Positions 1 to 64,000 of a DNA stretch of 64,000 nt are shown here, piece by piece. Both the position numbers and the translations under genes were made by a program. Below the pieces are notes generated by a model. It did not search any database and was not told where the DNA came from. It saw only the letters and a program-made list of their open reading frames with translations. Numbering within the stretch: the first letter of the stretch is position 1; every line of letters starts with the position of its first letter. Source of the stretch: Candidatus Bathyarchaeota archaeon (lineage in GTDB: Archaea; Thermoproteota; CALKCG01; B24). The stretch is taken from NCBI GenBank assembly GCA_018396755.1, contig JAGTQM010000004.1, positions 17,099 through 81,098 on the forward strand. Reading direction: 5' to 3'.

Positions 1-1745
1 AGGTTAGACTTTTCCGTCCTGAAGACCCTAGACCTGCTTTAAACCATGACTTAGATGTTCTTAGAGATACTGTAGAATCCGAGTTTGGAGTAGGAGCATT
101 CAGAAGAGTAGCAGGTGATGGCGTTATTCTCTTAAATAGGGCTCCTTATGCTGATATTGGCTACGAGGTAATTGGAGATGGCTATCTTCTAGGAAGTCTA
201 TTCTACGATATTAGGTTTTTTAAATGGAGTTTCAAACCCGTTAGAGCTGGCTGTTTAAGGCTTGTTGAAAACGGATACATGGAATCTATTAAGCTTGACA
301 GTTCTCTAATGAAGGGTCAAGAGGTTCCTTTAAAAGTTATAGACCATGGGTATGTAGCCATTGAAGACCAGTATGGTAGGGTTGTAGGAGTTTCCGAGCA
401 GATGGAGAACCGTTTAAGAGTCTTAAACTTGTGGAAGCCGATTGAAAACGTTGAAAATAGGAAGAGGAGCTGTCTACTAGATGCTTTAAAGGCGAATGAG
501 GTTTCCCTCCTCTCAATGGAGTCTAGAGGAGCTGCATCACTATACAAGATGCATATGAGGTTTAAAGGAGATGTCGTTTTATCTTTTTCAGGCGGTAAAG
601 ATAGTCTTGTAAGTTTGAAGTTAACGCTTGAAGCTAATTTAGAGCCTACGATACTTTTTACAGATACGGGTGTTGAACTACCTGAAACGATTTCAAATGT
701 CTACAAAGTTTCCTCGGAATTCGGACTTAAAATGGTTGAGGCAAAAGCTGGAGACGCGTTCTGGAGCGGGTTTAAGCTTTATGGTCCACCGGCGAGAGGG
801 TATAGATGGTGCTGTAAAACATGTAAATTGATACCGACACTTAAACTGTATAAAGACATGTTCAAAGGAAGGTTTTTAACGATAGTTGGGCAGAGGGCTG
901 CAGAATCCAGAGCTAGGCGGAAGAGGGGAAGTGTATGGATAAACTACTGGATACCCGACTGTTTAAATACAACGCCCATCAACAACTGGACTATGCTCCA
1001 TGTCTGGCTGTACATATTTTCAAGGAAACTTGAAAACCTAGTAAACCCGTTATACTTTAAAGGATTGGATAGAATTGGATGTTATACTTGTCCCTACTGT
1101 AATCTGGCTGAGTTTCAAGAAGTTAAACGTCTCCATCCAGAACTATGGGATCGATTAAATGGGGAGGTTGAAGACTGGGCCTTTAAAAACGGTTTTAGCA
1201 ATGATTATGTGAAATTTGCCTTATGGAGGTGGAGGAGAACCCCTAAGAAGATTGAAAAACTCATAAAGTTATCGTTCAAGGACACTATCCGTACATCTCT
1301 TAAAATCGAAACAGTTGAAATTATTAAAGATGCTCTAACCGTTATGCTTAATAGCCTAATACCATTTAATAAAGCGCTGGCATTAGCGTCAACAATAGGG
1401 GGTCTTGAAAAAACATCCGAAGGAGTATTAAAGTATAGAGAAGATGGTGTTTCAATAAGATTGCACTCTAATGGTGTAGTAGAAGCTTATGGTGTTGAAG
1501 GCTCCCCTCTCAAGCCTCTAGTTAAAGTATTGGTGCTCTTAGCAAGATCTATACTATGCTCTAAATGCGGCTCATGCATCTACTGGTGCAATAAAGAGGC
1601 GGTGAAACTGTTTGACGGCTCTATAACTGTAGACGCCGCACGATGTGATGGATGTGGGTTGTGTTCTGATAAGTGCCCTGCGGCTGTTTACTTTATGGAG
1701 GAAAATCTTCCAGTACTGGTTAAAGCCGTTGATTTACGTACCTAG
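1..1745 (+). CDS. PP-loop (PAPS/APS reductase-like) protein with a C-terminal 2x[4Fe-4S] ferredoxin domain. It is partial at the 5' end: the frame is open back to window position 3.
   Basis: SFSGGKDS PP-loop motif. CC...CxxC cysteines (WCCKTCK, CYTCPYC) as in APS/PAPS reductases. C-terminal CDGCGLCSDKCP ferredoxin motif. Frame 3 has no stop upstream of the first ATG at 279. Stop is TAG at 1743-1745. Confidence 0.7.
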   Translation, partial: VRLFRPEDPRPALNHDLDVLRDTVESEFGVGAFRRVAGDGVILLNRAPYADIGYEVIGDGYLLGSLFYDIRFFKWSFKPVRAGCLRLVENGYMESIKLDSSLMKGQEVPLKVIDHGYVAIEDQYGRVVGVSEQMENRLRVLNLWKPIENVENRKRSCLLDALKANEVSLLSMESRGAASLYKMHMRFKGDVVLSFSGGKDSLVSLKLTLEANLEPTILFTDTGVELPETISNVYKVSSEFGLKMVEAKAGDAFWSGFKLYGPPARGYRWCCKTCKLIPTLKLYKDMFKGRFLTIVGQRAAESRARRKRGSVWINYWIPDCLNTTPINNWTMLHVWLYIFSRKLENLVNPLYFKGLDRIGCYTCPYCNLAEFQEVKRLHPELWDRLNGEVEDWAFKNGFSNDYVKFALWRWRRTPKKIEKLIKLSFKDTIRTSLKIETVEIIKDALTVMLNSLIPFNKALALASTIGGLEKTSEGVLKYREDGVSIRLHSNGVVEAYGVEGSPLKPLVKVLVLLARSILCSKCGSCIYWCNKEAVKLFDGSITVDAARCDGCGLCSDKCPAAVYFMEENLPVLVKAVDLRT

Positions 1746-1758
1746 AGTCTAATGGAGA

Positions 1759-1772
1759 TTTTAAAAACTTTT
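1759..1772 (+). promoter_or_regulatory. Candidate TATA/BRE element for the porGDAB operon
   Basis: AT-rich TTTTAAAAACTTTTAAG sits about 55-65 nt upstream of the porG ATG. A GGGAG Shine-Dalgarno lies about 10 nt upstream of the ATG. Confidence 0.25.
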
Positions 1773-1824
1773 AAGCGAGGATTAACCTAGTAAACTACGT
1801 TTAAGTTTAGGGAGATGATATCCG

Positions 1825-2379
1825 ATGTGGGAAATCTTCTGGCTTGGCAGAGCTGGTCAAGGTGTTATAACCGCTGGTCACATTCTATCCGCAGCCGCTA
1901 TTAAAGAAGGGAAGCACGTTCAAGCGTTTCCACAGTTTGGTGCTGAGAGGCTTGGCGCTCCTGTAAGAGGATACACTAGGATAAGTGATGAACCTATAGA
2001 AATTCACAGTTCTATATCTAAGCCTGACGCCGCCGTCATAATGGATGTAAACCTCTTAAGAGACTTAGTTAAAAGCGGAAGCTTACCGGAAGCCAAACTC
2101 TTAGTAGTAAATAATGGTGGTGATAAGCAGCTTGCAAAGCAGATCGGAAGCCAAAGGTCGAACGTGTGGACTGTTAATGCTACTGGAATATCTATGAACA
2201 TATTTGGTAGAGTAATAGTGAATACTCCTATGGTAGGCGCTTTAATCAAAGTCATGCCTATAGTCTCCCTAAAATCGGTTGAAGAAGCCATTATGGAGAG
2301 GTTTAAAGGTGCTTTAGGTGAGAGGAATGTTGAAGCAGTACGTAAGGCATACGAGTCTGTGGAGGAGGTTAAACCATGA
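1825..2379 (+). CDS. porG: Pyruvate/2-oxoacid:ferredoxin oxidoreductase, gamma subunit
   Basis: GRAGQGVITAGHIL...FPQFGAERLGAPV, canonical POR gamma motifs. First gene of a four-gene overlapping operon. Confidence 0.9.
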   Translation: MWEIFWLGRAGQGVITAGHILSAAAIKEGKHVQAFPQFGAERLGAPVRGYTRISDEPIEIHSSISKPDAAVIMDVNLLRDLVKSGSLPEAKLLVVNNGGDKQLAKQIGSQRSNVWTVNATGISMNIFGRVIVNTPMVGALIKVMPIVSLKSVEEAIMERFKGALGERNVEAVRKAYESVEEVKP

Positions 2380-2642
2380 GCAAATATGACGTAGTAATGG
2401 GAGCGATAATACCTAAGCCTAGAAGCTCTATTGAAAATAAAACTGGCGGATGGAGGACTAGAAAACCGGTCATAGATGTGCAGAAGTGTGTAAACTGTTT
2501 AATATGTTGGATCTACTGTCCAGACACAAGTATTATCAGACTTGAGAAGTATGTTGCAGTAAACTACGACTATTGTAAGGGATGCGGCATATGCGCTGAA
2601 GAATGCCCCAGAAAAGCCATAACGATGGTAGAGGAGGGTTAA
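2376..2642 (+). CDS. porD: Pyruvate:ferredoxin oxidoreductase, delta subunit (2x[4Fe-4S] ferredoxin)
   Basis: Two CxxCxxCxxxCP motifs (CVNCLICWIYCPD, CKGCGICAEECP). Overlaps porG by 4 nt. Confidence 0.9.
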   Translation: MSKYDVVMGAIIPKPRSSIENKTGGWRTRKPVIDVQKCVNCLICWIYCPDTSIIRLEKYVAVNYDYCKGCGICAEECPRKAITMVEEG

Positions 2643-2645
2643 CAG

Positions 2646-3827
2646 ATGGTTAGACGCTTAGGTTTAACGGGGAACGAAGCAATAGCGTATGCCGTTAAAC
2701 AATGCGATGTAGGCCTCGTATCTGCCTATCCGATAACGCCGCAAACGATAATAGTTGAGAGGATAAGCGATTACGTTGCCAATGGGGAAATAGATACAGA
2801 GTTCGTATGTGTGGAATCTGAACATTCAGCACTTTCAGCATGTATCGGTGCTAGTTTAACCGGTTTAAGAGTGTTCACTGCTACAGCTAGCCAAGGCTTA
2901 GCCTTAATGCATGAAGTTCTCTACGCGACTTCTGGATTAAGATGTCCGATAGTCATGGCCGTGGCCAACAGAGCTCTATCTGCACCGTTAAACATACACG
3001 GCGACCACTCGGATATGATGGGCTCTAGAGACTGTGGTTGGATTCAGATATTTGCAGAGAATGTTCAAGAAGCCTACGATTGGACCATTCAATCGTTTAA
3101 GATAGCTGAACATCCTGATGTCCAACTTCCTGTAGCTGTGAATATAGATGGATTCACTTTAACCCACTGCTTAGAAGACATAGAGGTTTTAGAGAAGGAG
3201 GACGTTGAAAAGTTTCTACCCCCTAGAAAACCGATATATCGTATAGACCCTGAGAAGCCTATGACCTTTGGAGCATGGGCTATGCCTGAGTATTACTACA
3301 AGTTTAAACTTCAACAGCAGGAGGCTATGGAAAATAGCATTAAGGTGTTTAAGCAAGTAGCTGATGAATACGGTAAACTTACTGGTAGAAATTATGGAGT
3401 AATTCAAAGCTACGGCTTAGAAGGATCAAAGGTAGCAATTATGGCTCTTGGAAGCACATGTGGAACGTTAAGACACGTTGCCAAGATACTTAGGGAGACT
3501 AAGGGGCTTAAAGTAGGGGTCATAAAACTCTGGCTTTACAGACCAATACCTGAAGACGACTTTATATCAACCGTTGAAAACGTAGAAACTCTAATAGTTT
3601 TAGATAGAGCATTAAGCCCTGGAGCTGTATTCGGACCCCTTGGAAGCGACGTAGCTTCAATGATCGTTAAGCGTAATTTAGACTTTAGGCTTCTAAACTA
3701 CACCTATGGTCTGGGTGGAGATGAAGTTTCCATGGATCTCGCTGACAAGCTTCTTAGATTGGCTGTGAAAGTAGCGGAGGGCGTTAAACCTACTAGTTTA
3801 ACTGGATATTTGAGGGAGGTTGTGTGA
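2646..3827 (+). CDS. porA: Pyruvate:ferredoxin oxidoreductase, alpha subunit
   Basis: 393 aa. Typical POR alpha N-terminus (GNEAIAYA...YPITPQT). Operon position between delta and beta. Confidence 0.9.
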   Translation: MVRRLGLTGNEAIAYAVKQCDVGLVSAYPITPQTIIVERISDYVANGEIDTEFVCVESEHSALSACIGASLTGLRVFTATASQGLALMHEVLYATSGLRCPIVMAVANRALSAPLNIHGDHSDMMGSRDCGWIQIFAENVQEAYDWTIQSFKIAEHPDVQLPVAVNIDGFTLTHCLEDIEVLEKEDVEKFLPPRKPIYRIDPEKPMTFGAWAMPEYYYKFKLQQQEAMENSIKVFKQVADEYGKLTGRNYGVIQSYGLEGSKVAIMALGSTCGTLRHVAKILRETKGLKVGVIKLWLYRPIPEDDFISTVENVETLIVLDRALSPGAVFGPLGSDVASMIVKRNLDFRLLNYTYGLGGDEVSMDLADKLLRLAVKVAEGVKPTSLTGYLREVV

Positions 3828-4752
3828 AATGGTTACGATAAGAGAAGTCCCATTGGGAGAGTATTGGGGGCCTGGACATAGTGCATGTGCGGGATGTGGT
3901 CCATCGATAACCATTAGGTTGATACTTAAGGCCTTGAGAAGACCAACAGTAGTAGTTACGCCGACCGGATGTATGGAGATCGTTTCAAGCTCCTACCCGC
4001 AGACCGCTTGGGGTATACCATGGATTCATGTGCTTTTTGAAAACGCCGCTGCTGTAGCTTCGGGAATAGAAGCCGCGTATAAGTACATGGCTAAAAAGGG
4101 TCTCCTTGAGGAGAAAGTTGATGTAGTTGTGATAGCTGGTGATGGAGGTACCTTCGACATAGGTATACAGGCGCTTTCAGGCGCTTTAGAGAGGTGGCAT
4201 AAATTCACATACATATGTTACGATAATGAAGCCTACATGAACACTGGGATTCAGAGGTCTAGTGCCACGCCGAAGGGTGCGGCGACAACTACGAGTCCAG
4301 CTGGAGAGGTTATACCCGGTAAGCTAGAGTATAAGAAAAACCTGATAGAGATAGCTGTTGCCCATCACATACCATATGCCGCTACCGGTACGATAGCCTA
4401 CTGGAGCGACTTGATGGAGAAGGTTCGTAAATCCTTGGAGGCTGACGGACCTGCTGTACTACACTTCCTAGCTCCATGTCCGTTGGGTTGGAGATTTGAC
4501 CCATCTCAAACCGTTAAATTATCTAGACTTGCCGTTCAGACTAGGTACTTCCCAATCTACGAGGTTGAAAATGAAGTTTACAAATTGAACGTTAAAGTCG
4601 CTAAGCCTCTACCTGTCGAGGAGTTTCTAAAACCTCAGGGAAGATTCAGACACCTATTCACGCCGAAGTTTAAACATGTCATAGAAGATATTCAAAAAAA
4701 TGTAGATGGAAACTGGAAGAATCTTCTGGAGAAGTGCACTGTGGAAAAATAA
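3820..4752 (+). CDS. porB: Pyruvate:ferredoxin oxidoreductase, beta subunit (TPP-binding)
   Basis: GDGG TPP-binding motif and a CxxC...C cluster near the N-terminus. Overlaps porA by 8 nt. Confidence 0.9.
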   Translation: MCEMVTIREVPLGEYWGPGHSACAGCGPSITIRLILKALRRPTVVVTPTGCMEIVSSSYPQTAWGIPWIHVLFENAAAVASGIEAAYKYMAKKGLLEEKVDVVVIAGDGGTFDIGIQALSGALERWHKFTYICYDNEAYMNTGIQRSSATPKGAATTTSPAGEVIPGKLEYKKNLIEIAVAHHIPYAATGTIAYWSDLMEKVRKSLEADGPAVLHFLAPCPLGWRFDPSQTVKLSRLAVQTRYFPIYEVENEVYKLNVKVAKPLPVEEFLKPQGRFRHLFTPKFKHVIEDIQKNVDGNWKNLLEKCTVEK

Positions 4753-4761
4753 AGGTTAGGT

Positions 4762-6435
4762 TTAATCTGAAGTCTCCTCTTCTTTTTCTCCTGGAGGCTT
4801 TGGCGGTTTTTCTTCTTTAATCTTGCCAGCTGCTATGACATCGTCTATTCTAAGTATGCTTGTTGCTGCTTCAACTGCGGATTTTATGATCTGCTCTTTA
4901 ACGGCTAAAGGCTCTAAAACCTCAAGCTTATGCATGTCTGCAGTTTTTCCGTTTAAAACATCTACACCATACCATATATTGCCTTTTTCATGAATTGTTC
5001 TAAGCTCTACGATGGCGTCGATAGGCTCTAAGCCTGCGTTTTCAGCTAAGACCGACGGTATGACCTCTAAAGCTTCAGCGAACTTGAGGACTGCAAGCTG
5101 CTCTTTACCCGATAAGCCTTCAGACCACCTTCTGATTCTTAAACTCAACTCGAGTTCCGGAGCACCACCACCAGCTACTATGGCAGGGCTTTGTACGGCA
5201 TCTTTAACAACGCAGAGAGCGTCGTGAATACTCCTCTCAGCTTCTTCGACGACCTTATCGGCTCCACCCCTTATTAGGATTGTGACGCTTCTAGGATTCT
5301 TACAACCTTCTATGAAAACCCATTTGTCTTCTCCCACTTTACGCTCTTCAACTAATTTAGCGTAGCCGAGGTCTTCAGGCTTCAAATCCTCAATATCTGT
5401 GACTATTCTAGCCCCTGTAGCTCTTGACATCTTCCTCATGTCTGATTCTTTAACCCTTCTAACGGCTAGTATCCCTCTCTTAGCTAGGAAGTGCTGAGCC
5501 ATATCGTCTATACCCTTCTGACATACTACAACATTAGCACCCGTATCCGCTATTTTATCAACCATATTCTTAAGCATCTTAGTCTCCTGTTCGAGGAAGG
5601 CTCTTATCTGGTCTGGCCTCTCTATCTGGATTTTCGCATCTATCTCAGTCTTCTCTATTTCAAGTGGGCAGTTTAACAGAGCGATTTTAGCCTCCTTAAC
5701 GGTTTTAGGCATACCTGGGTGGACAACTTCCTTATCTAACACTATACCTTGAATAAGCCTTGTAGCTGTTATATCTTCCCCGGCTTTCTTCTCAACCTTT
5801 ATATCGTCTAAGTCGACTCTATAGCCTTCCTCATTCCTCTCAGCCACTTGTAGAATTGCATTCACCACAAGGTCAGCTAGAAACTCCTTGTTTTCAGCTA
5901 TAGCTTTTGTACCCAAAGAGGTCATAGCTACTTTCTTCAAAACTTCCCTATCCTCAGAACAAACCTTAATAGCGATTTCTCTTAAAACTTCAAGGGCTCT
6001 GTTAGCAGCAGCTTCATAGCCTTCAGTTATAACGCTTGGATGAATGTTTAAATCCAGTAAATCTTGAGCTTTTAATAGGAGTTCGCCTGTTAGAACTACT
6101 ACTGAAGTCGTTCCATCACCAACTTCGTTGTCCGTGGCTTTAGCTATTTCAACCATCATTTTAGCCACGGGGTGTTGTACATCCATCTCTTTAAGAATAG
6201 TGGCTCCGTCATTGGTTATCGTAACATCTCCTAGGCTATCTACAATCATCTTATCCATGCCTTTAGGACCCAGGGAAGTTTTAATCATTTCTGCAACTGT
6301 TCTGGCAGCCATTATATTAGTTGATAGAGCTTCCCTACCCCTCGTCCTAGAAGTCCCCTCTTTAAGGATTAATACTGGTTGACCGCTTTCAGTAACAACC
6401 GGTATTGCTTCCATAGATGTCATAAGTTCTATCAC
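4762..6435 (-). CDS. ths: Thermosome subunit (group II chaperonin)
   Basis: [34 protein letters not shown] and a charged GEKEEE tail. GTG at 6435. An in-frame ATG at 6423 is preceded by an AGGTGA Shine-Dalgarno and is probably the true start. Confidence 0.92.
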
Positions 6436-6462
6436 CTAAGACTTCAGAGAAGAAAAAAGAGA

Positions 6463-6471
6463 AATATAAAG
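6463..6471 (-). promoter_or_regulatory. TATA box (TTTATATTT on the minus strand) for the thermosome gene
   Basis: Lies about 40 nt upstream of the ATG at 6423. A short 5' UTR with an AGGTGA Shine-Dalgarno follows. Confidence 0.35.
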
Positions 6472-6670
6472 ATTTATCCAAAAAGACCCATATTCTTCAA
6501 TAAAACTTCGGGAACTCCTCCCTTTTTTACTTTTTTCTCAGCCCTAATATGGTTGACATTTTAATTCCCAGATGTAATAATTGGGTATCGAATTATACAT
6601 CCATCTGTCAGTTGATGTTTAACAATAGAAGCTTGGTTACGTAAATAATTCTACGGAGAGATAAACTCTA

Positions 6671-7270
6671 CTATCTATACTCTTCCCTATCTTTTCTCAG
6701 TTTAGACTCTGTTTTCATAGGAACTGTTTTAGATTTTGAAAGTCTAAATTTATATCTATCTCTTTCAACTTCTATTCTCAGAGGTACGTTTCTAATAGTT
6801 GTTGAAAGTTTTTTAACTGTTTCAAAGTCTATTGGCGTTCTTTTACCCATGTAGGAAATGACGACTTTAACTTCATTAGTCCCGTCTGGAAGCCAAATTC
6901 TATTAATAGTCCTTATACTTGCGGGTGCGAGAAGCTCCTCCAAAAACTCCCTAAAGCTACTTCTATAGCTTAAGACTCTAACCTTTTTACTGAAGATTTC
7001 ACCAAGTTCTCTAATAGCTCTACCGCCTTTAGATATAAGCTTAGCAACATCCTTCTGATCCACCAAGATGGCTAAAACATCGTCGACCATGTAGGCCTTG
7101 TAAAACGTAACATCTTGGAGCAGTTGACGATGTTGAGCTTCAAGCTTCAGAAGAGCTTTAGCAACTTCTACATCCAACTCTGAAATGACACCCATTTTAA
7201 GCTTCTCTTCACAACTTGAACATAGTGTCCCAGTTTTTAAGTCGAAGAGGCATACTGGTGTCTTGACCAC
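6671..7270 (-). CDS. KH-domain RNA-binding protein with an N-terminal Cys4 zinc ribbon (NusA-like)
   Basis: N-terminal CLFDLKTGTLCSSCEEK zinc ribbon. GxxG KH motif SKGGRAIRELGE. Stop is TAG. Confidence 0.45.
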   Translation of the reverse strand: MVKTPVCLFDLKTGTLCSSCEEKLKMGVISELDVEVAKALLKLEAQHRQLLQDVTFYKAYMVDDVLAILVDQKDVAKLISKGGRAIRELGEIFSKKVRVLSYRSSFREFLEELLAPASIRTINRIWLPDGTNEVKVVISYMGKRTPIDFETVKKLSTTIRNVPLRIEVERDRYKFRLSKSKTVPMKTESKLRKDREEYR

Positions 7271-8004
7271 ATCTATCTACCTTCTATAATCTCTTATCTT
7301 ACTTATGAGAATATTTTTACTCGATAAATATGTTTCGCTCAAATCAACGAATTGATAGAGCTTAGCCGGTCGTTCCATCATCAGAACTCAGCTCTATATT
7401 AAAAACATCACAGCCCCAAACATATATATTAGAAACTGGTTAAAATTAATTTTACAGCATACTTTCTCTCAAGCTTGAAAATGGTTCAGAGTCTGCTCGC
7501 TGTATTCATCCACAGAAGTGTCGTTAGACAGTGTCGCTCATCATCACCATAATTTCCAATGTCATCACATACTTTTAACTTTTATTGTTCTCTACGTTTA
7601 ACCACTTCCTTCCAAAAAGTTTGTTACGTAATTAAAAACTCACCATCTTCAGAGTACCTTAAATATATTGTCAGATAGGAGGGGTCGAGAAAGATTCTTA
7701 AAAGCCTCATCCTCCAGACCGACCTTGGAAACGAGTTTTGCTGCTAGTTTTCTAACCCTCTCAACCAGTTTAAGAGTTCTTCGGCATCCAATCCTCTTTG
7801 TAAAGAAGCTTTATTCTCCTTGAGGTCTACGATTACGTAGTTATGAGGTTTAATCCCAAGTTTTTCCCTCAAAGTCTTGGAGGGAGCACTATCTACCCCT
7901 TAAGTCCAACTTTCAATCTAAGCTTAACCATAAGTATCACAAAGTATTACTATTAGGTTTAACAACCTCACTCTATTCTATTCATTAAATTAGATACGTA
8001 CAAG

Positions 8005-9417
8005 TTGAAATACCTAATCGCAGTATTTGAGAAGGCTTTTAACCTATTAAAAACTATTCTTTATAGGGGTTTAATGGATTCTAGAGAGAAGATAACTCTT
8101 CTTGGAGGGGGAAGCCCCTTCATCCCATCCATGATTTACGTGATGCTTGAGAATAAAGAGGTTCTCGAGGACAGTGAAGTATGTCTTATGGATATAGACT
8201 CTACACGTCTTCCGTTGCTGACAAAACTAGCTGAGGAATTTTCTAGAAGAGCGAATGTTAAAATGACGTTTACTTGGACTACAGATCCTAGGGAGGCTCT
8301 TGATGGAGCTACGTTTGTTATGCCTGGTTATAGAATAGGCGGTGCGAAGCATATGATGTTTGATTTCGAAATACCGATGAAGTATGGAATATGTGGCGAT
8401 GAGACTGCTGGTCCCGGAGGCACGTTTATGGCTCAATGTACTATTCCGACTACTCTTGAATACTGTAGGATGATAGAGGATTTATGTCCAGATGCTTGGG
8501 TTATAAGCTACGTTAATCCTACGAATTTCGTAGCAGATGCCGTTCGAAGAGTAACGAAGGTGAAGTTTATCGCCATTTGCGACTGCTTCGCCGGCTTCGC
8601 TATGAGAACTCTCCCCGTGTGGTTGAACATGCCTCCGTTCGAGAGGAGATACTGCGTTAATGAAGATATAAGACCGCGTGCAATAGGCGTAAATCATAAC
8701 ACTTGGCTTGTAGACCTTCTAGTTAATGGGGAAGATGGCTATCCCTTACTCAGAAGTATACTTAGAAAATACAAGGAGAGTAGAGAGAAGGGCGTTCCAG
8801 TGTCTTTCCGAGGACCAGACGATTTTACAATGCGTCTCTTTGAAACATACGGCTATGTAAACATCTGTGCATATCACTGTCACATGTACTGGGAGCACAA
8901 TAAAGCTATGGAGATTAGGAAGAGAATACCTGAAGCGTCTCTATTGGGATAGTCTAAGTCGGCTTGGGACTTCGTCAACGAAATGCTTGCTGGCGCCGAC
9001 TACGATTCTAACCGCCCAGAATATTGCTTCCACTTACACCACGCTAGACATGCTATAGGGATAATGGTCAGCATTATCGCCAACGAGGGACGCGAATGGG
9101 GAGGCATAAACTTTCCAAATAATGGCGCCATAGGAAATCTACCTAGGAACGCCATAGTGGAAGGTCTATGTATAGTTGATAGAAGAGGAATAACGCCAAT
9201 AGTCGTAGGAGATCTTCCAAAACCATTACTAGGACTTACACTGCATACTTTAAACTGGCAAGAGCTTACAGTAGATGCAGTTCTTACAGGAGATAAAGCC
9301 CTCTTATATCAAGCTCTTCTGGCATGTCCCTATGTTCACGATATGGAAGCCGCTAGAAAGATAATGAACGATCTTCTAATAGCTCACGCAGAGTTCATGC
9401 CACAGTTTAAGAAATAG
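8005..9417 (+). pseudogene. GH4-family NAD+/Mn2+-dependent glycosidase (alpha-glucosidase/6-phospho-glucosidase-like) interrupted by an in-frame TAG at 8950-8952. The likely true ATG start is at 8074.
   Basis: ORFs 8005..8952 and 8983..9417 are in the same frame. The N-terminal part has the GGGS Rossmann motif and the AICDC region. The C-terminal part has INFPNNGAIGNLP...VGDLP, typical of GH4 C-termini. Alignment to the intact paralog at 47982..49286 is collinear across the stop with no indel. Confidence 0.75.
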
Positions 9418-9578
9418 CCGTAAGCAATTTGAAAAGAGGTCTTCAGAAGATACTATTTGAACGTTATATCTCCAACTATTTTTAAACTCTTTCTATATAT
9501 AGTCGTCTACAAGTTAGAATTGTTAATTTAACCGTTAAATATAAATAATTCCCTAAGATAACTTAATTTACGGTTGAA

Positions 9579-11549
9579 ATGTCAAGGGAAGTAGTTAAGG
9601 AGAAGTTTCCATGGTTGCTTGTGATACTTGTACCGCTCATTTTAGGCTTCATAGGTCCCATATGGCAGTTGCTCATAGGCAGCTTCCCCTACTGGATTGC
9701 TAATGCATTAGGAGAATCTGTCTGCCACATAGGGTTAACTACAGCGCCATTTCTGACTCTTCTTGTAACAGCTCCGCTCTATAGGATTAAGTCTTTAAGA
9801 GACAGACTAGGCATTAAAACTCTAGCATACTTATACATAAGCTCTTTAACGACATCATATTTTATCCACTATCCATGGGCATTATGTACGCACTACATGT
9901 ATGCGCTCAGAATCACATTGCGTGAACTTGCAGATATGGTTATACCGACCTTTATGGCTCCTCCATATGAGGTTGCTATTCTACTATCAGAAGGTGGTCC
10001 AATAGATTGGAGTGCTTGGGCAACACCGATCACTTGGTACTGGCTTCTCAACGTAACTGTAAGCTTTTTCATGTTATCGTTGGCTACTCTATTTAGAAGG
10101 CTCTGGATAGATATTGAGAAGGTTCCGTTTCCACACGCTTTAGTCGCATATGAACTAGCTGAAAATAGTACCGCGGAGAAGGGTTGGAGTAGATTCTTCC
10201 TAATAGGAGTAGTCTTAGGTCTGGCTTTCCAAATTCCAGTAACCCTTACAGGAATATTTCCATGGTTCCCAGACATCTACGGCGTCAACTATAGATCATG
10301 TCCTATGTTGACCCGATGGTTTGGCGGCGATGAACCCATGGGCACTATACCAGGTATGATGAGTATGACGTATAGTCCTACAGCAGTAGCAATAGCTTAT
10401 ATGGTTCCTCTACATGTACAGTTTAGCACGTGGTTCTTTGCCTTAATGTACATAATAGCTGTTCAAATATCCTACTACATGGGCTATTATACTGGAATAA
10501 CGGGTATAGGTACGTGTGGTAGGTACTGGTGCAGTCCATCTCCATCTACAGATCCGCCTCTTAAATTTATGGCTATAGCCGTAGGTGCTCTCATAGCATT
10601 AGGTATTATGCATTTAATACTTAACAGGCGATATCTTACTGAAACGTTTAAAGCAGTGTCCATAGGCTCTGATGAATTTAAAGAAGAGGCTATGAGTTAC
10701 AGAGCATGTTACATGATGCTGGCTATTGCCCTCATAGCTTCCACGGCGTTCTGGATGTGGTCTACTATGTCGTTTTTAGATGCATTGGTTATGGCTCTAA
10801 CGGCTTTTTGCATATGGTATCCAATGAGCCGTCTTTTTGGATTAGCTGGAGCATACTGGAGAAGCGTCGATAAAGGTTTCGTCTTCTTTAGACTTCTCTA
10901 TCCGACGTGTCATGATCCACCGACAACTCGAGAATTCCTAGTGTTCAGAATGTCCACTTTCCTATCAGATACTCCATCATATCCGTGGGGTGGTGCAGCC
11001 ATTTCATCTTTCACCTCTTATAAATTCGCCAGCCTTGCTGGTTTAAGTGCAAGAGACACATTTAAAACTCTAGCCATAGCTTTTCTAATAGCACCTCTAG
11101 TGTCGAACGTTGCACTCGTATGGATTCTACATACAGTAGGCGGTAGACGTATAGGAATATGGTCGAGTTGGTATCTAGGAGGGACTTGGGCCTTAACTGG
11201 CGTATCTACGGGATGGATTACACTACCGGCTCGTGATCCTTGGGTTGAATATAGTATAATAGGTGCTATAGTAGCGATTGTTCTCAGCTTGCTTCACGCT
11301 AGATTCGTATGGTTTCCGCTTGAACCAATCGGCTACATACTGGGTACTACATGTGCTTCAGCCTTATTTGGGCTATGGTCTGCGTTTCTAGTTGCATGGA
11401 TACTTAAAATGATAACTCTACGAATTGGAGGAGCTAAACTCTACGAAGGCTGTGGTGTTCCAATAGCCTCAGGTGCCGTAACAGGATGCATGATAGGAAT
11501 GATACTAGGCGGAATAGTATGGATAACGAGATTCTTCATACCATTCTAA
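9579..11549 (+). CDS. Large polytopic membrane protein, uncharacterised family (paralog A)
   Basis: 656 aa and very hydrophobic, with many predicted TM helices. Conserved motifs shared with paralogs at 52762..54765 and 61237..63248: IDIEKVPFPHA, FPWFPD, YYTGITG, CGRYWCSPSPSTDPPLKF, and C-terminal RIGGAKLYEG. Confidence 0.8.
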   Translation: MSREVVKEKFPWLLVILVPLILGFIGPIWQLLIGSFPYWIANALGESVCHIGLTTAPFLTLLVTAPLYRIKSLRDRLGIKTLAYLYISSLTTSYFIHYPWALCTHYMYALRITLRELADMVIPTFMAPPYEVAILLSEGGPIDWSAWATPITWYWLLNVTVSFFMLSLATLFRRLWIDIEKVPFPHALVAYELAENSTAEKGWSRFFLIGVVLGLAFQIPVTLTGIFPWFPDIYGVNYRSCPMLTRWFGGDEPMGTIPGMMSMTYSPTAVAIAYMVPLHVQFSTWFFALMYIIAVQISYYMGYYTGITGIGTCGRYWCSPSPSTDPPLKFMAIAVGALIALGIMHLILNRRYLTETFKAVSIGSDEFKEEAMSYRACYMMLAIALIASTAFWMWSTMSFLDALVMALTAFCIWYPMSRLFGLAGAYWRSVDKGFVFFRLLYPTCHDPPTTREFLVFRMSTFLSDTPSYPWGGAAISSFTSYKFASLAGLSARDTFKTLAIAFLIAPLVSNVALVWILHTVGGRRIGIWSSWYLGGTWALTGVSTGWITLPARDPWVEYSIIGAIVAIVLSLLHARFVWFPLEPIGYILGTTCASALFGLWSAFLVAWILKMITLRIGGAKLYEGCGVPIASGAVTGCMIGMILGGIVWITRFFIPF

Positions 11550-11656
11550 ATAAACCCCCACCATTTTTCCTCCTGTAACCTCTACGTAAGATGATTTTTT
11601 AATGTAAATTCACGGTAAAACCTTTAAAGGTCTTACATTAAATTTTCAAATCAAAA

Positions 11657-14600
11657 TTGTCCACTAGAAGTTTTAACTCTAAAAATGATAGAGCCGTAAA
11701 GGTTTGGGAAGAGCATGTTGTTAAGCCCACCTACAAGATATTAAGGGAGGACAATCTTCCATATTTTATGAGTAAACACTACCCTTATACTAGGCTAGAC
11801 TTCTTCGATACAAAACCCACCCCGGTCAATTATAGGGAAGTCGTTATGGAGAATGAATACCTCAAAATATCCGTTAGACCGGAGCTTGGCGCCCGCCTAT
11901 TCTCAGCATTTGATAAAATATCTGAAAATCAAGTATTCCACTACGTTGACACAATTAGACCCTTCTTAATAGCTCAAAGGGGTGCATGGATTGCAGGAGG
12001 ATTAGAGTTTAACCTATGCCAACATCCAAGCCATACAGCAGACAATTTTTCACCAGTCGATTACGTATACGTCGTACATGAAGATGGAAGCGCTTCAATA
12101 TTGATAGGCAGCCTCATACTGTACACCAACGTAAGATACTTGGTCGAAATGACTCTAAGACCTAAAACGGCTAGGATAGATATTCGCGTAAAAACTTTCA
12201 ACACGGACCTTATTCCTCAGAGGTACTACTTCTGGTCTAACGCCGCCGTCTCTGCAAGCGAAAAGCTTCGCTTCTTCTACCCGGGCTCTCTTTCAAACAT
12301 AGGTAAATTCCCGGCGAATGAGGAAGGCGTTGACTTAAGCTGGTATGTGAACTACGATAGACCATTAAGCATATTCATCATAGATTCTGAAGAAGACTTT
12401 TTCGCAGCGTATGACTATAAGTCTTCCAGAGGACTGGTTCACTATGCAGATCACAATATTATCCTCGGGAAGAAGATATTCAGCTGGGGGCTATCTGAAG
12501 ATGGTTTATTCTGGAAAAACCTCCTATCGGATAAAGATATACCTTACGTAGAGATTCAAAGTGGGCGTTTTCTAACGCAGGGGATTGTTGAGCTTATAGA
12601 TCCACTGAGCTTCGAATCATGGGAAGAATACTGGTATCCAGTTCGAGATATGAATGGGATAACATATGCCAATGAAAAAGCAGCAATCTACGTGAATGAG
12701 GAAAATAAAGCTGAGCGTAGGCTTCAGATCAATGTATGCTCAACCATATCATGTGAAGCTAAACTCGTATTGTATGCAGACGGAGAGAAATTCTATGAAG
12801 AACTAGTAGAGCTTCTCCCTGAGAAGACGCTTAAGAGGAATATTAAAGCGCCGCCCGGAAAATTGCTGCTTAAAATAATTGACTTAAACGGAAGGGAAGT
12901 GATTTCATGGGACTTTCGAAGTTACAAGATAAAACCGCATGAAGCCCCATCTTGGATCAGAGAAGTCCCGAATTGGAATTGGAATAATGCCGTTGAAGAG
13001 CTTTGGCTGAAGGGGGTTGAATCTGCGAAGAGGGAGACGTTTCTTAAAGCCGAAAGATACTTCACGTCTTCTTTGGAGAAGGATGGTGTCTTCTCTAAAA
13101 GCTTATGTTCTCTAGGTCTTTTACGTTATAGATCGGGTCTATACGATGAAGCCGCATCCCTCTTTCAGAGGGCATTGACGAGAAATCCATACAATGAAGA
13201 GGCGCGTTATTACCTCGGTTTAACTATGCTTGTTTTAAATAATCTTGATGGAGCTGAGAGAGAACTCTGGAGAGTTTCCTCGAAGATAGGCTACAGATCA
13301 CTAGCTCTATACCTTCTAGGCATCATAAGGATGAGGTTAAAAGCATATGATGATGCCGAAAATCTACTGCGAAGGTCGATACAAGAATGCGGTTACAATT
13401 TGAAGGCTCTATGCGCTCTCTCTATGAGTCTTAGAAAACAGGGAAAGCGTGAGGAAGCGTGGAAGGTTTTAGAGGAAGCGTATCATATAATGCCTCTTGA
13501 CTACTTGGTACTTGCGGAAAGGTATCTTCTATCTTCTGATGAGGAGTTTAAAAGGGTGGTTTTCACAAGTTTCCAGAAGGTTTTGGAGGTGTCAAAAGGT
13601 TACATGTTTGCTGGCTTGTTTGAAGATTCACTGACGATATTGAAAGCAGCGCTGGACTATGGTATACGTAATCCGCTAATCTACTATTACATAGGATATT
13701 CTTATAAGAAGATTGGTAGGTTTAACGATGCTATAGACTACTACAAATACGGAAGTAGAGAAAACATCGATTATATTTTTCCGCACAGGTTAGAGGATTT
13801 GGAGGTTCTCAAAGATATCGTTAGTAGTCTTCCATCGGATCCAACACCGCATTATTTACTCGGCAACGTCTTATTCTATTTGGGACGATTTAAAGAAGGC
13901 CTCGAGAAGTGGGAGAGGGCTTACATGCTTGGATTGAGAAGTTCTGTACTTTCACGTAATATTGGATATGCTTACGCTGTCTTGACATTAGACTATAATA
14001 GGGCTATTAACATGTACTTGGAGGCTATAAGACTTGAACCTGAAAATCATAAACTCTATGTGGAGCTGGATGAGATTTACTCAAAGATCGGTTACTACAC
14101 TGAACGTGTTAAATTGCTAGAGAATACGCCTCAGGAAGCCAGGCATAGCGCACTGCTTGCTAGACTTGCCTCAGCATACGTTGACGCTGGAGAATACGAG
14201 AAGGCTCTAAATATTCTGTATAACACATTTTTCGAGCCTATGGAAGGTTACTATGGGTTTTGGGAAATTTACGTTGATGCACTTATGGCTAAAGGATTTA
14301 CACTTTTCAAGAACTGTATGTTTGAAGATGCGGCGAAATGCTTCATAGAAGCTATGAGCTATCCCAAAAACCTCGGTATAGGTGCACCGCATCTAAAATA
14401 TAGACAAGATTTAATGCAACTCTACTATGTCGGTTTAGTATATGAAAGACTCGGAGAATTTTCTACTGCGCAAAGAATATGGTCTAATGCTCTTCAACGA
14501 TTTTCTGGGGACCATGAGAATCGCATATTTAAAGCGTTGATTTTACGAAAACTGGGAAAAATCGAAGAATCTGAGCTTATGCTTAGAAAAGTAGTTGACG

Positions 14601-14845
14601 AAGCCAAGTCAGAATTGGATAGGATGTCTGAGGGATTAGGCGATGAAAATAGCTACTTAGTATATGTACATGGAGCTGACGTTTCATTTGCAAACTTACA
14701 TTATGTGTTGGGGCTTGGATACATTGCTCGAGGAATGGTGGAAGCAGGGGTCGAAGAGATAGATAAATCGTTGAAATTGACCAAGGTTATTAGACACGCG
14801 CGATGGATTAAAGATGGTATGATTCCAATATCGTCGCTTCTCTAG
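11657..14845 (+). CDS. Large DUF5107-like protein with C-terminal TPR repeats
   Basis: 1062 aa. The N-terminal region (VKVWEEHVVKPTY...) resembles the DUF5107 family. The C-terminal half is rich in TPR-like Y/A/L repeats. TTG start at 11657, with no nearby ATG. Confidence 0.5.
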   Translation: MSTRSFNSKNDRAVKVWEEHVVKPTYKILREDNLPYFMSKHYPYTRLDFFDTKPTPVNYREVVMENEYLKISVRPELGARLFSAFDKISENQVFHYVDTIRPFLIAQRGAWIAGGLEFNLCQHPSHTADNFSPVDYVYVVHEDGSASILIGSLILYTNVRYLVEMTLRPKTARIDIRVKTFNTDLIPQRYYFWSNAAVSASEKLRFFYPGSLSNIGKFPANEEGVDLSWYVNYDRPLSIFIIDSEEDFFAAYDYKSSRGLVHYADHNIILGKKIFSWGLSEDGLFWKNLLSDKDIPYVEIQSGRFLTQGIVELIDPLSFESWEEYWYPVRDMNGITYANEKAAIYVNEENKAERRLQINVCSTISCEAKLVLYADGEKFYEELVELLPEKTLKRNIKAPPGKLLLKIIDLNGREVISWDFRSYKIKPHEAPSWIREVPNWNWNNAVEELWLKGVESAKRETFLKAERYFTSSLEKDGVFSKSLCSLGLLRYRSGLYDEAASLFQRALTRNPYNEEARYYLGLTMLVLNNLDGAERELWRVSSKIGYRSLALYLLGIIRMRLKAYDDAENLLRRSIQECGYNLKALCALSMSLRKQGKREEAWKVLEEAYHIMPLDYLVLAERYLLSSDEEFKRVVFTSFQKVLEVSKGYMFAGLFEDSLTILKAALDYGIRNPLIYYYIGYSYKKIGRFNDAIDYYKYGSRENIDYIFPHRLEDLEVLKDIVSSLPSDPTPHYLLGNVLFYLGRFKEGLEKWERAYMLGLRSSVLSRNIGYAYAVLTLDYNRAINMYLEAIRLEPENHKLYVELDEIYSKIGYYTERVKLLENTPQEARHSALLARLASAYVDAGEYEKALNILYNTFFEPMEGYYGFWEIYVDALMAKGFTLFKNCMFEDAAKCFIEAMSYPKNLGIGAPHLKYRQDLMQLYYVGLVYERLGEFSTAQRIWSNALQRFSGDHENRIFKALILRKLGKIEESELMLRKVVDEAKSELDRMSEGLGDENSYLVYVHGADVSFANLHYVLGLGYIARGMVEAGVEEIDKSLKLTKVIRHARWIKDGMIPISSLL

Positions 14846-14902
14846 GTATGTAGATTTCAAGTAAGTATCCGTTCAATTATTCTACGATCTTCTAGTACTA
14901 CC

Positions 14903-15199
14903 TTAACTACGTTTAAACCGTAGATTTATTGGCTTTCCCTCTGATAGGATCTTCTCCGGTATTCTGTTTTTCCACTTTTCAAGAAACTCTAAGTCTTCTT
15001 TCAAATTTCTAAGCTCATCTGGAAGCATTTCAGGAATTTCATCACGTATTGGATAAAATCTATTACACTTAGAACACCATATAAGACCTTCTACGATTTC
15101 ACCGTCTTCCTTTTCTTCAAATACGAAGAGCTCAAGAGGATGGTGTTTGTCGATAGGGCATGCCAATATATCCATAAGTCTTCTCTTCAACAGATTCAC
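14903..15199 (-). CDS. Trm112-family small zinc-ribbon protein (methyltransferase activator-like)
   Basis: LMDILACPIDKH...CSKCNRFYPI, Trm112/DUF343-like. Its start overlaps the stop of the upstream Gfo oxidoreductase. Confidence 0.6.
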   Translation of the reverse strand: MNLLKRRLMDILACPIDKHHPLELFVFEEKEDGEIVEGLIWCSKCNRFYPIRDEIPEMLPDELRNLKEDLEFLEKWKNRIPEKILSEGKPINLRFKRS

Positions 15200-16131
15200 C
15201 TCAAATAAATCCTTTCACCTTTATAACCAGATTTAAGTATTGCCTCACATATCTTAAGTGCTTCCACTCCATCATCAGCCGTTAGAAGTAGGCTCTCCTT
15301 ACCTAAAACAGCATTGATAAAGTGTTTAAGCTCCCTCATTAAAGGCTCTTCCCACTTAACAGTCGGCTGAAGAACTTTTTCAGAATCTTCTATTAAAACT
15401 TCTTGAGATATGTAATCTAGCGAAACAGTAGCCTCGCTTCCAGTGATTATCAGAGACCTGATCCTGCGGGGTGTAAGCCAGTTGGCCTCTATAAACCCTG
15501 TAACTTCACTTTCAAAGTGGAGAATCGCTTCAGCGTAGTCTTCAAATCTATGCCTGAGACTGCCAACCTTGGCGTAAACGCTCTCAACATCGCCTATGAG
15601 GAAACGCATGACATCTAAATCGTGTATAGCAGAATCTTTAACAACACCCACGTCTCCTATGCGTTCAGGCCATCTAGAAACTCTTCTAGCAGTTATAAGT
15701 ATAATTCGGCCGAGTGCACCGTTATCTATCAATGTCTTAATTCTCCCCACGGCTGGGTTAAAGCGTTCTATATGGCCTGGCATGAGTCTAAGTCCTAAAC
15801 TGTAAGCTAAATCTCGAAGCTTCTCAGCCTCCTCTAAAGTGCTACATAAAGGCTTCTCCGTTAAACTGTGTACACCATGGTTTAAAACCTCAGATGTTAT
15901 CTCAAAATGCGTGGTCGTTGGTGTGCATATACTTACAGCATCTGGCTTTTCAACAAGAAGCATCTCCTTAAAATCACTGTATGCTCTACATCCATATCTC
16001 TTAGCTACGCTTTTAGATCTTTCACGGTCTATATCGCATACTGCAACAAGTTCAACGTCCTCTATCTCGCTATAGACTCTAGCATGGTTCCTACCCCAGA
16101 AACCTACACCTATGACCGCTACCTTAGTCAA
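15196..16131 (-). CDS. Gfo/Idh/MocA-family NAD(P)-dependent oxidoreductase (WbpB-like UDP-sugar 3-dehydrogenase candidate)
   Basis: VAVIGVGFWGRNHARVY Rossmann motif. Probable TTG start at 16131, giving MTKVAVIGVGFWG. It overlaps the stop of the upstream dehydrogenase in a TTGACTAA arrangement. The ORF-track GTG at 16185 would add an atypical 18 aa extension. Confidence 0.75.
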   Translation of the reverse strand: MTKVAVIGVGFWGRNHARVYSEIEDVELVAVCDIDRERSKSVAKRYGCRAYSDFKEMLLVEKPDAVSICTPTTTHFEITSEVLNHGVHSLTEKPLCSTLEEAEKLRDLAYSLGLRLMPGHIERFNPAVGRIKTLIDNGALGRIILITARRVSRWPERIGDVGVVKDSAIHDLDVMRFLIGDVESVYAKVGSLRHRFEDYAEAILHFESEVTGFIEANWLTPRRIRSLIITGSEATVSLDYISQEVLIEDSEKVLQPTVKWEEPLMRELKHFINAVLGKESLLLTADDGVEALKICEAILKSGYKGERIYLR

Positions 16132-17500
16132 CAGAATCAGCTCCCACGCCGACGTATATAAGGTTGGCTTTTTCAACTTCTTCACGGTTAAATATTCTGC
16201 CGAAGTCTACTATGGCTATAGTCTTACTCTCAGGGCTTCTAAAGTCGCTTAAGCTTATGTTTTTAAATACATCGTGTGGTGTAGCTATGATTACACAATC
16301 AACATCTCTGAGAGTCCTCTTAAGGCTTAAAGACGTTTTAAAGCCCATACCTCTAATTTCATCGCGTGTAAAATATGGATCATACACCACCACTTCAGCT
16401 CCCCTCTTCAGTAGCTCATTTGCTAATTTAAGACTATAGGAGTTTCTAGTATTTTTAACATTTGGTTTAAAACTTAACCCAAGTACAAGTATCCTAGAGC
16501 GTCTAAGAGGTTTCCCAAGCCTTCTTAAAGCCTTAATCACAAGTGCATAACCGTGTTTAAGGAGGATATCATTAACTTTTAAAGTTACTTTGAGCGTACG
16601 TAAGCTGAAATTAACGTTTTCAGCTGAATTCTGCAAGAGTTGAGCATCCTTAGGCAGATGACCACCCACACCTATGCTAGGTTTAAGAAGATGGCAGAAT
16701 GGCTGAGTTGTGGCAGCCTTCAATACTTCAACATAATCTACACCTATTTTTTCACATAAGACCGCTAGCTCATGGCTAATAACCAGTGCGGCAAACCGAT
16801 AGAAGTTTTCAAAAAGTTTGACAGTTTCAGCTGTTTTAATATCCCTAACTCTAACAATCCCCCCTTCAACAACTGTTTTCAAAACAGCCTCACTAATTGC
16901 AAGGCTTTTAGGTCCAACTGCTCCAACAACTCTAGGATAACTTACAAGATCCCTCAGCAATGATCCCTCCGCTCCTCTGAGGGGGCTATAGGAAAAACCG
17001 AAGTCTTGCTCAGCCTTTAAATTAGACAATGCCTCAATTCTCTCTTTAACCACTTCTTCAGTTACACCTGGACCAGTTGTACTGCTTTGAATAATAAGAC
17101 TACCCCTCGTCATACACGTACCTAAATCTTCTGCAATTTTACGGAGGGGGAAGTAGTCTGGAATACCGAGTTGACTTACTGAAGCCGATATGACAATCAT
17201 GATTATCTCAGAATCGTTAACAGCGGATTTGACATCTGTAGTTGGGTGAAATTTTTCCATCCTAAGCACTTTCTGAAGAAGTGCTCGAAGTCCCGGTTCA
17301 GAGTTTGGAATTACACCACGCTTAAGCTTGTCAACAAGTTCTACGTTTGCGTCTACTCCATAAACTTCAACCCCTTTATCCGCGTAAAGGCAAGCTAACG
17401 GTAGACCCATAACTCCACAGCCTATTACGCTCAGTTTAAGATTTCCTTTAGTAAGCATCTCAGGAATTTCCTCAGGATTTAGATCCATTATATTAGTCAT
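16124..17500 (-). CDS. NDP-sugar dehydrogenase (UDP-glucose/UDP-GlcNAc/UDP-ManNAc 6-dehydrogenase family, WbpA/WecC-like)
   Basis: LSVIGCGVMGLPLACLYADKGVEVYGVD N-terminal NAD-binding fold. 458 aa, typical of the UDP-Glc/GDP-Man dehydrogenase family. Confidence 0.8.
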   Translation of the reverse strand: MTNIMDLNPEEIPEMLTKGNLKLSVIGCGVMGLPLACLYADKGVEVYGVDANVELVDKLKRGVIPNSEPGLRALLQKVLRMEKFHPTTDVKSAVNDSEIIMIVISASVSQLGIPDYFPLRKIAEDLGTCMTRGSLIIQSSTTGPGVTEEVVKERIEALSNLKAEQDFGFSYSPLRGAEGSLLRDLVSYPRVVGAVGPKSLAISEAVLKTVVEGGIVRVRDIKTAETVKLFENFYRFAALVISHELAVLCEKIGVDYVEVLKAATTQPFCHLLKPSIGVGGHLPKDAQLLQNSAENVNFSLRTLKVTLKVNDILLKHGYALVIKALRRLGKPLRRSRILVLGLSFKPNVKNTRNSYSLKLANELLKRGAEVVVYDPYFTRDEIRGMGFKTSLSLKRTLRDVDCVIIATPHDVFKNISLSDFRSPESKTIAIVDFGRIFNREEVEKANLIYVGVGADSVD

Positions 17501-17591
17501 AAAGGACGACCTCTTCGCGTATGTATTAGTACTCTAAAATTCTAACTATGAGAATTTAAATTATACCCTCTAAGGATTGTTGTGGTTCTAA

Positions 17592-17837
17592 TGGATTGCC
17601 GTCGATTTAGAGCATAGTATCGTCACTATAACGTCTGAAAAGGGGATAGAGTTTTCAATACTTCGTTATAACCGTCGAAATAAACTTCATGAAGCAGAGA
17701 AACGCATTGACGGAAAACTGAATAATCCAAGGTTGAAGAAAATAACATTCCATCCATTAAAGCACTGGAAGACATCGATAAGATATCGTAGAACCAGAGG
17801 CATCCTACACGTCAAGGAATTGCTCGATCATAAGTAG
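17592..17837 (+). pseudogene. Remnant of a tyrosine recombinase (integrase) C-terminal domain, with no start codon and truncated before the catalytic Tyr
   Basis: The open frame translates to ...ITFHPLKHWKTSIRYRRTRGILHVKELLDHK*. This matches the recombinase box II consensus HxLRHxxAT...G......V..LLGH position for position. The frame stops right after LLDHK, so the downstream Tyr is missing. Confidence 0.35.
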
Positions 17838-17992
17838 ATTGAAAATACAATGATTTATATCATAGTAGAAAAAGTACTGTTTCAAATCAATGATTTTCAC
17901 TGTAAAGTTGATCAAAGCAAGCTTTAACTACGTGACAACCTTTAACGAGGTAATGCTTTTTAGAAAGTGGAAGCGAAGGTTTCACTGAAAAT

Positions 17993-19066
17993 ATGAGAGT
18001 TTTACTTGACATTTTAACGCCAAAGCAATGTAGATTTTTCTCAGTTTTGGGAAGAGAGCTTGAGAAACGGAGTTTCGAAGTCTATAAAACGGCTAGAGTA
18101 TTTAGGGAAGTTGTTGGACTTTTAGAAGCCTTAGGTGAAGAGGCCTACTTAGTAGGTAGATATGGCGGGGCAACGCTTGAAGGAAAGCTTGAAGCCAGTT
18201 TGAAGCGGATGATAGAACTTAAGAAGGTTTTCCAGAAAATTAGACCTAATCTAGTTGTATCCTTCTCCTCTCCAGAAGCATCTAGAGTAGCCTTCGGGCT
18301 AAATATACCTCATGTAGCTGTAAATGATAGTCCACATTCAAACGCTGTGGCAAGACTATCAATTCCACTGTCTAAAATGCTGTTCACACCTTGGATTATA
18401 CCTAAGAATGCTTGGACAGTATACGGTATAGAACCTTCTAGGATTTTTAAATATAAGGCTCTAGATCCAGCTGCGTGGCTTAAGAATTTTAAACCGGATC
18501 TAAATATTGTTAAATCATTGGGGCTATCTAAGGAGAAGCCAATAGTAGTATTCAGGCTTGAAGAAAGCCAAGCGTCGTACATACTTGGCATGGGCGGTCT
18601 CGTCGAAGAAATAGCTTTAAAAGTCATTCAAAGATTTGACATTCAACCAGTTATAATGCCTAGATATGAGGAGCAATTGCAGAAAATCTTAGAAAAATTT
18701 AACGTAAAGGCTCTAGTATTGGAAAAAACAATAGATGCCGCAAACCTATTGTGCTCAGCTACGGTGTTTGTAGGAGGTGGGGGGACTATGAACTCTGAAG
18801 CTGCTTTGTTAGGTGTTCCAGTAATTTCATGCTACCCTGGTGAAGAAACATACGTTGAGAAATTCCTTATAGGTAAAGGTTTCCTATGTAAAGTCTTCAA
18901 CTCAGAAGAAGCTTTAAAACTTATAGAGCGTTTTCTAAAGTTTCGCGAAAAGGTTAAGTTTGAGAGAAAAGCTAGAAAGCTTTTAGCTTCTATGGTAAAT
19001 CCCGCAGAGTTTATAGCGGAGAAAATTGCTCAAACTTTTTCCCATGAATCTTCTTCTCAAGTTTAG
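17993..19066 (+). CDS. DUF354-family protein (archaeal glycosyltransferase / UDP-GlcNAc 2-epimerase-like fold)
   Basis: MRVLLDILTPKQCRFFSVLGRELEKRSFEV... resembles DUF354 N-termini. A GT-B-like glycine-rich segment (VFVGGGGTMNSEAALLGVP) is present. Confidence 0.55.
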   Translation: MRVLLDILTPKQCRFFSVLGRELEKRSFEVYKTARVFREVVGLLEALGEEAYLVGRYGGATLEGKLEASLKRMIELKKVFQKIRPNLVVSFSSPEASRVAFGLNIPHVAVNDSPHSNAVARLSIPLSKMLFTPWIIPKNAWTVYGIEPSRIFKYKALDPAAWLKNFKPDLNIVKSLGLSKEKPIVVFRLEESQASYILGMGGLVEEIALKVIQRFDIQPVIMPRYEEQLQKILEKFNVKALVLEKTIDAANLLCSATVFVGGGGTMNSEAALLGVPVISCYPGEETYVEKFLIGKGFLCKVFNSEEALKLIERFLKFREKVKFERKARKLLASMVNPAEFIAEKIAQTFSHESSSQV

Positions 19067-19673
19067 CCTTTAAGCCGCTTGGCTTCCCATAAACTTCCGT
19101 CAACCCCTTTCTAATGGATTCTAATATGTCCTCCATGCCAGTTGAAGATGTTTCAACGACAGTATACGCATATCCTATTGTTCTGGGTATGTGGGAATCG
19201 CTTCCAGCAGTCATTGGTATGTTGAATTTAAGAGACACTATTATATTAACTCTGGATGATATTGGGAAGAGAATGGTACCTGAATTTAAGGCTTCTATAG
19301 CATCCAACCCTGATTGTCTGATTTGGAGTGTAAATGAAGGGATTAGCGTTCTAGGGAAAGGATGTGCTAAAACTGTAACTGCCCCAAGCCTCTTAGCCTC
19401 CTCTAGAACTATCTGTATATGTTTTAAGCCGGGTTTAAGCCTCCACTGATCTGCCCCTAAAACCAATACATGACCTATGGGTGTATTTACCTCTAAACCA
19501 GGTATGATAAGAACACCCCTCATAAAACCCCTAACCTTTGAAGGTGCCTCATGTTCAGTTAAGGCAAGACCATTTAAGCCTTTAACCTTAGCCTCAATTA
19601 GAGCTTCATCAAGTCTGATCAAAGAATCTCCAGAAGCATTAGTGTGAACGTGAAGATCCAGTTTTAATTTCAT
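19011..19673 (-). CDS. PHP-domain metal-dependent phosphoesterase
   Basis: LDLHVHTNASGD...LTEHE PHP motifs. 220 aa. Overlaps the 3' end of metG by 35 nt and converges on the DUF354 gene. Confidence 0.6.
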   Translation of the reverse strand: MKLKLDLHVHTNASGDSLIRLDEALIEAKVKGLNGLALTEHEAPSKVRGFMRGVLIIPGLEVNTPIGHVLVLGADQWRLKPGLKHIQIVLEEAKRLGAVTVLAHPFPRTLIPSFTLQIRQSGLDAIEALNSGTILFPISSRVNIIVSLKFNIPMTAGSDSHIPRTIGYAYTVVETSSTGMEDILESIRKGLTEVYGKPSGLKAKLEKKIHGKKFEQFSPL

Positions 19674-21348
19674 GCTTAATCCTCAATTTTTCAAGTTTAT
19701 TTATTTCAGATACGATATCTTCATCTCGAATTTTTCTAAATAAAGGTCTGGGTTTAGAAACTCTATGTCCGGGCTTAAGTATCTCTTTAAGAGAATTCCA
19801 CCTTACTGAGTTTAAGTCCTCAAGTATATTAAGCATGCGTCTAATCTCGGTTGCTGTAAACGGTAGGTATGGTATTAACAATATTGAAATAGCGTAGACT
19901 ATTTGAGAAGCTACGTAGAGTGTTGATGACGCGGCATCGGCGTCGTTCCAAGGCGTCTTAACGTTCAAATAGCTATTTCCAAGAGATGAAAGCTTCATAA
20001 TCTCCTTAAGACCTTTCTTAAATTCAAACCGCTCGATTTCCATCATTACTTTTTCGGCAGTTCTATTTATTTCACTGAGTATTTTCTTATCATATTCATT
20101 CAATTCGTCTGGTTCAGGAACGATTCCATTTGAAAGTTTGTGAAGAAGTGTTAAAACTCTATTTACAAAATTCGCAAGATTTGCGATAAGCTCATTGTTT
20201 ACCTTTGCTTGGAAATCTTTCCATTTAAAATCCGTATCTCTATGTTCTGGAGCTATTACTACAGCGTAGTACCGTATCATATCTGGATGAAATTTCTCAA
20301 GCATTTCATGAAGCCATATTACCCATCCTCTGCTGGTAGAAAGCTTCTCCCCTTCGAGATTAACGAACTCGCTTACTACAACGTTTTCCGGTAGAACATA
20401 ATCTCCATAGGCGATTAGAAGAGCTGGAAAAAGAATCGTATGGAAGAATAAATTGTCCTTACCTATAAAGCAGTAGAGTTCCACATCGCTTTTTTTCCAG
20501 TATTCAACCCACATTTCAGGCTTATTATGCTCAACAGCCCAGTGTTTTGTAGCAGATATGTAACCTAAGAGGTTTTCAGCCCAGTTGTATATAACTTGAC
20601 CTTTAGCTTTCGGAAAAGGGGCGGGCGGACCCCAATCGTAGTCTCTAGTTATGTCTTTATCTTTTAAACCCTCCTTCAGAAGCCAAGATAAGGTTTTGTT
20701 TAATGTAGCTTTTCTCCAATTGGAGCCTTTAAGCTTTACATACTGTAAAATTTTACCTGTGAGCATCGATAGTTTAAGAAAATAGTGAATGCTTTCTCTT
20801 AAAACTGGTTTAGTACCACAGATTGCACATTTGGGATCTATAAGCTCCCAAGCATCGTACCATCTTCCACATTTTTCACAGACATCACCATACTGGTCTG
20901 GGGCTCCACAATATGAACATACCCCCTTGACGAATCTATCTGGGAGAAAAGTATTACATTTTGGACAGAAAAGTTGTTTAATGTTTTTCTCATATATGAA
21001 GCCTCTATTGTAAAGGGTTTTATAGAATTCCTCGACTGTTTCAAAATGTATGGGTAGAGACGTTCTAGAGTATACGTCGAAGCTTATTCCGAGTTTTTCA
21101 AAGACAGTTTTCTGAATGACGTAGTTTCTATCGCACAACTCTTTCGGTTGAATCTTAAGCCGCATAGCCTCTAATATGACGGAAGTTGCATTTTCATCCG
21201 TACCGCATACGTATATTGCATCATCGCCTTTAAGCCTTCTATGTCTAACGTATATATCCGCAGGTAGGTATGCTCCTGCTAAATGTCCGAAATGTCTAGG
21301 AGCGTAAACATACGGTAAAGCCGCTGTAACCAGTACTCTTTTAGCCAT
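19639..21348 (-). CDS. metG: Methionyl-tRNA synthetase
   Basis: HFGH (HIGH) motif and KLSTSRG (KMSKS-type) motif. CPKC...CSYC zinc knuckles. ATG start. Confidence 0.9.
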   Translation of the reverse strand: MAKRVLVTAALPYVYAPRHFGHLAGAYLPADIYVRHRRLKGDDAIYVCGTDENATSVILEAMRLKIQPKELCDRNYVIQKTVFEKLGISFDVYSRTSLPIHFETVEEFYKTLYNRGFIYEKNIKQLFCPKCNTFLPDRFVKGVCSYCGAPDQYGDVCEKCGRWYDAWELIDPKCAICGTKPVLRESIHYFLKLSMLTGKILQYVKLKGSNWRKATLNKTLSWLLKEGLKDKDITRDYDWGPPAPFPKAKGQVIYNWAENLLGYISATKHWAVEHNKPEMWVEYWKKSDVELYCFIGKDNLFFHTILFPALLIAYGDYVLPENVVVSEFVNLEGEKLSTSRGWVIWLHEMLEKFHPDMIRYYAVVIAPEHRDTDFKWKDFQAKVNNELIANLANFVNRVLTLLHKLSNGIVPEPDELNEYDKKILSEINRTAEKVMMEIERFEFKKGLKEIMKLSSLGNSYLNVKTPWNDADAASSTLYVASQIVYAISILLIPYLPFTATEIRRMLNILEDLNSVRWNSLKEILKPGHRVSKPRPLFRKIRDEDIVSEINKLEKLRIKHEIKTGSSRSH

Positions 21349-21554
21349 GTTTGTTAATCTAACAGATGGCCGCCTCCTTAAAAGAATTACTTTTAAACGT
21401 CCTGAGTTTAAGGAGATGAAATTATTTATCCAAAAATCGACTATTTATTCAAGTTTTAAACTTCTAACGTTAGCGGAAATCCATACTTAATCTATGTGAA
21501 AACCTTTTACATAAAGGTTAAAGTAGTGGTTAATGCTTATTTTTCTTGGGCATT

Positions 21555-21968
21555 ATGACTTCAGTAAGCTACGAGGACATGCTTAAAAGAGCTTTATCAT
21601 CTTTACCTAGGAAACCTCTTCAATCTGAGAGGTTGAAAATTCCATCGGCCGACGTCATCGTAGTGGGAAACCGTACTCTAGTGCGAAACTTTAGAGAAAT
21701 TGCATCGATCATAAATAGGGACCCAGAGCATTTATTAAAATTCCTCTGCAAGGAGGCAGGTTCAGCTGGCACTTTGAAAGACGATATAGCTGAAATACAT
21801 GGAAGGTTCGATAGATCTACATTAAACAAGCTTATAGAGAGATACGTACAGAATTTTGTACTATGTAAGGTTTGCATGAGACCTGATACGCATCTCAAGA
21901 AATACGGACGCTTTCTCTACATAGAGTGCGACGCGTGTGGGGCTTCGTCACCAATAATATCGAGGTGA
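21555..21968 (+). CDS. eif2b: Translation initiation factor aIF-2 beta subunit
   Basis: C-terminal zinc ribbon CKVCMRPDTHL...CDACGA. The N-terminus resembles aIF2-beta. The ORF opens at a TTG at 21546, but the ATG at 21555 is the likely start. Confidence 0.8.
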   Translation: MTSVSYEDMLKRALSSLPRKPLQSERLKIPSADVIVVGNRTLVRNFREIASIINRDPEHLLKFLCKEAGSAGTLKDDIAEIHGRFDRSTLNKLIERYVQNFVLCKVCMRPDTHLKKYGRFLYIECDACGASSPIISR

Positions 21969-22273
21969 AATATTTGTGTAGTGTCTACGTTAAAGTTCAT
22001 AGATTTCAAGGTTATGTGCTTGTAGCTGTATGTGATGAAGAGCTTCTTGGGAAAATTCTAAACGAGAGGGATATATGCTTCGATGTTAGCGAAAAATTCT
22101 TTAAAGGGCTTAAAATGAGTGTGGAAGAAGCTATAGCTCTTATTCGAAATGCCGATACTGCTAATTTAATAGGTGTTACGATTGTGAATAGAGCTGTGGA
22201 AGAGAGGCTTGTACATCCAGAGGCTGTTGCGAATATAGCTGGCATACCTCATGCTCAAATAGTTAAGCTTTAA
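21965..22273 (+). CDS. DUF424-family protein (conserved aIF2-beta neighbour)
   Basis: VYVKVHRFQGYVLVAVCDEELLGK pattern typical of DUF424. A probable GTG start overlaps the aIF2-beta stop as GTGA. Confidence 0.5.
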   Translation: MKYLCSVYVKVHRFQGYVLVAVCDEELLGKILNERDICFDVSEKFFKGLKMSVEEAIALIRNADTANLIGVTIVNRAVEERLVHPEAVANIAGIPHAQIVKL

Positions 22274-22287
22274 TCTAGGTGCTTCTT

Positions 22288-23127
22288 ATGAAGGACTACG
22301 CGGCTATTACTCTGAAACCGCTCTTCCCAGAACCTGCACTTCTAATTCAACGTGAAGATTACACAGTTTTAACCGTGGCGGACCTTCACATAGGCTGGGA
22401 AAGCTCTTTATCCGATTATGGAATATATATTCCATCTCAGACTAAGAGGCTTTTAAAAAAGCTAGTGGAATTATTGACGACGCTTAAACCTCAAATACTC
22501 ATACTTTTAGGTGACGTTAAACATGCTATTGTAAAATTTGAGAAAACCGAGTGGGTAGACGTACCCGAGTTTCTTAAGACTACTAAGAACTTAGTTGAAA
22601 AGGTGGTTATAGTTCCTGGGAATCATGATGGAGATTTAGAAACCTTAACACCGGAAGGTATTGAAATAGTGGAATCTGGTGGATTAGCACTCTGGGATGA
22701 AGTGGGTTTTTTCCATGGACATTCTTGGCCTAAACCTGAGCTTTTCAAATGTCAAACTCTCGTTATAGGTCATATACATCCAGCCATAGCTTTTAGGGAT
22801 AGGTTTAACAGTAGATTTCTTAAAAGAGTCTGGGTTAAGGCTCATATAGAACCTGAGCGTTTAAAACAACATTTGAGTAAGAGAATTAAAACTAACAATT
22901 TTAAGCTTCGTTTTAAGAGATTGATAATAATGCCTAGCTTTAACGATTTCATGAGAGGGCAAGCTATAAACGAAGACGATTTTGAGGAGACGGCCATTGG
23001 AGCGATAAGCCCCATACTGAGAACTGGTTGCATAGACATGAAAAACTCTGAAATTTATCTGTTAGATGGCATATATGTAGGCTCATTTAAGGATGTTAGG
23101 GAAATCACTCGTACACCATTACTTTAA
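22288..23127 (+). CDS. Calcineurin-like metallophosphoesterase
   Basis: DLHIG, GDVKH, GNHD and GHIH motifs. ATG at 22288. The ORF opens at a GTG at 22279. Confidence 0.65.
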   Translation: MKDYAAITLKPLFPEPALLIQREDYTVLTVADLHIGWESSLSDYGIYIPSQTKRLLKKLVELLTTLKPQILILLGDVKHAIVKFEKTEWVDVPEFLKTTKNLVEKVVIVPGNHDGDLETLTPEGIEIVESGGLALWDEVGFFHGHSWPKPELFKCQTLVIGHIHPAIAFRDRFNSRFLKRVWVKAHIEPERLKQHLSKRIKTNNFKLRFKRLIIMPSFNDFMRGQAINEDDFEETAIGAISPILRTGCIDMKNSEIYLLDGIYVGSFKDVREITRTPLL

Positions 23128-23139
23128 AAAGTTATGAAA

Positions 23140-23982
23140 TTATGGTAAGTACTGAGATAGGGTTTTCTTACCTATTAGAAGTCCTTTACGGAATCCCTCA
23201 GCGTCTTCGAAGAATGGGTCTTCATGTTCTATGCTTAATACGTAGTCGTATCCTATCTCTATTAGAGTCGCTATGAAGCGACGCCAATCTATGTCTCCTA
23301 GACCTGGTATTCTAAACCTCCACCATCCGCTGCCCGTATACCCTACGTATGCTAGTCTACTTTTTATCACTTCTGTGTCTTTACAGTGAGTGTGATAGAT
23401 TCTTCCACCGAACTTCTTTAATACTGCTATATAGTCTATGAATTGGAAGACGAGATGTGAAGGATCGAATTCAAGTCCGAAATACTTAGATTGAACTATT
23501 TTAAACATTTCATCCCATACGTCCGGTCTATAGGCGATATTCGCCATACAGTTCTCTATTGCAATCTTAACGTCGTGTTTTTCAGCATAATCTACAAGGC
23601 TTGGAAAGACTTCGGTAAAGGCTTTGATGTTTGCACCAATACCTCCCGGTACCATGCCAATCCAAGTAGCTACTACTGGTATTTCCAGTTTATTAGCCAT
23701 TTCTATAATTTTCTTTAAATGTTCATTTCTGGTCTGTCTAGCTTGAATGTTTAAATCTATATGATTAACACACCACGTTAAGCAAGATACTATAACGTTT
23801 GACTCTTTCAGCGTTTTCTTTACTTCAGCAACATAGTCGGCGTTATTGACCTTAGTCGGGTCTATTAAAGGGCTACCTGGCTCTGAGGAAACCTCGATGG
23901 CTCCGAAACCATTCTCTTCAGCCCACTTAAGAGTTTGAGTTAAATTTCCAAGCTGTCCACCTGTTAAAAAACCTATTCTCAT
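23140..23982 (-). CDS. Sugar phosphate isomerase/epimerase (xylose-isomerase-like TIM barrel)
   Basis: MRIGFLTGG...GFGAIEV...EHED pattern. Likely ATG start at 23982. Confidence 0.6.
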   Translation of the reverse strand: MRIGFLTGGQLGNLTQTLKWAEENGFGAIEVSSEPGSPLIDPTKVNNADYVAEVKKTLKESNVIVSCLTWCVNHIDLNIQARQTRNEHLKKIIEMANKLEIPVVATWIGMVPGGIGANIKAFTEVFPSLVDYAEKHDVKIAIENCMANIAYRPDVWDEMFKIVQSKYFGLEFDPSHLVFQFIDYIAVLKKFGGRIYHTHCKDTEVIKSRLAYVGYTGSGWWRFRIPGLGDIDWRRFIATLIEIGYDYVLSIEHEDPFFEDAEGFRKGLLIGKKTLSQYLP

Positions 23983-24132
23983 ATGTATCACTAAAACGTA
24001 GATAGTGCAACTCTTATATTTAGTCTTCCTCGCGAATACTTGATTCAACAGTTATAAGGGAGTCCGGAAACCTCACCTAAACGCATCCATATATTGTAAA
24101 AATATAGTTTTCTCATCTATAGTGTGGATCAG

Positions 24133-25560
24133 TTATATGTTAAGAGTAGCAGGTTTAATAGTCCACGTTTGAAGTTTAGCTAGTTCTACGAGGTTCCAGG
24201 CTTCGAAGTCCTTTGGGAAGATTATCCACCTCCAGCAGCTTTTAGCGCCTTCAATACTCACGTAGCTATCCGGCTCAAATCTTCCCTCAATTAGCCTAAC
24301 CTCTTCAGGTTTTTCTCCTCTGTAGAGTTCCATATATAGTTCTGCTTCGGAAGCTAGGAAATCAACTGGGCTTACTTTTACACTGTTGATTTCAATAGAG
24401 TCTGGAATTCTATTATTTGATTCTATGAAAAGCTTAACATCGTAGGAGACTTTGAGAAACTCTTCAAGCTTAACCATATCTAGAGAATCGGACTTGAAGA
24501 GCCTATATGGTCCAAGGGGATAATTATTCTTAACTTTGCTCGGCAATATTCCATTTGTTTTATATTCTGCAAGACTTGCAGTTATTAACCAGAAAATTTC
24601 AGAAGCTGAAACATATGCATTGTTAATTTCTCTAAACGATATGCTTATAAGATCAGACGCTAGACAAGCTATTTCATTTTTATTGAAAAACCTGTTTAAA
24701 GCGTAGTCTCTAAATAGATGATGTAGTTCGCTGGCGGTAACAACTTCAACAAATGGCTTCGATTTTACATGCTTCACAAATTTATCGAAATCAACATAAC
24801 CTGCGTCAATCCAATCTCTAGGCTTTAACTCAGCTGGTTTAAGCCAGTTCATAGGTGTATTCAATCCTCCGGAAAAGTTTACGGCATCCCAGAACTCTTT
24901 AGTTACTAAAGTACATGGATGATTGAAGACGCTTATAATCCCCCATTTGTCACCATCTAATATTCGTTGGTAAATTTCATTAAATTCGCCGATAGCTTTA
25001 TCTATAAAACCTGAGATGCCCAGTTCAAAGTTCAACCCTATTACGCCTCCTCTAAAACCAGTCAAATTAAGGATGTTAAGTATACCACAGTACCAGAATG
25101 GTCTTCCATAGAGATCTATGAAATCTGTGAGGTCTAGATATGTCGGGATTTCAAGAAGTTTTAAAGCTAAATAGACCTGTGGAGCCCATGCTCCTCCAGG
25201 TTGGCCATAGCATGAGGGTATCGCATTGAAAACACGTTTAATATCTTCCACGCCTTCTCTCTCACTTTTTAAGAATTCTAAAGCCCCCTCTTCAAAACCC
25301 ATATCTTTAAGATACTCAGCGACTGTTGGATGGACTGAGTGATAATTTGTATGGTAGCCTATTTCATGGTGTTTAAGAGCCTCTATAACATCCCATCTCC
25401 TTCTTCTCTCAAGAGTTCTAAGCTTCTCGCCTACTAGTTTGAAAACTCCTCTGACGTTGTTTGCGCTAAGTATTTCTGCAAGCCTTTTAAGAGCGTCGTC
25501 GCTTTCAGGAGTGATGAAATCTTCACAGTCAAACCAGAAAACGACAAATATTTTACTCAA
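24133..25560 (-). CDS. Polysaccharide-deacetylase-like (CE4/NodB-fold) protein
   Basis: FWFDCEDF (Asp motif) and GYHTNYHS (His-His motif) resemble CE4 motifs 1 and 2. TTG start. Confidence 0.4.
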   Translation of the reverse strand: MSKIFVVFWFDCEDFITPESDDALKRLAEILSANNVRGVFKLVGEKLRTLERRRRWDVIEALKHHEIGYHTNYHSVHPTVAEYLKDMGFEEGALEFLKSEREGVEDIKRVFNAIPSCYGQPGGAWAPQVYLALKLLEIPTYLDLTDFIDLYGRPFWYCGILNILNLTGFRGGVIGLNFELGISGFIDKAIGEFNEIYQRILDGDKWGIISVFNHPCTLVTKEFWDAVNFSGGLNTPMNWLKPAELKPRDWIDAGYVDFDKFVKHVKSKPFVEVVTASELHHLFRDYALNRFFNKNEIACLASDLISISFREINNAYVSASEIFWLITASLAEYKTNGILPSKVKNNYPLGPYRLFKSDSLDMVKLEEFLKVSYDVKLFIESNNRIPDSIEINSVKVSPVDFLASEAELYMELYRGEKPEEVRLIEGRFEPDSYVSIEGAKSCWRWIIFPKDFEAWNLVELAKLQTWTIKPATLNI

Positions 25561-25635
25561 AACCCCTCCCCGCCATCAAGACTAACATACGATTTATAAG
25601 CCTATTATAAACACTATCACTCTACTTAGAAATAG

Positions 25636-26286
25636 GTGGTTACAATGGGCACCGATATATCTGTTGAAGAAATTCAGGCGAGAATCCGGAGAAGCGTAAC
25701 AAGAACCATTTGGTATACGTTTATATGCGCCTTTCTACTGTTAACATCGAACTTACTATTTAAAACTGTAATTGGAAGATTTTTCCCATTATTTCTAGAG
25801 TACGAAATATACGTCAACGTTGTAATAATCCTTGGCTTAGGATATCTTATAATAAATTCTACGTCGAATGTAATTTATTGGGCTATAAGGAGGAGACTTG
25901 ACCATGCTATGGCAACACTATTTAGAACTACTATGCGAATAGTGGGAATAGCTACTCTACTAGCAGTATTAACGTCAGTTTTCAACATAAACCCAGCCAC
26001 TGCATTAACAATAGGTTCTTTCACAGGTATGGTTATTGGTTTTGCTACGCAAACGGTTCTTGGGCAAGCAGTGGCGGGAATGTTTCTCGTCCTCTTGAGG
26101 CCCTTCAAACCAGGAGATGTAATAACCGTCGTCGGGCAAAGAGGCATAGTTAAAGATATAGGGATTATGCACACAGTACTGGTATCTGAAGACGGCTCTA
26201 ATGAAATACTAATACCCAGCAGTAGTATAATTACTGCGATAATTGTAAAAGTTAGAAAACCTAAGACGGAAGACGACTTCGGCTGA
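25636..26286 (+). CDS. Small-conductance mechanosensitive channel (MscS family)
   Basis: N-terminal TM helices followed by GDVITVVGQRGIVKDIGIMHTVLVSEDGSNEILIPSS, an MscS beta-domain signature. Alternative ATG start at 25645. Confidence 0.7.
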   Translation: MVTMGTDISVEEIQARIRRSVTRTIWYTFICAFLLLTSNLLFKTVIGRFFPLFLEYEIYVNVVIILGLGYLIINSTSNVIYWAIRRRLDHAMATLFRTTMRIVGIATLLAVLTSVFNINPATALTIGSFTGMVIGFATQTVLGQAVAGMFLVLLRPFKPGDVITVVGQRGIVKDIGIMHTVLVSEDGSNEILIPSSSIITAIIVKVRKPKTEDDFG

Positions 26287-26321
26287 TAGCCTCCACATAC
26301 GTGGAGAAACGCTTCTGGTTG

Positions 26322-28103
26322 TCAAAAATCCATAGCATTATAAATTTTCTCAGGCAGACCTGGAGCCTGCTGATCCAAGTAGTACTTGCTCTTAATAATC
26401 ATAGCTTTTAAAAGTGCCCTCATATCATCCATACTATTATACGTAAACGGGTCTAATTCTCTAAGCCTTTCCTGCGAAATCCCTTCAACATAAACTGGTA
26501 CAAGAACTTTTTCACTCCATATAGGGTGCGGTTTGTATTTAACAGCCCCTCTAACCGCCTGAAGTAGAAATAGCTCTGTTTCTTCAATTGTTGGCGACGT
26601 ACCGCCGACAGGTTTAGGAATACCATTAGGACCTTTTACGAGCTTCGTTCGAGGCATTAGGTACTCTCTATCTCCAAGCTTCTCCTCAACCCATTCATAT
26701 TCTGCACTTATCTTACCAGTTGTATTGATTAAGTAGATCTCCACTGGCTGTCCCTTGTTTTTCAGCTTTTCTAAATTCTCATAAAACCTAACTATGTGTG
26801 CGGTATTAGATACACCCATTGTGAAAGGTAGACAGTACCTACTCTCGTAAATCTCCTTACCAATGGCAGATATGGACTGAGCAGGGTGGCCAACGGTCCT
26901 TCCATCAGCCAACACTTTAGCGGCGAAAGCTATATCTTCTATTCGACACCACGCGTAATCATGTATATTTCCCGGGCTTATGAAAACTGCTACGTTTAGA
27001 GGGCCGCTGGAATCTATATCGCCATTGAAATATCCGGTATCTTCCAAGTAGAACACGCTTCTAGCGTTTCTATTGGGAAGGCCATAATATTGGAACAGCT
27101 TTCCCTCAAAACTCGGGTTTCCATTGAAATCGAACTCAGTATTCTCATGTAAAGCTCTCGGAGAATTTGCAGCCTTCCATATTGGGAATTGAGTTTCATC
27201 AATATCTTCTGTTTTGGTCCAAGAGCCTCTTTCAGACCCGTAAACACGGTCTTCGAAGATAGCTACAATATCGTCGTTTTTTATTACTTGGTGGAAAACG
27301 TATTCCGTTGGATCTACTCCAAACTTCTCTATGAAGATTCGCCTATTGTACTCACTGAAAACGTACATGCTATGTGTAGATTTTCCAGTTCCACTTAACC
27401 CCCAAATACACATTACAATTCTCTTTAGAGAGCCGTCTACCCTCTTAACAGTAAACTCTTTCAGAGAAGCATGCTCACCACATCCGCCCTTCTTATAAAC
27501 GTAGTAGATCCAATGTGACAATACTCCTTTCTTCACCTCTCCCTGATACGAGCTACATGTAATAATAGTATAGTTGTGAAAGGGAAAGCGGAGTACTCGA
27601 AGCATTTGATCAGAACCTGGTACGTTAGGGTTTCCAAGATAATGTGGAATCGCTATGACCATGATTTCTGGCTCTTCATCAGAAGGAGCTGGAAAATTCA
27701 ACTGAGACCATCTATAGGCTATGTCTGGAAACTGAGGATCACAGTAGAGTCTCGCATGCATTCTAACTGGTGATTTTTCTGAACCAATATAGCAATCCAC
27801 TTGAATTAGAGGACCTTGCGCTAAAACATGTTCAAGAACCCTCATCATGAGAAACCTATGCTCATCCTTTAATTCTTCATCATTTGTTATTACGACGCTT
27901 CCCGCGGCAGATCTATGCCAAATATTTGAAGTCCAACCCCAAGATCCATTTTTGAACTGTACCCCATATAGTTTTGCTCGCTCAAAAAGATCGGGCGGAT
28001 TATTTAGAATGGCTTTAATACCTGCCGCCTCCTTAAGCTTGAGGATCTTTTTAAATGCCTGTTTAAAGCCTTCAATAGTTATATCCTCCATCTTAATAAG
28101 CAA
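26322..28103 (-). CDS. Phosphoenolpyruvate carboxykinase (ATP)-like protein, divergent
   Basis: IWGLSGTGKSTHS matches the PckA kinase-1a P-loop (GLSGTGKTTLS). A downstream NDD segment and an NTTGK segment resemble PckA motifs. 593 aa, longer than canonical PckA. Confidence 0.5.
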   Translation of the reverse strand: MLIKMEDITIEGFKQAFKKILKLKEAAGIKAILNNPPDLFERAKLYGVQFKNGSWGWTSNIWHRSAAGSVVITNDEELKDEHRFLMMRVLEHVLAQGPLIQVDCYIGSEKSPVRMHARLYCDPQFPDIAYRWSQLNFPAPSDEEPEIMVIAIPHYLGNPNVPGSDQMLRVLRFPFHNYTIITCSSYQGEVKKGVLSHWIYYVYKKGGCGEHASLKEFTVKRVDGSLKRIVMCIWGLSGTGKSTHSMYVFSEYNRRIFIEKFGVDPTEYVFHQVIKNDDIVAIFEDRVYGSERGSWTKTEDIDETQFPIWKAANSPRALHENTEFDFNGNPSFEGKLFQYYGLPNRNARSVFYLEDTGYFNGDIDSSGPLNVAVFISPGNIHDYAWCRIEDIAFAAKVLADGRTVGHPAQSISAIGKEIYESRYCLPFTMGVSNTAHIVRFYENLEKLKNKGQPVEIYLINTTGKISAEYEWVEEKLGDREYLMPRTKLVKGPNGIPKPVGGTSPTIEETELFLLQAVRGAVKYKPHPIWSEKVLVPVYVEGISQERLRELDPFTYNSMDDMRALLKAMIIKSKYYLDQQAPGLPEKIYNAMDF

Positions 28104-28359
28104 CTTTAATCACCTCATGACATAGGTCCTTGAAGAATGTTGAGGTCAGCTTTTGAACAATCATAGGAAGGTGAGAGGGACTCAGCTTATTTATAAGGAG
28201 CAGCATATTATCTGTCGTTTTCTTCAGCAGGATGACCCTGAGTTTGATTAAAACTCTAGAAGGAATATTTAAACTTTTTGATATTACTAAGAATAATATT
28301 ATTCAAATAGTGAAAAATTAAAAATTCTTCAGGATAAATACGTATCATTATAAGGTTTT

Positions 28360-29271
28360 TTAAATGAAATCCTTAAGATATTTAAGAGATTCTTTAAGGT
28401 TTTCAAGCACTCTATCATCATCTTCTTCGAAAGGCGGTATGTACTCAAGCATAAGATAGGTTTCTGATGCACCTGAATCTTCAATGGCTTCAATAACTTT
28501 CCTAGGATCTATGATACCGATTCTATTGTAATTTTCCGTGAAAGGCCAATGTCTATCTCCTTTTCCATCAGTCTGTTGCATGTGTATAACTGGTGAAAGT
28601 GTACCTAGTTCTCTCAGCCAACTATATGGATCTGCATCTTTGCCGGACACGTTGATTGTACACTGGTGGCCAAGGTCTATTGCAAGCTTAACGGGTGTTC
28701 CTCCCCTACCATTTACCATTTCAAGTATACGTTTCGCATCTTCTATTGTCGCAGGTGGCTCTCTTAAAACGGGCATAGGCTCCCACAATAGCATTTTAAG
28801 ATCCATAGACTTAGCGTAGAATGAGAGGTACTTAACATAGTCCACTAAAATAGACTCTATGAACTTTCTACGTTCCAGCTTTCTAAAATCATTGTAACTC
28901 TGAGCTGCAATATGGCCGCCCGTTACATCTACACCCATAAGTGAAGTAACTTCTATAGCTCTCCTATACCAATCTAACGCATCAACACGCATACCGGCAT
29001 CCGGATGTGTTAGAAGATTCATCGAGTATGCAGCTAAACCAGTAAAAGTTGAATGTATTTTAACACCATACTCAGACGACACGTCTTTAATTCTACGGAT
29101 CATGTTTGATAAAGCGGGCTCAGAGGTCTTAGGGTCGAGAAGGTCAAACGAAAACTGAACGTTTTCAACATCCATTTGTCTACATATTTCAATCCATTCT
29201 TCTGGAAGAGGCCATCTTTTAACAGCCCAACAGTTGTTCCAGCCTAAATATACCTTAACCATTTTAACCAC
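28360..29271 (-). CDS. Xylose-isomerase-like TIM-barrel protein (sugar isomerase/epimerase)
   Basis: Second member of the same fold in the window. TIM-barrel pattern with conserved His/Glu/Asp positions. 303 aa. Confidence 0.45.
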   Translation of the reverse strand: MVKMVKVYLGWNNCWAVKRWPLPEEWIEICRQMDVENVQFSFDLLDPKTSEPALSNMIRRIKDVSSEYGVKIHSTFTGLAAYSMNLLTHPDAGMRVDALDWYRRAIEVTSLMGVDVTGGHIAAQSYNDFRKLERRKFIESILVDYVKYLSFYAKSMDLKMLLWEPMPVLREPPATIEDAKRILEMVNGRGGTPVKLAIDLGHQCTINVSGKDADPYSWLRELGTLSPVIHMQQTDGKGDRHWPFTENYNRIGIIDPRKVIEAIEDSGASETYLMLEYIPPFEEDDDRVLENLKESLKYLKDFI

Positions 29272-29613
29272 CTAACTCACTAGATTAATCTCTTCTAGTG
29301 AATATTAATCCTTTCACTTCCGTTTTCTGAACGACATTACTCTGTTGAAAGCCGTCATATGTTCTTTCGTGAGCTCTATGAGCTTACTGGCAGGATCTTC
29401 TGTCTACTATCTCCTCTAACATTACAGATATATTCGCAGGAAAAACCTGGATGAATCTTCCTTTTCGGAAAGGTGAAGGTCTGTGAGAATAGGGTTTAGA
29501 CGGGAAGACACAATACTTCGTAGATCACACTAGGTACAACACCATAGTTCTTTCATTCAAAGTTTAAAGAGGGCTAGGACCTGTTTAAGGATAAGGATGT
29601 TTTAATGGTTATT

Positions 29614-30030
29614 CTATACTTCGCGTGGGTCGATTCTTTTTATCCCTGGTATGATGTTGAAGACTGTGTCTGTTGATATTATTGTGTGGTCTGGGATTTG
29701 ATTGAGGGCTGTGGCGGCGTAGTAGGCGTCGAATATTGAGTTGATTCCATACTGCCTTATTAGTGCTAAAGCTAAAAGATCGATTTCATATGTAGTTTCG
29801 AGGAAAATTAGATTTTCTATGGCGGTTAAGGCAGCGAATCTAGTGATAAGTTCATCGGTGGAAACGCCTTCCTCCCTTGAAACGTAGTATATTTCGTGAA
29901 GACTTTCTCTTGAAGCGTAAACTGCGCCGAGCTCCCCCCTCGCGATTTTCAGCATAACTTTGTTGGCGGTCGGCTTTAACCAATCCTCCTTTTTGATGTA
30001 AGCGTATAGAATGTCTGTTTCAATCATCAA
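29614..30030 (-). CDS. vapC: PIN-domain toxin VapC
   Basis: PIN acidic-residue pattern (D6, E~40, D~100, D~118). 138 aa. Its start overlaps the upstream antitoxin stop by 4 nt. Confidence 0.75.
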   Translation of the reverse strand: MMIETDILYAYIKKEDWLKPTANKVMLKIARGELGAVYASRESLHEIYYVSREEGVSTDELITRFAALTAIENLIFLETTYEIDLLALALIRQYGINSIFDAYYAATALNQIPDHTIISTDTVFNIIPGIKRIDPREV

Positions 30031-30275
30031 AATTGTTTCCTCCTTTTTGCTCGTTTAACAGTGTCTTCTCTAGCGGCTCGCTCCGCCAAAGTCTTCAATT
30101 CTCTTCTATCTTTCTCAGTGGCTAACCATCCTCCCGCTTTTTCATGGGGTGTTTTTGGAAGTGGAATTGCAATGAAGAAAGAGCCTGCTGGTATAATTAT
30201 GGTTCTAGTCTCCCTAATGCCCAGCTCTTTAGGGATAGTCATCCTCCCCCTTTCATCGACTTTAACTACAGCCAT
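30027..30275 (-). CDS. vapB: AbrB/SpoVT-type antitoxin VapB
   Basis: VDERGRMTIPKELG swapped-hairpin (AbrB/MazE) motif followed by a basic C-terminal tail. Confidence 0.7.
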   Translation of the reverse strand: MAVVKVDERGRMTIPKELGIRETRTIIIPAGSFFIAIPLPKTPHEKAGGWLATEKDRRELKTLAERAAREDTVKRAKRRKQF

Positions 30276-30608
30276 AAAATATTCCCAAAATTAAAAATTA
30301 AACCCACAAATATAAATTTTACCCAAAAATTTGAACTCTCGCTCTATATTTAGACACGTAATTAGCCGTTTCAAACGATGACAAGAGAATTGTATACTAC
30401 TCAGCATACCATTGCATAGTCGACAGAACCCTGCAAACCCTTCTCATGGAATACAACTATGACATAAGACTTATGTCCTCGGAATCTATTACGCAGAAAG
30501 TCATAAGGCCAACCATGGCTCCTCTGAAGAGACTCAGAACAACTCTATAGAGTCGATGTTGAAAGAAAAGGGGGAGGATTTACGGGAGTGTCGTCACTTG
30601 GTCAGGCT

Positions 30609-32141
30609 TTACTGGGATGTTAAACCTTTAAAAACATCTCTTAATCTACTAAAAGCCTGAAGATATGCCTTGTAAAGTCTATCATAAACCTCTCTATTCT
30701 TCGGATTTGGTTTAACTACTTCTGATGATTTAACCCACTCACGAACTACGTCGTAATCTCTAAATAGGTTTGTCCCTACGCCGGCTAAAACAACGTCGCC
30801 TAGTGGGGCTCCAGGATTTTCAGCGATGTAGTCCATAGACAACCCCGATACATCAGCTAAAATAGTCCTCCAAAGCTCTGACTTAGCCCCCCCGTCAACT
30901 AATATAGCCCTCTTAATAGGCATATCTGCTTCTACAGCTGCATCGACACTGTATTTGAGACCGTAGGCAACTCCCTCTAAAAAAGCTCGGAATATATGGG
31001 CTTTACTGTGGTAAAGCGTTAAACCGAGTAAGCCTCCTCTGATATACTCATCCCAATATGGAGCTCTATCACCAATCATCATATGCGGCATAAATATTAA
31101 TCCATCGGATCCCGGTGGGATCTTCGCCGCCTCTATGTCTAAAAGAGCGTAAGCTGAAAGTTTAAGCTTAGAAGCAGCCTCAGCCTCAACCTGTCCAAGC
31201 TGGTCTCTAAACCACCTTATACAATAGCCAGCTGTGGATACACCAGCGAAACTATACAAATACTCCCTATCCCTAGCTACATAAGGATAATTTATGAGTT
31301 TTATCGAGATTCTCGGTTTATGGCTTATAAAGCCGCAACACATACTGGTACCCAGCATAAGAGCGAGGTCTCCATCATCTAAAGCCCCTACAGCTAATGC
31401 ACTGACTGGCGCATCTATTCCTCCCGCGCATACAGAGGTTCCCGTTTTTAAACCCGTGAGTTCTGCAGCTTCCCTATGAACCTCCCCTACTACTTGTTTA
31501 GATTCTACGAGCTTCTCTGGAAAGAAACTCCTCTCTATTCCAAGCTCTCCCATAAGTTGTTCTGCAAAATCCTTCTTGTTTATATCTAGTATTCCACCGT
31601 AGTTTCCAGCGCTTGAAAAATCCAAAGCTGTTGAACCAGTTAACCTATATATACAGTATCCGTTTGGGGTGATTATTTGATGTATTTTTGACCAAACATT
31701 TGGCTCATTAAACCTTATCCAAAGCATTTTAGTATATCCATAGTATGGATCTATAGTATTACCTGTGACTTTAAATATCTTCTCTTCTCCTATATTCTCC
31801 CTAATCCACTTACACTCTTCAGTAGCTCTTCTATCAGCCCATATTATACAAGGTCTGAGAGGTCGCATCTCTCTATCGCATGGGATACCACTACCGCCAT
31901 ACAAGCCGCTTATACTTACCGCGGCAACATCCTTTGGATCCACTTTGGAAGCGTCTAAAACCTCTCTTATAGTTTCGCATAAGGCGTTAAACCATACATC
32001 AGGCCACTGCTCTGCCCATCCAGGTTTAGGGGTTAAAACTCCGTATTCTCTAAAGGAGGATGCAAGTATTCTTCCCTCACAATCCGTTAGAATTGTTTTC
32101 GTACCTAAAGTTCCTATATCTGAACCTATTAATAGGCTCAA
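30609..32141 (-). CDS. FGGY-family carbohydrate kinase (xylulokinase/glycerol-kinase-like)
   Basis: LLIGSDIGTLGTKT N-terminal ATPase motif, GWAEQWPDVWF, and the C-terminal DGG...G actin-fold motifs. TTG start. Confidence 0.75.
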   Translation of the reverse strand: MSLLIGSDIGTLGTKTILTDCEGRILASSFREYGVLTPKPGWAEQWPDVWFNALCETIREVLDASKVDPKDVAAVSISGLYGGSGIPCDREMRPLRPCIIWADRRATEECKWIRENIGEEKIFKVTGNTIDPYYGYTKMLWIRFNEPNVWSKIHQIITPNGYCIYRLTGSTALDFSSAGNYGGILDINKKDFAEQLMGELGIERSFFPEKLVESKQVVGEVHREAAELTGLKTGTSVCAGGIDAPVSALAVGALDDGDLALMLGTSMCCGFISHKPRISIKLINYPYVARDREYLYSFAGVSTAGYCIRWFRDQLGQVEAEAASKLKLSAYALLDIEAAKIPPGSDGLIFMPHMMIGDRAPYWDEYIRGGLLGLTLYHSKAHIFRAFLEGVAYGLKYSVDAAVEADMPIKRAILVDGGAKSELWRTILADVSGLSMDYIAENPGAPLGDVVLAGVGTNLFRDYDVVREWVKSSEVVKPNPKNREVYDRLYKAYLQAFSRLRDVFKGLTSQ

Positions 32142-32507
32142 TTAAACACCTGATTGATATTTCATCTATAACCTCTAAAATCTTTCTAATAACCGGAAAG
32201 TTTACTCCCACTTTTCTAATTACTTTACTTAGAGCTCTTACGATATGTACCCGTTTAATTTCATAGGCGATATTTCTTGAACGTCAATTATAAACTCAAA
32301 ATTTTATAGTGCCTGTTCGTGCTAATACCATTTAAAACTCAATTGATAGTAAGCTTCAAAATGAATGTTTAAGGTGGGTGGAATTAGTATGCCATCTTGA
32401 GTTTACCTGTACCGTTTCTACTGCCGTTTTTAAATTGACGGTTTTTCGTCGGGAGGTTAAGGTTTATCAGTTAAGTTTAACTATAAATGTCACAAATATT
32501 ATATTGA

Positions 32508-33095
32508 ATGGGTTTAGACGAATCTGAAGAAGTTAAACAATTAGCTGAGCTTAAAGTAAAACTGCAGGAGAAGCTTGAATCTCTCAGAGAAGAAGCTAAA
32601 ACTTTAGAGTTTCTCATATCACTCGTAGATTCACTTCTGGCATCTAAAAGCTTTAGAAGAATTGAAGCACTTCAATTAGCCCAAGCTCAACCCGCTCAAA
32701 TCGAAGTAGAGCCAGCTTCACGAGTATCTGAAGTATCAGCTCAAGAAACGATTCTTCTGGAGGCGTCGGATGGGGCTCTTTTAGCGAAGATGTACGTAAC
32801 AGATGGAGGTGCTCAAGTGATTATTGAACCCGGTTTAAATTTATACGTGTCAACACCGCCATTCCAATCTTTCCTAGTTAGTAGAGTGCTTGACTCTATG
32901 AAAAGTAAGGACTTGGAGCTTGTTAGAGAAGGAAAGTTAAACCCAGATAGGGTTTTCGATTACGAGTTAAAGATAGAGGGGGATGCCATCAAAGAAATTA
33001 AGATAAGAAATTATGGGGATAAGCGTAGGCTTAGAGAGCTTAGAACATCCATTCGATGGACGCTTGAAAAAATGTATGAAAAACTGAAAGTTTGA
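32508..33095 (+). CDS. Hypothetical protein (N-terminal coiled-coil)
   Basis: ATG start. 195 aa. No recognisable motif. Confidence 0.4.
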   Translation: MGLDESEEVKQLAELKVKLQEKLESLREEAKTLEFLISLVDSLLASKSFRRIEALQLAQAQPAQIEVEPASRVSEVSAQETILLEASDGALLAKMYVTDGGAQVIIEPGLNLYVSTPPFQSFLVSRVLDSMKSKDLELVREGKLNPDRVFDYELKIEGDAIKEIKIRNYGDKRRLRELRTSIRWTLEKMYEKLKV

Positions 33096-33140
33096 TAGAA
33101 ACCGTTTCAAATTTAAAATTGCTTTAGAGAAGTCTCATGA

Positions 33141-33806
33141 TTAATCGGAGATTTTCTCAAACCTTACATATATGTTCCGTCTACTTACAGATTCTATGTT
33201 TATCATGAGCACTCCCAGTGCTTCTAAGAGAACAGCGTTCGATAGAGGTCCACAATCTACGGGTTCACCTCCCATTTCGTTTATAAGATTCACAACTTTC
33301 TTCTTAGCTTCCATAGAATCCCCGCAAAGTAGTATACTAGGCTTTGGTGCGTAGTCCAGACTATCAATAACATGCTGAGATATGTTTTTGAATGAAGCTA
33401 CTAGACTAACGTTTTCAGGTATGATCTTTCGAAGCCTTTCAGTAGCTGACCCCTCTTTTAAACGTATGAGACTGAAAAATCCATCTTCAGACCGCTTAAC
33501 TGGGATCGTAACATCTATGAGAATAGAATTTGGCTTAAGGAAATCTCTAATACCTTCTGCAATCTCCACTTGTGCTTTAAAAGGCACGGTTAAAATGACT
33601 ATTTCAGCTTTGGATACAGCGTCATGGTTTACAGCTCCTTCCACATACGCCTCTTTAAGTGTATTCTTTATGGTTTTAGCCGCTTCTTCCGCCTTCCACT
33701 GAAACCTTGAACCTATAACAATGCTTTTCCCTATTTTAGCCAATCTCACAGCTATGGAATAGCCTACGCCAGCCGTCCCTCCGATAATTGCAATATTTTC
33801 TCCCAT
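33141..33806 (-). CDS. NADPH-dependent F420 reductase-like / NADP-oxidoreductase (Rossmann fold)
   Basis: MGENIAIIGGTAGVGYSIAVRLA NAD(P)-binding motif. ATG at 33806. The longer ORF to 33863 adds a non-homologous extension. Confidence 0.6.
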   Translation of the reverse strand: MGENIAIIGGTAGVGYSIAVRLAKIGKSIVIGSRFQWKAEEAAKTIKNTLKEAYVEGAVNHDAVSKAEIVILTVPFKAQVEIAEGIRDFLKPNSILIDVTIPVKRSEDGFFSLIRLKEGSATERLRKIIPENVSLVASFKNISQHVIDSLDYAPKPSILLCGDSMEAKKKVVNLINEMGGEPVDCGPLSNAVLLEALGVLMINIESVSRRNIYVRFEKISD

Positions 33807-33979
33807 TTTTAACCACCAAACACGTCGTAGACACATATTCCAGATATGGAAAACTTTAACCAATTACTTAATATTTTTATTCCCTGTTTTAGAGTTTTCC
33901 TTAAAATAGGATGAACGCTTAAGCTCCCTCTGAATTTATGGATCATGTTAATTGTATTTTTCATGCTTCATAGAAGAGT

Positions 33980-35731
33980 TCAGAAGTCGATAGCATTATG
34001 TATTTTAGCTATTTGCTCTGGATCCACCTTCCACCTTCTATCGTAAGTCATATACCCGTTTAATTCACCCTCTACGTCGTAGAGTTGAGTATAGCAAAAG
34101 CCTGCTAAAAATTCACATTCACGTATGGCCCTTACATTCTCCCTATACCTTGTTAGAAATTCGTACTCATCTGTAACCGGAGGACCGTAAACCATAATCT
34201 CACGATCTACAACAGGTCTAAATCCTTTGATCCCCCATCCTCCCCACTCGCTTAAAACTATGGGTTGATTATCGTACTTAAAGTCTTCAATAGCTATTCT
34301 AAACTCTCTAGGTTCTCCTGTTTTTAAAGATTGAACTCTCTTCAGGAGAACTTCTTTGAAGTACTTACGTCCTCTCCAACCGCTGTAATCGTGAATATCG
34401 ATTATATCTGTGGGTCCTACGTGGCTGTAACCACTATTATCCACAAGAAGCCTTGTTGGATCTAAACGTTTAATTCTCAGGCAGACTTCTTCTATAAACC
34501 TACGGTGTTCAAGGTTGTTACGTACAGTCTCCCTCTCATTGAATGGAACCCATGCCACTATCGACGGATGGTTGAAATCCCTGAGTATTACAGATTCCAC
34601 TTCCCCCCAGAAGTTATCAAGGTTTTTATATTCAAGGCTCATACCCCAATCTGGCATTTCCTCCCAAACTAGAACTCCGAGTTTATCACACCAGTAGAGA
34701 TATCTAGGGTCTTCAGGTTTCTGATGTTTCCTAACACCGTTTAATCCAAGCTTCTTAACAGCTTCAACGTCTCTTTTTAAGGCGTCAATATTAGGAGCTA
34801 CATATAATCCATCTGGGAAAAAGCCCTGATCCAATGCAAATTTAAGATAAATGGGTTTATTATTTAGTGTTATTTTTCCATTTGCAACATCTATCTTTCT
34901 TAAACCAAAATATCCCCTAACCTTATCTAAAACTATGTCATTCTTCTCAATCATAAGCTCAATTGCATATAAGTCAGGCTCCTCAGGAGACCATAAACAT
35001 ACTTCTTGAAGCTCCAGTGAAATTCGTAGAGGATTTTCTTTCACTTCCTGGGTTAAATTGATGAGTTCAGACTCAGCTAGGAGAACTCTCAATCTAAGCT
35101 TCAAATTGTTAAGCTGTCCGTTTACATACGTGTACAATTGAAACCCGTTATGCTCAACATCTGGAAAAATCTGAAACCTATCTATCCAAGCACTTCCACA
35201 CGATTCTATCCATACTGGTTGCCATATTCCAGTAACCCTCATATACGTGCATCCGGAAGGTTTAAGTCTTGGATCTTGTTTCCCCCTCGCTTGGTCTCCA
35301 TGGCAATCCTCTACTCTTAAAACAAGAATGTTTTCGTGGTCAACATGGTCTGTTATATCAAAGCTAAAAGGTGAAAATCCTCCTACATGTTCACCTAGGT
35401 TTTTCCCATTAAGCCACACAGTAGTCTTATAATCCATGGCTCCAAATTTGAGTAGAACTTTAGTCTGTCTGAAATCTTCGCTGAGTTTAAACGTTTTGGA
35501 ATACCATACAACATTATGTATGGATCCATCTCCTATTCCACTTAATTTGCTTTGAAATGGGTATGGGACTCTTATCTTCACTGGTTCAGGCAATCCATTT
35601 AAAAACCATTTTTCATTCAATCCTATGTTATCATCGTCAAAGTTAAAATCCCATAGTGGTTCAAGACTCATCCAAGGACTTCTAATGAAGTCTGGTCTAG
35701 GTGTCTCCGCATCATGAACCATAGTTATCAC
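33980..35731 (-). CDS. Glycoside hydrolase family 2 (beta-galactosidase/beta-glucuronidase/beta-mannosidase-like)
   Basis: WYSKTF...TTVWLNGKNLGEHVGGFSPFSFDIT sugar-binding domain. NHPSIVAWVPFNE (acid/base NE) and SEWG (nucleophile) TIM-barrel motifs. Confidence 0.75.
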   Translation of the reverse strand: MITMVHDAETPRPDFIRSPWMSLEPLWDFNFDDDNIGLNEKWFLNGLPEPVKIRVPYPFQSKLSGIGDGSIHNVVWYSKTFKLSEDFRQTKVLLKFGAMDYKTTVWLNGKNLGEHVGGFSPFSFDITDHVDHENILVLRVEDCHGDQARGKQDPRLKPSGCTYMRVTGIWQPVWIESCGSAWIDRFQIFPDVEHNGFQLYTYVNGQLNNLKLRLRVLLAESELINLTQEVKENPLRISLELQEVCLWSPEEPDLYAIELMIEKNDIVLDKVRGYFGLRKIDVANGKITLNNKPIYLKFALDQGFFPDGLYVAPNIDALKRDVEAVKKLGLNGVRKHQKPEDPRYLYWCDKLGVLVWEEMPDWGMSLEYKNLDNFWGEVESVILRDFNHPSIVAWVPFNERETVRNNLEHRRFIEEVCLRIKRLDPTRLLVDNSGYSHVGPTDIIDIHDYSGWRGRKYFKEVLLKRVQSLKTGEPREFRIAIEDFKYDNQPIVLSEWGGWGIKGFRPVVDREIMVYGPPVTDEYEFLTRYRENVRAIRECEFLAGFCYTQLYDVEGELNGYMTYDRRWKVDPEQIAKIHNAIDF

Positions 35732-35795
35732 AGTAAAAGTGGCTCTTTCAAACTTAAAGTTTTTAAAGCCTCTCTTCTTCTAAAGTAGAACGTCT

Positions 35796-38480
35796 ATGGA
35801 AGCTTCATGGCATGCACTGACAGTCGAAGAAGTCTGTGCAAAATTAGGCTCGAGTATCCAGGGGCTTAGCTCAGAAGAAGCTTCAACTCGTCTTGTCAAA
35901 TATGGGTTCAACGAACTCATCAAAGTTAAGCCAGTTTCTGCTTTAAAGATATTTGTAAATCAGTTTAAATCGATCTTCGTTTTAATGTTGATTGCAGCCG
36001 CTTTAATATCCATTATATTATCTATACAGCATGGGCTTGAAGAACTCGCCGACTCCGCTGTTATAATAGCAATAGTCGCAATAAATGCTGTAATAGGTTT
36101 CATCCAAGAGTATAAATCTGAGAAAACTTTGGAGGCCATGCGAAAGCTTACAGCTCCTAAGGCTAGGGTTTTAAGAGATGGGGAAATTAAGACATTAGAA
36201 GCTAGGCTTCTGGTATTAGGGGACATGGTTCTTCTAGAAGAAGGAGATAGAATTCCAGCAGATTGTCGGCTTATAGAGGCGTATGAACTTAAAACCGATG
36301 AAGCTGTTTTAACAGGAGAATCTACGCCAGTTGAGAAAATTATTACCCCTCTAGCTTTTGATACTCCAATACACGATAGAAAAAACATGGTGTTTATGGC
36401 GACGCATGTAGTATCCGGTAGAGGAAAGGCTATAGTTGTCGCCACTGGTATGCGTACAGAATTCGGTAGAATAGCTGAACAAGTTCAAATGATAGAAACT
36501 GAAGAACCCCCTCTTAAAATTAAACTTGACAAGTTCGCTAAGAAAATGGCTTTCCTCATATTAGCATTATGTGTAGCTATTTTCGGGCTTGAAGCATTTA
36601 GAGGGGATCCTTTACTTGAAAGCTTTATGGTAGCTGTTGCATTAGCCGTCTCAGCTGTTCCTGAAGGATTACCTGCTATAACTACTGTAACGTTAGCCTT
36701 AGGTGCAAGAAACATGGCTAAGAGAAACGCTATCGTAAGAAGATTGGCGTCAGTTGAGACACTCGGCTCAGCTACGTTTATATGCTCGGATAAAACGGGC
36801 ACACTAACCAAGGGAGAGATGACTGTTAGACGGATATACATCGGGTCGAAGTATATAGAGGTCACTGGAGTCGGCTATGAGCCTAAAGGTACATTCTTGC
36901 TAAATGGGGAACGATATGAGATAGATGATGATTTTAAGCTAATTTTGACCGCTGGAGCTTTATGTTCAAATGCTGAACTTAAGCTGGTAGAAAACAGATG
37001 GTCTATATACGGAGATCCAACCGAGGTTGCACTTTTAACTGTAGCCGCTAAAGCTGGACTATGGAAAGCTGACCTTGAATCTAAAATGCCTAGGGTTAGA
37101 GAAATTCCCTTTAGTTCAGAGCGTAAACGTATGACAACTATTCATAAGAACTATGATGGAAGATATATAGTGTTTATGAAGGGAGCACTTGAAGTTATTC
37201 TACAACTGTGTTCTCAAAGAGTTTTAGATGGTTTGACTCTACCTTTAACAGATGAAGATAAGAATAAAATTTTAAAGGTTAATGATGAAATGGCTTCATC
37301 TGGACTTAGAGTTCTCGCTTTAGCTTACAAATACGTTGCAGATCCATATATCACTCAAAGTATTGAGCACAACATGGTATTTATAGGACTTGTCGGTATG
37401 ATCGACCCGCCTAGAGAAGAAGCTATAAACGCGTATAAGCTCTGCGAGAAAGCCGGTATAAGAGTTGCTATGATCACCGGAGACCATAAGCTTACCGCGA
37501 TATCTGTTGCTAAAGAAATAGGTATGTGGAGGGCAGATGGTGTAGCCTTAACTGGCAATGATCTTGACGAGATGGACGATGATGAACTTGAGAGAATTGT
37601 TGAAAATGTAACGGTTTACGCTAGGGTTTCCCCTACACATAAATCTAAAATTGTAAAAGCTTTGAAGAAAAAGGGGCACATTGTAGCAATGACTGGTGAT
37701 GGTGTTAATGATGCTCCTGCTTTAAAACTATCAGACATAGGTATTGCAATGGGCATAACTGGTACAGACGTGACTAAGGAAGCGTCTGACATAATTCTCG
37801 CGGACGATAATTTCGCAACAATAGTGGAAGCAATTCGAAGCGGTAGAATAATATACGACAATATAAGAAAGTTTATCCGTTTCCTACTTGCATGCAATTT
37901 CGACGAGCTATTCGTCATAACTGTGGCTACATTACTTAATCTACCGATACCTTTGACTCCAGTCATGCTACTATGGATAAATCTACTTACAGATGGTCCT
38001 CCGGCAGTGGCTTTGGGTATCGATCCGCCGGATGAAGACGTCATGGTAAGAAAACCTAGAGACCCAAAAACTGGCATCTTCCATGGTATGCTCCTATTTG
38101 TTATAGTATCGTTCATGCTTCAAGCAATTGGAACACTCGGTTCTTTTCTGATTTCTTACCTCATCTGGGGGGATCATTTGAATGAGGCTAGAACTCTAGC
38201 TTTTATACAAGCGACGTTTTTCGAGCTTATAGTTATATGGAACTGCCGTTCAGAACGCAACTGTTTCTTAAAAGTTAAACCATGGTCTAACAAATACTTA
38301 CTGATATCTGTCTTAGCTTGTATGATTATAAACGCAACCCTACCATACGTAAAGATTGCCGATATTTTATTTGACCTAGAACCTTTAACTCTTCAAGACT
38401 GGGTTCTCACGTTAGGATTTTCATCTCTAGGATTTCTTGTACTTCCAGAAGTTTTTATGAAACAGGCCAATAAGAGTTAA
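35796..38480 (+). CDS. P-type cation-transporting ATPase (P2-type, Ca2+/cation)
   Basis: DKTGTLT phosphorylation motif, TGDHKLTA, and MTGDGVNDAPALK hinge motif. 894 aa with N- and C-terminal TM segments. Confidence 0.9.
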   Translation: MEASWHALTVEEVCAKLGSSIQGLSSEEASTRLVKYGFNELIKVKPVSALKIFVNQFKSIFVLMLIAAALISIILSIQHGLEELADSAVIIAIVAINAVIGFIQEYKSEKTLEAMRKLTAPKARVLRDGEIKTLEARLLVLGDMVLLEEGDRIPADCRLIEAYELKTDEAVLTGESTPVEKIITPLAFDTPIHDRKNMVFMATHVVSGRGKAIVVATGMRTEFGRIAEQVQMIETEEPPLKIKLDKFAKKMAFLILALCVAIFGLEAFRGDPLLESFMVAVALAVSAVPEGLPAITTVTLALGARNMAKRNAIVRRLASVETLGSATFICSDKTGTLTKGEMTVRRIYIGSKYIEVTGVGYEPKGTFLLNGERYEIDDDFKLILTAGALCSNAELKLVENRWSIYGDPTEVALLTVAAKAGLWKADLESKMPRVREIPFSSERKRMTTIHKNYDGRYIVFMKGALEVILQLCSQRVLDGLTLPLTDEDKNKILKVNDEMASSGLRVLALAYKYVADPYITQSIEHNMVFIGLVGMIDPPREEAINAYKLCEKAGIRVAMITGDHKLTAISVAKEIGMWRADGVALTGNDLDEMDDDELERIVENVTVYARVSPTHKSKIVKALKKKGHIVAMTGDGVNDAPALKLSDIGIAMGITGTDVTKEASDIILADDNFATIVEAIRSGRIIYDNIRKFIRFLLACNFDELFVITVATLLNLPIPLTPVMLLWINLLTDGPPAVALGIDPPDEDVMVRKPRDPKTGIFHGMLLFVIVSFMLQAIGTLGSFLISYLIWGDHLNEARTLAFIQATFFELIVIWNCRSERNCFLKVKPWSNKYLLISVLACMIINATLPYVKIADILFDLEPLTLQDWVLTLGFSSLGFLVLPEVFMKQANKS

Positions 38481-38553
38481 TCTAGCTTTCAACATGCTCT
38501 AACACATTTTATTTTTTAAAGGAAAAATCTACTTTTAGATAAGTTTAAAAACC

Positions 38554-39534
38554 TTGATTAACTATTACTTTTATTGTGGGACTTTGGATTGGTCTTATGA
38601 ACCGGAAGAGAGGTTTAAACGCGGTCGTTCGACTGGTATTTGGAAAATCATAGCAGTTTTAATTATTATACTCTTAGCCTCTGCATTCTTAATAGCGATA
38701 TGTATAACCAGTTTAAGCCCTGGGGAAGTTGCCGTTATATATGATCCACTGTTTAAAAGCTATAATGGTCCTTACGTCGGCCCCACTGTCTTTCTAAGAG
38801 CGCCATGGCAGGGTTTAATCAAAGACTTCTATACGATTGATTATATCGATATGACTACTGAAAGAATAGCGGACTATCCTCCTATTACAGCTTTAACTAA
38901 GGATGGAGTTGAAATAACGATAGAAGAGTCGTTTACATACTCCATAGATCCAAGCCTCTTTCTAGACTTGGTTGAAAGCTATCCCAGGGTTGATTATGAA
39001 GAGCAGGTTTTAGTTCCAATAATGCGTCAAATAGTTAGAGATGTTACTTCCACATATACTATTGAAGAAGTAATATCCAATAGGGAGGAGCTTGCCGTGA
39101 AAGTAGAGGAAACGTATAGACGTAGAATAGAAAACGATCCTACGCTTAAAGCAATAAGGCTTCACGATGTTATGCTTAGAGGTATAAAACTTCCAGACCG
39201 TATTAAACAGGCCATAGAAGCTAAGATAGCTGCGTATCAGCAGAAAATAGCGGCAGAATATGAGCGTGAGAGGATTTTAACCCTTGCAAACGCTACAGCT
39301 ATGGAAAGGATAATAACAGCTGAGGGGGAGGCTGAAGCAATATTACTTAGGGCTGAAGCTATTAAAACGGCCCTTATGAGGATATATAATGCTACTGGAG
39401 ACCTCGAGATTTTGCGGATATATACCCTATTAGAGCAGCTTCAGAGAGTTGAAAGACCGATTCTAATAATCGGTGGCGGAGCTACACCGCTTATAACAAT
39501 TCCCCAAAGTGGAGACAATAGAACTAGAGAATGA
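38554..39534 (+). CDS. SPFH/band-7 (stomatin/prohibitin-like) membrane protein
   Basis: N-terminal TM helix followed by an SPFH domain and an Ala/Glu-rich coiled coil (IAAEYERERILTLANATAMERIITAEGEAEAILLRAEA). TTG start. Confidence 0.7.
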   Translation: MINYYFYCGTLDWSYEPEERFKRGRSTGIWKIIAVLIIILLASAFLIAICITSLSPGEVAVIYDPLFKSYNGPYVGPTVFLRAPWQGLIKDFYTIDYIDMTTERIADYPPITALTKDGVEITIEESFTYSIDPSLFLDLVESYPRVDYEEQVLVPIMRQIVRDVTSTYTIEEVISNREELAVKVEETYRRRIENDPTLKAIRLHDVMLRGIKLPDRIKQAIEAKIAAYQQKIAAEYERERILTLANATAMERIITAEGEAEAILLRAEAIKTALMRIYNATGDLEILRIYTLLEQLQRVERPILIIGGGATPLITIPQSGDNRTRE

Positions 39535-39577
39535 GGAAAACGTTTTTCTTACGCTTTTTACCATTTTATAGTATCTC

Positions 39578-41254
39578 ATGCTTGTTGTTACAGAGAAAGG
39601 CTCAGTAGCTATCGCGATAAGTAAGGCTATTTCGCCGTCTCCTAAGACTTTTGCGTTAAAGGGACATATTCTGGACCTGGATTTCCCAGAGGAATATAAC
39701 AACTGGAGAACAATAGATCCTAAAGAACTGTTTAAAGCTCCAGTTAAATGGGTGGTTCGCGATTTTAAAACATATCGGAATCTTAAGGAAGTTTTGAAGA
39801 ACTTAAACGGTCCTTTAATCCTCGCTACGGATAACGACTATGAAGGTGAACTTATAGCTTACGAAGTCCTTCAATTAGCTAAAAGTGCTCGTAATCAAGT
39901 TAAATATATGCGTATGAGATTTAATTCAACTGCGACTAATGAGCTTAGAGATGCTTGGACAAGACTTGAACCTGACTTAAACTGGGGTTGGGTTTGGAAA
40001 GCATATTTCCGCTCAAAATTTGACCTTGTAACTGGTGCAACGTATACAAGGCTCCTCACGTTGTCTGCACGTAAAAATAGGTATCCTTATAAACTTTTAT
40101 CATGGGGGTCTTGTCAAATACCTACACTGTGGTTCATATATACACGTGAAATGGAAATTAGAAATTTCAAGCCTGAAACATACTACGAATTGAAAGCTAT
40201 TCTAAATGTTAAAGGCGTTGAAGTGGAGGTTTTCTCTAAGCCTATAAAGGATAGGTCTCAAGCTATATCCCTGTACGAAAAGGTTAAAGACGTTAAAGAA
40301 GCTACCGTTTCCTCTTTTGAATCTGAGTTTTTCTCAGAGCATAGACCGCTACCTACTGATACCGATGTGATGCTTCAGGAACTTACTAAAATACTTGGAA
40401 TCAGCGGTGCCAAAATAATGTCTCTTGCAGAAGAACTATATGCTGACGGCTTCATAAGTTATCCTAGAACCCAGACAAATATGTGGATTAGAATGAATCA
40501 TAAATACGTCTTAGATATGCTTTCAAATACCCCCCTTAGCAAATACGTCAGAAGCGGGGTTTTTCAACCTAAGAATGGTAGGAAAAACGATAATGCTCAT
40601 CCTCCAATATATCCTGTAAAACCCTACTTGTATGATGATGCTAAGGGTAAAATTTGGTCATACATAGCTAGAAGATACGTCGCCAATGTAGCTTCTAAAG
40701 ATGCGTTGTTGAAACGTTGGAGATTAGACGTACATCTAAAAGACGTTGCCATGAATAATATGGGAAGATACATAATTGACGATGGCTTCTACGAAGTTTT
40801 TCCCTACTTCAAGCCTAAAGACCTCAGCCAGATACCTGAGGTTAAACCTGGGGAGTTTCTACCGGTTTTAAAAGTTGAGCTTATGGAGAAGAAAACCAAG
40901 CCTCCCTCTAGACTGACGGAATCCGACCTCTTAAAGTTGCTGGAGAAAAATGGAATAGGTACTGATGCGACGAGACACGAATACCCTTCAAAAATAATAG
41001 CTCGAGGATACGCTGGTAAGAAACGTAAAACATTTATCATTACGCAACTGGGTGAAAGGTTGATTCAACTACTGGAGAATGTAAATGGACAGTTGGTAAC
41101 CCCTGAAACTAGACGTTTTGTCGAACAGATTATGGGTGAAGTTGAACTTGGAAAAAGAACGGTAGATGAAGCTTTAAACTATGCCTTAAACGTTTACAGC
41201 GATCTTTATGCGAAGTTGGAGGCCTACATAAGAAGTGCAAAGCTAATCCTCTAA
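39578..41254 (+). CDS. Compact type IA DNA topoisomerase (Topo III-like, no zinc-ribbon tail)
   Basis: Toprim motifs LVVTEKGSVAIAISKAI and ILATDNDYEGELIAY. Active-site Tyr motif GFISYPRTQT. KTKPPSRLTESDLLKLLEKNGIGTDATR helix-hairpin. Only 558 aa. Confidence 0.7.
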   Translation: MLVVTEKGSVAIAISKAISPSPKTFALKGHILDLDFPEEYNNWRTIDPKELFKAPVKWVVRDFKTYRNLKEVLKNLNGPLILATDNDYEGELIAYEVLQLAKSARNQVKYMRMRFNSTATNELRDAWTRLEPDLNWGWVWKAYFRSKFDLVTGATYTRLLTLSARKNRYPYKLLSWGSCQIPTLWFIYTREMEIRNFKPETYYELKAILNVKGVEVEVFSKPIKDRSQAISLYEKVKDVKEATVSSFESEFFSEHRPLPTDTDVMLQELTKILGISGAKIMSLAEELYADGFISYPRTQTNMWIRMNHKYVLDMLSNTPLSKYVRSGVFQPKNGRKNDNAHPPIYPVKPYLYDDAKGKIWSYIARRYVANVASKDALLKRWRLDVHLKDVAMNNMGRYIIDDGFYEVFPYFKPKDLSQIPEVKPGEFLPVLKVELMEKKTKPPSRLTESDLLKLLEKNGIGTDATRHEYPSKIIARGYAGKKRKTFIITQLGERLIQLLENVNGQLVTPETRRFVEQIMGEVELGKRTVDEALNYALNVYSDLYAKLEAYIRSAKLIL

Positions 41255-41384
41255 ATTGTAGATCGTGAATTGCGGGCAAATAAACTTAAAAACTAGGCTT
41301 ATTCAATAGTTTTTCAGTGAAGCTTATACTTCCAAGAACTGTTACACGTTTCAATACATGGTTTAGGTTAAACCTTCCCTATGA

Positions 41385-42746
41385 TCACGGAATTTCATAC
41401 CTACCTTGTATCCCTTTAATGGTGCGTTGTTTAATCCTCTGGAAAACACTTCCAAACGCCTTAGCCAGTCTCTTCGCCTCTTCAGGGAATTCATCTATTA
41501 GATTTCTACTCTCTCTAGGATCATCTTTAATATTATATAATTCATCTGGTTGACCTTCAGGTCGTTGAATTAAAGACCACTCTTCATCTCTTATACATCT
41601 GTCTACACCTTCATAGTATCCAGATATCGCATAACTTCTATGATTGTTTGATTCACCCATTAAAACAGGTAGAAAACTTCTTCCATGTATAGGAAACGTA
41701 TCCCATTTAAAGCCCAGCATTTCTAAAAGTGTTGGTAGTAGGTCTGGAAATTGAATTATAACGTTTGTTTTCCTAGCTTTTTCACCACCTGGCAGTCTAA
41801 CCATAAATGGAATCTTAAGAAGCTCATTGTATAATCTATCTACGCCTTTGAGGAATTTCCCGTGGTCTGCAAGTGGATGTCCGTGATCAGCTGTTAGAAC
41901 GATAACAGAATCGTCATAGTATCCTAAATCCTCAAGCTCTTTAAAGAGGTGGCCAAGCCAATAGTCTACGAATGTTACCTCCCCCGCGTATAGTCCTCTT
42001 ATGTAACGTATTTCTTCGGAGGTTGCCCACTCAGAAGCATAGCCTCCCATTGGAAGTATGAGTCTAGCCCCCTCATAATTATGGTCCGTGTAAATGTCAA
42101 ATTTTGGAGGTGGATCCCAAGGCTCATGCGGGTCGAAACAGTCTATCCAAAGGAAAATCTTATTGTATCTAGCGGCTCTGGATCTTCTAAGCCATTTTAA
42201 AGACTCCATAACAACTTTAGCTGGAAACCAATCTCCCTCTCTTGAAAAGTCTTCGGTATTGGCCAGAAACCTTGCCACCAGGTTCTTCCATGTATCAGTG
42301 TAGTTTTTGTTCACGTAGTCTTCCACTTTCTTCTTAAGAGGCGGTGGAGGAATGTAGGAATCGTACTCTTGACCTCTAATCCACGTGAAACTATGAAAGC
42401 TCTTATGGAAGTTCATATTTGGTCTAGCAAGATGATACGTGTCTGAAATCAAACCACATATGTATCCTTCTCTACTTAAAATATCAGCCAGTGTTATATC
42501 TTCGCTTTCCAACGGGCTCCAAGGCCTGTAAGGTAACGTATAATGTCCAGTCATAAGCTCTGTTCTTACAGGTATTGTCGGTAAACCGCATGGATAAGCG
42601 TTTTCAAAAACTACACATTCATCTGCAAACTTATCTATGTTAGGTGTTTTACAAGTTGGAATGTTTTCGAAAACTGGTTTTCCTCCATTGTAGAAGCTTA
42701 CATGGTCCTGCCTTAAACTATCTACAACTATTACTATGATATTCAA
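41385..42746 (-). CDS. Sulfatase-family (alkaline-phosphatase superfamily) hydrolase with Thr in place of the formylglycine Cys/Ser
   Basis: IVIVVDSLRQDH metal-binding N-terminus. PTIPVRTELMTGHY aligns to CxPSRxxLLTGRY with Thr at the Cys position. No signal peptide. Confidence 0.65.
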   Translation of the reverse strand: MNIIVIVVDSLRQDHVSFYNGGKPVFENIPTCKTPNIDKFADECVVFENAYPCGLPTIPVRTELMTGHYTLPYRPWSPLESEDITLADILSREGYICGLISDTYHLARPNMNFHKSFHSFTWIRGQEYDSYIPPPPLKKKVEDYVNKNYTDTWKNLVARFLANTEDFSREGDWFPAKVVMESLKWLRRSRAARYNKIFLWIDCFDPHEPWDPPPKFDIYTDHNYEGARLILPMGGYASEWATSEEIRYIRGLYAGEVTFVDYWLGHLFKELEDLGYYDDSVIVLTADHGHPLADHGKFLKGVDRLYNELLKIPFMVRLPGGEKARKTNVIIQFPDLLPTLLEMLGFKWDTFPIHGRSFLPVLMGESNNHRSYAISGYYEGVDRCIRDEEWSLIQRPEGQPDELYNIKDDPRESRNLIDEFPEEAKRLAKAFGSVFQRIKQRTIKGIQGRYEIP

Positions 42747-42939
42747 CTGAACACACTCCTTTAAACCCGTTTAACAGCTTCAGCATTTAGTCTTTAAAAG
42801 AATTGCCTTATAGATGGGAATATCTTTAGAAGCTTCAGTGGAAGGAATGTCAAAGCTAAAAGAAGTGGTTTCAAATATGTGATGGTTTTCAACAAATTAA
42901 TACAGCTGTAGGGAAACTCAGGGTAAAAATTGATGAAGA

Positions 42940-44115
42940 TTAAAAAGTTTTAAGACTTAAGGTTTTATATTTTTCAAAGAGGTTTTTCACACCTCTGTCT
43001 TGAACAATCACAACATCTTCCAACCTCATTCCAAACTTATCCGTATAAACTCCGGGCTCAACTGTATGAGTAGTGTTTCTTCTGAGAATATCTCTTGATG
43101 TTGGATGTAAAGTTGGTGCCTCATGTATTCTCAAACCAACTCCATGGCCTAACCTATGCGGAAAAAACTTGGAGAAACCTTTTCTAGCTATAAGACTTCT
43201 AGCAGCTTCATCAACACTAGAGGCTTCTACTCCATCATATTCAAACCTATAGACCTCCTCCTGTGCCTCTAATACTGTATAGTAGATAGCCTCCTGCTCA
43301 CTTGAAGGTTTACCTAAAACCCACGTTCTAGTGATATCCACCCAATATCCATCGGCACATACGTTAAGCTCTAAAAGTATGACGTCGCCTCTTCTAATTC
43401 TTCTATCCGTTGAAATATTAAATGGATACCACGCTTTAGATGTATTCTCACCGGACATTACAAATGCAAAACCTCTAGCTCTTTTAACCTTGTTTTCAAA
43501 CCCAACGCCTTCACTATATACCGTCGCCTCAACGACCGAAGCGAGCGTGCTCTCCTTTACTCCTTCTGAAACATTTTTAAGAAGTTTTTCAATGGCTAAA
43601 GATGCGAGTTTGGCTGAAAGCTTCATCTTTTCGATTTCATATTCTGATTTAACAGATCTGAGTTTTACTATAATTCTAGAAGCGTCAACCAATTCTGCTT
43701 CAAATACTTTATGGAGCATTTTAAAAGTTGGAACACTAGCGTAGTTCACTTCGCCTACGATGCTATTAGTGGCAACTGTTTCGAAGCTAAGCTCGCAACC
43801 GATTTTGACATACTTATGATGTTTAAGCTCTTCTAAAGCTTTAGATATAACCTTGTATGGGTTCCAAACTTCATTTAAACCTTCACCTTCATATGGTCTT
43901 ATATCCTTAACCCACCCATCTTTAGCATATTCCAGCTCAGAAACTGGCACTATTAAAACTGGCTCCCCCTCCAATGGTAGGAATGCTAAAGACCACCCTG
44001 TAATAGGCCAGTAACCCGTCAGGTACAAGACATTTTCAGGATTTCTACATATGAGGAGCTCCAGCCCTTCCTTTTCCATAGCTTGTCTAATGTTTATCAG
44101 TCTAGCCGAACCCAT
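42940..44115 (-). CDS. M24-family metallopeptidase (Xaa-Pro aminopeptidase/prolidase-like)
   Basis: HRLGHGVGLRIHEAP and other pita-bread fold metal ligands. Creatinase-like N-terminal domain. Confidence 0.8.
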   Translation of the reverse strand: MGSARLINIRQAMEKEGLELLICRNPENVLYLTGYWPITGWSLAFLPLEGEPVLIVPVSELEYAKDGWVKDIRPYEGEGLNEVWNPYKVISKALEELKHHKYVKIGCELSFETVATNSIVGEVNYASVPTFKMLHKVFEAELVDASRIIVKLRSVKSEYEIEKMKLSAKLASLAIEKLLKNVSEGVKESTLASVVEATVYSEGVGFENKVKRARGFAFVMSGENTSKAWYPFNISTDRRIRRGDVILLELNVCADGYWVDITRTWVLGKPSSEQEAIYYTVLEAQEEVYRFEYDGVEASSVDEAARSLIARKGFSKFFPHRLGHGVGLRIHEAPTLHPTSRDILRRNTTHTVEPGVYTDKFGMRLEDVVIVQDRGVKNLFEKYKTLSLKTF

Positions 44116-44217
44116 GTTCTAACTTAGAATTCGTTGTACCCTTATATATCGTTTTAAACTAAGTTAATGGTTTCTCGGCTCTAGTTGAGACCATTCAGTA
44201 CGTCTTAAAAAAGAGGC

Positions 44218-45003
44218 TTAATACCCTCTTGCTTCACCAGCGACTTCTCTTCCGAATCTACTTAGAAGCTCTCTAAACCCGGACATTAGAATCTTCATAT
44301 CGCTCATTAGAGCTACGAATCTGAAACCGTCTTTTATCATTTTTTCAGCCATTTCAACGTTAAATGTATGAATACCTGGAACTACGTCGTTTTTCTCACA
44401 AGTCTCCTTAATTTTCCTCAGAGCATTCTTAAACTTGAGATGGTCATATCTAGTAGGTATGCCTAGGTTTACGGATAGATCCATGGGACCCACATAAGCT
44501 ACATCTATTCCATCGACTGAAAGTATCTCCTCCAGGTTTTCAAGAGACTTGGCTGTTTCAATCTGAACTATGACTACGAGTTCTTCCACCTCAAATTTCT
44601 CGTAGTACTTTATAAAGTCCTGCCTGCCGAATCTGATACATCTTCTAGGTCCAACACCCCTAATCCCCCTGGGAGGATATCTTGAGGCTGCTACAGCGGC
44701 TTCGGCCTCGGCTCTACTGTTAACCCATGGTATTAAAACTCCTTGCATACCGACATCTAAAACCCGTTTAACCATGACGAGATCATTCCACGGGACTCTT
44801 GCAAGCGGAGCAATGTTAACTCCTTTTAAAGGCATTGTAAGAATCTCAAGATCTCCAACATCTATGGGTGCGTGTTCCATGTCGAAAACAAACCAATCAA
44901 AAGGCAACTCGGATAAAGCATCTACCACATCTGGATGGTTTATAGTGATCCAAGTTCCAAGAGCTACGCCCCCATCTTTAAGAAGCTTTTTTAAATTACT
45001 CAT
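44218..45003 (-). CDS. HpcH/HpaI-family aldolase (2-keto-3-deoxy-sugar-acid aldolase-like)
   Basis: LGTWITINHPDVVDALSELPFDWFVFDMEHAP matches the HpcH/HpaI N-terminal signature. ATG at 45003. Confidence 0.7.
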   Translation of the reverse strand: MSNLKKLLKDGGVALGTWITINHPDVVDALSELPFDWFVFDMEHAPIDVGDLEILTMPLKGVNIAPLARVPWNDLVMVKRVLDVGMQGVLIPWVNSRAEAEAAVAASRYPPRGIRGVGPRRCIRFGRQDFIKYYEKFEVEELVVIVQIETAKSLENLEEILSVDGIDVAYVGPMDLSVNLGIPTRYDHLKFKNALRKIKETCEKNDVVPGIHTFNVEMAEKMIKDGFRFVALMSDMKILMSGFRELLSRFGREVAGEARGY

Positions 45004-45111
45004 AACGAACACCAACGGTAGAAATACGCTATAGTATAATTTAAGTTAAACGATTTCCCTAGGGGCTTTAGCCTTTTAAATAGCTTTACGTTAATCCTAA
45101 GTGGTGGTCTT

Positions 45112-46203
45112 TTGAAAACCCTCCTCTATAAAGAAGACTGGGAAAGAGTTTCTGAAACCTATGAAGCTTGGTGGGAAGGTGAACTGACCAGACCAATAAT
45201 ACATTTAACGTATATACCGCCCAATATAGACCTTGTCGATTACTCTCTGACCTTAAGTTGGGCTTTTATGAGATATCACCCGGAGAAGGCTTTAGAAGCC
45301 CTCTTCGAATACTTCTCCAAAACAATATTCATGTGTGAAGCTTATCCCAACGTATTCATAAATATAGGACCCGGTGCCTTATCTGCTTTCCTAGGTGCGA
45401 ATGTAAATTTCAACCCCAGTGCGGAAACATCCTGGTTTAAAGGATCGTTTTCTTTAGATGATCTTCTTAATGTTGAATTAAACCCTGAGAATAAGTGGTG
45501 GCGTTATGTGATCGAATGTACTGGGAAGGCTTCAGCCATGTGCAGGGATAAAGCCATAGTCGCCTTTACAGACCTTTTAGACGTACTTACAAGTCTAGTT
45601 CATCTTAGAGGTGGAGCGTCGAAATTGATTAAAGACGTTTTTCTTAACCGCGTCAAACTGATGAAGGTTTTAAACCATCTGCATCAAATCTGGTTTTACT
45701 GTTTCGAAAAAATCTCAGAGCTAATTGATACGAGTACTTATGGTTTTTCAAATTGGGCTGCATTATGGAGTAGGCGTAAATCGTTTATACTTCAATGTGA
45801 CTTTAGCGTATATCTCTCACCCAAAATATTCGACGAATTCATACTTCCCCTAGTAGTTGAGGAGTGTAGATTCTTTGAGAGAAGCTTCTGGCATTTAGAC
45901 GGACCTCTTGAAATCCCCCACCTAGATAAACTCTTAAACATAAGCGAGCTTAACGGTATACAATGGATTCCTGGAGCTGGAAACCCGGATCCAGGTGACA
46001 ACTACTGGATTCCAATGTATAGAAAAATACAGAGAGCTGGGAAGCTCATCCAGCTCCCCGGAATCCCTATATCTAAAATAATTCCAGTCTTAGATCAAAT
46101 ATCGCCTAAAGGTGTTTTCATTCAAACTTCAACTCTGAGCCTCGAAGTTACTGAAAACTTCTGCAGAAAAATGTCTGAGAAATACGGTGTCCGACTTAAG
46201 TGA
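45112..46203 (+). CDS. Hypothetical protein
   Basis: 363 aa. TTG start. No confident motif. Confidence 0.35.
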   Translation: MKTLLYKEDWERVSETYEAWWEGELTRPIIHLTYIPPNIDLVDYSLTLSWAFMRYHPEKALEALFEYFSKTIFMCEAYPNVFINIGPGALSAFLGANVNFNPSAETSWFKGSFSLDDLLNVELNPENKWWRYVIECTGKASAMCRDKAIVAFTDLLDVLTSLVHLRGGASKLIKDVFLNRVKLMKVLNHLHQIWFYCFEKISELIDTSTYGFSNWAALWSRRKSFILQCDFSVYLSPKIFDEFILPLVVEECRFFERSFWHLDGPLEIPHLDKLLNISELNGIQWIPGAGNPDPGDNYWIPMYRKIQRAGKLIQLPGIPISKIIPVLDQISPKGVFIQTSTLSLEVTENFCRKMSEKYGVRLK

Positions 46204-46245
46204 CGGCGGACTATGATCATGAACGGTTCTTAGATCAAACGATAA

Positions 46246-47031
46246 TTAAACTACTAGACTAAGCCAGCTTAATGTCTTGCTTATAACCTCCAGTGTATAT
46301 TCTTTCTTGGAAAACGTGTGATCTCCCCCTTTAATTACGTAGAGCTCATTTTTATCGTTTAAACTTTTAATAATCTCATATCCCTTCTCGGCCTCCTCTA
46401 AAGGTATGAGGAGATCTCGATCTCCATGTATGATCAGCATCGGGATTTTAATCTTGCCCATAACCTTAAAAGGAATCACGTAATCAACCGTATCGAAGAA
46501 GCTTTTCCTCAAATACCAGCCTTCTGAAACTTCAATCGCTTCACCAGAATTGAGCTTTTCCAATTTCTCTTTATCCATATGGGTGAGAAATCTGTCCCGT
46601 AGAGGACCAAGAGCCGCTGAGTAGAATATTGCGAACTTTACACGTTCATCTTTCGACGCCAGTATCGTAGCAACTCTTCCACCCATACTTAAACCTATAA
46701 CGCCAATCCTCCCTTCATCCACATTCTTCTGTCTTATGAGGAAAGTTAAAGCGGCTTCTGCATCATCCAGCTCCCCGGGCAAAGTCATGTCTTCGAATTC
46801 ACCATCGCTATCGCCCGATCCTCTAAAGTCGAAGCGGAAGACTGTGAAACTGGATTTACAGAGGCTTCTTGCCACTTGAACGAAAAGTCTATGGGCCTCT
46901 GTCTTGTTCCCAGTGAAACCGTGGAACATAACTATTCCCGGAGTTTTCTCCTCTGGCTTCAAGTTGTCAGGTATATGGAGAATTCCAACTAATTCTTGGC
47001 TTTTATTTTTAAAAACCACTGGTTTAATCAT
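46246..47031 (-). CDS. Alpha/beta-hydrolase (esterase/dienelactone-hydrolase-like)
   Basis: GLSMGG nucleophile elbow. 261 aa. HGD and DH triad candidates. Confidence 0.7.
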   Translation of the reverse strand: MIKPVVFKNKSQELVGILHIPDNLKPEEKTPGIVMFHGFTGNKTEAHRLFVQVARSLCKSSFTVFRFDFRGSGDSDGEFEDMTLPGELDDAEAALTFLIRQKNVDEGRIGVIGLSMGGRVATILASKDERVKFAIFYSAALGPLRDRFLTHMDKEKLEKLNSGEAIEVSEGWYLRKSFFDTVDYVIPFKVMGKIKIPMLIIHGDRDLLIPLEEAEKGYEIIKSLNDKNELYVIKGGDHTFSKKEYTLEVISKTLSWLSLVV

Positions 47032-47200
47032 TTTAACGCCTCTGACGTTATAAAACCAGGCTATTACAGGTAATAAGCTTTAGTCTTCAGCGAATCTTTC
47101 ACAATAAGGCTACATCGAACACTCTCTATAGCACTTTTTATGTAGACAACTTGAAGATAAGTATAAATGAAAGTAGCATAAGGTATTACTTGGTGGTATA

Positions 47201-47467
47201 GTGGTTAACAAGAAAATAAGCATAAGTCTTCCAGAAGAACTTCTAAAAAGTATAAATGAATTGTCTAGACAGTTAAGTCTGACGCGAAGCGAGCTTATAG
47301 CTAGAATATTAGAGGAGAAACTGGAAATGTTAACAGCTGGAAAAAATCATAAATATCCAACAGTACTCTGGAAGCTAAGTACAACTGGGCTTCTCAAATT
47401 AAGGTCTCCACGTTTTTTAGGTAGGACATTAAAGGGTAAATGGATTGTTGAAGAGGTTGAAACCTGA
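47201..47467 (+). CDS. Ribbon-helix-helix (CopG/Arc-like) DNA-binding protein
   Basis: KKISISLPEELLKSINELSRQLSLTRSELIARILEEKL is an RHH pattern (beta-strand, helix, helix). GTG start with a GGTGG upstream. Its stop overlaps the next start as TGATG. Confidence 0.55.
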   Translation: MVNKKISISLPEELLKSINELSRQLSLTRSELIARILEEKLEMLTAGKNHKYPTVLWKLSTTGLLKLRSPRFLGRTLKGKWIVEEVET

Positions 47468-47898
47468 TGAAGTTAAACTATCCATATATGAGTAACGGAT
47501 ATACTGTTCATGGAGAAAAAATACCAGATATACCCATAGCATACTTGATGATGAAAGCCGGTAGATTTAGAGCTCGTGGACCTGCAATAATCGATACAGG
47601 TTTTGACGGCGGAGTATACCCAAACATGGAGATCATAAGAATATTTGAAGGTTTAGAGCCTAAGGCGAAAGTAAATTTTGAAAATCCACTATTCGGCGTA
47701 TCAGAGTTTGAAGTATATTCTGCTGAAGCATTCCTATATAATGGAATACATCAGATGGCTTTAGGAGATGTAAGAGTGTACATACCTACAGAGCCAGAGC
47801 TCATAACAGGTGATGTCCTCTTAGGGAGAGAAGTCATTCAGAAAATAAAGCAATTAACTTTAAATAACCAGGAGATGATTTCAATAATCGAACTCTAA
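47467..47898 (+). CDS. Clan AA retropepsin-like aspartic protease, DTGF type
   Basis: AIIDTGFDGG active-site motif and C-terminal VLLGREVIQ (retropepsin GRD/N-like flap motif). 143 aa. Translationally coupled to the upstream RHH gene. Confidence 0.55.
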   Translation: MKLNYPYMSNGYTVHGEKIPDIPIAYLMMKAGRFRARGPAIIDTGFDGGVYPNMEIIRIFEGLEPKAKVNFENPLFGVSEFEVYSAEAFLYNGIHQMALGDVRVYIPTEPELITGDVLLGREVIQKIKQLTLNNQEMISIIEL

Positions 47899-47981
47899 CA
47901 TCGAACCTTTTAACCTGCTACGAAGACATTTTCACTTCCAAATAAACGGGTTTTCATGAAATAAAGAGATGTTTTCAATGG

Positions 47982-49286
47982 CTAAGAAAATCCTTTAAGG
48001 TATTTTTCTTCAGCTTTAAACATTTCATCTACCATTGTTCTTATCTCATCTATAGTAAGCATTGCACTAGTCAGTGGATCTACCAGTATTGCGTGAAATA
48101 CCAGCTCTTTACTCTTCTCTAAGACGGCTCTAGTTGCAAGCTCTTGAACATTTATATTCATTCTATTTAAAGCTACACATTGCGGAGGTAGCTTGCCAAC
48201 ATAGCAAGGATGTATCCCAGTTTTATCTACAAGACAAGGAACTTCAACGCAGCAGCCATATGGAAGATTTACAATCAATCCGGTATTCCTAACGTTTCCG
48301 TAGATTAAGCTAGGCATACCCGTTTCCATCGAATATATTATTGTAGAACAGTATTCTGCACTTCTACGTATAGGTATTTTCTCAGGGCTCTCAACCAATT
48401 TTCTAAACGCCTCATCCTCTTTCCCTCTATCCTCCATAAATTGGATGCGCCTTAAACCCCTCCCCAATTTAAACTTCTCCATTACATCTTGTCTTTTTCT
48501 GAAATAGGGCAAGTACTCAGACAGATGGTGGCTTGACTCGCTTGGATAATAGCCTACGGCTTTGAAAACCTCTATTCTAACAAGATCCCTTCCAGCAGAA
48601 CTCTTGTAAAAATCAGGATCCTCGATCTTCTTCCTTAAAATGGGGTAGGCGTCTTTTCCACGCCATTTAAACTCTAGAAACCAACTCATGTGATTTATTC
48701 CAGCTGCACGGTACGATATTTCTGTTGGAGGAACATTTATGTAATTTGCGAGGGTGTACGCGGTACCTTGAACACTATGGCATAATCCTACCACGTTTAC
48801 TTTAGTGGCTTCATATACACTCCAACATATTATAGCCATGGGATTCGTATAATTCATCAGAAGAGCATCGGGACATAATTCCTCCATATCGTAGCATATG
48901 TCTAGTATAGCTGAAGCATTTTTCAAACCGTAGAATACACCTCCAGGTCCAACAGTATCTCCTACAGCCTGATCTACTCCATATTTTAAAGGTATCTCCA
49001 AATCGAGCTTCGTAGCTTCAAGGCCGCCTACTCTAATAGACGTTACAACATAATCCGCCCCCTCTAAAGCCTCTCTACGATCGGTCGTAGCCTCTATCTT
49101 AGTTTTAAAACCCCACTGATCCACGAGTTTTCTCGCGAAAGCTTCTGTGAGACTCAGCCTATCTTTATCTATGTCTACAAGGCTAATGGTGCAATCTCTA
49201 AGCTCGGGATACGACAGTATGTCTGTTATGAGATTTTGACCGAATACATGGCTTCCAGCGCCTATGAGAACGACTTTAAACGTCAT
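47982..49286 (-). CDS. GH4-family glycosidase (NAD+/Mn2+-dependent alpha-glucosidase/alpha-galactosidase-like), intact
   Basis: KVVLIGAGSHVFG Rossmann motif, NYTNPM, GLCHSVQGT (Cys-His metal site), and C-terminal NLPYGCCVEVPC...GKLPP. Confidence 0.8.
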   Translation of the reverse strand: MTFKVVLIGAGSHVFGQNLITDILSYPELRDCTISLVDIDKDRLSLTEAFARKLVDQWGFKTKIEATTDRREALEGADYVVTSIRVGGLEATKLDLEIPLKYGVDQAVGDTVGPGGVFYGLKNASAILDICYDMEELCPDALLMNYTNPMAIICWSVYEATKVNVVGLCHSVQGTAYTLANYINVPPTEISYRAAGINHMSWFLEFKWRGKDAYPILRKKIEDPDFYKSSAGRDLVRIEVFKAVGYYPSESSHHLSEYLPYFRKRQDVMEKFKLGRGLRRIQFMEDRGKEDEAFRKLVESPEKIPIRRSAEYCSTIIYSMETGMPSLIYGNVRNTGLIVNLPYGCCVEVPCLVDKTGIHPCYVGKLPPQCVALNRMNINVQELATRAVLEKSKELVFHAILVDPLTSAMLTIDEIRTMVDEMFKAEEKYLKGFS

Positions 49287-49353
49287 GTCAACCCCTTAAA
49301 TATATGAAGGACTTAGGTATAAATGCTTAGGCTATTGATTATAGTGGTCGGAG

Positions 49354-50733
49354 GTGTTAATTAAATTGGAGAGTATGATATGGCGGGTTTTGAACGAGAT
49401 CCCCGATTTCAAGGAGTTTATGAATGTTGATGAGCTCAACGCGAGCGCCAGAGAACTAGCGTCTAAACATCCAGATAGAGTTTCCATGTTTAAGATAGGT
49501 GAGGCAAGGAATGGAGAACCAATCAATTGCCTTAAAATAGGTTCTGGGGAATTGACGGCTTTGCTCTTCGCTTTTCCACATCCCAACGAGCCGATTGGAA
49601 GTATGACATTGGAATATCTTTCTTGGAGGCTGTCTGTAGATGACACCTTTAGAAGTAAGATGAATACAACATGGTATATCATAAAGTGCGTAGATCCTTT
49701 TGGAGCTAGATTAAACGAGGGTTGGTTTAAAGGAGATTGGTCTCTGAGAAAATATGCTCTAAACTACTACAGGCCTCCAGGATATAAGCAGATTGAATGG
49801 GCTTTTCCAGTAGAGTATAAAACGTTGAAGTTTGATAAGCCTATTCCTGAGACCCAGGCTTTAATGAATTTGATCAACGAAATCAAACCCGACTATGTGA
49901 GTTCCCTTCATAACGCTGGTTTCTGTGGAGCTTACTTCTATCTTTCAGATCCAATTCCAGATGTGTATGATAAACTCCACGTGGTTACATCTAAGTTTGA
50001 TATCCCGCTTCACCTAGGTGAGCCTGAAGTACCCTATGCGAATAAGTTTGCCGACGCCATCTTCAAGATGCCAACAGTAGTTGAGGAGTACGAGTATTTA
50101 GCTGAGCATCTTAAGAAGGATCCATCTGAAGTGATAAGAAGCGGTGCTAGTAGCGATGAATACGTGAAAAGGATCAATAAAAATGCTTTAACGGTCGTAT
50201 GCGAGGTCCCCTACATATACGACGATAGAATTGCTAATACCACTCCAGTTGGTATTAAACGTAGAGATATTCTACTTTTAGAAGCTGAAAAAACCAGGCG
50301 GCAACTTATAGAGCTTAAAAAGAGACTAGAAACTATTAAATATTGTGTTGACGAATCATCTCCATTCTATGAAGCTTTATCGGAGTTTATAAGGATAGGT
50401 CTTGAATCTGTAAAGGCTAGGAAGAACTGGGCGAAGAAAGATCCATCTACCACCCGTCAGGCTACAGTTTCAGAATTATTCGATAGTATGGTTGCTAGGA
50501 TCTACTTTTACGGAATGCTTAGACTCGGTCTATTCTATAGACTAACCTGCGAAAAACCCGAAGAACCAATCCTCAAGGAGCACTGCAAGTGGAGTTTAAA
50601 GAAGATAGAACTTATGTGTAAAGAGTTTATGGATATGTCGAATTACATAGTGATACCCGTTAGAAACTTAGTGGGTGTTCAATTGGGGTCGATACTTTAT
50701 ACGTTAATGGCTAAATCGTCAATTTCCAACTAG
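49354..50733 (+). CDS. M14-like zinc carboxypeptidase-fold protein
   Basis: FPHPNEPIG (HxxE zinc motif) and downstream SLHNAGF (third His ligand). A strong GGAGGTG Shine-Dalgarno at 49350-49356. Alternative starts TTG 49366 and ATG 49375. Confidence 0.45.
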   Translation: MLIKLESMIWRVLNEIPDFKEFMNVDELNASARELASKHPDRVSMFKIGEARNGEPINCLKIGSGELTALLFAFPHPNEPIGSMTLEYLSWRLSVDDTFRSKMNTTWYIIKCVDPFGARLNEGWFKGDWSLRKYALNYYRPPGYKQIEWAFPVEYKTLKFDKPIPETQALMNLINEIKPDYVSSLHNAGFCGAYFYLSDPIPDVYDKLHVVTSKFDIPLHLGEPEVPYANKFADAIFKMPTVVEEYEYLAEHLKKDPSEVIRSGASSDEYVKRINKNALTVVCEVPYIYDDRIANTTPVGIKRRDILLLEAEKTRRQLIELKKRLETIKYCVDESSPFYEALSEFIRIGLESVKARKNWAKKDPSTTRQATVSELFDSMVARIYFYGMLRLGLFYRLTCEKPEEPILKEHCKWSLKKIELMCKEFMDMSNYIVIPVRNLVGVQLGSILYTLMAKSSISN

Positions 50734-50735
50734 CA

Positions 50736-52685
50736 TCAGACTTCAATTTTAAACGCGTCCTCTGCGGCTAATGCGTCGTATACTCTGATGGTAAAATCGA
50801 AAAGCCTCCTCGTATCGTCAACGCTTAATTCAGCACGGGAGCTATTAACTGGCCTTTTAATTCGCGCCTCCCTGGGTGCTATAAGGGCGGCAACTTCAGG
50901 TACGTCTGCGTAGAGTAGTATTCTAGGTGGATATAAGCTTGGGGGTTGAACTAGAGTCTTCTCCACTTTGTAAGATGCTAAGAGTCCCTCGACCTCCACT
51001 TCATCTATTCTGCTGTCTAAAGCCGTTGCAAACAATGCTATTAACCCGGCTTCCGAGAAACCGTGAATTACGAGCTTCTTACGTAGAAATCCCCTGAATG
51101 CTAAATAGTCTACTGTTCTCAAGACGTCAAAAACTCTCATTCCAAGTATGTGTCTTCCTAAGACTAAACTATTCTTAGCAGATATGCTTTCGTCGTAATC
51201 GGTTTCTCCAATGCCTCTGTAGTCGATTAGGATAGCAAGCCTCTTGTTTTCAGCAGTCTCCCTAACCCTTCTATCGGCAAATATTGAGGATTTACCTGAA
51301 GGCGTCAGGAAAATATGTGCTTCTTCAAACCCATCTACCTCTCTTAGGAGAATAGCAGGAATTATTATATCCCATTCGCTTCTGAAGCTTACGTATTCTA
51401 CTATTACATGATCTAAGCATTCAACTCTGTAGGTCCTAGCGTCTAAATCCACTCTCTCTGGGAAACCCCCAAAAACATCCTCAATTATGTGTTTCTTAAG
51501 CTCTTCTCTACGTTTAAGGTATTCATCCGGGTTTAATTTTGCAAACCTATCTAAGGAATTATACCTTGCATTGTAAATTGAAAAGATTGTTTCACCCCTC
51601 TCTGGAATACCGTCATGGAAGCACTTAAGCACGTCTGAATCAAACGGTTCGACTACTATTTCAGGCTCACGACCGTCTCTTTCAACTCCCATGAGCCACC
51701 TATCAAACCAGCGGTATACCGCTTCTCTCATCTCTCTATTGTATCCGTGCGGCGCATAACTTTCATACATGGCTATTTTATCTCCGTACCCCATGAGTTC
51801 ATATATGTATTTTACACGTGAGAAGGCTTTTCTAGCCGACGTTATTGGAAAAGTTTCGTCCAATATACTACTGACAATCAGAAGTGGGCGTGGAGCTATA
51901 CATGCCAATACATCAGATACATTGGCAAATTTAAGCATACTGGGAATACATTCGCAGAAGCATCTACCGGATGCAACTTGATCTTCAAAAACTTCAGCTG
52001 AACATACTGGAGCTGCAGCCTTCACTCTATCATCTAATGCTGCTAAATACATGGTTTGATTCCCACCACCAGAGGCGCCAGTTACACCTATACGTTCTGG
52101 ATCAACCTCCATTCTAGATTGAAGGTAGTCTATAGCACACATATTGTCGAAAGCTTCAATGGCTTGTAAGGTTAAACCTACAGCGGGTAGTATGTAACCT
52201 TCCCAGTGGCCCTGATACCTTCTTTCACCATAACCTACTTTATCTACAGCTAAAGACACGTAGCCTCTTAAGGCGAAACCTATGCAGGTAGCCTGCACAG
52301 CATCTTGATGTTTAGCATGACGCCAATGACCGTGTACTCTGAGAACGGCTGGCACCGGTTTTTCAAGCTTCGAAGGTATGTATAGGTTGGCTGAAACGTA
52401 CAAACCCGGGATTGTCTCGAGAATCACCTTCTCTAAAACGTAGCCTTTCCTCTCAACTCTACCGACTAGATTAGCCTTAACGTTTCTCTCAGGTAAAATA
52501 TCCATTCCCATAGCTTTTCTCAACATCGTTAAAATGCTGGCTCTTCTCTCAAGCCAGCTTGGACAATCTCTAGGTTTATCCCGGCTTCTTTCAAGCTCGT
52601 CGCAAAGTCTTGCAAAATGCTCTCTAAGCATAGAACCATACCCCATGTAGAAAACGTTTAAATCGCTCCACACTTCTCTACTCAA
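50736..52685 (-). CDS. Tandem alpha/beta-hydrolase-domain protein (esterase/peptidase-like)
   Basis: GVTGASGGG in the N-terminal half and HGFSEAG in the C-terminal half suggest two serine-hydrolase folds. 649 aa. TTG start, with an alternative ATG at 52646. Confidence 0.45.
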   Translation of the reverse strand: MSREVWSDLNVFYMGYGSMLREHFARLCDELERSRDKPRDCPSWLERRASILTMLRKAMGMDILPERNVKANLVGRVERKGYVLEKVILETIPGLYVSANLYIPSKLEKPVPAVLRVHGHWRHAKHQDAVQATCIGFALRGYVSLAVDKVGYGERRYQGHWEGYILPAVGLTLQAIEAFDNMCAIDYLQSRMEVDPERIGVTGASGGGNQTMYLAALDDRVKAAAPVCSAEVFEDQVASGRCFCECIPSMLKFANVSDVLACIAPRPLLIVSSILDETFPITSARKAFSRVKYIYELMGYGDKIAMYESYAPHGYNREMREAVYRWFDRWLMGVERDGREPEIVVEPFDSDVLKCFHDGIPERGETIFSIYNARYNSLDRFAKLNPDEYLKRREELKKHIIEDVFGGFPERVDLDARTYRVECLDHVIVEYVSFRSEWDIIIPAILLREVDGFEEAHIFLTPSGKSSIFADRRVRETAENKRLAILIDYRGIGETDYDESISAKNSLVLGRHILGMRVFDVLRTVDYLAFRGFLRKKLVIHGFSEAGLIALFATALDSRIDEVEVEGLLASYKVEKTLVQPPSLYPPRILLYADVPEVAALIAPREARIKRPVNSSRAELSVDDTRRLFDFTIRVYDALAAEDAFKIEV

Positions 52686-52761
52686 CGCCTACACCTTTCT
52701 ATTCTCTTTGTTAGAAAGACTTATAATGTTTTAAATTGAAAAGGGAATTTGAGGCGGGAAA

Positions 52762-54765
52762 ATGGTTGAGACAAGTCAAGAGCGAATGCCTTGGATTCTC
52801 GTGATAATCCTAACAATTCTGCTGGGCTCTATTGGAACGTTCTGGATATCAACTCTTCCAGGAAGTTTAATTTCAGCATACGATCTTGGAATAGTCGTCT
52901 GCGGTATGGAGTTAACATCGGCGCCATTCATACTGGCACTAATTACTGGCATAGGTAGATTCTTTAAAGGATTTAAAGCAAAAATAAATTCCACTCTTTT
53001 AACCTATGTATACACTGTAGCGATAGTGAGCTCCTACTTCATCTCAACCCACTGGCCGTGGAATATTCCTCTACGCTTTTGGTTGGATAGATTCATGTAC
53101 GCTGAGGATTCGCAGGCATTTGTTCCAGTATTTATGGCACCTCCAGCTGAAATAACTCGGCAATTAACATTTGGAAAAGTGCCATTTCCATTGATGGAGT
53201 GGCTTCCATCTATATTATATTGGTGGCTTTGTCAAGTGCTATTCGGTCTATTCATGTTATCGATCGCTAACATACTGCGTAGACGATATATAGACATTGA
53301 GAAAGTACCGTTTCCACACGCTATGGCCACGTATGAATCTATCAGACAGATCTCTACAGATATGAAAGTCCCTGAAAGAATCGTTAGATTCTTCCTAGTA
53401 GGTTTGATAGTCGGTATTGGTCTTCAATTGCCCATATATCTGCAAGCGGCTTTTCCGTGGTTTCCAGACATCTTCTCTTGGCGCGTTAACACGTGTCCAT
53501 CTGGGCAACAGTACGTAGGTTGGGGTGAAACAGTGCTGGGCTTAGTATCTTTAACCGCTTGGAATAAACAACCGTTGGCATACGCTATAGCTTATATGAT
53601 GCCTCTATCCGTTCTATTCAACGGTTGGTTCTGGTACGTCGTCCTCCTCTTATTGACACAAGTAGCCTATACCGTTGGATACTATACTGGCATACAAAAT
53701 ATAGGCGGATGTGGTAGAGCATGGTGTCACCCATCACCGTTAAACGACCCACCATTCAAATTCCACGTCATGACTTTTGTTGGAGGAAACCTTGGGATAG
53801 CTGTTTTATACCTCTACCTCAGTAGAAGTTATATAATTGAAACGCTTAGAACAGCCTTCAGCTCAAGAAGCAGCTCTCTTAAAGAAGTTGAATCTACAGA
53901 GCCTACGTCGTATAAAACGTCATGGCTGATGTTTTTAACATCTCTAATACTCTGTATAGCCTTCTTACTGGTAACAGGATTAAGTATACTATCGACTCTA
54001 ATATTCATGTTTACAATCTTCATATTCTGGATAGCCTTCTCCAGAGTCTTCGGTCTAGCTGGTCTACACACTAGAAGCGACAGCTACGGTATGGTCTTTT
54101 GGAAACCCATATGGCCCGTAGTTCCAGAAACTAGGTCAAAAGACTTTGTTCTCTCAGTATGCTTAATAAGAACGATGGGTATCGATACGCCGTCATATGG
54201 ATGGGGTGGAACCCTTTTCGGGGCTTTCTGTAGTTACAGGATCGCCAGTTTGACAGGTGTTAGCAGTAAGAACGTATTCAAAACATTAATTGTTGCTATA
54301 ACGTTGTTGCCAATCGTGACACTATCTACGGTTCTTGCCATGAGTTACGGTGTTGGTCTTAGCAAGTTTACTACGTACAACTGGGGTTACGGTGACGGAA
54401 TAATTCACCATCTGGCTAGTGAGTGGTATTACAATGAGCAACCTGCAGCTGGATCAATGTTTGAGTATATCTTAGTAGGATTTATAATAGCAGGAGTTCT
54501 CTCAGCGCTTCACGCAAGATTCATATGGTTTCCGTTTGAGCCTATAGGCTGGATCGTAGGCTGGAGCTATCTATCAATCCTATGGGGGTTCTGGCTTCCG
54601 TTCTTAGCGGCTTGGATTCTAAAGTTCATAACCCTAAGAATAGGTGGAAGTAAAGGATATGAAGAAGTTGGTCTACCATTCTTCGGTGGGGTTGCCGCTG
54701 GATGTATGTTAGCAATATTCATAGGAGGGTTAATGAGCATTATAAGGTTTTTCATACCATTTTAA
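52762..54765 (+). CDS. Large polytopic membrane protein, uncharacterised family (paralog B)
   Basis: 667 aa. Shares IDIEKVPFPHA, FPWFPD, YYTGIQNIGGCGRAWCHPSPLNDPPFKF and C-terminal RIGGSKGYEE with paralog A. Confidence 0.8.
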   Translation: MVETSQERMPWILVIILTILLGSIGTFWISTLPGSLISAYDLGIVVCGMELTSAPFILALITGIGRFFKGFKAKINSTLLTYVYTVAIVSSYFISTHWPWNIPLRFWLDRFMYAEDSQAFVPVFMAPPAEITRQLTFGKVPFPLMEWLPSILYWWLCQVLFGLFMLSIANILRRRYIDIEKVPFPHAMATYESIRQISTDMKVPERIVRFFLVGLIVGIGLQLPIYLQAAFPWFPDIFSWRVNTCPSGQQYVGWGETVLGLVSLTAWNKQPLAYAIAYMMPLSVLFNGWFWYVVLLLLTQVAYTVGYYTGIQNIGGCGRAWCHPSPLNDPPFKFHVMTFVGGNLGIAVLYLYLSRSYIIETLRTAFSSRSSSLKEVESTEPTSYKTSWLMFLTSLILCIAFLLVTGLSILSTLIFMFTIFIFWIAFSRVFGLAGLHTRSDSYGMVFWKPIWPVVPETRSKDFVLSVCLIRTMGIDTPSYGWGGTLFGAFCSYRIASLTGVSSKNVFKTLIVAITLLPIVTLSTVLAMSYGVGLSKFTTYNWGYGDGIIHHLASEWYYNEQPAAGSMFEYILVGFIIAGVLSALHARFIWFPFEPIGWIVGWSYLSILWGFWLPFLAAWILKFITLRIGGSKGYEEVGLPFFGGVAAGCMLAIFIGGLMSIIRFFIPF

Positions 54766-54821
54766 ACCCCTATATTTTTTATAAGTAGAAAATGCATTAA
54801 ATAGATTCGGGATTTTCCACT

Positions 54822-55646
54822 ATGAATGTTGGTAAAAGGTTAAGGTTTAGGAGGTTATTCACCCATAGGAGAAGCGTGATAGTCGCAATAGACCACGGAT
54901 CTTACTGGGGTTATATAGCTGGTCTTGAGAATCCGAATCGCGTAGTTGAGAAGTTGAGTGAAACTTGTGCTGACGCTATAGCTGCAACGCCTTTTACGTT
55001 GAAAAGAGTATGCGATTCTATAGGGAATCTAGCAGCCGTAGCTAGAATCGATAGTAGTGTTACCGTTTACGATGATATGGAGAACGATATGCCGATTACA
55101 ACGGTAGAGCATTTAGTAGCTATGGGGGTTGATGCCGCTATGACTATGTGCTATTTTGGAGGGGCAAAGTCGTCTGAGCAACAGAGGAAGTTAGGTATGC
55201 TTGCAACGGAATGTGAAAAACTTGGTCTACCGCTAATAGTTGAAGCTCTCCCAGCTAAACTAATTGATTACCACTTCAGCAGAGAAAAAGCCCGTGGAAA
55301 AGCTTTAACAGACTTCATAACTATTGAAGATTTACTTGTTGTAAGTAGAGTTAGTGCAGAACTTGGAGCAGATGCTATTAAAACATACTATCTAGGATCT
55401 ATAGAAGAGTATAAAAAGGTCGTTGAAAATGCCAATATACCCATATTAGTCCTTGGAGGACCTAAAGTCAAAACCTTCGAAGAATACTTAGAGCTGGTTA
55501 AAAACGCTATGGATGCTGGAGCTAAAGGAGTTGTAGTGGGTAGAAACGTATGGCAAAGGGAAGACATTAAAAGCACTATGAAGGTAATATGTGCAATAGT
55601 ACATGAGGGTAAAGATGTTGAGTATGCTCGAAGATTTCTAAAGTAA
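54822..55646 (+). CDS. Class I aldolase, DhnA/FbaB-type (fructose-bisphosphate aldolase / ADH synthase family)
   Basis: VIVAIDHG (substrate-binding), AIKTYY (Schiff-base Lys region), LVLGGPK. 274 aa. Confidence 0.55.
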   Translation: MNVGKRLRFRRLFTHRRSVIVAIDHGSYWGYIAGLENPNRVVEKLSETCADAIAATPFTLKRVCDSIGNLAAVARIDSSVTVYDDMENDMPITTVEHLVAMGVDAAMTMCYFGGAKSSEQQRKLGMLATECEKLGLPLIVEALPAKLIDYHFSREKARGKALTDFITIEDLLVVSRVSAELGADAIKTYYLGSIEEYKKVVENANIPILVLGGPKVKTFEEYLELVKNAMDAGAKGVVVGRNVWQREDIKSTMKVICAIVHEGKDVEYARRFLK

Positions 55647-55678
55647 TAGCCATCTCATCCTTATTCTTTTAAGCTTTG

Positions 55679-56389
55679 CTAAAAAATCATAGCTAAAGCC
55701 CTGCAGGGACCACCATCAGAATCTTTAAACGCTATAGGAGCGTAGATAAAGTAAGCCCTCCGGTATTTCCTGCCATCAAGGACTGAGTTGAGATTCCTTA
55801 AGGACTCTATGAGTATTATACCCGCGCCGAGTAGAATGCGGTGGACTCTAGCTGGCGACCCTTCAACCGCTACTGGCCCATGCCCGGGTAGCTGCCCATC
55901 CCATCCTCCAACGCTTAACGTATCAACCCCAAGGGCTTTTATCTTTTTCTCAACCAAGTACTCGGCAGTTTCTTCGATTACATACGGCCATTCAAAAAGA
56001 TACTCTGGATTAAACCCAAACTTCTTATCCCAGCCAGTATGAAGCATTAAAACATCTCCAAGTCTGATTTCATTCTCATAGGCTTTAAGGTCATTGATGG
56101 TAATTGGCTCCCCAGCCTTCTTATACGAGAGATCTACTACTAAGCCTTCACCAGCAAAAGCATCTATTGGCAATTGGTCAGTAGACTTCCCCCCAACGAT
56201 GAAATGTAAAGGTGCGTCGATATGCGTACCGCTGTGCGTGGTCATCTGTCGAATCATATGCATAGTGTTTCCATCGCGTGCAACATTACTCAACATTTCA
56301 TATAGAAGATTCGGTTGAGTAGGCCATGAAGGCATACAGTTATACAATACCTGACTTAAATCAACTATTTTAACGGGCTTCATATGCAC
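55679..56389 (-). CDS. Cyclase-family protein (kynurenine formamidase-like)
   Basis: HSGTHIDAPLHF matches the HxGTHxDxPxH cyclase motif. GTG at 56389, alternative ATG at 56383. Confidence 0.7.
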   Translation of the reverse strand: MHMKPVKIVDLSQVLYNCMPSWPTQPNLLYEMLSNVARDGNTMHMIRQMTTHSGTHIDAPLHFIVGGKSTDQLPIDAFAGEGLVVDLSYKKAGEPITINDLKAYENEIRLGDVLMLHTGWDKKFGFNPEYLFEWPYVIEETAEYLVEKKIKALGVDTLSVGGWDGQLPGHGPVAVEGSPARVHRILLGAGIILIESLRNLNSVLDGRKYRRAYFIYAPIAFKDSDGGPCRALAMIF

Positions 56390-56594
56390 CTCTTAAATAT
56401 TCTCATTAAACCAAATTATACTTTTCCACAGACAGATGGTTTAATGAGCTGAAGACAATAAAGAGATGTTACTTGCTTTGCTAGGGCTCTAAGAAAAGCT
56501 ATAAGATGGATACCCTTTCTCTCACACCTTTACATTCAAAGTAGAATTTCCATGTATTATGAAGCTTTTGTATCAAATTGATGGAAGTTTTTAA

Positions 56595-56879
56595 ATGCCG
56601 CTCAAACATATAGGTCTACCACCATCCTCATTGGAGGAGCTTAAGTCGATAAGCAACGATTACGACTACGTTCTAGGGATAAACAATTGGCTTGTAAGAA
56701 TTAAAAAAGGCGCCTACGTCTTCGAGAGAGAATTCATTAAGAAGTATGGGAAGAACCGTATGCCCCTAGCGGAAGCCTGGATTGAAGACTTCAACTATTC
56801 AATATCTTCACCAATACTAACGGCAGATGAACTGATAGAGCTTATACGAAGCATGAGACCTATGACACGAAATACTTAG
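56595..56879 (+). CDS. Hypothetical small protein
   Basis: 94 aa. ATG start. No motif. Confidence 0.3.
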   Translation: MPLKHIGLPPSSLEELKSISNDYDYVLGINNWLVRIKKGAYVFEREFIKKYGKNRMPLAEAWIEDFNYSISSPILTADELIELIRSMRPMTRNT

Positions 56880-56930
56880 AGACTTGACATAACTATTACG
56901 TTAGCTTAGTAAAATAAGCTGTTCTAATCT

Positions 56931-57587
56931 TTATGGAAGTTCCACTGTTAAGGTCTCGAGTAGATATTTCAAGCTCTCTACAATCATATCAGGACATGAA
57001 CTCTCAAGTTCTTCCCTAGATGCAACTCCGGTTAAAACGGCGACTGTGAATACGCCAGCGGCTCTACCAGCTTCAACGTCATAGACAGTATCACCTACAT
57101 ATATCGCTTCATAAGACTCTACGTCTAGCCTTTTAACGGCTTCTTTAATTATATCTGGATGCGGCTTCCCCCTCTTAACATCTTCAGCACCTATTATAAC
57201 GTCTATATAGCTGAGCAATCCAGTTAAGTCCAAGACTCTAACTATAAGCTTCCGTGGATTTGAAGAAGCCACAGCGGTCTTCAAACTGATCATCTTGAAT
57301 TCTCTAATGGCATCTGCGACTCCACTGATCGGTTTAACTAAATCTAAACAATTCTTCATAAATATCTCATCTTTAAGCTCGGCAAATTGAATAAAGTCCC
57401 CAATCCTACTGCGCGGTAGAAAGGCTTTAGCCATATCGTAACTCGACTTGCCGAATTCGGATTTTATCTTAGCTTCTGAAATATAGACGCCTAATATCTC
57501 AGCTGCTTTAGACCAAGCTTTTAAATGTGCCTCTGAAGAATCTATAAGAGTACCATCCATATCCAATACTATGGCCTTAAACCTCAA
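56931..57587 (-). CDS. HAD-superfamily hydrolase (subfamily IA, beta-phosphoglucomutase/phosphatase-like)
   Basis: IVLDMDGTLIDS motif I, SS motif II region, and K...GDTVYDVEAG motifs III/IV. TTG start. Confidence 0.7.
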   Translation of the reverse strand: MRFKAIVLDMDGTLIDSSEAHLKAWSKAAEILGVYISEAKIKSEFGKSSYDMAKAFLPRSRIGDFIQFAELKDEIFMKNCLDLVKPISGVADAIREFKMISLKTAVASSNPRKLIVRVLDLTGLLSYIDVIIGAEDVKRGKPHPDIIKEAVKRLDVESYEAIYVGDTVYDVEAGRAAGVFTVAVLTGVASREELESSCPDMIVESLKYLLETLTVELP

Positions 57588-57887
57588 AGTTAGTATCCAA
57601 ATTATATAGACGGTTAAAGCTTATATAAAAATCCATCTGGAATTCATAGGATAAATGTTCTATTAGAACATAATTTAAAAGCTTGTTGTTACTGGAACGT
57701 GTCTTTAAAGCATTACCAGTAGAGCTTTGGAAACATTTAAATTTTTTGTGTTTAAAAAATTAAACTTGAGGAAGCTTGAAGAGGAAGATCCTAATTGCAC
57801 TCTGCGTTTCAATAACCACTGTTGCTGGTCTAATAGCTTTGCTAAAATTGCAAGCGACACCTGTACAGCATACCGGGGGAGGATCTA

Positions 57888-58190
57888 ATGAAGCTTTCAG
57901 TATACCTCCTCCCCCCCGATGAGCATGCCGTGATCGTTGAGACGGCTGAAGAGGCTTCTAAGCTTTTGAACTCCACTACCCCTGTAAGGCTTCCGATGAA
58001 CATACCGGCTAATATGAGATATGTAAAGATCCTTATTCTAAAGGGTGTAGCGGCCTACGTCTTCTACTCAGAAGAGCCTATGGCTGAAACAGACAACCCG
58101 TTCATCCTAATGTACATGCAGTTTGGGTGGAGGTTTGCAAATATAACAGGAGCCCCACCCGAGATCACTGTGTTTATAGGGGAAGCTTGA
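57888..58190 (+). CDS. Hypothetical protein. It may be fused by frameshifts to an upstream signal-peptide segment (from 57776) and to the downstream ORF 58207..58449.
   Basis: Strong GGGGAGGA Shine-Dalgarno before the ATG. The upstream frame encodes MKRKILIALCVSITTVAGLIALL..., ending in a C7 tract at 57911-57917. Confidence 0.4.
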   Translation: MKLSVYLLPPDEHAVIVETAEEASKLLNSTTPVRLPMNIPANMRYVKILILKGVAAYVFYSEEPMAETDNPFILMYMQFGWRFANITGAPPEITVFIGEA

Positions 58191-58206
58191 CCCTGAGTCT
58201 GCCGCT

Positions 58207-58449
58207 ATGGCTGCAAGCCTCTCAGCCTCAGAAGAGTCTGTGAGGAAGTATGCCGATGAGTATAATCTGACGATGACGATCGTAGATGGTGTACCTGTCT
58301 TCGGCTATGAGCCTGTGAAAAGCAGATTGTCCATTCAGCCTATAGGTGTGGTGCACTTCTACAAGGGTGATTTAACATACGATATCAGAACCCACCTTTC
58401 ATTCGAGGAGATAGTAGAGATTGCCAGGTCGATTATCGAGCAGTTGTAG
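58207..58449 (+). CDS. Hypothetical small protein
   Basis: 80 aa. The frame is open from 58180, directly after a G4 run at 58179-58182. Confidence 0.3.
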   Translation: MAASLSASEESVRKYADEYNLTMTIVDGVPVFGYEPVKSRLSIQPIGVVHFYKGDLTYDIRTHLSFEEIVEIARSIIEQL

Positions 58450-58456
58450 AGTGATC

Positions 58457-59146
58457 ATGGTAATAATAACTGTAGTAGTGGCAACCATCGTCTACCCAGT
58501 TTGGGCTGAAGGCCATTTAGGGCCTGATGGATATTACCACTTCTATGCTCGTGGATATTGGTATTTCTCTATAAACATAAACTACCAGACGCTGGGTGTG
58601 TCTGGTAGAATCACGGTCTACAATAATAAAATTAAGGGTACTGGAATATGCATATTTGAATGCGTAAACACAATGTTCTCCGACGGCTCATGGATACAGA
58701 TAGGTTATGAGAAAAATTGGGAAGGAAACATGGAGCTAAAATACTACTATGAATACTACATTGTCAGAGCGACACCTCAGCCTATACTTACTCCCTTTAA
58801 AAGCGCATCCGCTGGAGAGGTGCCAAGTTTCAATATCTATCGCTCAGGTTCCTTGAATAACGGATGGGTATGGAAGATGATTAAAGACGGTAGCCTAGTG
58901 CAACAGCTGACTTTACCATCATTCTATGCCTCTGGGAAGGCTGAAGCATTTTTCGAATCAGTAGACACTACGAAAGAGATGAGCTATAACCAGGGGACAG
59001 GCCGGTTTACGGAGCTGAAATATTACTATGGAGGAGTTTGGTCAAGTTGGGATGCTATAAAGTTTATCGTAGACTCTCCTTACCACGTTAAGCCTTTAGA
59101 CGCCAATAAATTTGAAACATGGGGAGACTACGACGCAGACCCCTAA
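58457..59146 (+). CDS. Hypothetical secreted protein (signal peptide, Tyr/Trp-rich beta-type domain)
   Basis: MVIITVVVATIVYPVWA-EGH signal-peptide-like N-terminus from the ATG at 58457. The ORF is open from 58421. Aromatic-rich mature region. Confidence 0.4.
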   Translation: MVIITVVVATIVYPVWAEGHLGPDGYYHFYARGYWYFSININYQTLGVSGRITVYNNKIKGTGICIFECVNTMFSDGSWIQIGYEKNWEGNMELKYYYEYYIVRATPQPILTPFKSASAGEVPSFNIYRSGSLNNGWVWKMIKDGSLVQQLTLPSFYASGKAEAFFESVDTTKEMSYNQGTGRFTELKYYYGGVWSSWDAIKFIVDSPYHVKPLDANKFETWGDYDADP

Positions 59147-59319
59147 AGAGCCAGGATAAACGGCTTCTCTAGTCTAGATGATTTAGAAGTGAAAACTATC
59201 CCGCGCATACTAGAACTAGCTAATCTTATGTTGAAGCTTTTCGTGAACAACTTGTGAAATTACTTTCACATTCGTTTTAAAGACCAGTATTTTTACCAAG
59301 AAACCTTTGTTAATTAAAA

Positions 59320-60765
59320 CTATAGTATTCCGGATAAAGCATCGACCAATTGAACATATTTCTCTAGGAGTTTCAAGTATTTCGCAGTATTTTCTCCAGT
59401 AGGCTTGAAAAGCTTTTTTATCTTAACGACTCTACCCACTATCTCTTCGATCCTTCCACTTGTGCAACCCCACATAGCTAATATAGCTGAGCCGATGGCT
59501 GAATCAGGCTCCTCAACTACGTAAACATCTCTATTTGAAACATCGGCTATTATCTCCATAAATAGATCGTTCCTGGAGGCACCTCCGCTCACTCTAAGAT
59601 CGTATATTTTAACCTTCGTCACGTCTTCTACCGCATCCAGCATGAGCCTAAGTGCTAAAGCAGACCCCTCCAACATACTTCTAAAAATAGCACCTGGGTT
59701 CGCAGTAATCTCTGAAAGACCGATGAAAAACCCTCTAACATTAGGATGGGTCTTCGGTACCCTCACACCATACCACTCTGTACACGCAATTAGCCCCTCA
59801 CAACCTGGTGGGACTTTTCTAGCCATATCAGTGAGTTCTATAAGACTTTTACCTAGAAGCCTACTCATAGCGTCTAATGCTGTTGTCCCCGCGTTTGTAA
59901 ATCCTCCGGCTAAGAACAGGTTGTTGATGTAGGTTTTATAGTAAAACCTCTGAGACATGTCTGGCACTGGCTTATCAACGACTACGTGAACGGTTAAAGC
60001 AGTGCCAATAGTCGCGTTTGCCTGCCCAGCTTTTATAGCGCCTGAAGTTATATCTCCAGCACTAGCATCCGTAACCCCGTTTACTACGGGTATTCCACTA
60101 GGTAGACCTGTTTCCAAGGACGCTTCTTCCGTCACATAACCCACTATAGAGCATATAGGCTTTAATTCAGGCATAAGGTCTACGGAAACGTTTACGTCTT
60201 CATACGTCTCTTCAAGGTATTTTAAGTCGTCTAATAGTGCGTGAGATTTTCCAGCAGTATTATTAGATGAAGCAAATATCCCAGTCAACTTGTAGACTGC
60301 GTAGTCACTCTCGTGAAGTATCTTATGGATTCTACCGTAGAAGTCGCAGTTTTTCTTAAGCCACATTACTTTAGGTAAGACCAACTGAGGCGTTATGGGT
60401 AGGAAGACTTCAAATTCACGTGCTTTAAGGCTGGCTCTTCTAAGCTCTTCAGCTTCTACTACGGCTCTACTATCATTGTACATTATAAGGGGGTATAAAG
60501 GCGTCCCTTTCCTATCCAACGGCACGATGGTGCCACTCGTAGCGTCGACACAAACTCCTTCAACTTCATCCTTAAGCTTGAGCTTCTTCAAAGTTTCGCA
60601 TACCCTCTTCCATAGCATTAGAGGGTCTCGCTCTACAAAACCACTCTTAGGCTGACGTATAAGGTCGTAAACTGGTGTTGAAACCTCTTCTTCAACACTG
60701 CCTTCACTACTCACTACAACTGCTTTAACATTCTTAGTGCCTATATCTAAGCCTAGGAAATACAT
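59320..60765 (-). CDS. FGGY-family carbohydrate kinase (second copy; xylulo/ribulokinase-like)
   Basis: YFLGLDIGTKNVKAVV N-terminal motif, C-terminal VSGGASRN. 481 aa. ATG start. Confidence 0.75.
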   Translation of the reverse strand: MYFLGLDIGTKNVKAVVVSSEGSVEEEVSTPVYDLIRQPKSGFVERDPLMLWKRVCETLKKLKLKDEVEGVCVDATSGTIVPLDRKGTPLYPLIMYNDSRAVVEAEELRRASLKAREFEVFLPITPQLVLPKVMWLKKNCDFYGRIHKILHESDYAVYKLTGIFASSNNTAGKSHALLDDLKYLEETYEDVNVSVDLMPELKPICSIVGYVTEEASLETGLPSGIPVVNGVTDASAGDITSGAIKAGQANATIGTALTVHVVVDKPVPDMSQRFYYKTYINNLFLAGGFTNAGTTALDAMSRLLGKSLIELTDMARKVPPGCEGLIACTEWYGVRVPKTHPNVRGFFIGLSEITANPGAIFRSMLEGSALALRLMLDAVEDVTKVKIYDLRVSGGASRNDLFMEIIADVSNRDVYVVEEPDSAIGSAILAMWGCTSGRIEEIVGRVVKIKKLFKPTGENTAKYLKLLEKYVQLVDALSGIL

Positions 60766-61236
60766 CTTATCAAACTCCTCAAAATAACTGTTTCCCGGTT
60801 TAAAAATTAATCATTTTCCCTTAAAAACCACATTTTTCTTATGTCTTCTGAAGTACATTATGTTATTGAACGTCGTACAGCTTGAAGCCAGTCTTCCACA
60901 AACGTTTAGACGGCATATTGGACATTTAACTTTAAGCCCATTTGGAGCGTTTAAATTTCCATGGTATTTTTATAGATTTTCAATCTAACCCCCTCCCTAG
61001 ATGTTTTCCAGGTTTGAGAGAACTCTAATATTCAAACCCTCTTCTGTTTTCACCATGATATATCTGTTTTTGTTTGAATTTTAGATCCCCCTAGTGCCCT
61101 TGCGATGGTCTCTCATACATTTTTATGAACACGCTCATGGCCAAAGCCTGTTTCTGAAGAAGTTTTCAAAATAGAGTTAGAGCGGGCCCCGCTCTTATAA
61201 GTTCTTTACCATAAAATAGAAAAATATGGAGTGAAT

Positions 61237-63248
61237 TTACGCAATCGGTGGGAATAAAGTGAAATTTATTGCTACTGCTATTAGGACTTCTAACGTGTAT
61301 CCTAATATAAAGCCTCCGATGAATGGTACAACCCATTCTTCATAGAGTTTGCTTCCACCCATCTTCAGTATTATCGATTTTATGATGAATGCTGTTAGGC
61401 AAGCGAACCATAATCCATGTAGTGACATCTCCCAACTCCATGTAACTATTGCCAGCAGTGGGTCCGGCATCCACATGAACCTTGTGTATAGATATCTCAT
61501 TACAACCATGAATATGAAGCCCGCCATCAGATGCGTGAAGCCTTCACTGAGTGGTGCCGCTAGTGGTCTATCCCAGAAGTTGCCGCATGTGTCAAAGTTT
61601 AGCGTACATAAAGTATAACCAAGTTTTGTTAATCCAAATATTCCTGGAATTGCTATTTGGTTGAAGCATGTTATAAAAGTCGCTATAACCATTGAAATGG
61701 CGACTATTTTTAACGCATTCCTAGGATGTATACCAAACTGATTTGCAATTTTATATGATGAAAGTGATGTGAAGAATGATGCTCCCCATCCTCCTCCACC
61801 CTCCACGCTTCCACCAGCAGTATGACCGATCCACTCTATGCTTAAAGCAGGTACTAACACGTAGTCTGTAGCAGTAACCTCAGGGTAATATTGAGTCGGC
61901 CAAGCCAAAAGCCTTATTATAGCGGGTGTAAAATCGTAACATGATTCTATTATGAAGCCTATACGAGCCCAAACTTGAGTTAAAACTATCCACGTTATAA
62001 CACCTACCAACGGTATTACAAAAGAAAGCCATGGGCTAAGACTAGTATACATCAGGAAAACCATGAGTCCCAAGTAGGACAATACAATTAACATCCACGA
62101 ACTATGATACGACATAGGCTCCCTCTTCTCAAACTCACTAGATTTTCTGAAAGCATATCTTAAAGTCTCAATAATGTAGCGTCTTTCTAAAATAATCGTT
62201 ATAACGAAAAGTCCGAGTGCTGCACCAGAAGTGACTGTTGAAAGATACAACGGCGGAGCTGAGTAAAGCGATATAGAACCGCACCAGTTACCCCAGTATA
62301 GTAACCAAATCCATAGTAAGCGGCGAAGAATGCGATCTCAGCGACAAGCGTATAGAACAGTGCACTGAACAGTGCGTGAAGAGGTACTAAGAGCATGAAT
62401 GCATGCATAGGTGGATGTTTGGCAAGGCCTAAATGCCAAGGTATGTCTGGTGGTGCTATCCAATGTGATCCCGGACCGCATGTATTGCTACGCCACATAT
62501 ACAGGTCTGGAAACCATGGGAAAAGCGTCGCCCCACTTAAAGGTATGCCTAGCAGGAATCCGAGAAGCATACCGATGAGAAACTGCGTTTTAGACTTTCG
62601 CTCCTTTCTACCTATGCCTTCAATATTCATTAGACATGTTTGGACAACTGTAACATAAGGGAATGGAAGCTTCTCAACATCTATCCACTCACGGCGGAAA
62701 ACGTTAGCTATACCTATTCCAACACCAGCAAATAGTATGACCAGTAGAAATCTCCACAGTATCGCTGGGAACAATATATCCCACGGTAAAACTCCGAGAT
62801 TTCCAACACCTCGAAGTAACATTTCACTAACATCTTTAGGAAGCATGAAGAATTCAGGTGTATACTTAGCGACAGTATCTGAAACAGATACGCGAACTAA
62901 TAAGAACATAGTGTTACGAGTCTGTACTGTGGCAAAGTGCGTATAAAACGACGTGGTTATCATAGTAATGCTAAGATATGCTAGATTCGTTCTACTAAGA
63001 TATTTCCGCAGAGGCTGAAAATACTGAAGAGCCATGACAACCAAAAAGGCGACAAAAGGACCACCTACAAACTCAGTCCCAGGCGTAGGAAGCAAAGTAT
63101 TAACTCTCTGAGTACATCGAGCTAAAGGCGGTAGAAGAGCCTCAAAGAAGTTCCAGAAAAACGCTGTGATAATGCTCAGAACAGTTATCCACAAGAATGC
63201 TCCACCAGTAATCTTCTCCTCAGTAATTTCTTTCCCACTTTTCTTCAC
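61237..63248 (-). pseudogene. Large polytopic membrane protein, uncharacterised family (paralog C), disrupted by a frameshifting deletion near 62280-62295
   Basis: ORF 62199..63248 carries the N-terminal motifs REWIDVEKLPFPY, FPWFPDLYMW and YYTGVTG. ORF 61237..62250 carries the C-terminal motifs RRYIIETLR and KMGGSKLYEE. The second frame reads ...WCGSISLYSAPP... immediately after the point where the first frame reads YYTGVTG. The conserved segment IG.CGR.W seen in paralogs A and B is missing. Confidence 0.65.
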
Positions 63249-63452
63249 CCAATAATCCTTCTACGTCAAAGTTATATATATTACTGTTAACTTTCCTATT
63301 GGATAAAGCTAGCCTACTCCTGTAATTGTGAAAGAATCTATCATAGGATACCTCTAATAAAATCAACTATTTGTAGCGAGGACTGAACAACGGAGATGAA
63401 CAATTAGGTTTTTATTCTAATTGTTCTGACCATTAGATAGGTGTCTATTTTC

Positions 63453-64000
63453 ATGAGTATTGGGAAAGAGTGGTTTGAAGAAGAATTTTGGATAAAAACA
63501 TTCACAGCTGGTGTTGAAGAGATAGACCCAGACCGTTACGTTACATGTACATACTATATAACTCCAAAAGAGGGTCTTAGCCTTCAAGGTGCTGCGATAA
63601 ACCTTGCGGCTGAACAATCGATAGGAACGTGGACGAAAGTTGTGACAATGACTGATAGAGTGTTAAAGCTGGCTGGTAAAGTTTTCCACGTGGAAAAGTT
63701 GAACGGTGGAGGATTGGTGCAAGTAGCCTTTCCTCTAGATCTATTCGATTTGGAAGCTGGGATTTCACATATTCTTTCAATAGTGGCTGGCAATCTTTTC
63801 GGAATAGGTGCTTTAAAGAGCGTAAGACTACTGGATGTGAATTTACCTAAGCAGTACGTTAAGATGTTTAAAGGGCCGAAGTTCGGTATAGATGGTGTGA
63901 GGAAAATCATCGGCACTGCTAGGAATCCAAGGCCTCACCTAGGTACAATAATCAAGCCTAAAGTAGGGCTTAACCCTGATGAAACAGCTAAAGTGGCTTA
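63453..64000 (+). CDS. RuBisCO large-subunit-like protein (form III RuBisCO or RLP). It is partial at the 3' end and runs off the window.
   Basis: Manual translation from the ATG at 63453 gives ...AAEQSIGTWTKVVTMTD... (compare RuBisCO GTWTTVWTD) and ...LGTIIKPKVGLNPDETAKVA (compare LGCTIKPKLGLS). No stop occurs before position 64000. Confidence 0.6.
   Translation, partial: MSIGKEWFEEEFWIKTFTAGVEEIDPDRYVTCTYYITPKEGLSLQGAAINLAAEQSIGTWTKVVTMTDRVLKLAGKVFHVEKLNGGGLVQVAFPLDLFDLEAGISHILSIVAGNLFGIGALKSVRLLDVNLPKQYVKMFKGPKFGIDGVRKIIGTARNPRPHLGTIIKPKVGLNPDETAKVA

Follow-up and report, generated by a model that had tools for sequence, protein, structure and literature searches.

A probable clade-specific, fluid carbohydrate gene cluster with GH4, DUF6785 and DUF5107-TPR genes in Bathyarchaeia

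Three co-directional genes in a Bathyarchaeia genome encode a family 4 glycosidase (GH4-A), a DUF6785+DUF6784 membrane protein (membrane paralogue A), and a DUF5107-TPR protein. They probably represent a clade-specific and evolutionarily fluid gene cluster for carbohydrate uptake and catabolism, rather than a fixed operon or a complex of a membrane protein with its scaffold. Purifying selection acts on all three genes, with dN/dS values of about 0.04-0.053 for paralogue A and 0.12-0.15 for DUF5107-TPR. They are linked only within a genus-level clade, where each has been gained, lost, and pseudogenised independently of the others. A loose functional link among the three is plausible because the order of the cassette recurs in this clade. 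Features are listed in Table 1; the window is the whole 64,000-nucleotide stretch of DNA analysed.

Table 1. Features of the three-gene locus and of the second GH4/DUF6785 region in the window
Feature	Position	Strand	Basis or remarks
MazE/AbrB-type antitoxin remnant, decayed; upstream edge of the cassette	7680..7935	-	at least 4 in-frame stops (MVKLRLKVGLKG*IVLPPRL*...)
GH4-A, family 4 (NAD+/Mn2+-type) glycosidase gene, one nonsense codon	8074..9417	+	Pfam
In-frame TAG splitting GH4-A	8950..8952	+	window reads ...SLLG*SKSAW
Promoter-like 22-nt block 5' of membrane gene	9529..9550	+	nearly invariant in 5 loci
Membrane paralogue A, DUF6785+DUF6784	9579..11549	+	Pfam DUF6785 4e-34, DUF6784 1.2e-14
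Putative signals between membrane gene and DUF5107-TPR	11564..11628	+	sequence reading
Segment with whole DUF5107-TPR gene and upstream region, absent in L091/L092	11573..14898		blastn, junction alignment
DUF5107-TPR protein, 1062 aa, no signal peptide	11657..14845	+	Pfam DUF5107 1.6e-55 (aa 40-329), many TPR models
Mutarotase-like beta domain (putative) of DUF5107-TPR	aa ~14-330, nt 11696-12646	+	Pfam, AF2, PDB 5cd6
Small (Ig-like) beta-sandwich of DUF5107-TPR	aa 342-418, nt 12680-12910	+	
TPR-like solenoid of DUF5107-TPR	aa 446-1062, nt 12992-14842	+	
GH4-B, second GH4 gene, intact	47982..49286	-	Pfam GH4 2.4e-59, GH4C 1.8e-59
Membrane paralogue B, DUF6785+DUF6784	52762..54765	+	Pfam; 38% identical to paralogue A

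The original prediction, which is partly supported overall, described an interrupted GH4 gene, a membrane protein gene, and a DUF5107/TPR gene in that order on one strand. Open reading frames, strands, and intergenic gaps of 161 nt (9418-9578) and 107 nt (11550-11656) confirm this layout. The adjacency of three co-directional genes alone carries little weight, and rises above chance because the order recurs in relatives. It is intact in L011, while L001, L002, and L012 hold remnants of two diverged cassettes in the same order. In L001 and L012, copy 1 has an intact membrane gene between a C-terminal fragment of GH4 and a C-terminal fragment of TPR, and copy 2 consists of a decayed GH4 gene, a 2.24-kb deletion, a membrane protein C-terminal fragment, and an intact DUF5107-TPR gene. 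The decay is thus complementary, and leaves L001 with one intact membrane gene and one intact DUF5107-TPR gene, 3 kb apart, with an opposite-strand toxin-antitoxin pair between them. That two diverged cassettes retain one order points to some selective value of the linkage, which could include physical interaction. Obligate pairing of the membrane protein with DUF5107-TPR is not supported, because in L091 and L092 the syntenic site retains the membrane gene but has no DUF5107-TPR there. By blastn, window positions 8025-11572 correspond to L091 8455-11994 and 14899-17571 to L091 12017-14686, with the same pattern in L092; at this locus DUF5107-TPR is cleanly absent and the membrane gene is followed directly by Trm112.

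So fluid a region might simply be a neighbourhood accident, in which genes of no common pathway have collected at a recombination-prone, island-like spot beside a toxin-antitoxin pair. The locus does behave as a rearrangement hot-spot, with whole-gene insertions and deletions, duplications, a PIN/MazE pair or its remnant (the antitoxin remnant of the window can be aligned to L001, where the PIN/MazE region is intact), and an upstream flank that is different in every relative. We found no shared operator motif 5' of all three genes, and DUF5107-TPR has no universal partner, its most frequent neighbour family being present at no more than 16 of 83 loci. An accident nevertheless seems unlikely, given that two cassettes with membrane genes just 81% identical in DNA still share the three-gene order, that GH4-DUF6785 pairing recurs independently, and that both DUF families occur elsewhere in carbohydrate-catabolic neighbourhoods. 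The pairing is seen in L010, in L114, in L141, where an independent adjacent GH4->DUF6785 pair has a membrane protein only 36% identical, and near paralogue B, which lies 3.5 kb from GH4-B (itself 32% identical to GH4-A). Paralogue B is flanked by an AXE1-like esterase gene (50736-52685, minus strand) and a DeoC aldolase gene (54822-55646, plus strand).

We surveyed 80 species-representative DUF5107-TPR loci and 80 DUF6785 loci. A DUF6785 gene lay within 10 kb of DUF5107-TPR in three of the former, adjacent in two close relatives and 9 kb off on the opposite strand in the third; no DUF5107 gene was present in any of the 80 DUF6785 loci. Counting informative loci, adjacency was found in 2 of 65 DUF5107 loci (both close relatives) and 0 of 67 DUF6785 loci. 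The original prediction had proposed a possible functional module and had named a lack of conserved co-localisation in other genomes as evidence against it. The cassette does recur inside one narrow Bathyarchaeia clade; among the surveyed loci beyond that clade, conserved co-localisation was indeed lacking. Across phyla, DUF5107-TPR neighbourhoods are carbohydrate-catabolic without any DUF6785 gene, and include GH5, GH38, GH42-like, and GH20 glycosidases, galactokinase, NTP-transferase, GFO/IDH/MocA and DeoR proteins, MFS sugar transporters, and GMC oxidoreductase. Glycosidase neighbours of DUF6785 belong to GH29, GH116, GH2, and GH4.

These counts weaken the proposal that the genes form one operon in which DUF5107-TPR is a non-enzymatic TPR scaffold or partner docking on the DUF6785 membrane protein, a reading we now regard as very improbable. 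In its favour, all three genes point the same way with gaps of modest size, the membrane gene is followed by DUF5107-TPR in the window, L011, and the remnants of both L001 cassettes, and TPR arrays are common mediators of protein-protein contacts; the TPR part here matches those of MamA, PilW, LapB-type proteins, and OGT. However, besides the rarity of adjacency, the sibling genomes L091 and L092 lack the partner at the locus, and Pfam searches of the window found no DUF5107 gene near paralogue B. Moreover, 46 of 120 homologues, many of them bacterial, have signal-peptide-like N-termini that suggest secretion or a periplasmic location, whereas archaeal homologues are cytoplasmic, and the invariant polar residues of the protein are concentrated in the beta domain.

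Transcription as a single unit, also part of the original prediction, finds no support in the intergenic signals, where promoters and terminators were called solely from motifs and are suggestive. The promoter-like block 5' of the membrane gene is kept in the window, L011, L091, L001 copy 1, and L092 despite diverged flanking intergenic DNA, and the gene upstream of it varies, being other than GH4 in two of the five loci. This conservation, whatever gene precedes, suggests a separate promoter for the membrane gene. In the block a palindrome, TTTAAC-C-GTTAAA (9527-9539; a single exact copy in the window), adjoins the TATA-like sequence AAATATAAATAA (9537-9548), and a Shine-Dalgarno-like GGTTGA (9572-9577) precedes the gene. 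Between the membrane gene and DUF5107-TPR are a T5 tract (11564-11568), a T6 tract (11595-11600), and a TATA-like TTTAAA (11623-11628) about 31 nt 5' of the TTG start of DUF5107-TPR; the T tracts and TTTAAA are conserved in L011 and both L001 copies.

The DUF5107-TPR protein was correctly described beforehand as a beta-rich N-terminal domain followed by a long TPR array, as borne out by Pfam and by an AF2 model (pLDDT 93.4, pTM 0.90) with beta strands over residues 15-418 and helical repeats over 446-1062. The first modelled strand is the VKVWEEHVV... segment singled out earlier as the start of that domain. Beta domain, Ig-like sandwich, and TPR solenoid constitute one polypeptide, conserved across Archaea, Acidobacteriota, Planctomycetota, and Firmicutes, and the DUF5107+TPR fusion is the dominant architecture among 2518 clusters at 50% identity. 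In an alignment of 50 sequences, 38 columns are invariant. About 30 invariant residues, mostly polar, fall in the beta domain, several of them kept as far as a Parabacteroides homologue: E65, N66, K87, R108, E117, H126, N182, W193, N195, Y252, K273, E299, and Q301 are all present in PDB 5cd6 at about 19% overall identity. This entry (BDI_1685 of Parabacteroides distasonis, a structural-genomics "TPR-domain containing protein") is the sole solved homologue of the N-domain (profile E 8e-49 over residues 16-325; Foldseek E 6e-22). It has the same order of DUF5107 beta domain and TPR helices and shares the core polar residues, but is 580 rather than 1062 residues long with a much shorter helical part; its record assigns no function, and we found no literature on it.

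Beyond 5cd6, the DUF5107 domain has weak but convergent ties to the aldose 1-epimerase/galactose-mutarotase-like superfamily (GalM, DUF4432, the GH38 C-terminal domain), whose all-beta unit of about 300 residues it resembles. The individual sequence signals are each sub-significant. PDB aldose 1-epimerases are the next matches (E 0.08-0.1), aligning to the opening strand region "lENeyL..v.P..G.r..s", and one DUF5107 family member matches GH38C (E 0.11). By hhalign, DUF5107 aligns with a DUF4432-like ORF, including the motif GGiE..P..H (95.6% probability, E 1.2e-08), and its C-terminal hydrophobic-x-E-x-Q motif (YVEIQ) recalls what we take to be the catalytic Glu motif of mutarotases. Pfam Aldose_epim finds no match in the domain, and classical mutarotases, unlike DUF5107-TPR, are stand-alone proteins of about 340 residues without a fused 600-residue TPR solenoid. 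The beta domain thus looks mutarotase-like. Contrary to the suggestion of a scaffold or partner rather than an enzyme, a soluble carbohydrate-acting protein is the more likely reading, considering the invariant residues, the superfamily ties, the signal-peptide-like N-termini of homologues, and the carbohydrate-catabolic neighbourhoods.

For membrane paralogue A, structure prediction gives the OPT/Yellow-Stripe secondary-transporter fold with high confidence. Its AF2 model (pLDDT 91.4, pTM 0.92) matches barley HvYS1 (7wst/7wsr) over about 600 residues by Foldseek (E 2.5e-08, TM 0.63-0.69), and there is no other real structural match in PDB, the remainder having TM below 0.2. A weak Pfam OPT match runs nearly the full length of the protein. 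Identity to HvYS1 is, however, 12%, and the OPT score (17.3 bits) falls short of the cut-off of 25.8 bits, for which reason the protein is classed as DUF6785/DUF6784, a family found mostly in Bathyarchaeia and Brockarchaeota. OPT-family transporters are classically importers of peptides or metal chelates, and DUF6785 most often neighbours a gene of the URO-D family (in 32 of 80 loci) rather than a glycosidase; a sugar substrate is uncertain for these reasons.

GH4-A shares both Pfam domains (Glyco_hydro_4, 1.1e-45; Glyco_hydro_4C, 6e-07 and 6e-25) and a readable N-terminal GGGS dinucleotide-binding motif with GH4 glycosidases such as the alpha-galactosidase MelA and the alpha-glucosidase AglA. 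Unlike these, it scores far under equivalog cut-offs (best NCBIfam subfamily, alpha-galactosidase PRK15076, 160 vs 486 bits) and is interrupted in the source genome. The maximal ORF spans 8005-8952 from a TTG at 8005, and the same frame resumes at 8953-9417 after the single TAG, which splits the Glyco_hydro_4C match into profile positions 2-75 and 114-209. ATG 8074 is probably the true start, since the intact L091 orthologue aligns from that residue, with a stop just before. Orthologues are intact in L011, where the matching codon is TGG (Trp; ...SLLGWSKSAW), and likewise uninterrupted in L091. Because relatives carry TGG and GH4-A has a dN/dS of 0.075 against L011, we read the change to TAG as recent or an error. 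The gene may not really be interrupted, and the cassette would then be fully functional here, if the TAG came from faulty sequencing or assembly or is carried by only a minority of the MAG population; we hold this possible but somewhat doubtful. The TAG is the sole lesion, a single G-to-A difference from L011, and the dN/dS is near the 0.033 between the two intact orthologues. A fresh pseudogene is equally plausible, however, because this GH4 gene has truly decayed in close relatives, by frameshifts and the 2.24-kb deletion in L001/L012 and to fragments in L010, and the intact GH4-B could relax selection on GH4-A.

Since family entries and literature record no biochemical function for DUF5107 or DUF6785/DUF6784, substrate and activity are what we infer. 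In the proposed cluster, paralogue A would import a small solute, possibly a glycoside, to be cleaved by a cytoplasmic GH4 (GH4-A where intact, GH4-B in the source genome). DUF5107-TPR would be a soluble carbohydrate-binding or -converting enzyme with its pocket in the beta domain and the solenoid as a rigidly attached accessory, and each gene would be transcribed from its own TATA-type promoter. The combination of transporter, cytoplasmic glycosidase, and putative sugar-converting protein resembles prokaryotic sugar-utilisation clusters. It differs from them in having no regulator gene, an OPT-like rather than ABC or MFS transporter, a gene set not conserved beyond a narrow clade, and, likely, separate promoters. 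Pfam identifies further sugar genes near the cassette, encoding GFO/IDH/MocA, UDP-sugar dehydrogenase, and xylose-isomerase-like TIM barrel proteins.

The three genes that run from an interrupted GH4 glycosidase gene (GH4-A) through a membrane-protein gene with DUF6785 and DUF6784 domains (paralogue A) to the DUF5107-TPR gene are co-directional and separated by gaps of 161 and 107 nt. To this extent the locus is as described in the original prediction, which had further read the genes as one transcription unit and the DUF5107-TPR protein as a scaffold or binding partner of the membrane protein. As a conserved module, that further reading fails the test that the prediction had set for itself, co-localisation of the two families in other genomes. 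We compared 80 species-representative loci around DUF5107-TPR homologues (flanks of up to 10 kb; 65 informative, with at least 2.2 kb upstream) and 80 metagenome loci around DUF6785 genes (67 informative, with at least 1.5 kb downstream). DUF6785 HMM matches occurred in three of the 80 DUF5107-TPR loci. Two of these, L011 and L012, belong to close relatives of the window, and in the third, L016 from Brockarchaeota, the match is at a distance of 9 kb and on the other strand. No DUF5107 gene was found in any of the 80 DUF6785 loci, and no adjoining DUF6785 gene was seen in the Pfam-annotated contexts of more distant archaeal DUF5107-TPR homologues. Outside the clade, the link between DUF5107-TPR and DUF6785 has no support. 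What remains is a loose, clade-level cassette, not a conserved co-localisation. The best reading of the locus, in which we infer the substrates and activities of the proteins, is a clade-specific and fluid carbohydrate-uptake and catabolism cluster, whose components would be an OPT-fold importer, a cytoplasmic GH4 enzyme and a soluble DUF5107-TPR protein. As a module, it is an ordinary lineage-specific, sugar-related cluster of catalogued though uncharacterised families and would not surprise a specialist. It offers two leads of more use: the DUF5107-TPR family, whose conservation resembles that of an enzyme, and the pairing of DUF6785 with URO-D. Coordinates of the features discussed are collected in the table.

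Features of the window and of the compared loci (window coordinates unless a locus is named)
Feature	Position	Strand	Remark
Thermosome gene	4762-6435	-	
C/D-box sRNA match, sR1	7360-7415	-	17 bits, E 0.73
C/D-box sRNA match, sR2	7526-7572	-	24 bits, E 0.056
MazE/AbrB antitoxin remnant	7680-7935	-	at least four in-frame stops
GH4-A	8005-9417 (frame)	+	start more likely ATG 8074; TAG at 8950-8952, both halves in the same frame
Membrane paralogue A	9579-11549	+	
DUF5107-TPR	11657-14845	+	
Trm112-like, GFO/IDH/MocA oxidoreductase, UDP-glucose/GDP-mannose dehydrogenase-family protein	14903-17500	-	convergent downstream; ORF ends overlap
Weak URO-D-like ORF	45112-46203		not adjoining the membrane genes
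GH4-B	47982-49286	-	intact; 3.5 kb from paralogue B; 32% identical to GH4-A
M14-like peptidase	49354-50733		
AXE1/glucuronoyl-esterase-like hydrolase	50736-52685	-	
Membrane paralogue B	52762-54765	+	both domains above cut-off; 38% identical to paralogue A
DeoC aldolase	54822-55646		
Two three-gene cassettes	L001:4600-13200		also in L002, L012
Intact PIN/MazE pair	L001:7893-8577		also in L002, L012
743-aa protein, weak GH42 match	L003:13232-15463	-	
743-aa protein, weak GH42 match	L007:13243-15474	-	
Sugar-1-phosphate nucleotidyltransferase	L005:13452-15710		Bathyarchaeia; galactokinase also present
Sugar-1-phosphate nucleotidyltransferase	L171:11148-12533		Firmicutes
URO-D gene beside DUF6785	L107:12049-13167		
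URO-D gene beside DUF6785	L129:12048-13118		
URO-D gene beside DUF6785	L131:9319-10482		

The genomes of close relatives amount to a clean natural experiment on how genes at a single locus are gained, lost and turned into pseudogenes. Downstream, synteny is common to all (Trm112, GFO, UDP-sugar dehydrogenase, DUF354, PHP, MetRS), and the minus-strand block that begins it, apparently a compact operon in itself, is a stable synteny anchor throughout. Upstream of this anchor the contents vary. Locus L011 has the same three-gene order as the window, at 92-95% amino-acid identity and with an intact GH4 gene. In L091, an intact GH4 gene and the membrane gene are followed directly by Trm112, the segment corresponding to window 11573-14898 being cleanly absent, while L092 and L008 have a radical-SAM gene, the membrane gene and Trm112, without GH4 or DUF5107-TPR. 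Three further relatives (L001, L002 and L012) carry two diverged three-gene cassettes with complementary decay. In copy 1 the membrane gene is intact and stands between C-terminal fragments of GH4 and of the TPR gene, and a PIN/MazE pair follows; copy 2 has a frameshifted GH4 gene, a C-terminal fragment of the membrane gene and an intact DUF5107-TPR gene, and a 2.24-kb deletion, equivalent to window 9048-11287, joins the C-terminal region of GH4 to the final 80 codons of the membrane gene. Each of these genomes thus retains a single intact copy of the membrane gene and a single one of DUF5107-TPR, but no intact GH4 gene, and the two intact genes lie 3 kb apart with the opposite-strand toxin-antitoxin pair between them. 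Because the three-gene order is old enough to show in two diverged cassettes, it did not arise as an isolated accident. Purifying selection acts on each of the three genes of the window (dN/dS 0.04-0.15). Among the relatives the genes have been kept, lost and inactivated independently, and their adjacency is not required. Toxin-antitoxin loci border the cassette in several genomes: the intact PIN/MazE pair of L001, L002 and L012 stands at the place of the window's MazE remnant, and another pair adjoins the DUF6785 gene in L010.

Candidate transcription signals precede the second and third genes separately. In an alignment of five loci, the block TAAC(C/A)GTTAAA(T/C)ATAAATAATT at window 9529-9550 is nearly invariant upstream of the membrane gene. 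Over 9527-9550 a perfect palindrome, TTTAAC-C-GTTAAA (TTTAACCGTTAAA), runs directly into a TATA-like AAATATAAATAA. Relative to the membrane-gene ATG, the block is at 29-50 nt upstream and the TATA-like box at about 36 nt, and an SD-like GGTGGA follows. DNA 5' of the block is unalignable, and in L092 and in copy 1 of L001 it is part of a different gene. The palindrome may be an operator for an archaeal regulator. The exact sequence TTAACNGTTAA has a single occurrence in the 64-kb window, the one before the membrane gene, and there is therefore no sign of an operator shared by the three genes, an explanation that we rejected; near-matches in the window are not enriched (9 found, 4.2 expected). 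Conserved T5 and T6 tracts follow the membrane-gene stop codon, and the TTG start of DUF5107-TPR is preceded, at about 31 nt, by a TTTAAA box. The indel that removes DUF5107-TPR from L091 and L092 takes in the upstream region of that gene as well, which fits an autonomous unit of gene plus promoter. Judged as motifs, these elements would be promoter and terminator signals, and co-transcription by read-through is possible. A scan for sigma-70 promoters and intrinsic terminators, a bacterial model inapplicable to an archaeon, gave counts indistinguishable from those of shuffled sequence. An Rfam search of the intergenic gaps found no riboswitch or leader. Upstream of the locus, in a 730-nt ORF-free stretch (7271-8004), there are two sub-threshold Rfam matches to C/D-box sRNAs; the second has UGAUGA-type C and C' boxes, but no clear D box was found.

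Both Pfam GH4 domains of GH4-A score above the gathering cut-off, PF02056 on the first half at 155.9 bits (cut-off 23.2) and PF11975, the Glyco_hydro_4C domain that is split by the stop, on the two halves at 30.1 and 88.8 bits (cut-off 24.1). The nearest NCBIfam model, an alpha-galactosidase subfamily, matches far under its cut-off, and a match to AglA is likewise sub-threshold. The full-length enzyme of about 445 aa is not encoded uninterrupted in the window, owing to the in-frame TAG. In L011 this codon is TGG (…SLLGWSKSAW…), and the L091 orthologue is intact; compared with these sequences, the window has a single G-to-A nonsense change. Recoding of the TAG as a sense codon was considered and rejected, since close relatives have Trp at the position and recoding is unneeded as an explanation. 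The dN/dS of GH4-A is 0.075 between the window and L011, near the 0.033 found between the two intact orthologues, and the lesion is therefore either very recent or an assembly error. GH4-A would thus be freshly knocked out or mis-assembled here, with GH4-B as a possible back-up. Pairing of GH4 with DUF6785 has some independent support. GH4 is found in three of the 80 DUF6785 loci. Locus L141 has an adjoining, co-directional pair in the order GH4, DUF6785, and its membrane protein shares just 36% identity; GH4 is present, too, in L114 and as fragments in L010. The cluster around paralogue B holds GH4-B, so both membrane paralogues of the window have a GH4 gene nearby.

The domain description of the third protein stood: DUF5107 (PF17128) scores 188.7 bits (cut-off 24.4), followed by TPR models (TPR_2 103 bits, TPR_1 80 bits). 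An AF2 model of the 1062-aa protein, built from 50 homologues, is very confident (pLDDT 93.4, pTM 0.90) and consists of a beta domain (aa 15-330), a small beta-sandwich (aa 342-418) and about 30 helices (aa 446-1062). Its top matches carry the name Candidatus Bathyarchaeia, which together with the thermosome gene marks the window as archaeal. The order DUF5107 then TPR is common to at least 120 homologues, and the full architecture of about 1050 aa is kept in Bathyarchaeia, Brockarchaeota, Thermofilum-like archaea, Acidobacteriota, Planctomycetota, Latescibacterota, Armatimonadota and Firmicutes. A search with the N-terminal domain alone gave 2518 clusters (50% identity); of the best 150, most have the fused architecture and a length of 950-1130 aa. 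Across 50 sequences, 38 alignment columns are invariant, 32 of them in the beta domain (aa 59-338), where the residues are mostly polar or aromatic (including Y59, E65, N66, K87, W111, E117, H126, N182, E299 and Q301). Many are also present in the only solved homologue, PDB entry 5cd6 (BDI_1685 of Parabacteroides distasonis), at about 19% identity. In the helical part, E863 and Y902-P903 are invariant and F859 and P861 nearly so, all on non-helical loops. The window protein has no signal peptide, nor do archaeal and some bacterial homologues have a signal-peptide-like start; such N-termini occur in 46 of 120 homologues, all bacterial and mostly Acidobacteriota/Terriglobia (within P0051-P0120), an example being MKFLLQCTSVLVAALCLAVPTLAAPQ. 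Because only part of the family has them, its members seem to act on either side of the membrane according to lineage. Literature searches for DUF5107, 5CD6 and BDI_1685 found nothing functional.

The contexts of DUF5107-TPR genes are varied, no neighbour family occurring in more than 16 of 83 loci. Pfam-annotated archaeal contexts include GH5, a 743-aa GH42-like protein and an Opp-type ABC transporter; galactokinase with an NTP-transferase; and GH38, PfkB and DeoC. Bacterial contexts include DeoR regulators, MFS transporters, aldo-keto reductases, a GH42/DUF4832-like protein, NAD-epimerases, GH20, a GMC oxidoreductase and an NTP-transferase. GFO/IDH/MocA genes (14 of 83 loci) and xylose-isomerase-like genes (6 of 83) might have suggested a role in oxidative glycoside cleavage, but they are equally common around DUF6785 (20 and 10 of 80, respectively), so the association is not specific and was rejected. 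A galactose/Leloir link was also rejected, galactokinase being present in only 2 of 83 loci. The 743-aa protein, with its weak GH42 match, lies convergent and directly downstream of DUF5107-TPR in L003, L007 and L014 (two Bathyarchaeia and one Brockarchaeota genome), and this arrangement may span lineages. A sugar-1-phosphate nucleotidyltransferase directly 3' of DUF5107-TPR, on the same strand, in L005 and L171 hints, from few loci, at a context of monosaccharide activation.

Several weak signals in profile comparisons converge on the galactose-mutarotase superfamily for the DUF5107 domain. After 5cd6, the next PDB matches to the N-domain profile are three aldose 1-epimerases (E 0.08-0.1); one family member matches GH38C (E 0.11); and hhalign aligns the DUF5107 profile to a DUF4432-like ORF with probability 95.6% and E 1.2e-08. 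When 12 N-domains were scanned against Pfam at E<=10, DUF5107 was the only match apart from isolated weak ones. Mutarotases have a catalytic His/His/Asp/Glu constellation; the invariant residues of the DUF5107 domain include H126, E117, E299 and Q301. Given how the protein is conserved and distributed, its changing localisation and its gene contexts, it is probably better explained as an enzyme that binds or converts carbohydrates than as a scaffold dedicated to this membrane protein. We would go further only tentatively, to a doubtful but specific proposal: DUF5107-TPR proteins might be an unrecognised carbohydrate-active enzyme family of at least 2500 clusters (50% identity) in Archaea and Bacteria, located in the cytoplasm in archaea and bearing a signal peptide in many Acidobacteriota. 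Their predicted active site would lie in a mutarotase-like beta-sandwich rigidly packed on the TPR solenoid, with contributions from the loops F859-x-P-x-E-G and Y902-P903, and in this clade the enzyme would act on the product of the OPT-fold glycoside importer and GH4. The family is large and widespread, and the residue list and contexts make its enzyme-like conservation testable.

Although filed under DUF6785 (118.5 bits, cut-off 25) and DUF6784 (54.8 bits, cut-off 26.4), which match in that order from N to C terminus, the membrane protein is, by its predicted structure, an OPT/Yellow-Stripe-fold transporter. Pfam OPT (PF03169) matches at 17.3 bits (E 0.0019), under its cut-off of 25.8, yet the match is nearly full-length, aligning aa 149-643 with positions 104-618 of the 623-position profile. 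An AF2 model based on 50 homologues (pLDDT 91.4, pTM 0.92) matches barley Yellow Stripe 1 (HvYS1, 7wst/7wsr) in a Foldseek search of PDB with E 2.5e-08 and TM 0.63-0.69; all other matches had TM <0.2, and no sequence match in PDB was found. Literature searches for DUF6785 and DUF6784 found nothing functional; the pair can now be described as a putative transporter family with the OPT/Yellow-Stripe fold in Bathyarchaeia and Brockarchaeota. By a wide margin, the gene most often beside it belongs to the URO-D family (PF01208): it is present in 32 of the 80 metagenome loci (L091-L170), mostly co-directional and less than 300 bp away, and some loci have two or three copies. DUF6785 is linked to URO-D far more strongly than to DUF5107 or GH4. 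The URO-D-family protein is the real conserved partner of DUF6785 and a better lead to substrate than DUF5107. In the window, URO-D is represented by no more than one weakly matching ORF. Around paralogue B, the window has a second sugar-related cluster (47982-55646) of GH4-B, the M14-like peptidase, the AXE1-like hydrolase, paralogue B and DeoC.

Follow-up and report, generated by a model that had tools for sequence, protein, structure and literature searches.

Prokaryotic unitary nonsense pseudogenes carry one disabling substitution in an otherwise conserved gene, are shared with sister strains by inheritance and are accompanied by further decay in related lineages. In this work, we analyzed a 64-kb stretch of DNA from a Bathyarchaeia archaeon of hot-spring type, referred to as the window, in which a glycoside hydrolase family 4 (GH4) gene is cut by an in-frame TAG codon. 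The same features recur at this locus, and nothing material sets it apart from such pseudogenes; it represents an early phase in which one stop codon and one extra missense change have accrued. We consider it very probable that positions 8074 to 9417 represent an ordinary, recently inactivated unitary GH4 pseudogene in which Trp293 became an amber codon. A recent nonsense pseudogene is an already known kind of event.

Interrupted archaeal genes may also be expressed by recoding. According to a review, the demonstrated cases are readthrough with Sec or Pyl insertion and −1 frameshifting, the latter in fucA1 and in one more recent case (PMC8211752). The fucA1 gene of Saccharolobus solfataricus, which encodes an alpha-L-fucosidase by programmed −1 frameshifting, resembles our locus in being an interrupted glycosidase gene of a TACK archaeon. 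In the primary literature, its slippery site is reported to lie inside the overlap of the two ORFs. These ORFs are in different frames, and their overlap spans 40 bases (PMC8211752). In contrast, the GH4 gene keeps its frame, its interruption is a stop codon without a recoding signal, and its host is a Bathyarchaeia archaeon rather than a cultured crenarchaeote. The analogy to fucA1 drawn in a preliminary description of the window does not apply to the GH4 locus, as no frame change is involved.

Pyl decoding of UAG in methylamine methyltransferase genes is similar insofar as an in-frame TAG is found in a gene that is otherwise intact. In Pyl genes, however, the TAG is conserved across orthologues and located in the active site, whereas the GH4 orthologues have TGG. 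Moreover, the protein families are not related, and ORFs in the window commonly end in TAG. Some Bathyarchaeota have pyl genes, and PylRS is encoded among them (PMC9630628).

The closest proteins of known structure are GH4 6-phospho-glycosidases and alpha-glucosidases (1S6Y, 5C3M, 1U8X GlvA, 1UP6 BglT). The read-through product shares their two-domain architecture, and its GGGS, Cys-Asp and Asn-His motifs align with theirs. It differs in belonging to a Bathyarchaeia/Chloroflexota/haloarchaeal GH4 clade that is paired with a DUF6785 membrane protein; the printed alignments to the solved structures leave out the middle of the protein with W293.

Reading frame and family features of the GH4 gene

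The GH4 gene occupies 8074..9417 on the forward strand and comprises 447 codons, as delimited by Pfam matches, orthologue length and PDB matches. Our analysis confirmed the in-frame TAG at 8950..8952 that had been described as splitting it; this is codon 293. The stop lies between the mechanical ORFs 8005–8952 and 8983–9417, all in one frame as stated earlier, but the true start is the ATG at 8074, at which all orthologues have their Met1; the TTG at 8005 merely opens the mechanical ORF. When 8074–9417 is translated, codon 293 is the single internal stop, and the natural terminator is the TAG at 9415–9417. The residual C-terminal ORF at 8983..9417 (forward strand, 144 amino acids from Met303) is no separate gene by comparison with the orthologues. 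In the NCBI annotation, the locus appears as two hypothetical proteins of 292 amino acids (KEJ27_02580) and 144 amino acids (KEJ27_02585), the latter being the 144-residue ORF of the window including Val403, by which the window corresponds to the KEJ27 MAG.

Both GH4 Pfam domains match the read-through translation above gathering score. Glyco_hydro_4 (PF02056) covers residues 6–178 (E 3e-45, 154.5 bits), and Glyco_hydro_4C (PF11975) covers residues 204–419 (E 4.7e-35, 121.9 bits), a match that crosses the stop. PDB chains of GH4 enzymes match the read-through protein with E values from 2e-54 to 1e-13. Upstream of the stop, the G-x-G-S motif for NAD+ binding is kept, with G11, G12, G13 and S14 invariant and aligned to GGGS of 1S6Y, 5C3M and 1U8X. 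C169 and D170 align to the Cys-Asp of GlvA (1U8X) and N207 and H208 to its Asn-His pair, and all four residues are invariant among the orthologues. In the literature on GlvA and BglT, Cys171 and His202 of GlvA are Mn2+ ligands and the adjacent Asp172 is catalytic. With GGGS, C169, D170, N207 and H208 all preserved in line with the GlvA motifs, the gene was, to judge from its sequence, a bona fide GH4 member until the stop arose.

Truncation at codon 293 removes the last 155 residues (293–447), including most of the GH4 C-terminal domain. The lost part holds about one third of the invariant positions of the family, among them W298, Y310, H323, R325, the REWGG block (340–344), N346, N349 and N355. 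A complete two-domain reading frame is hence no longer present, and the locus is a pseudogene, not a functional GH4 member. The 292-residue product would presumably be inactive, and a full-length protein is presumably not made.

Ancestral codon, inheritance of the stop and later changes

A protein search returned 242 homologues, with the best matches from Bathyarchaeia metagenomes and MAGs. The closest full-length orthologue, P0001, is exactly 447 codons long and is encoded on a 248-kb JGI contig (L001) with 93% protein identity, 84% identity in the flanking DNA and synteny downstream. Intact orthologues of equal length share 92–94% protein identity with the read-through product, and close orthologues share 84–88% of their nucleotides without an indel across 447 codons. 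Between the window and L001, 165 codons of the gene differ, 133 by synonymous and 32 by non-synonymous changes, and no indel is found. Equal length together with these proportions shows that strong purifying selection acted on the gene throughout most of its past, until recently.

The preliminary description had based its collinear alignment, with same spacing and no indel, on the GH4 paralogue at 47982–49286 on the minus strand. This part did not hold, as the paralogue is just 32% identical to the 8074–9417 product, with 34 gap positions in the alignment, and is a weak comparator. Against orthologues the statement is correct (1344 nt versus 1344 nt, zero indels). These also bear out that one nonsense codon is the only disabling lesion, with neither an indel nor a second stop over 447 codons.

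A comparison with relatives for a sense codon at the site had been suggested, and every close orthologue has TGG (Trp) there. L001 has TGG as codon 293; the sequence SLLGWSKSAWDFV is present in L006, L007, L008, L010 and L011 as well as in all full-length members of the 90% cluster. Among 114 orthologues, column 293 contains W in 97, R in 14, G in two and F in one, and never a stop. From TGG in all close orthologues it follows that the TAG is a single G-to-A transition. The locus thus carries an inherited disabling lesion (TGG to TAG) relative to intact orthologues, and very recent pseudogenization by a single nonsense codon, which had been proposed as one of three explanations, is supported by orthologues with TGG and by the lack of other disabling lesions.

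The exact 292-residue product is found in two NCBI records, MBS7611087.1 (KEJ27_02580, on a 138,844-bp contig) and MBS7617825.1 from a second MAG, KEJ25 (GCA_018396495.1, scaffold JAGTQP010000022.1, 29,014 bp; L018 and L019). The KEJ25 scaffold matches window positions 6175–12952 with three mismatches and no gap (99.96% identity over 6.8 kb), and the TAG is common to both. Overall, seven substitutions separate the two in about 21 kb, and the contig end and scaffold gaps (runs of N) of KEJ25 differ from those of the window. As the same TAG occurs in two separately deposited, slightly diverged MAGs, the stop was inherited and is no random consensus error. Exact look-ups of the 144-residue ORF and of the DUF6785 product found no encoding contig, while the 292-residue product led to the sister MAG. 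Among the genome and metagenome contig collections scanned for contigs of the same species, only relatives with at most 94% protein identity were found, and a literature search on the accession numbers of the assemblies gave no match.

We also considered additional split genes in KEJ25 (MetRS, DUF5107/TPR), which had hinted at many in-frame stops, as cases of recoding or poor base quality; the apparent splits are due to stretches of N in the scaffold and not to mutations. A further assembly (L020; GCA_018396855.1, JAGTQK010000002.1), compared with window 15774–27386, is 100% identical to window 15774–25432 and then carries an overlapping duplication of window 24825–26153, probably an assembly difference. 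The GH4 locus is beyond its reach.

Two of the seven strain substitutions fall in the GH4–DUF6785 module, and four of the other five are synonymous. One of them, at 9281, is downstream of the stop and makes codon 403 (9280..9282, forward strand) GTT (Val) in the window as opposed to GCT (Ala) in KEJ25. Since Ala is found here in 114 of 114 orthologues, this is a missense change specific to the window strain. The other, at 10116, is GAG (Glu) in the window and TAG in KEJ25, a derived nonsense change, E180*, in the DUF6785 gene. In a parsimony analysis with five outgroups, the terminal branch of the window GH4 gene carried 34 synonymous and about 18 non-synonymous changes, compared with 34 and eight for the sister L008. 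This non-synonymous excess is not significant (Fisher p = 0.11). The neighboring DUF6785 gene had 41 synonymous and ten non-synonymous changes on the window branch. At columns conserved to at least 95%, the window GH4 shows two deviations, equal to the family median. Beyond A403V and the stop, the gene thus gives no strong signal of decay. Taken together, these data are suggestive of relaxed constraint on the GH4–DUF6785 module since the stop arose, with the small numbers of seven SNP sites in the strain contrast and p = 0.11 in the branch comparison.

Sequencing error, stop-codon decoding and split-enzyme readings

A TAG that differs by a single base from the orthologues, and this in a MAG, could reflect a sequencing or assembly error with TGG in the real genome. 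Substitution errors in consensus sequence are rare, however, and the same base is found in two separately deposited MAGs with different contig boundaries, scaffold gaps and seven substitutions between them. No other gene of this kind, cut by an in-frame stop, occurs in the 64-kb window. Four same-frame pairs of stop-free stretches (at least 90 codons each, with a single stop between) were found there, and GH4 is the sole convincing case; of the other three, one runs antisense to a long ORF, a second overlaps a long ORF of the opposite strand and the third is antisense to the split DUF6785 paralogue. The base-call error considered in the preliminary description is hence very unlikely. Translation of the TAG, either as pyrrolysine or with a natural or near-cognate suppressor tRNA, would yield a full-length and perhaps conditional or regulated GH4 and has at best an equally slim chance. 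Here, the rest of the gene speaks against a pseudogene in that it is intact and of orthologue length, without an indel or second stop and with metal-ligand and catalytic positions kept. The allele has also lasted long enough to be common to two strains, the R, G or F at 293 in distant homologues makes activity of a read-through product conceivable, and Pyl machinery is known from some Bathyarchaeota (PMC9630628). Yet the close orthologues have TGG, and a stop at this site is seen in none of 114. Nor is TAG avoided as a terminator: of the 47 other long ORFs of the window it ends ten, and it also ends the GH4 gene itself, for which the window and L008 use TAG as opposed to TAA at that codon in L001, L006 and L007. 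Within the 64-kb window, we found no tRNAs, no match to Rfam families and neither pylT, pylS or pylBCD nor a suppressor tRNA with CUA anticodon; pyl-like genes were absent among the 25 window ORFs examined. The RNA fold of 131 nt that span the TAG (8940–9070, mostly downstream) was no better than that of shuffled sequences (z = +0.83). Moreover, orthologues that need no readthrough have the same sequence around the site, and the nucleotides downstream of the stop thus contain no acquired signal for readthrough or re-initiation and no acquired Shine-Dalgarno sequence. After the stop arose, the window strain lost the invariant Ala403 and the sister strain acquired a nonsense codon in the partner gene. 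In archaea, readthrough has been demonstrated only for Sec and Pyl insertion, according to the review (PMC8211752). Stop-codon readthrough, also put forward in the preliminary description, accordingly finds no support, and with both ORFs in the same frame, one stop between them and no indel against the orthologues, the locus does not have the layout of programmed −1 frameshifting either. Were the amber decoded after all, this would be the first readthrough gene in a TACK archaeon that is neither a methyltransferase gene nor one for Sec insertion.

Least probable of all, in our view, is a split enzyme in which the 292-residue N-terminal fragment and the 144-residue C-terminal fragment, re-initiated at Met303, would assemble into an active GH4. 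An in-frame ATG indeed follows ten codons past the stop. The ten skipped residues, however, include the conserved W293, W298 and F300, and by eye no sequence resembling a Shine-Dalgarno motif precedes 8983 within about 30 nt. This stretch is unchanged against intact orthologues; Met303 and the 24 nt upstream are identical in the window, in L001 and L008 and even in the frameshifted L014, so that nothing has evolved there for re-initiation. Broken copies aside, no split GH4 is found among the 120 homologues listed. We hence rejected the idea for its loss of W293, W298 and F300 and its lack of a new initiation signal. The GH4 locus gives no evidence for new recoding biology.

The GH4–DUF6785 module in related lineages

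The GH4 locus lost Trp293 (TGG) to an amber codon by a single G-to-A change in an ancestor common to at least two sampled Bathyarchaeia strains, KEJ27, to which the window belongs, and KEJ25. Translation would since stop after 292 residues, and without the last 155 residues no active enzyme would be formed. Additional lesions in orthologues had been named earlier as the mark of a decaying pseudogene, and they are found at the genus level, in two sister lineages. In L014 (JGI Ga0209183_1000004), whose GH4 is at 3001–4341, 2 nt are deleted after nt 134 and 1 nt after nt 264, and the frame-shifted stretch contains stops. Its remnant ORF of 354 amino acids and a close variant occur on at least five contigs (JGI, ENA, Logan). 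L009 (MAG DRTY-6_201901_bins_74; 5961–6950) and L017 (JGI Ga0209394; 2961–3950) have six 1-nt deletions and two in-frame stops in common, and the 3′ end is truncated and rearranged in both. By these lesions, the GH4 orthologue is evidently broken independently in two related lineages, that of the L014 type and that of L009 and L017.

In every orthologous locus (L001–L008), the GH4 gene is directly followed by a DUF6785/DUF6784 gene, identified by Pfam as coding for a multi-pass membrane protein. This partner gene, at 9579..11549 on the forward strand, is intact in the window and carries E180* (GAG to TAG, equivalent to window 10114–10116) in KEJ25. DUF6785 may serve this GH4 clade as its transporter partner. 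The window contains two GH4 and three DUF6785 genes among genes for a sulfatase, esterases, an FGGY kinase and a DeoC aldolase. The second GH4 gene, at 47982–49286 on the minus strand, is intact and located near the sulfatase, the esterases, the second DUF6785 gene (52753–54765) and the DeoC aldolase gene. A frameshift splits a third DUF6785/DUF6784 gene (61237–63248, minus strand) into two ORFs of different frames, with the N half at 62199–63248 and the C half at 61237–62337. A −1 shift near 62283–62290 would join the halves, and no slippery heptamer is evident at this junction. This split gene is probably a second pseudogene, from the same family as the partner of GH4.

Further differences were seen around the module. 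A gene for a DUF5107 and TPR protein of 1067 amino acids follows at 11642–14845 on the forward strand; it occurs in L008, L009 and KEJ25 as in the window, whereas L001, L006 and L007, syntenic in other respects, lack it, and the loci differ here by the presence or absence of 3.3 kb. Upstream of GH4, the roughly 800 bp at 7277–8073 contain no convincing ORF and no Rfam match, and synteny begins at about 8025 with L001, L006 and L007 and at 7589 with L009. An A/T-rich, TATA-like stretch, ATTAAAAA, at 8046–8053 lies about 25 nt before the GH4 ATG and would fit a leaderless transcript.

From the changes since the stop and the losses in relatives, we infer that selection on the GH4–DUF6785 module is relaxed. 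The module appears to be dispensable in this genus; it would be drifting in both strains and has been lost independently in neighboring lineages. KEJ27_02580 and KEJ27_02585, like their KEJ25 equivalents, should be annotated as one GH4 pseudogene, and metabolic reconstructions of these MAGs should leave the locus out when glycosidase capacity is tallied. More generally, it provides a small example of how a Bathyarchaeia genus is losing a carbohydrate-use module, GH4 with its DUF6785 membrane protein.

Follow-up and report, generated by a model that had tools for sequence, protein, structure and literature searches.

What are the large membrane proteins that stand beside sugar-catabolic genes in this stretch of Bathyarchaeia DNA, and what would they carry across the membrane? 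The earlier note had grouped three of them as an unclassified kind of protein, either a sugar uptake system or a membrane-associated processing system. Bathyarchaeia are described as being among the most abundant archaea of anoxic sediments, with related lineages in hot springs, and their roles in the turnover of plant polymers, lignin-derived methoxy compounds and detrital matter have been deduced almost entirely from cytoplasmic enzymes. To our knowledge, the entry of these substrates into the cells is essentially undescribed. Likewise, the description of the Brockarchaeota never mentions transporters. We analysed the three proteins, their neighbours and their homologues, starting from the whole stretch of 64 kb that is called the window here.

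Three divergent copies in one window

Three homologous open reading frames lie exactly where the earlier note had placed them (Table 1). Copies 1 and 2 are 39% identical end to end (BLASTP E 2e-147), and copy 3, once its two parts are rejoined, is approximately 30% identical to each of the others (E 1e-69 to 1e-73). Hydrophobic residues make up about 50% of all three copies, and a crude hydropathy analysis gives at least 10-12 strongly hydrophobic segments in each. The motifs WID(I/V)EK(V/L)PFP, FPWFPD and YYTG are common to all three, as had been claimed, but the cysteine loop CGRxWCxPSP..DPPxKF is present in copies 1 and 2 only, and the C-terminal R(I/M)GG motif does not extend to copy 3, which reads KMGGSKLYE. 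Charged residues that are invariant family-wide are E180, D178, D232, R173, K610, R615 and E623. A tRNA scan of the window found no tRNA.

Table 1. Family members and neighbouring genes in the window.
Feature	Position	Strand	Description
GH4 glycosidase	8005-9417	+	Glyco_hydro_4 + Glyco_hydro_4C; directly upstream of copy 1, 161-nt gap, same strand
Copy 1	9579-11549	+	intact, 656 aa; DUF6785 + DUF6784; predicted OPT/YSL fold
DUF5107 + TPR protein	11657-14845	+	1062 aa; 107 nt downstream of copy 1, same strand
GH2 gene	33980-35731		
M24 peptidase	42940-44115		near copy 2
Second GH4	47982-49286	-	3.5 kb upstream of copy 2
M14 peptidase	49354-50733		near copy 2
Alpha/beta-hydrolase	50736-52685	-	649 aa; AXE1/glucuronoyl-esterase-like/S15-like; divergent from copy 2, 76-nt gap
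Copy 2	52762-54765	+	intact paralogue, 667 aa
DeoC/LacD (DhnA-type class I) aldolase	54822-55646	+	56 nt downstream of copy 2, same strand
FGGY carbohydrate kinase	59320-60765	-	xylulokinase-like, below cutoff; 471 nt downstream of copy 3, same strand
Copy 3	61237-63248	-	split: N-terminal ORF 62199-63248, C-terminal ORF 61237-62250

A single frame switch rejoins the two ORFs of copy 3 into a 670-aa protein that is 66% identical to an intact relative at another locus carrying the family (L077; further such loci are also given L numbers). Comparison with L077 and the likewise intact L072 and L081 reveals that, near positions 62250-62290, about six codons of the GFCGRxWC loop are gone and the frame is shifted. 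The third copy, already recognised as disrupted, is thus broken by a small deletion with a frameshift that splits the ORF in two. Since some six codons of a conserved loop are lost rather than one homopolymer base, we judged a sequencing error to be an unlikely source of the break; an assembly artefact is a possible alternative. The sequence suggests that copy 3 is a decayed paralogue, a probable pseudogene.

These copies are a small part of a large and mostly archaeal family, which comprises 5,322 clusters at 50% identity (E ≤ 1e-3) and has expanded strongly in the genomes of Bathyarchaeia and Brockarchaeota. Full-length copies number at least 12 in one Bathyarchaeia genome of 1.85 Mb; a Nitrososphaerota MAG has at least 16 of them, and a Brockarchaeota MAG at least 11. 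The three window copies, at 30-39% identity to one another, fall in three deep clades. The idea of a three-member family that arose by local triplication consequently gives way to one of at least 12-16 genes per genome.

Family assignment and predicted fold

All three copies and every homologue examined match the Pfam families DUF6785 (PF20581) and DUF6784 (PF20580) above the gathering cutoffs of 25 and 26.4 bits, respectively. The scores for DUF6785 and DUF6784 are 118.5 and 54.8 bits for copy 1, and 92.2 and 50.0 bits for copy 2; in copy 3, the N-terminal part scores 33.6 bits for DUF6785 and the C-terminal part 53.3 and 38.4 bits for the two families. An NCBIfam scan of the three copies gave no match. 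Pfam DUF6785/DUF6784, which NCBI annotation renders as "DUF6785 family protein", is a catalogue entry without a function, and DUF6785, DUF6784, PF20581 and PF20580 are nowhere mentioned in the literature that was searched. A literature search combining Bathyarchaea with "OPT family" likewise found nothing. The fold assignment, genomic expansion and neighbour pattern that we describe go beyond the existing entry.

Pfam models this family separately from OPT (PF03169; TC 2.A.67), whose uncharacterised prokaryotic members belong to the same size class, about 520-700 aa (PMC3061005). Copy 1 aligns with the OPT profile collinearly and over nearly its full length (residues 149-643 on profile positions 104-618 of 623), with a score of 17.3 bits (E 0.0019) that lies below the gathering cutoff of 25.8 bits. 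Copies 2 and 3 gave no match to this profile, and the window proteins alone do not qualify as Pfam OPT. Other members of the family do match it, namely 3 of 43 close members (best E 2e-7) and 6 of 67 distant ones (best E 1.1e-12), and in sequence space the family therefore makes contact with OPT when all its members are considered.

A structural model obtained with AF2 (pLDDT 91, pTM 0.92) was compared with the PDB using Foldseek. The only match was to the barley transporter HvYS1 (7wsr/7wst; E 1.5e-7, probability 1.00, TM 0.63-0.71 along the entire length), with TM values below 0.2 for everything else; the YS1-type fold was itself without other structural neighbours when it was solved. At the level of the predicted fold, which matches HvYS1 and the plant YSL proteins, the family belongs to the OPT/YSL superfamily. 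Identity to HvYS1 is 12-14%, and profile and single-sequence searches of all PDB sequences at E ≤ 10 gave no match, so only the fold and the Pfam OPT profile connect the family to YS1.

DSSP assigns approximately 20 helices to the AF2 model, short ones included, and crude hydropathy gives at least 10 clear segments. OPT/YSL proteins have core and scaffold domains with inverted structural repeats, and a 16-TMS topology has been proposed to derive from a duplication; an hhalign comparison of the N-terminal and C-terminal halves gave a probability of 0.3, and no repeat is detectable by sequence. Features of YS1 itself are the proton-site residues Asp446/490/494, the Cys250-Cys671 disulfide and a dimer interface formed by a C-terminal beta-strand. 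Two conserved helix-loop-helix elements, residues 144-197 (E180/PFP) and 556-595 (FPLEPIG), were considered as counterparts of the YS1 hairpins TM1-H1 and TM8-H6; the idea was dropped, since neither the register of the Pfam OPT match nor their relative positions support it without a structural alignment.

As the earlier note had argued, the copies are unlike ABC, MFS, SSS and PTS transporters, to which they have neither a Pfam domain nor a fold match. The same holds for GT-C proteins, O-antigen polymerases (Wzy) and MOP flippases, and no match emerged to any non-transport family, glycosyltransferases and O-antigen polymerases included; such a match had been named as speaking against a transport role. 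The proteins are not, however, of an unclassified kind: they are DUF6785+DUF6784 proteins, and the predicted fold together with a weak sequence signal places them in the OPT/YSL superfamily, an assignment that the earlier note had not raised. As judged from sequence and model, the DUF6785+DUF6784 family represents a very divergent OPT/YSL branch of secondary transporters (TC 2.A.67).

Neighbouring genes and candidate substrates

Sugar genes do adjoin the copies, as had been reported: a GH4 gene accompanies copy 1, an esterase-like gene and an aldolase gene flank copy 2, and an FGGY kinase gene follows copy 3. The GH2 gene does not belong in this list, since the copy closest to it is about 17 kb away. 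An orthologue of the GH4 next to copy 1 comes nearest to the alpha-galactosidase subfamily of GH4, below its cutoff, and the second GH4 passes the NCBIfam model of that subfamily (575.6 bits versus a cutoff of 486). An orthologue with 84% identity to the alpha/beta-hydrolase occupies the corresponding position in L023, and the pairing of copy 2 with the aldolase is conserved in L020, L021 and L023, which carry copy 2 orthologues, as well as in L035. The pairing of copy 3 with the kinase is not kept beside its closest intact relative, L077. The DUF5107/TPR gene is kept downstream of the copy 1 orthologue in L008, but the orthologous loci L010 and L016 lack it, which leaves a weak link to copy 1; it was rejected as a fixed partner. 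A Pfam scan of all window ORFs of at least 120 aa found no ABC, MFS, SSS or PTS sugar transporter, in agreement with the earlier note. Nor does any of 943 ORFs flanking family genes combine Walker A with the LSGGQ signature.

Carbohydrate genes accompany the family in other genomes too, as the first reading of the locus would predict. GH4 adjoins family genes in at least four deep clades, and GH4-family, family-aldolase, family-DegT and family-URO-D are recurrent co-directional pairs. Among 114 adjacent non-orthologous genes, URO-D occurs 10 times, GH4 five times, DegT and GFO/IDH/MocA four times each, AP_endonuc_2 three times, GH53 and MTTB twice each and GH95 once. In near-versus-far comparisons, which rest on crude ORF calls, on loci selected because they carry the family and on genomes that are related and not independent, enrichment was found for GH4 (7 versus 1 orthogroups, p 0.019), for sugar-type genes combined (p 0.0036), for URO-D (17 versus 5, p 0.002) and for methyltransferase-type genes (p 0.00017). 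Corrinoid-type methyltransferases (URO-D, MTTB) are thus enriched at least as strongly as GH4 and sugar-type enzymes. Because these are the commonest neighbours and many family loci are without sugar genes, the family is not carbohydrate-specific as a whole; its gene context is heterogeneous, and carbohydrate specificity is partly supported.

The reading that we consider likely as a whole is that of a divergent OPT/YSL branch of ion-coupled solute importers with many substrate-specialised paralogues, copy 3 being a decayed one. Its rivals differ in cargo, direction or substrate range. The proteins could carry canonical OPT/YSL cargo, that is, oligopeptides, glutathione-like peptides or metal chelates, beside sugar genes that are there by coincidence. 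All characterised OPT/YSL proteins transport peptides, metal-nicotianamine or phytosiderophore complexes, glutathione or folate (PMC3061005, PMC9691689, PMC12687453). Genes for M14 and M24 peptidases and an S9/S15-like hydrolase lie within 10 kb of copy 2, and M20 (twice), M55 and an FtsX protein with an M28 peptidase domain adjoin other members. Peptidases are not enriched, however; the enriched neighbours are GH4, GFO/IDH/MocA, DegT, URO-D and MTTB, and peptide-metabolism neighbours are not the rule. Copy number is also much higher than in OPT and lineage-specific, and 12-16 deep paralogues per genome are hard to explain through peptide or metal uptake alone. The family's low identity to HvYS1 places it far outside the characterised OPT sequence range, and whereas HvYS1/YSL are plant proteins for Fe(III)-phytosiderophore, this archaeal family has a context pointing to glycosides, sugar derivatives and methylated compounds. 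Moreover, Saier's genome-context study proposed xylo-oligosaccharides for one prokaryotic OPT cluster; a Bacteroides OPT subcluster is co-transcribed with a xylanase, and oligosaccharide uptake has already been proposed there. On balance, we regard peptide or metal-chelate cargo as unlikely.

The prominence of methyltransferases raises the possibility that the family serves mainly methylated or methoxylated substrates (methoxy-aromatics, methylamines, betaines) processed by corrinoid-dependent demethylation, the sugar context of the window being a minority case or coincidence. URO-D, the commonest neighbour, lies within three genes of the family in 19 orthogroups, MTTB is near rather than far in 4 versus 0, and genes for B12-binding and MtrH proteins also occur. 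In addition, a Bathyarchaeia O-demethylase cluster includes an unnamed transmembrane protein, proposed as a transporter of aromatic compounds (PMC10989822), that is a candidate family member; the supplement of that paper (mLife) yielded no identifier for it. Against this, URO-D, MTTB and B12-binding neighbours are absent at all three window copies, and the GH4 adjacency arose in at least four separate clades. The two contexts are not exclusive, since L072 and L074 combine GH4 with MTTB and URO-D. We consider a mainly methyl-related role very unlikely; it concerns substrate range rather than mechanism, and for other paralogues it is compatible with the importer reading.

An exporter or flippase that moves nucleotide-sugar-derived or lipid-linked intermediates outward for surface glycan biosynthesis seems to us equally improbable: DegT/DnrJ/EryC1 aminotransferase and GFO/IDH/MocA genes, typical of UDP-amino-sugar biosynthesis, do recur, a Polysacc_synt/MurJ-like gene precedes the family member in L086, and near copy 1 a biosynthetic-looking GFO/IDH/MocA gene, most similar to archaeal UDP-GlcNAc 3-dehydrogenase, overlaps a gene for a UDP-Glc/GDP-Man dehydrogenase, but that pair is 3.6 kb away on the opposite strand, no MOP/Wzx, Wzy or GT-C match was obtained by Pfam or structure, the closest co-directional partners encode catabolic enzymes (GH4, class I aldolase, methyltransferases), and the transport-tested OPT members, none of them prokaryotic, are all importers.

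A predicted nutrient-uptake system

Returning to the importer reading, a transporter role is well supported, and the role of membrane-associated processing that had also been entertained finds no support. The analysis establishes family membership, the fold, the expansion within genomes and the neighbour statistics; transport itself, the way it runs, the ion that drives it, an elevator mechanism and the substrates are what we infer. If barley YS1 is a guide, each protein would most likely be an ion-coupled importer, probably using H+, and an elevator-type mechanism is possible. Small organic solutes would be brought into the cytoplasm and acted on there by the enzymes encoded alongside, the family having presumably radiated into many substrate-specialised paralogues per genome. 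GH4 enzymes require NAD+ and are cytoplasmic, and their substrates must therefore be imported. For copy 1, the most likely import is an alpha-glycoside or a short oligosaccharide, which would be cleaved in the cytoplasm by the NAD-dependent GH4 encoded next to it. For copy 2, it is a solute of sugar or ester type, which would pass to the flanking esterase and class I aldolase.

The GH4 gene next to copy 1 contains an in-frame TAG at 8950-8952, where three orthologues have Trp. This interruption of the partner gene in the window counts against the proposal for copy 1.

Because a YS1/OPT-like fold is predicted and the genes have multiplied beside sugar-splitting and methyl-transfer enzymes, the family is probably a nutrient-uptake system of Bathyarchaeia and Brockarchaeota. 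We more tentatively raise the possibility that DUF6785/DUF6784 proteins are the main route, so far unrecognised, by which thermophilic Bathyarchaeia, Brockarchaeota and related Thermoproteota take up organic substrates, in the place that ABC systems have in other archaea. A dozen or more paralogues per genome would then bring in glycosides, sugar derivatives and compounds with methyl or methoxy groups, and in some clades two divergent OPT-fold subunits from tandem genes might form a heterodimer.

With 12-16 paralogues in a small genome, a confidently predicted importer fold and conserved catabolic pairings, the family offers concrete candidates for the missing uptake step, and pairing one paralogue clade with each neighbouring enzyme offers a route to substrate prediction. 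If the importer reading is true, the OPT superfamily would extend past peptides and metal chelates, and thousands of proteins that annotation pipelines label "DUF6785 family" would gain a functional class.

The three paralogues and the extent of their family

All three genes described in the earlier note, here called copies 1, 2 and 3, are present where it placed them (Table). Each copy exceeds the curated thresholds for Pfam DUF6785 (PF20581) and DUF6784 (PF20580), has a hydrophobic content of about 50% and contains at least 10 strongly hydrophobic segments. BLASTP aligns copies 1 and 2 end to end with 39% identity (E 2e-147). Copy 3 is split, and a single frame switch immediately after the YYTGVTG motif rejoins it into a protein that is approximately 30% identical to copies 1 and 2 (E 1e-69 to 1e-73) and 66% identical to an intact relative from another Bathyarchaeia genome (L077). 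Alignment with intact relatives shows that copy 3 also lacks about 6 codons of the conserved GFCGRxWC loop. Since these codons are absent in addition to the frameshift, the lesion is not a homopolymer miscall but a small deletion, and copy 3 has probably become a pseudogene. The shared motifs listed in the earlier note are real, except that the cysteine loop is found in copies 1 and 2 only and the C-terminal motif of copy 3 starts with K, not R.

Features of the window and of loci from other genomes (window positions unless a locus is named)
Feature	Coordinates	Strand	Remarks
GH4 gene	8005-9417	+	161 nt upstream of copy 1, same strand
Copy 1	9579-11549	+	656 aa; DUF6785+DUF6784
DUF5107/TPR gene	11657-14845	+	1062 aa; 107 nt downstream of copy 1
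GFO/IDH/MocA oxidoreductase	15196-16185	-	archaeal UDP-GlcNAc 3-dehydrogenase nearest, 333 bits vs cutoff 450
UDP-glucose/GDP-mannose dehydrogenase	16124-17500	-	overlaps GFO/IDH/MocA gene
DUF354 gene	17993-19066		near UDP-glucose/GDP-mannose dehydrogenase
ORF	24133-25560	-	475 aa; no significant Pfam match
GH2 enzyme	33980-35731	-	beta-glucuronidase/beta-galactosidase-like, below cutoffs
Sulfatase	41385-42746	-	
HpcH/HpaI-type 2-keto-3-deoxy-acid aldolase	44218-45015	-	
ORF	45112-46203	+	363 aa; no significant Pfam match
Alpha/beta-hydrolase esterase			flanks copy 2, divergent
Copy 2	52762-54765	+	667 aa; DUF6785+DUF6784
DeoC/DhnA-type class I aldolase			56 nt downstream of copy 2
ORF	58421-59146	+	241 aa; no significant Pfam match; N-terminal hydrophobic segment, signal-peptide-like
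Copy 3	62199-63248 and 61237-62250	-	two overlapping ORFs; 670 aa once joined
FGGY kinase			after copy 3
M28 peptidase + FtsX-like permease protein	L026 331-5025		giant protein; precedes tandem pair
~650-aa partner protein	L026 5038-6999; L025 16103-18055; L044 17153-19105; L078 7912-9903; L084 2150-4111		adjoins DUF6785 gene

The family already has a catalogue entry, as a DUF. NCBIfam offers no model for the window copies, and our literature search found no paper that names DUF6785 or DUF6784, no functional or structural assignment, and no report of the family's expansion in these archaea or of its gene pairing. Among 5.8 billion proteins we found 70 relatives, all nameless or annotated "DUF6785 family protein", from Bathyarchaeia, Brockarchaeota and other Thermoproteota MAGs. 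Searching 1.84 billion representatives with a profile yielded 5,322 clusters (50% identity) at E<=1e-3; the stricter limit of E<=1e-30 left 1,547. Close and distant members align with an hhalign E of 8e-98, clearly marking them by sequence as one family. The window itself is archaeal (thermosome gene, aIF2-beta, MetRS; GC ~40%) and nearest to hot-spring Bathyarchaeia MAGs, copy 1 having, among the matches listed, 95% amino acid identity to JAWCKO01 and 90% to JAVZJD01.

The proposal of a three-member family arising by local triplication does not hold. A scan of one genome per species gave at least 310 confirmed relatives; per-genome counts, taken from the best 80 only, are at least 12 full-length genes in JAVZJD01 (a Bathyarchaeia MAG of 1.85 Mb in two scaffolds), 16 in CAZWAU01 (a Nitrososphaerota MAG), 11 in JZ-2.bins.136 (Brockarchaeota) and 6 in Bathyarchaeota B24. 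A neighbour-joining tree built on 74 full-length members places the window copies in three separate deep clades, indicating that they are old paralogues whose proximity, within 54 kb, is by chance. The family genes on JAVZJD010000001/2 lie in loci L009, L012, L023, L040, L041, L044, L067, L074, L077 and L079, several of them in tandem or one gene apart, as is also seen in L006, L028 and L026.

Fold of copy 1 and relation to OPT/YSL transporters

Copy 1 was modelled with AlphaFold2 on a 43-sequence alignment, giving a confident model (mean pLDDT 91, pTM 0.92). When this model was compared with the PDB using Foldseek, the sole match was the barley Yellow Stripe 1 transporter, HvYS1 (7wsr, 7wst), over the full length (E 1.5e-7, probability 1.00, TM 0.63-0.71); all remaining matches had TM <0.2. 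Neither profile nor single-sequence searches of PDB sequences gave a match, and the relation to HvYS1 therefore lies outside ordinary sequence reach. Although the fold is shared with HvYS1/YSL proteins, identity is just 12-14%. Residues 149-643 of copy 1 align collinearly with positions 104-618 of the 623-position Pfam OPT profile (PF03169; E 0.0019), a sub-threshold match of 17.3 bits against a cutoff of 25.8 bits. The window proteins themselves thus fail the membership threshold, whereas whole-alignment scans matched Pfam OPT in 3 of 43 close members (best E 2e-7) and 6 of 67 distant members (best E 1.1e-12). We conclude that DUF6785+DUF6784 proteins belong to the OPT/YSL superfamily as a very divergent branch. 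The suggestion that they are transporters is supported, and a non-transport role finds no support. Of known proteins, HvYS1/YSL and the uncharacterised prokaryotic OPTs come closest; one Bacteroides cluster of such OPTs was earlier proposed, from context, to take up oligosaccharides (PMC3061005).

In Bathyarchaeia loci, a polytopic membrane protein of ~650 aa that has no Pfam match directly adjoins the DUF6785 gene, and the same tandem arrangement occurs in a very distant, bacterial-looking locus (L084). The archaeal and L084 proteins share 26% identity (E 1e-37), and each is remotely related to the DUF6785 family (HMM E 7e-13 to 7e-8). By these alignments the two genes form a conserved tandem pair of divergent, predicted OPT-fold genes, whose products possibly heterodimerize. 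Counterparts of the giant protein preceding the L026 pair are ORFs of 1253-1564 aa in L025 and L078 and a 909-aa ORF running off the end of L044.

Gene neighbourhoods

The GH4 gene that precedes copy 1 is interrupted by an in-frame TAG (8950-8952) at a Trp codon (TGG) conserved in three orthologues (L016, L010, L008); the cause is either one G-to-A nonsense change or a read error. With copy 3 also broken, this suggests gene decay in this strain or else assembly errors. The orthologue of this GH4 is nearest to the alpha-galactosidase subfamily, scoring below its cutoff; a second GH4 in the window scores above it. The protein encoded downstream of copy 1 has an N-terminal DUF5107 followed by a long TPR array, and its gene is kept in L008 and missing from other orthologous loci. 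Among window ORFs of at least 120 aa, all scanned with Pfam, there was no ABC, MFS, SSS or PTS sugar transporter; a P-type ATPase, an MscS channel and a band-7 protein make up the remaining membrane proteins. The sulfatase, GH2 enzyme and HpcH/HpaI aldolase would fit the breakdown of acidic or sulfated glycans in other parts of the region.

We fetched 83 loci, made crude ORF calls, located 93 family ORFs by HMM, clustered their neighbours and named these by Pfam. Within three genes of a family gene we observed URO-D (25 genes in 19 orthogroups), GFO/IDH/MocA (17 in 12), GH4 (13 in 8; 10 of the 13 directly adjacent), DegT aminotransferase (11 in 6), DeoC aldolase (8 in 4), AP_endonuc_2 (7 in 7), MTTB (6 in 4) and FGGY (4 in 4). 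Among 114 non-orthologous directly adjacent genes, a Pfam census counted URO-D (10), GH4 (5), DegT and GFO/IDH/MocA (4 each), AP_endonuc_2 (3), GH53, MTTB, MFS and M20 (2 each), and GH95 and MtrH (1 each). When orthogroups at most two genes away were compared with those at least five genes away, a rough test given our own ORF calls, related genomes and loci picked for carrying the family, enrichment near family genes was seen for GH4 (7 vs 1, p 0.019), URO-D (17 vs 5, p 0.002), MTTB (4 vs 0, p 0.04), sugar-type genes taken together (24/201 vs 11/241, p 0.0036) and methyltransferase-type genes taken together (21 vs 5, p 0.00017). Recurrent tight co-directional arrangements place a family gene after GH4, before GH4, aldolase, DegT or URO-D, or between two MTTB genes. 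None of 943 flanking ORFs combined a Walker A motif with LSGGQ, which is suggestive in this biased sample.

Proposed function

GH4 enzymes are NAD+-dependent and cytoplasmic, and a transporter gene directly beside a GH4 gene is therefore the arrangement expected for glycoside import. In the family tree, at least four deep clades include members with GH4 as a direct neighbour. The proposed carbohydrate system finds support in just a subset of the family; other family loci have no sugar genes whatever. We infer the substrates, direction and coupling of transport: family proteins would be OPT/YSL-type secondary importers that are ion-coupled and may work like elevators, with each paralogue specialised for a solute consumed by neighbouring cytoplasmic enzymes.

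Classical uptake of peptides or metal chelates is possible for some paralogues, as peptidase genes lie close to copy 2 and elsewhere, but it does not match the enriched neighbours. DegT and GFO neighbours, along with the UDP-sugar dehydrogenase genes close to copy 1, suggest an export or flippase role in the synthesis of surface glycans, yet neither the fold nor the tightest gene pairs support it; the genes at 15196-17500, with DUF354, are probably a nucleotide-sugar biosynthesis module and not part of a catabolic locus.

Other paralogues, to judge from their URO-D, MTTB, B12-binding and MtrH neighbours, probably take up methylated or methoxylated compounds. In a Bathyarchaeia O-demethylase cluster, an unnamed transmembrane protein has been put forward as a candidate transporter (PMC10989822). 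In L072 (325-10049) and L074 (~8600-17500), GH4 is interleaved with corrinoid-methyltransferase-type genes where family members lie, the sequence being MTTB, URO-D, family, GH4, MTTB, URO-D; this mix might serve demethylation of methylated sugars, e.g. 4-O-methyl-glucuronate. In bacteria, GFO/IDH/MocA oxidoreductases and xylose-isomerase-like TIM-barrel proteins carry out an alternative, oxidative glycoside cleavage. If this applies here, the GFO/IDH/MocA and TIM-barrel neighbours of the family would also suit the glycoside theme.

Follow-up and report, generated by a model that had tools for sequence, protein, structure and literature searches.

A conserved archaeal pair of RHH and retropepsin-like genes suggests a toxin–antitoxin-like module not described before

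Type II toxin–antitoxin (TA) modules with a ribbon-helix-helix (RHH) antitoxin include ParD-ParE, CcdA-CcdB, RHH-type VapB-VapC and BrnA-BrnT. They are built of small proteins whose genes overlap, with the antitoxin gene first, and the antitoxin joins an RHH domain to a disordered C-terminal tail. Their distribution is patchy, their genomic context is variable, and decaying copies occur. The archaeal gene pair described here is like them in gene order, protein size, distribution, variable context and decay, and its RHH protein carries a C-terminal tail that is predicted to be disordered; in the TA antitoxins, the tail is the neutralising part. The known partners of RHH antitoxins are nucleases, gyrase poisons, kinases, acetyltransferases and the like, and we know of none with an aspartic-protease fold. 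No toxin with an aspartic-protease fold appears in the 2009 census of TA systems (PMC2701414). Full-text literature searches likewise found no aspartic-protease toxin.

A second group of described systems pairs a repressor with a protease. ImmA cleaves ImmR, IrrE cleaves DdrO, and SpoIIGA processes pro-sigma-E. Small DNA-binding repressors that are co-encoded with a dedicated small protease acting on the repressor have been described (PMC2701414). The ImmR/ImmA, COG2856-Xre and IrrE/DdrO systems have the same repressor-then-protease gene order as the present pair. However, these systems combine zinc metallopeptidases with HTH/Xre repressors, whereas an aspartic-protease fold is combined with an RHH protein here. 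Pairs of the ImmR/ImmA type usually lie in mobile elements or beside the genes that they control, and no neighbour family is conserved around the present pair.

Several families resemble the downstream protein of the pair, ORF2. APRc (RC1339) of Rickettsia conorii (structure 5c9f), RimB and RloA are also single-domain retropepsin-like proteins that are expected to form homodimers. The literature describes APRc as anchored in the membrane and the Rlo enzymes as secreted (PMC4140852, PMC11957051). The sequence identity between ORF2 and APRc is 10-11%, and ORF2 has DTGF where APRc, RimB and RloA have DTGA. In the literature found, no RHH gene paired with APRc, RimB or RloA was described. The TIGR03698 (AF_0612) family, which we take to be probably the same group as COG5550, consists like ORF2 of small free-standing prokaryotic and archaeal proteins with an hh-D-T-G-F loop, but the ORF2 family exceeds the 107-position model by about 35 residues. 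'Little is known' about the function of TIGR03698/COG5550 proteins (PMC2642776). The earlier note had called the function of archaeal DTGF-type retropepsins essentially unknown, and our literature searches agree.

Retroviral proteases such as HIV-1 PR share with ORF2 the fold, the D-T-G-x-D loop and the P-T-x-P loop before the G-R-x helix. Residues 67-91 of ORF2 form a flap-like beta-hairpin as in these enzymes. We presume that the loops and flap correspond to those of HIV-1 PR, as judged by visual comparison with the known sequence of that enzyme. Retroviral proteases are excised from a polyprotein, whereas ORF2 is encoded by a separate gene and has about 40 extra residues.

The pair lies on the plus strand of a 64,000-nt stretch of contig JAGTQM010000004.1 from Candidatus Bathyarchaeota archaeon (the window). 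ORF1 (47201-47467) starts with GTG, encodes 88 aa and ends with the TGA at 47465-47467. From the ORF list, the Pfam RHH_1 match and its identity to an NCBI entry, it encodes the RHH (CopG-like) partner, a putative antitoxin or repressor. ORF2 (47467-47898) starts with the ATG at 47467-47469 and encodes 143 aa; on AF2 and Foldseek evidence it is a free-standing protein of retropepsin-like (clan AA) fold and a putative aspartic-protease effector. The stop and the start overlap as TGATG (47465-47469, plus strand; ...acc TGATG aag...), with one base common to both. The earlier note had reported proteins of 88 and 143 aa joined in this way, and both genes were recovered at the same coordinates and on the same strand. 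The overlap suggests that ORF1 and ORF2 are translationally coupled. A Shine-Dalgarno-like GAGGT (47453-47457, plus strand) lies within the 3' end of ORF1, 9 nt 5' of the ORF2 ATG, and has a putative function in the translation start of ORF2. Of 41 distinct loci, 34 carry a GAGG- or GGAG-type motif within the final 40 nt of the partner gene.

In NCBI, the adjacent accessions MBS7611119.1 and MBS7611120.1 (Candidatus Bathyarchaeota archaeon) are exactly the ORF1 and ORF2 proteins. MBS7611119.1, 100% identical to ORF1, is named 'ribbon-helix-helix protein, CopG family', and MBS7611120.1 is named 'hypothetical protein', as the members of the ORF2 family are annotated. Because of these entries, the homologues of 35-90% identity with the same motifs and the recurrent arrangement, ORF1 and ORF2 are genuine genes and not chance frames.

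A 38-nt block upstream of the RHH gene (47153-47190, plus strand) is identical in the window and in a related Bathyarchaeia locus (L008), whose protease is about 90% identical. Directly upstream of the block, the two loci diverge. The block is a putative promoter/operator, and the TATA-like TATAAAT within it (47162-47168, plus strand) lies 33-39 nt before the GTG start. The TATA-box and operator assignments are tentative. The operator search yielded a single weak inverted repeat of 9 nt, its arms separated by 108 nt, and no operator is claimed.

The RHH DNA-binding domain of ORF1 covers residues 6-42 (47216-47326, plus strand), as given by the extent of the Pfam RHH_1 match. This match scored 27.3 bits against a gathering cut-off of 20.5, which upholds the RHH assignment made in the earlier note. 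PF01402 was the precomputed assignment on most ORF1 homologues, and ORF1 also had weak matches to BrnA, VapB, HicB-like and CopG-antitoxin models. In the AF2 model, helices were found at residues 12-25 and 29-45, with a block-mean pLDDT of 74-83 over residues 11-40, in keeping with the strand-helix-helix order of RHH proteins.

The C-terminal tail of ORF1 (residues 52-88, YPTVLWKLSTTGLLKLRSPRFLGRTLKGKWIVEEVET; 47354-47464, plus strand) is conserved. ORF1-type partners share the 37-residue pattern YPTVLWKL…LRSPR…W.VEE. Among close homologues, Y52, P53, V55, L56, W57, K58, R68, S69 and P70 are invariant, and when all subfamilies are taken together, P53, L56, P70, W81 and E84 still reach at least 90% conservation. 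The mean pairwise identity of the partner was 0.47 in the tail versus 0.39 in the RHH domain. When ORF1 was modelled alone by AF2, residues 44-88 had a pLDDT below 50. The tail is thus strongly conserved, more so than any other part of the partner, yet predicted to be disordered on its own, and we propose it as a putative protease-binding or substrate segment.

The AF2 model of ORF2 had a pLDDT of 93.2 and a pTM of 0.86. Its best Foldseek match in the PDB was 5c9f, Rickettsia APRc (E 2.7e-5, probability 1.0, TM 0.59/0.63). Retroviral proteases and pepsin-type enzymes, renin among them, ranked next; aspartic proteases made up 28 of the 29 top PDB matches. The top 37 BFVD matches were almost all aspartic proteases or polyproteins carrying one, the best with an E of 1.2e-6 and a TM of 0.70. 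These modelling results support a clan-AA aspartic-protease (retropepsin-like) fold for ORF2. The clan-AA fold proposed in the earlier note is therefore borne out by the AF2 model and the Foldseek matches, while curated profiles do not show it.

The clan-AA loop hh-D-T/S-G is present in ORF2 as I-I-D43-T44-G45 (47587-47601), and the active-site motif D43-T44-G45-F46-D47-G48-G49 is encoded at 47593-47613 on the plus strand. In the alignment of 37 sequences, T44, F46, D47, G48 and G49 were invariant, and D43 and G45 were at least 90% conserved. In a wider alignment, D43, G45 and D47 were invariant; in neither alignment did the conservation of T44 fall below 90%. The single C-terminal helix starts with G120-R121-E122 (47824-47832, plus strand; model helix at 121-124), where, among the 37 sequences, G120 never varies and R121 and E122 reach at least 90% conservation. 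We take this to be the counterpart of HIV-1 PR G86-R87-N88, the retropepsin G-R-N/D motif. Both motifs quoted in the earlier note are indeed encoded, DTGFDGG at 47593-47613 and LLGREVIQ at 47818-47841. By hhalign with the family profile, ORF2 matched HIV-1 PR locally (P=0.012), in a stretch of no more than 18 residues that spans the DTG loop, with D43 and D47 placed on HIV-1 PR D25 and D29. This match is consistent with a retropepsin fold and is not an independent proof. The family has an N-terminal extension with a conserved Y.Y..DG....G.KIPDIP. The N-terminus of ORF2 is not hydrophobic, and the protein is presumably cytoplasmic.

The curated databases do not cover this family. No Pfam model matched any of the 37 ORF2 family members at E<=10, no NCBIfam model matched ORF2 even at E<=10, and no PADLOC defence model matched the module. 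Sequence searches of the PDB with the single ORF2 sequence and with the family profile gave chance-level matches only (E >0.09). The only curated model touched by any family member was TIGR03698 'clan_AA_DTGF', with sub-threshold matches in 21 of the 37 members (best E 2.3e-4). These matches add to the case for a clan-AA fold. The highest score of the relatives tested against it was 29.5 bits, obtained by a more distant relative (P0108), and the curated cut-off is 57.35 bits. Membership of ORF2 in TIGR03698 was ruled out by this cut-off; the window protein itself had no match at E<=10. Across the curated clan-AA models (Pfam CL0129 families, TIGR03698 and TIGR02281), the ORF2 family had no significant match. 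Judged by sequence comparison, the ORF2 family is a separate sister family of TIGR03698, without a Pfam or NCBIfam model. At 90% identity, the family numbers about 270 clusters; at 50% identity, 53 clusters were found in a set of 1.84 billion representatives.

The possible two-gene module of the earlier note is kept across genomes. Of the two results that the note had named as refuting it, a lack of conserved pairing elsewhere and a second protein outside the clan-AA fold, neither was obtained. An upstream partner of the ORF2 homologue was present in 41 of 42 archaeal species genomes and in 74 of 80 metagenome loci, that is, 74 of the 76 with room for a partner. The six metagenome loci without a partner were four contig-edge cases and two decayed copies. 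In total, the pair was found at more than 110 independent loci in many archaeal phyla with differing flanks, and the partner also adjoins a divergent relative (P0075). Across other loci, the partner stop lies -17 to +30 nt from the aligned protease N-terminus, the exception being an N-terminally truncated tblastn match (L027). The layout that the earlier note had likened to TA modules is found here: two small co-directional genes, antitoxin first, overlapping and kept as a pair.

The pairwise identities of partner and protease were correlated (r=0.89). A Mantel test of tail versus protease gave r=0.82, and 0 of 2000 permutations reached the observed value. On this sequence comparison, the partner and the protease diverged in step. 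The 143 flanking ORFs fell into 119 clusters, of which the largest had 4 members, so by sequence clustering the pair alone is conserved and the rest of the neighbourhood is variable.

The 42 loci are spread patchily over Thermoproteota, Asgard, Hadesarchaea and Methanobacteriota. In one MAG, the module is present as two divergent copies (L034 and L044). Decayed copies were found at L021, L037, L049 and L084/L086, and the two genes decay together. Frequent small neighbours across loci are PIN, MazE, nucleotidyltransferase and UPF0175/DUF3368 genes; the window pair itself has ordinary metabolic genes as neighbours. No relatives were found among IMG/VR viral contigs, and none among PLSDB plasmids with ORF2 or a distant relative (P0109) as query. 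Three TIGR03698-like paralogues near some loci have no RHH partner. A natural RHH-protease fusion was sought among the homologues and none was found; the only long homologue (P0042, 208 aa) was rejected as a fusion, being a frameshift read-through. The window holds no second protease-like gene. An IADTGA motif at about 5553 on the minus strand was rejected as a protease, as it lies within a 557-aa ORF read as a thermosome-type chaperonin. Literature searches found no papers describing an RHH-retropepsin pair.

We are highly confident of the identities of the parts and of the conserved pairing. By analogy, the pair may be a self-contained, horizontally mobile two-gene module with type II TA logic, whose effector would be a cytoplasmic retropepsin-like aspartic protease. 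We hold this reading tentatively, and our belief in it falls a little short of evenly balanced. In such a module, the RHH dimer would repress the operon at the conserved promoter block. The ORF1 tail would fold onto the protease and hold it inactive, whether by filling the substrate cleft beneath the flap or by preventing dimerisation. When the partner was lost or degraded, the freed protease dimer would cleave cellular or viral proteins and cause growth arrest.

The antitoxin-like anatomy of ORF1, an RHH domain with a better-conserved and predicted-disordered tail, argues for this reading. So do the patchy distribution, the two copies in one MAG, the decayed copies and the TA-type small neighbours; with its phyletic spread and variable genomic context, the module has a TA-type natural history. 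Thermophilic archaeal genomes are rich in TA genes anyway, so nearby TA genes are weak evidence. Counting against the reading are the failure to find the module on plasmids or viral contigs, the lack of a PADLOC match and the ordinary metabolic neighbours of the window pair. Since no aspartic-protease toxin was found in the literature or is known to us, the effector role is drawn wholly from the architecture. There is a precedent for a tail that may inhibit a protease. It is IA3, which inhibits yeast proteinase A. Disordered by itself, IA3 takes on its fold within the active-site cleft of the enzyme, and the IA3-aspartic proteinase complex 1g0v was among the Foldseek fold matches of ORF2. IA3 has no sequence relationship to the ORF1 tail, has no DNA-binding domain and targets a two-lobed pepsin-type enzyme; the precedent would be a functional analogy only.

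Inter-protein covariation was calculated as mutual information with APC on 91 unique pairs (Neff 51). K40 in the RHH helix coupled as strongly as tail positions did. Because clade markers dominate the top couplings, the covariation does not locate the interface. Tail residue W57 couples with P74 and E72, which lie at the presumed flap tip, but this is no more than suggestive.

The main alternative is that the pair may be a proteolytic switch, in which the protease cleaves its own RHH partner in or near the tail (e.g. K-Y52|P53-T-V-L) on a signal and thereby alters how the operon or a distant regulon is repressed. We consider this rather unlikely, and it is compatible with the tail also being a slow substrate or an inhibitor. 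Retroviral proteases cut aromatic|Pro sites, such as SQNY|PIVQ and SFNF|PQITLW of HIV-1. Most loci have Tyr before the near-invariant P53, whereas L061/L062 have Phe and L072 and L134 have His; this residue stands exactly where the variable linker joins the conserved tail. The likeness to retroviral cut sites is, however, confined to a short motif, and a divergent clade, the only one with this residue, has Gly before P53, a poor P1 residue for retropepsins. Conservation is just as strong in the LRSPR and W.VE segments downstream of Y-P, which points to an extended binding interface more than to one cut site. The conserved catalytic motif indicates that proteolysis matters, and the coupled repressor-then-protease order is that of immR-immA and COG2856-Xre pairs (PMC2701414). 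Yet no target genes are conserved beside the pair, unlike ImmR/ImmA, which sits in mobile elements under its control.

The fold may also be used without catalysis, with ORF2 as a co-repressor, ligand sensor or dimerisation scaffold of the RHH protein and no peptide bond cut. Accessory domains serve RHH regulators of the NikR or MetJ type in this manner. The tight 1:1 genetic coupling to a transcription factor would fit, as would the position of ORF2 outside all curated protease families by sequence. Some nearby paralogues have Asn where the catalytic Asp would be, which indicates that the fold can persist without the nucleophile-activating Asp. Pseudo-enzymes, however, usually lose catalytic-motif residues, and the conserved D43, T44, G45, D47, G120 and R121 look from the alignments like the pattern of an active enzyme. 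We regard this explanation as very improbable. Chance adjacency of unrelated genes, or a mis-called ORF2, has the missing family annotation of ORF2 as its sole point, is effectively refuted by more than 110 independent loci with differing flanks, by the joint divergence and decay of the two genes and by a confident structure model, and is hardly credible.

Taken as a TA-like module, the RHH-retropepsin pair suggests a kind of module not described before. A fuller version is doubtful, namely that this is the first TA-type module with an aspartic (retropepsin-like) effector and an RHH-fused disordered inhibitor tail, the tail perhaps being cut at a retrovirus-like aromatic|Pro site. If the TA-like reading is true, an aspartic protease would be a new enzymatic class on the short list of TA and defence effectors, and the tail would be a natural, genetically encoded peptide that specifically inhibits a retropepsin-like enzyme. 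Although rare, the family is clean, and its small proteins would make biochemical and structural tests cheap. Archaeal retropepsin-like proteins have been noted since about 2001-2009 and were described as poorly understood (PMC2642776); one lineage of them would gain a testable function. The presence of the family in Asgard and TACK archaea would bear on the origin of the eukaryotic and retroelement retropepsin fold. In the fuller version, a cellular protease of archaea, Asgard included, would together with its cognate peptide already embody the logic of 'protease and its own cleavage or inhibition site' that is found later in retroelement polyproteins.

ORF1 (47201..47467, + strand, GTG start, 88 aa) encodes the ribbon-helix-helix (RHH, CopG-like) partner, and ORF2 (47467..47898, + strand, ATG start, 143 aa) encodes the retropepsin-like protease. 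The earlier note had described these proteins as overlapping in TGATG, and both ORFs and the one-base overlap were located as described. At the junction acc-TGATG-aag, the stop (TGA, 47465-47467) and the start (ATG, 47467-47469) have one base in common, and GAGGT (47453-47457, +) lies 9 nt 5' of the ORF2 ATG. The two genes are predicted to be translationally coupled. The claimed motifs DTGFDGG (47593-47613, +) and LLGREVIQ (47818-47841, +) were also found in the ORF2 translation. Both exact proteins are NCBI entries with consecutive accessions, derived from MAGs of Candidatus Bathyarchaeota archaeon; ORF1 is named 'ribbon-helix-helix protein, CopG family' and ORF2 'hypothetical protein'. The module's neighbours in the window are an HpcH/HpaI aldolase, an unassigned 363-aa ORF, an alpha/beta hydrolase, a GH4 glycosidase and an M14 peptidase. 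The 363-aa ORF (45112-46203, +), two genes 5' of the module, is long and apparently intact, and no Pfam match at E ≤ 1e-5 was found for it.

Upstream of ORF1, a 38-nt block (47153-47190) containing TATAAAT (47162-47168) was identical in the window and in a related Bathyarchaeia locus (L008) with a protease about 90% identical; the adjacent sequence just upstream diverges. The block holds a weak palindrome, AAGTA-n11-TACTT, at about 47171-47191, and is a candidate promoter and operator.

Pfam and NCBIfam gave no match to ORF2 even at E ≤ 10, nor did Pfam at that threshold over 37 aligned homologues, and PDB sequence searches returned chance-level matches only. The family alignment contains three near-invariant blocks: G-P-A-I-I-D-T-G-F-D-G-G, I-P-T-E-P-E and V-L-x-G-R-E-I-L-N. 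The AlphaFold2 model built on this alignment (mean pLDDT 93.2, pTM 0.86, no residue below 70) is nearly all beta-strand, with a single short helix beginning at G120-R121-E122. The top Foldseek match in the PDB was APRc, the Rickettsia retropepsin-like protease (5c9f; E 2.7e-5, probability 1.0, TM 0.59/0.63), followed by the EIAV, RSV, FIV and HTLV-1 proteases and pepsin-type enzymes, among them renin, plasmepsins and BACE. Among predicted viral structures, the top 37 matches (best E 1.2e-6, TM 0.70) were nearly all aspartic proteases or retro-/pararetroviral polyproteins carrying one, a few being without an available name. The only curated model touched was TIGR03698 'clan_AA_DTGF', which was sub-threshold in 21 of the 37 family members (best E 2.3e-4) and scored at most 29.5 bits against more distant relatives (cut-off 57.35). 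With hhalign, only the active-site loop aligned to HIV-1 protease, placing D43 on D25 and D47 on D29. By eye, and not by superposition, we take P107-T-E-P110 … G120-R-E to parallel P79-T-P81 … G86-R-N of HIV-1, and the 67-91 hairpin presumably occupies the flap position expected from the HIV-1 sequence. Because of the structure matches, the conserved active-site motifs and the sub-threshold TIGR03698 scores, ORF2 is predicted to be a retropepsin-like protein of clan-AA fold with an intact catalytic signature, outside every modelled family. The clan-AA assignment made earlier thus agrees with the modelled fold and the conserved D-T-G and G-R-E motifs. ORF2 is presumably cytoplasmic, since it lacks a hydrophobic N-terminus.

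A word-indexed search with ORF2 returned 59 homologues, all archaeal and all unnamed. The profile search gave 270 clusters at 90% identity; none carries a Pfam domain, and one bears the JGI label 'predicted aspartyl protease'. Of 1.84 billion 50%-identity representatives scanned exhaustively with HMMER, only 53 reached E ≤ 1e-3. Scanning one genome per prokaryotic species yielded 42 loci, in archaea only: Bathyarchaeia, Thermoprotei (Desulfurococcales, Thermofilaceae), Nitrososphaeria-related lineages, Brockarchaeota, Methanomethylicota, Hadesarchaea, Methanobacteriota and Asgard archaea (Odin-, Baldr-, Hel-, Frey- and Jordarchaeia). One MAG (JAOZGF02, Thermoproteota INS_M21_B31) holds two divergent module copies, L034 and L044. 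No relative was found in IMG/VR viral contigs, in PLSDB plasmids or among the PADLOC defence models. The representatives search also produced P0103, a repetitive 787-aa protein whose repeated …IGSAKIYVKTNSNFYTGESV… unit gives four stretches of match to the protease profile (E 6e-6). The DTG motif is absent and there is no convincing Pfam family; the match is probably to the beta-strand/loop motif only, and P0103 is probably no real relative.

The earlier note had proposed surveying genomes for the RHH-retropepsin pairing, and the pairing proved to be conserved. A partner of RHH-plus-tail architecture, on the + strand and typically of 68-109 aa, was present in 41 of the 42 species genomes; the exception, L021, has both genes frameshifted. 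Two partner calls are longer, at 158 aa (L044, an insertion) and 159 aa (L017, an upstream start). Relative to the aligned protease N-terminus, the partner stop falls between -17 and +30 nt, except at L027, whose tblastn match is cut short at the N-terminal end. Among metagenome loci, 74 of 80 have the partner, four have no room for it at the contig edge, and two are decayed. On contigs with distant homologues, the gene calls in every case included an ORF of 85-89 aa that overlaps the start of the protease, and precomputed Pfam assigned it to RHH_1 in some loci. An overlapping partner accompanies even the divergent relative P0075; it is 76 aa long (Pfam DUF7557) and ends in …RGPSPRL…EEWTVLD. 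Pairwise identities of partner and protease are correlated (r=0.89), as are tail and protease in a Mantel test (r=0.82, a value reached by 0 of 2000 permutations); the two genes are thus inherited together and diverge in step. In the flanks, 143 ORFs from 35 non-redundant loci formed 119 clusters of at most four members; only the pair itself is conserved in the neighbourhood. About 9 of 41 small flanking ORFs scanned match TA-typical families (PIN, MazE, Pol-beta nucleotidyltransferase, UPF0175/DUF3368). These neighbours lend weak support to a toxin-antitoxin (TA) reading, because such genes abound in thermophilic archaea.

Several copies are decayed. Besides the frameshifted pair at L021 (2700-3450), the protease has an in-frame stop at L037 (2990-3440) and a stop plus a deletion at L049 (2990-3440), and in the two decayed metagenome loci, L084 and L086 (first ~750 nt), only the last part of the partner tail is left and the protease is frameshifted. 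MAG or metagenome assembly errors are a possible source of these five copies. At three loci, another small clan_AA_DTGF-like ORF lies no more than about 2 kb from the module, with Asn in place of the catalytic Asp and TIGR03698 scores below cut-off: L025 (1277-1654, +; ALVNTGF; E 1e-12), L030 (846-1205, +; ALLNTGF; E 1e-3) and L034 (1166-1588, -; AYVNSGY; E 1e-2). An RHH partner was found beside none of the three, which are possibly paralogues of the fold that have lost activity. The distant relative P0108, of 126 aa, has ALLDTGFDG and scores 29.5 bits with TIGR03698; it is overlapped from upstream by a 118-aa ORF (together L050:2203-2881) without the YPTVLW/RSPR tail, with no evident RHH character and no Pfam match found.

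Pfam RHH_1 matches ORF1 residues 6-42 at 27.3 bits (gathering score 20.5), and the antitoxin models HicB-like, CopG_antitoxin, BrnA and VapB gave weak sub-threshold matches. Partner alignments over many loci show a moderately conserved N-terminal RHH domain, a variable linker (residues ~43-51) and a strongly conserved C-terminal tail of 37 residues (52-88), with the consensus YPTVLWKL-x3-G-x-LKLRSPR-x2-GR-x-I-x-G-x-W-x-VEE. Mean pairwise identity is 0.47 in the tail, whereas it is 0.39 in the RHH domain. Y52, P53, V55, L56, W57, K58, R68, S69 and P70 are invariant in close homologues, and P53, L56, P70, W81 and E84 are at least 90% conserved over all subfamilies. In a model of ORF1 by itself, built with its alignment, confidence was moderate for the RHH helices, and pLDDT was below 50 at every one of residues 44-88. 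High conservation in a region not predicted to fold alone is the pattern expected of a segment that would fold upon a partner. In the L044 partner (158 aa, L044:721-1197), a repetitive insert (…MEKLAEKTGELGAA… twice) separates the RHH domain from the tail, so the linker can accommodate large insertions.

We are highly confident of the identification of the parts and of their pairing, and these bear out the earlier interpretation of an RHH protein coupled to a retropepsin-like protease. What the pair does is a more tentative matter. The RHH domain with its conserved tail, predicted to be disordered when alone, the intact protease site, the obligate coupled pairing, the patchy autonomous unit and the decay of occasional copies lead us to propose a type II TA-like module in which the tail inhibits a protease effector. 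We put this forward as quite possible, somewhat short of an even chance; type II TA anatomy and natural history fit the observed facts better than anything else. The RHH dimer would repress the operon, with the 38-nt block as candidate site, and the bound tail would keep the protease inactive. On loss of the partner, the protease dimer would be freed to cleave cellular or viral proteins. The yeast proteinase A inhibitor IA3, which is disordered and folds inside the cleft, is a precedent for such a tail, and its complex (1g0v) was among the Foldseek matches of the ORF2 model. In ORF1-ORF2 covariation over 91 pairs, clade markers dominate; tail W57 is coupled with P74 and E72, which lie at the presumed flap tip, but this is no more than suggestive.

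The main rival, which we consider rather unlikely, is a cleavage switch in which the protease cuts its own RHH repressor. A lead for it comes from the position preceding the nearly invariant P53, exactly on the linker/tail boundary: most loci have Tyr there, a few have Phe or His, and only the divergent clade has Gly. Aromatic/Pro is a classic type of retroviral protease site (HIV-1 SQNY/PIVQ, SFNF/PQITLW). The tail start K-Y/P-T-V-L-W-K (residues 52-58, 47354-47374, +) resembles the HIV-1 transframe/protease junction F/P-Q-I-T-L-W-Q and the MA/CA site Y/P-I-V, and the Y52/P53 segment might serve as a cleavage site or mimic a strand. However, this likeness is confined to a short motif, and a purely regulatory role is disfavoured by the lack of conserved target genes. 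Both models could hold at once if the tail were a slow substrate. Given the strong conservation of the D-T-G, D47 and G-R motifs, ORF2 is unlikely to act non-catalytically.

A switch of this kind has precedents: ImmA cleaves ImmR, and a like action has been proposed for COG2856-Xre pairs (PMC2701414). The same paper, the 2009 census of type II TA systems, does not list an aspartic protease partner. The characterised prokaryotic retropepsin-like enzymes are bacterial: APRc and Rlo are membrane-bound or secreted, and RimB is tied to ribosome modification (PMC4140852, PMC11957051, PMC11957791). Little was known of the prokaryotic COG3577 and COG5550 groups according to the 2009 clan AA survey (PMC2642776), and a small retropepsin-domain protein has been reported close to type III CRISPR loci of Sulfolobales (PMC3973734). 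Full-text literature searches on retropepsin or aspartyl protease with TA, CopG or RHH found no description of the pair; this coverage excluded most subscription journals, in which a prior mention is possible. The parts, an RHH regulator and a clan-AA fold, are each of a known kind. The literature searched gives no account of their conserved combination, of the unmodelled protease family or of the dedicated conserved tail. We infer that the module is a TA-like or repressor-protease two-gene unit with an aspartic protease as its effector.
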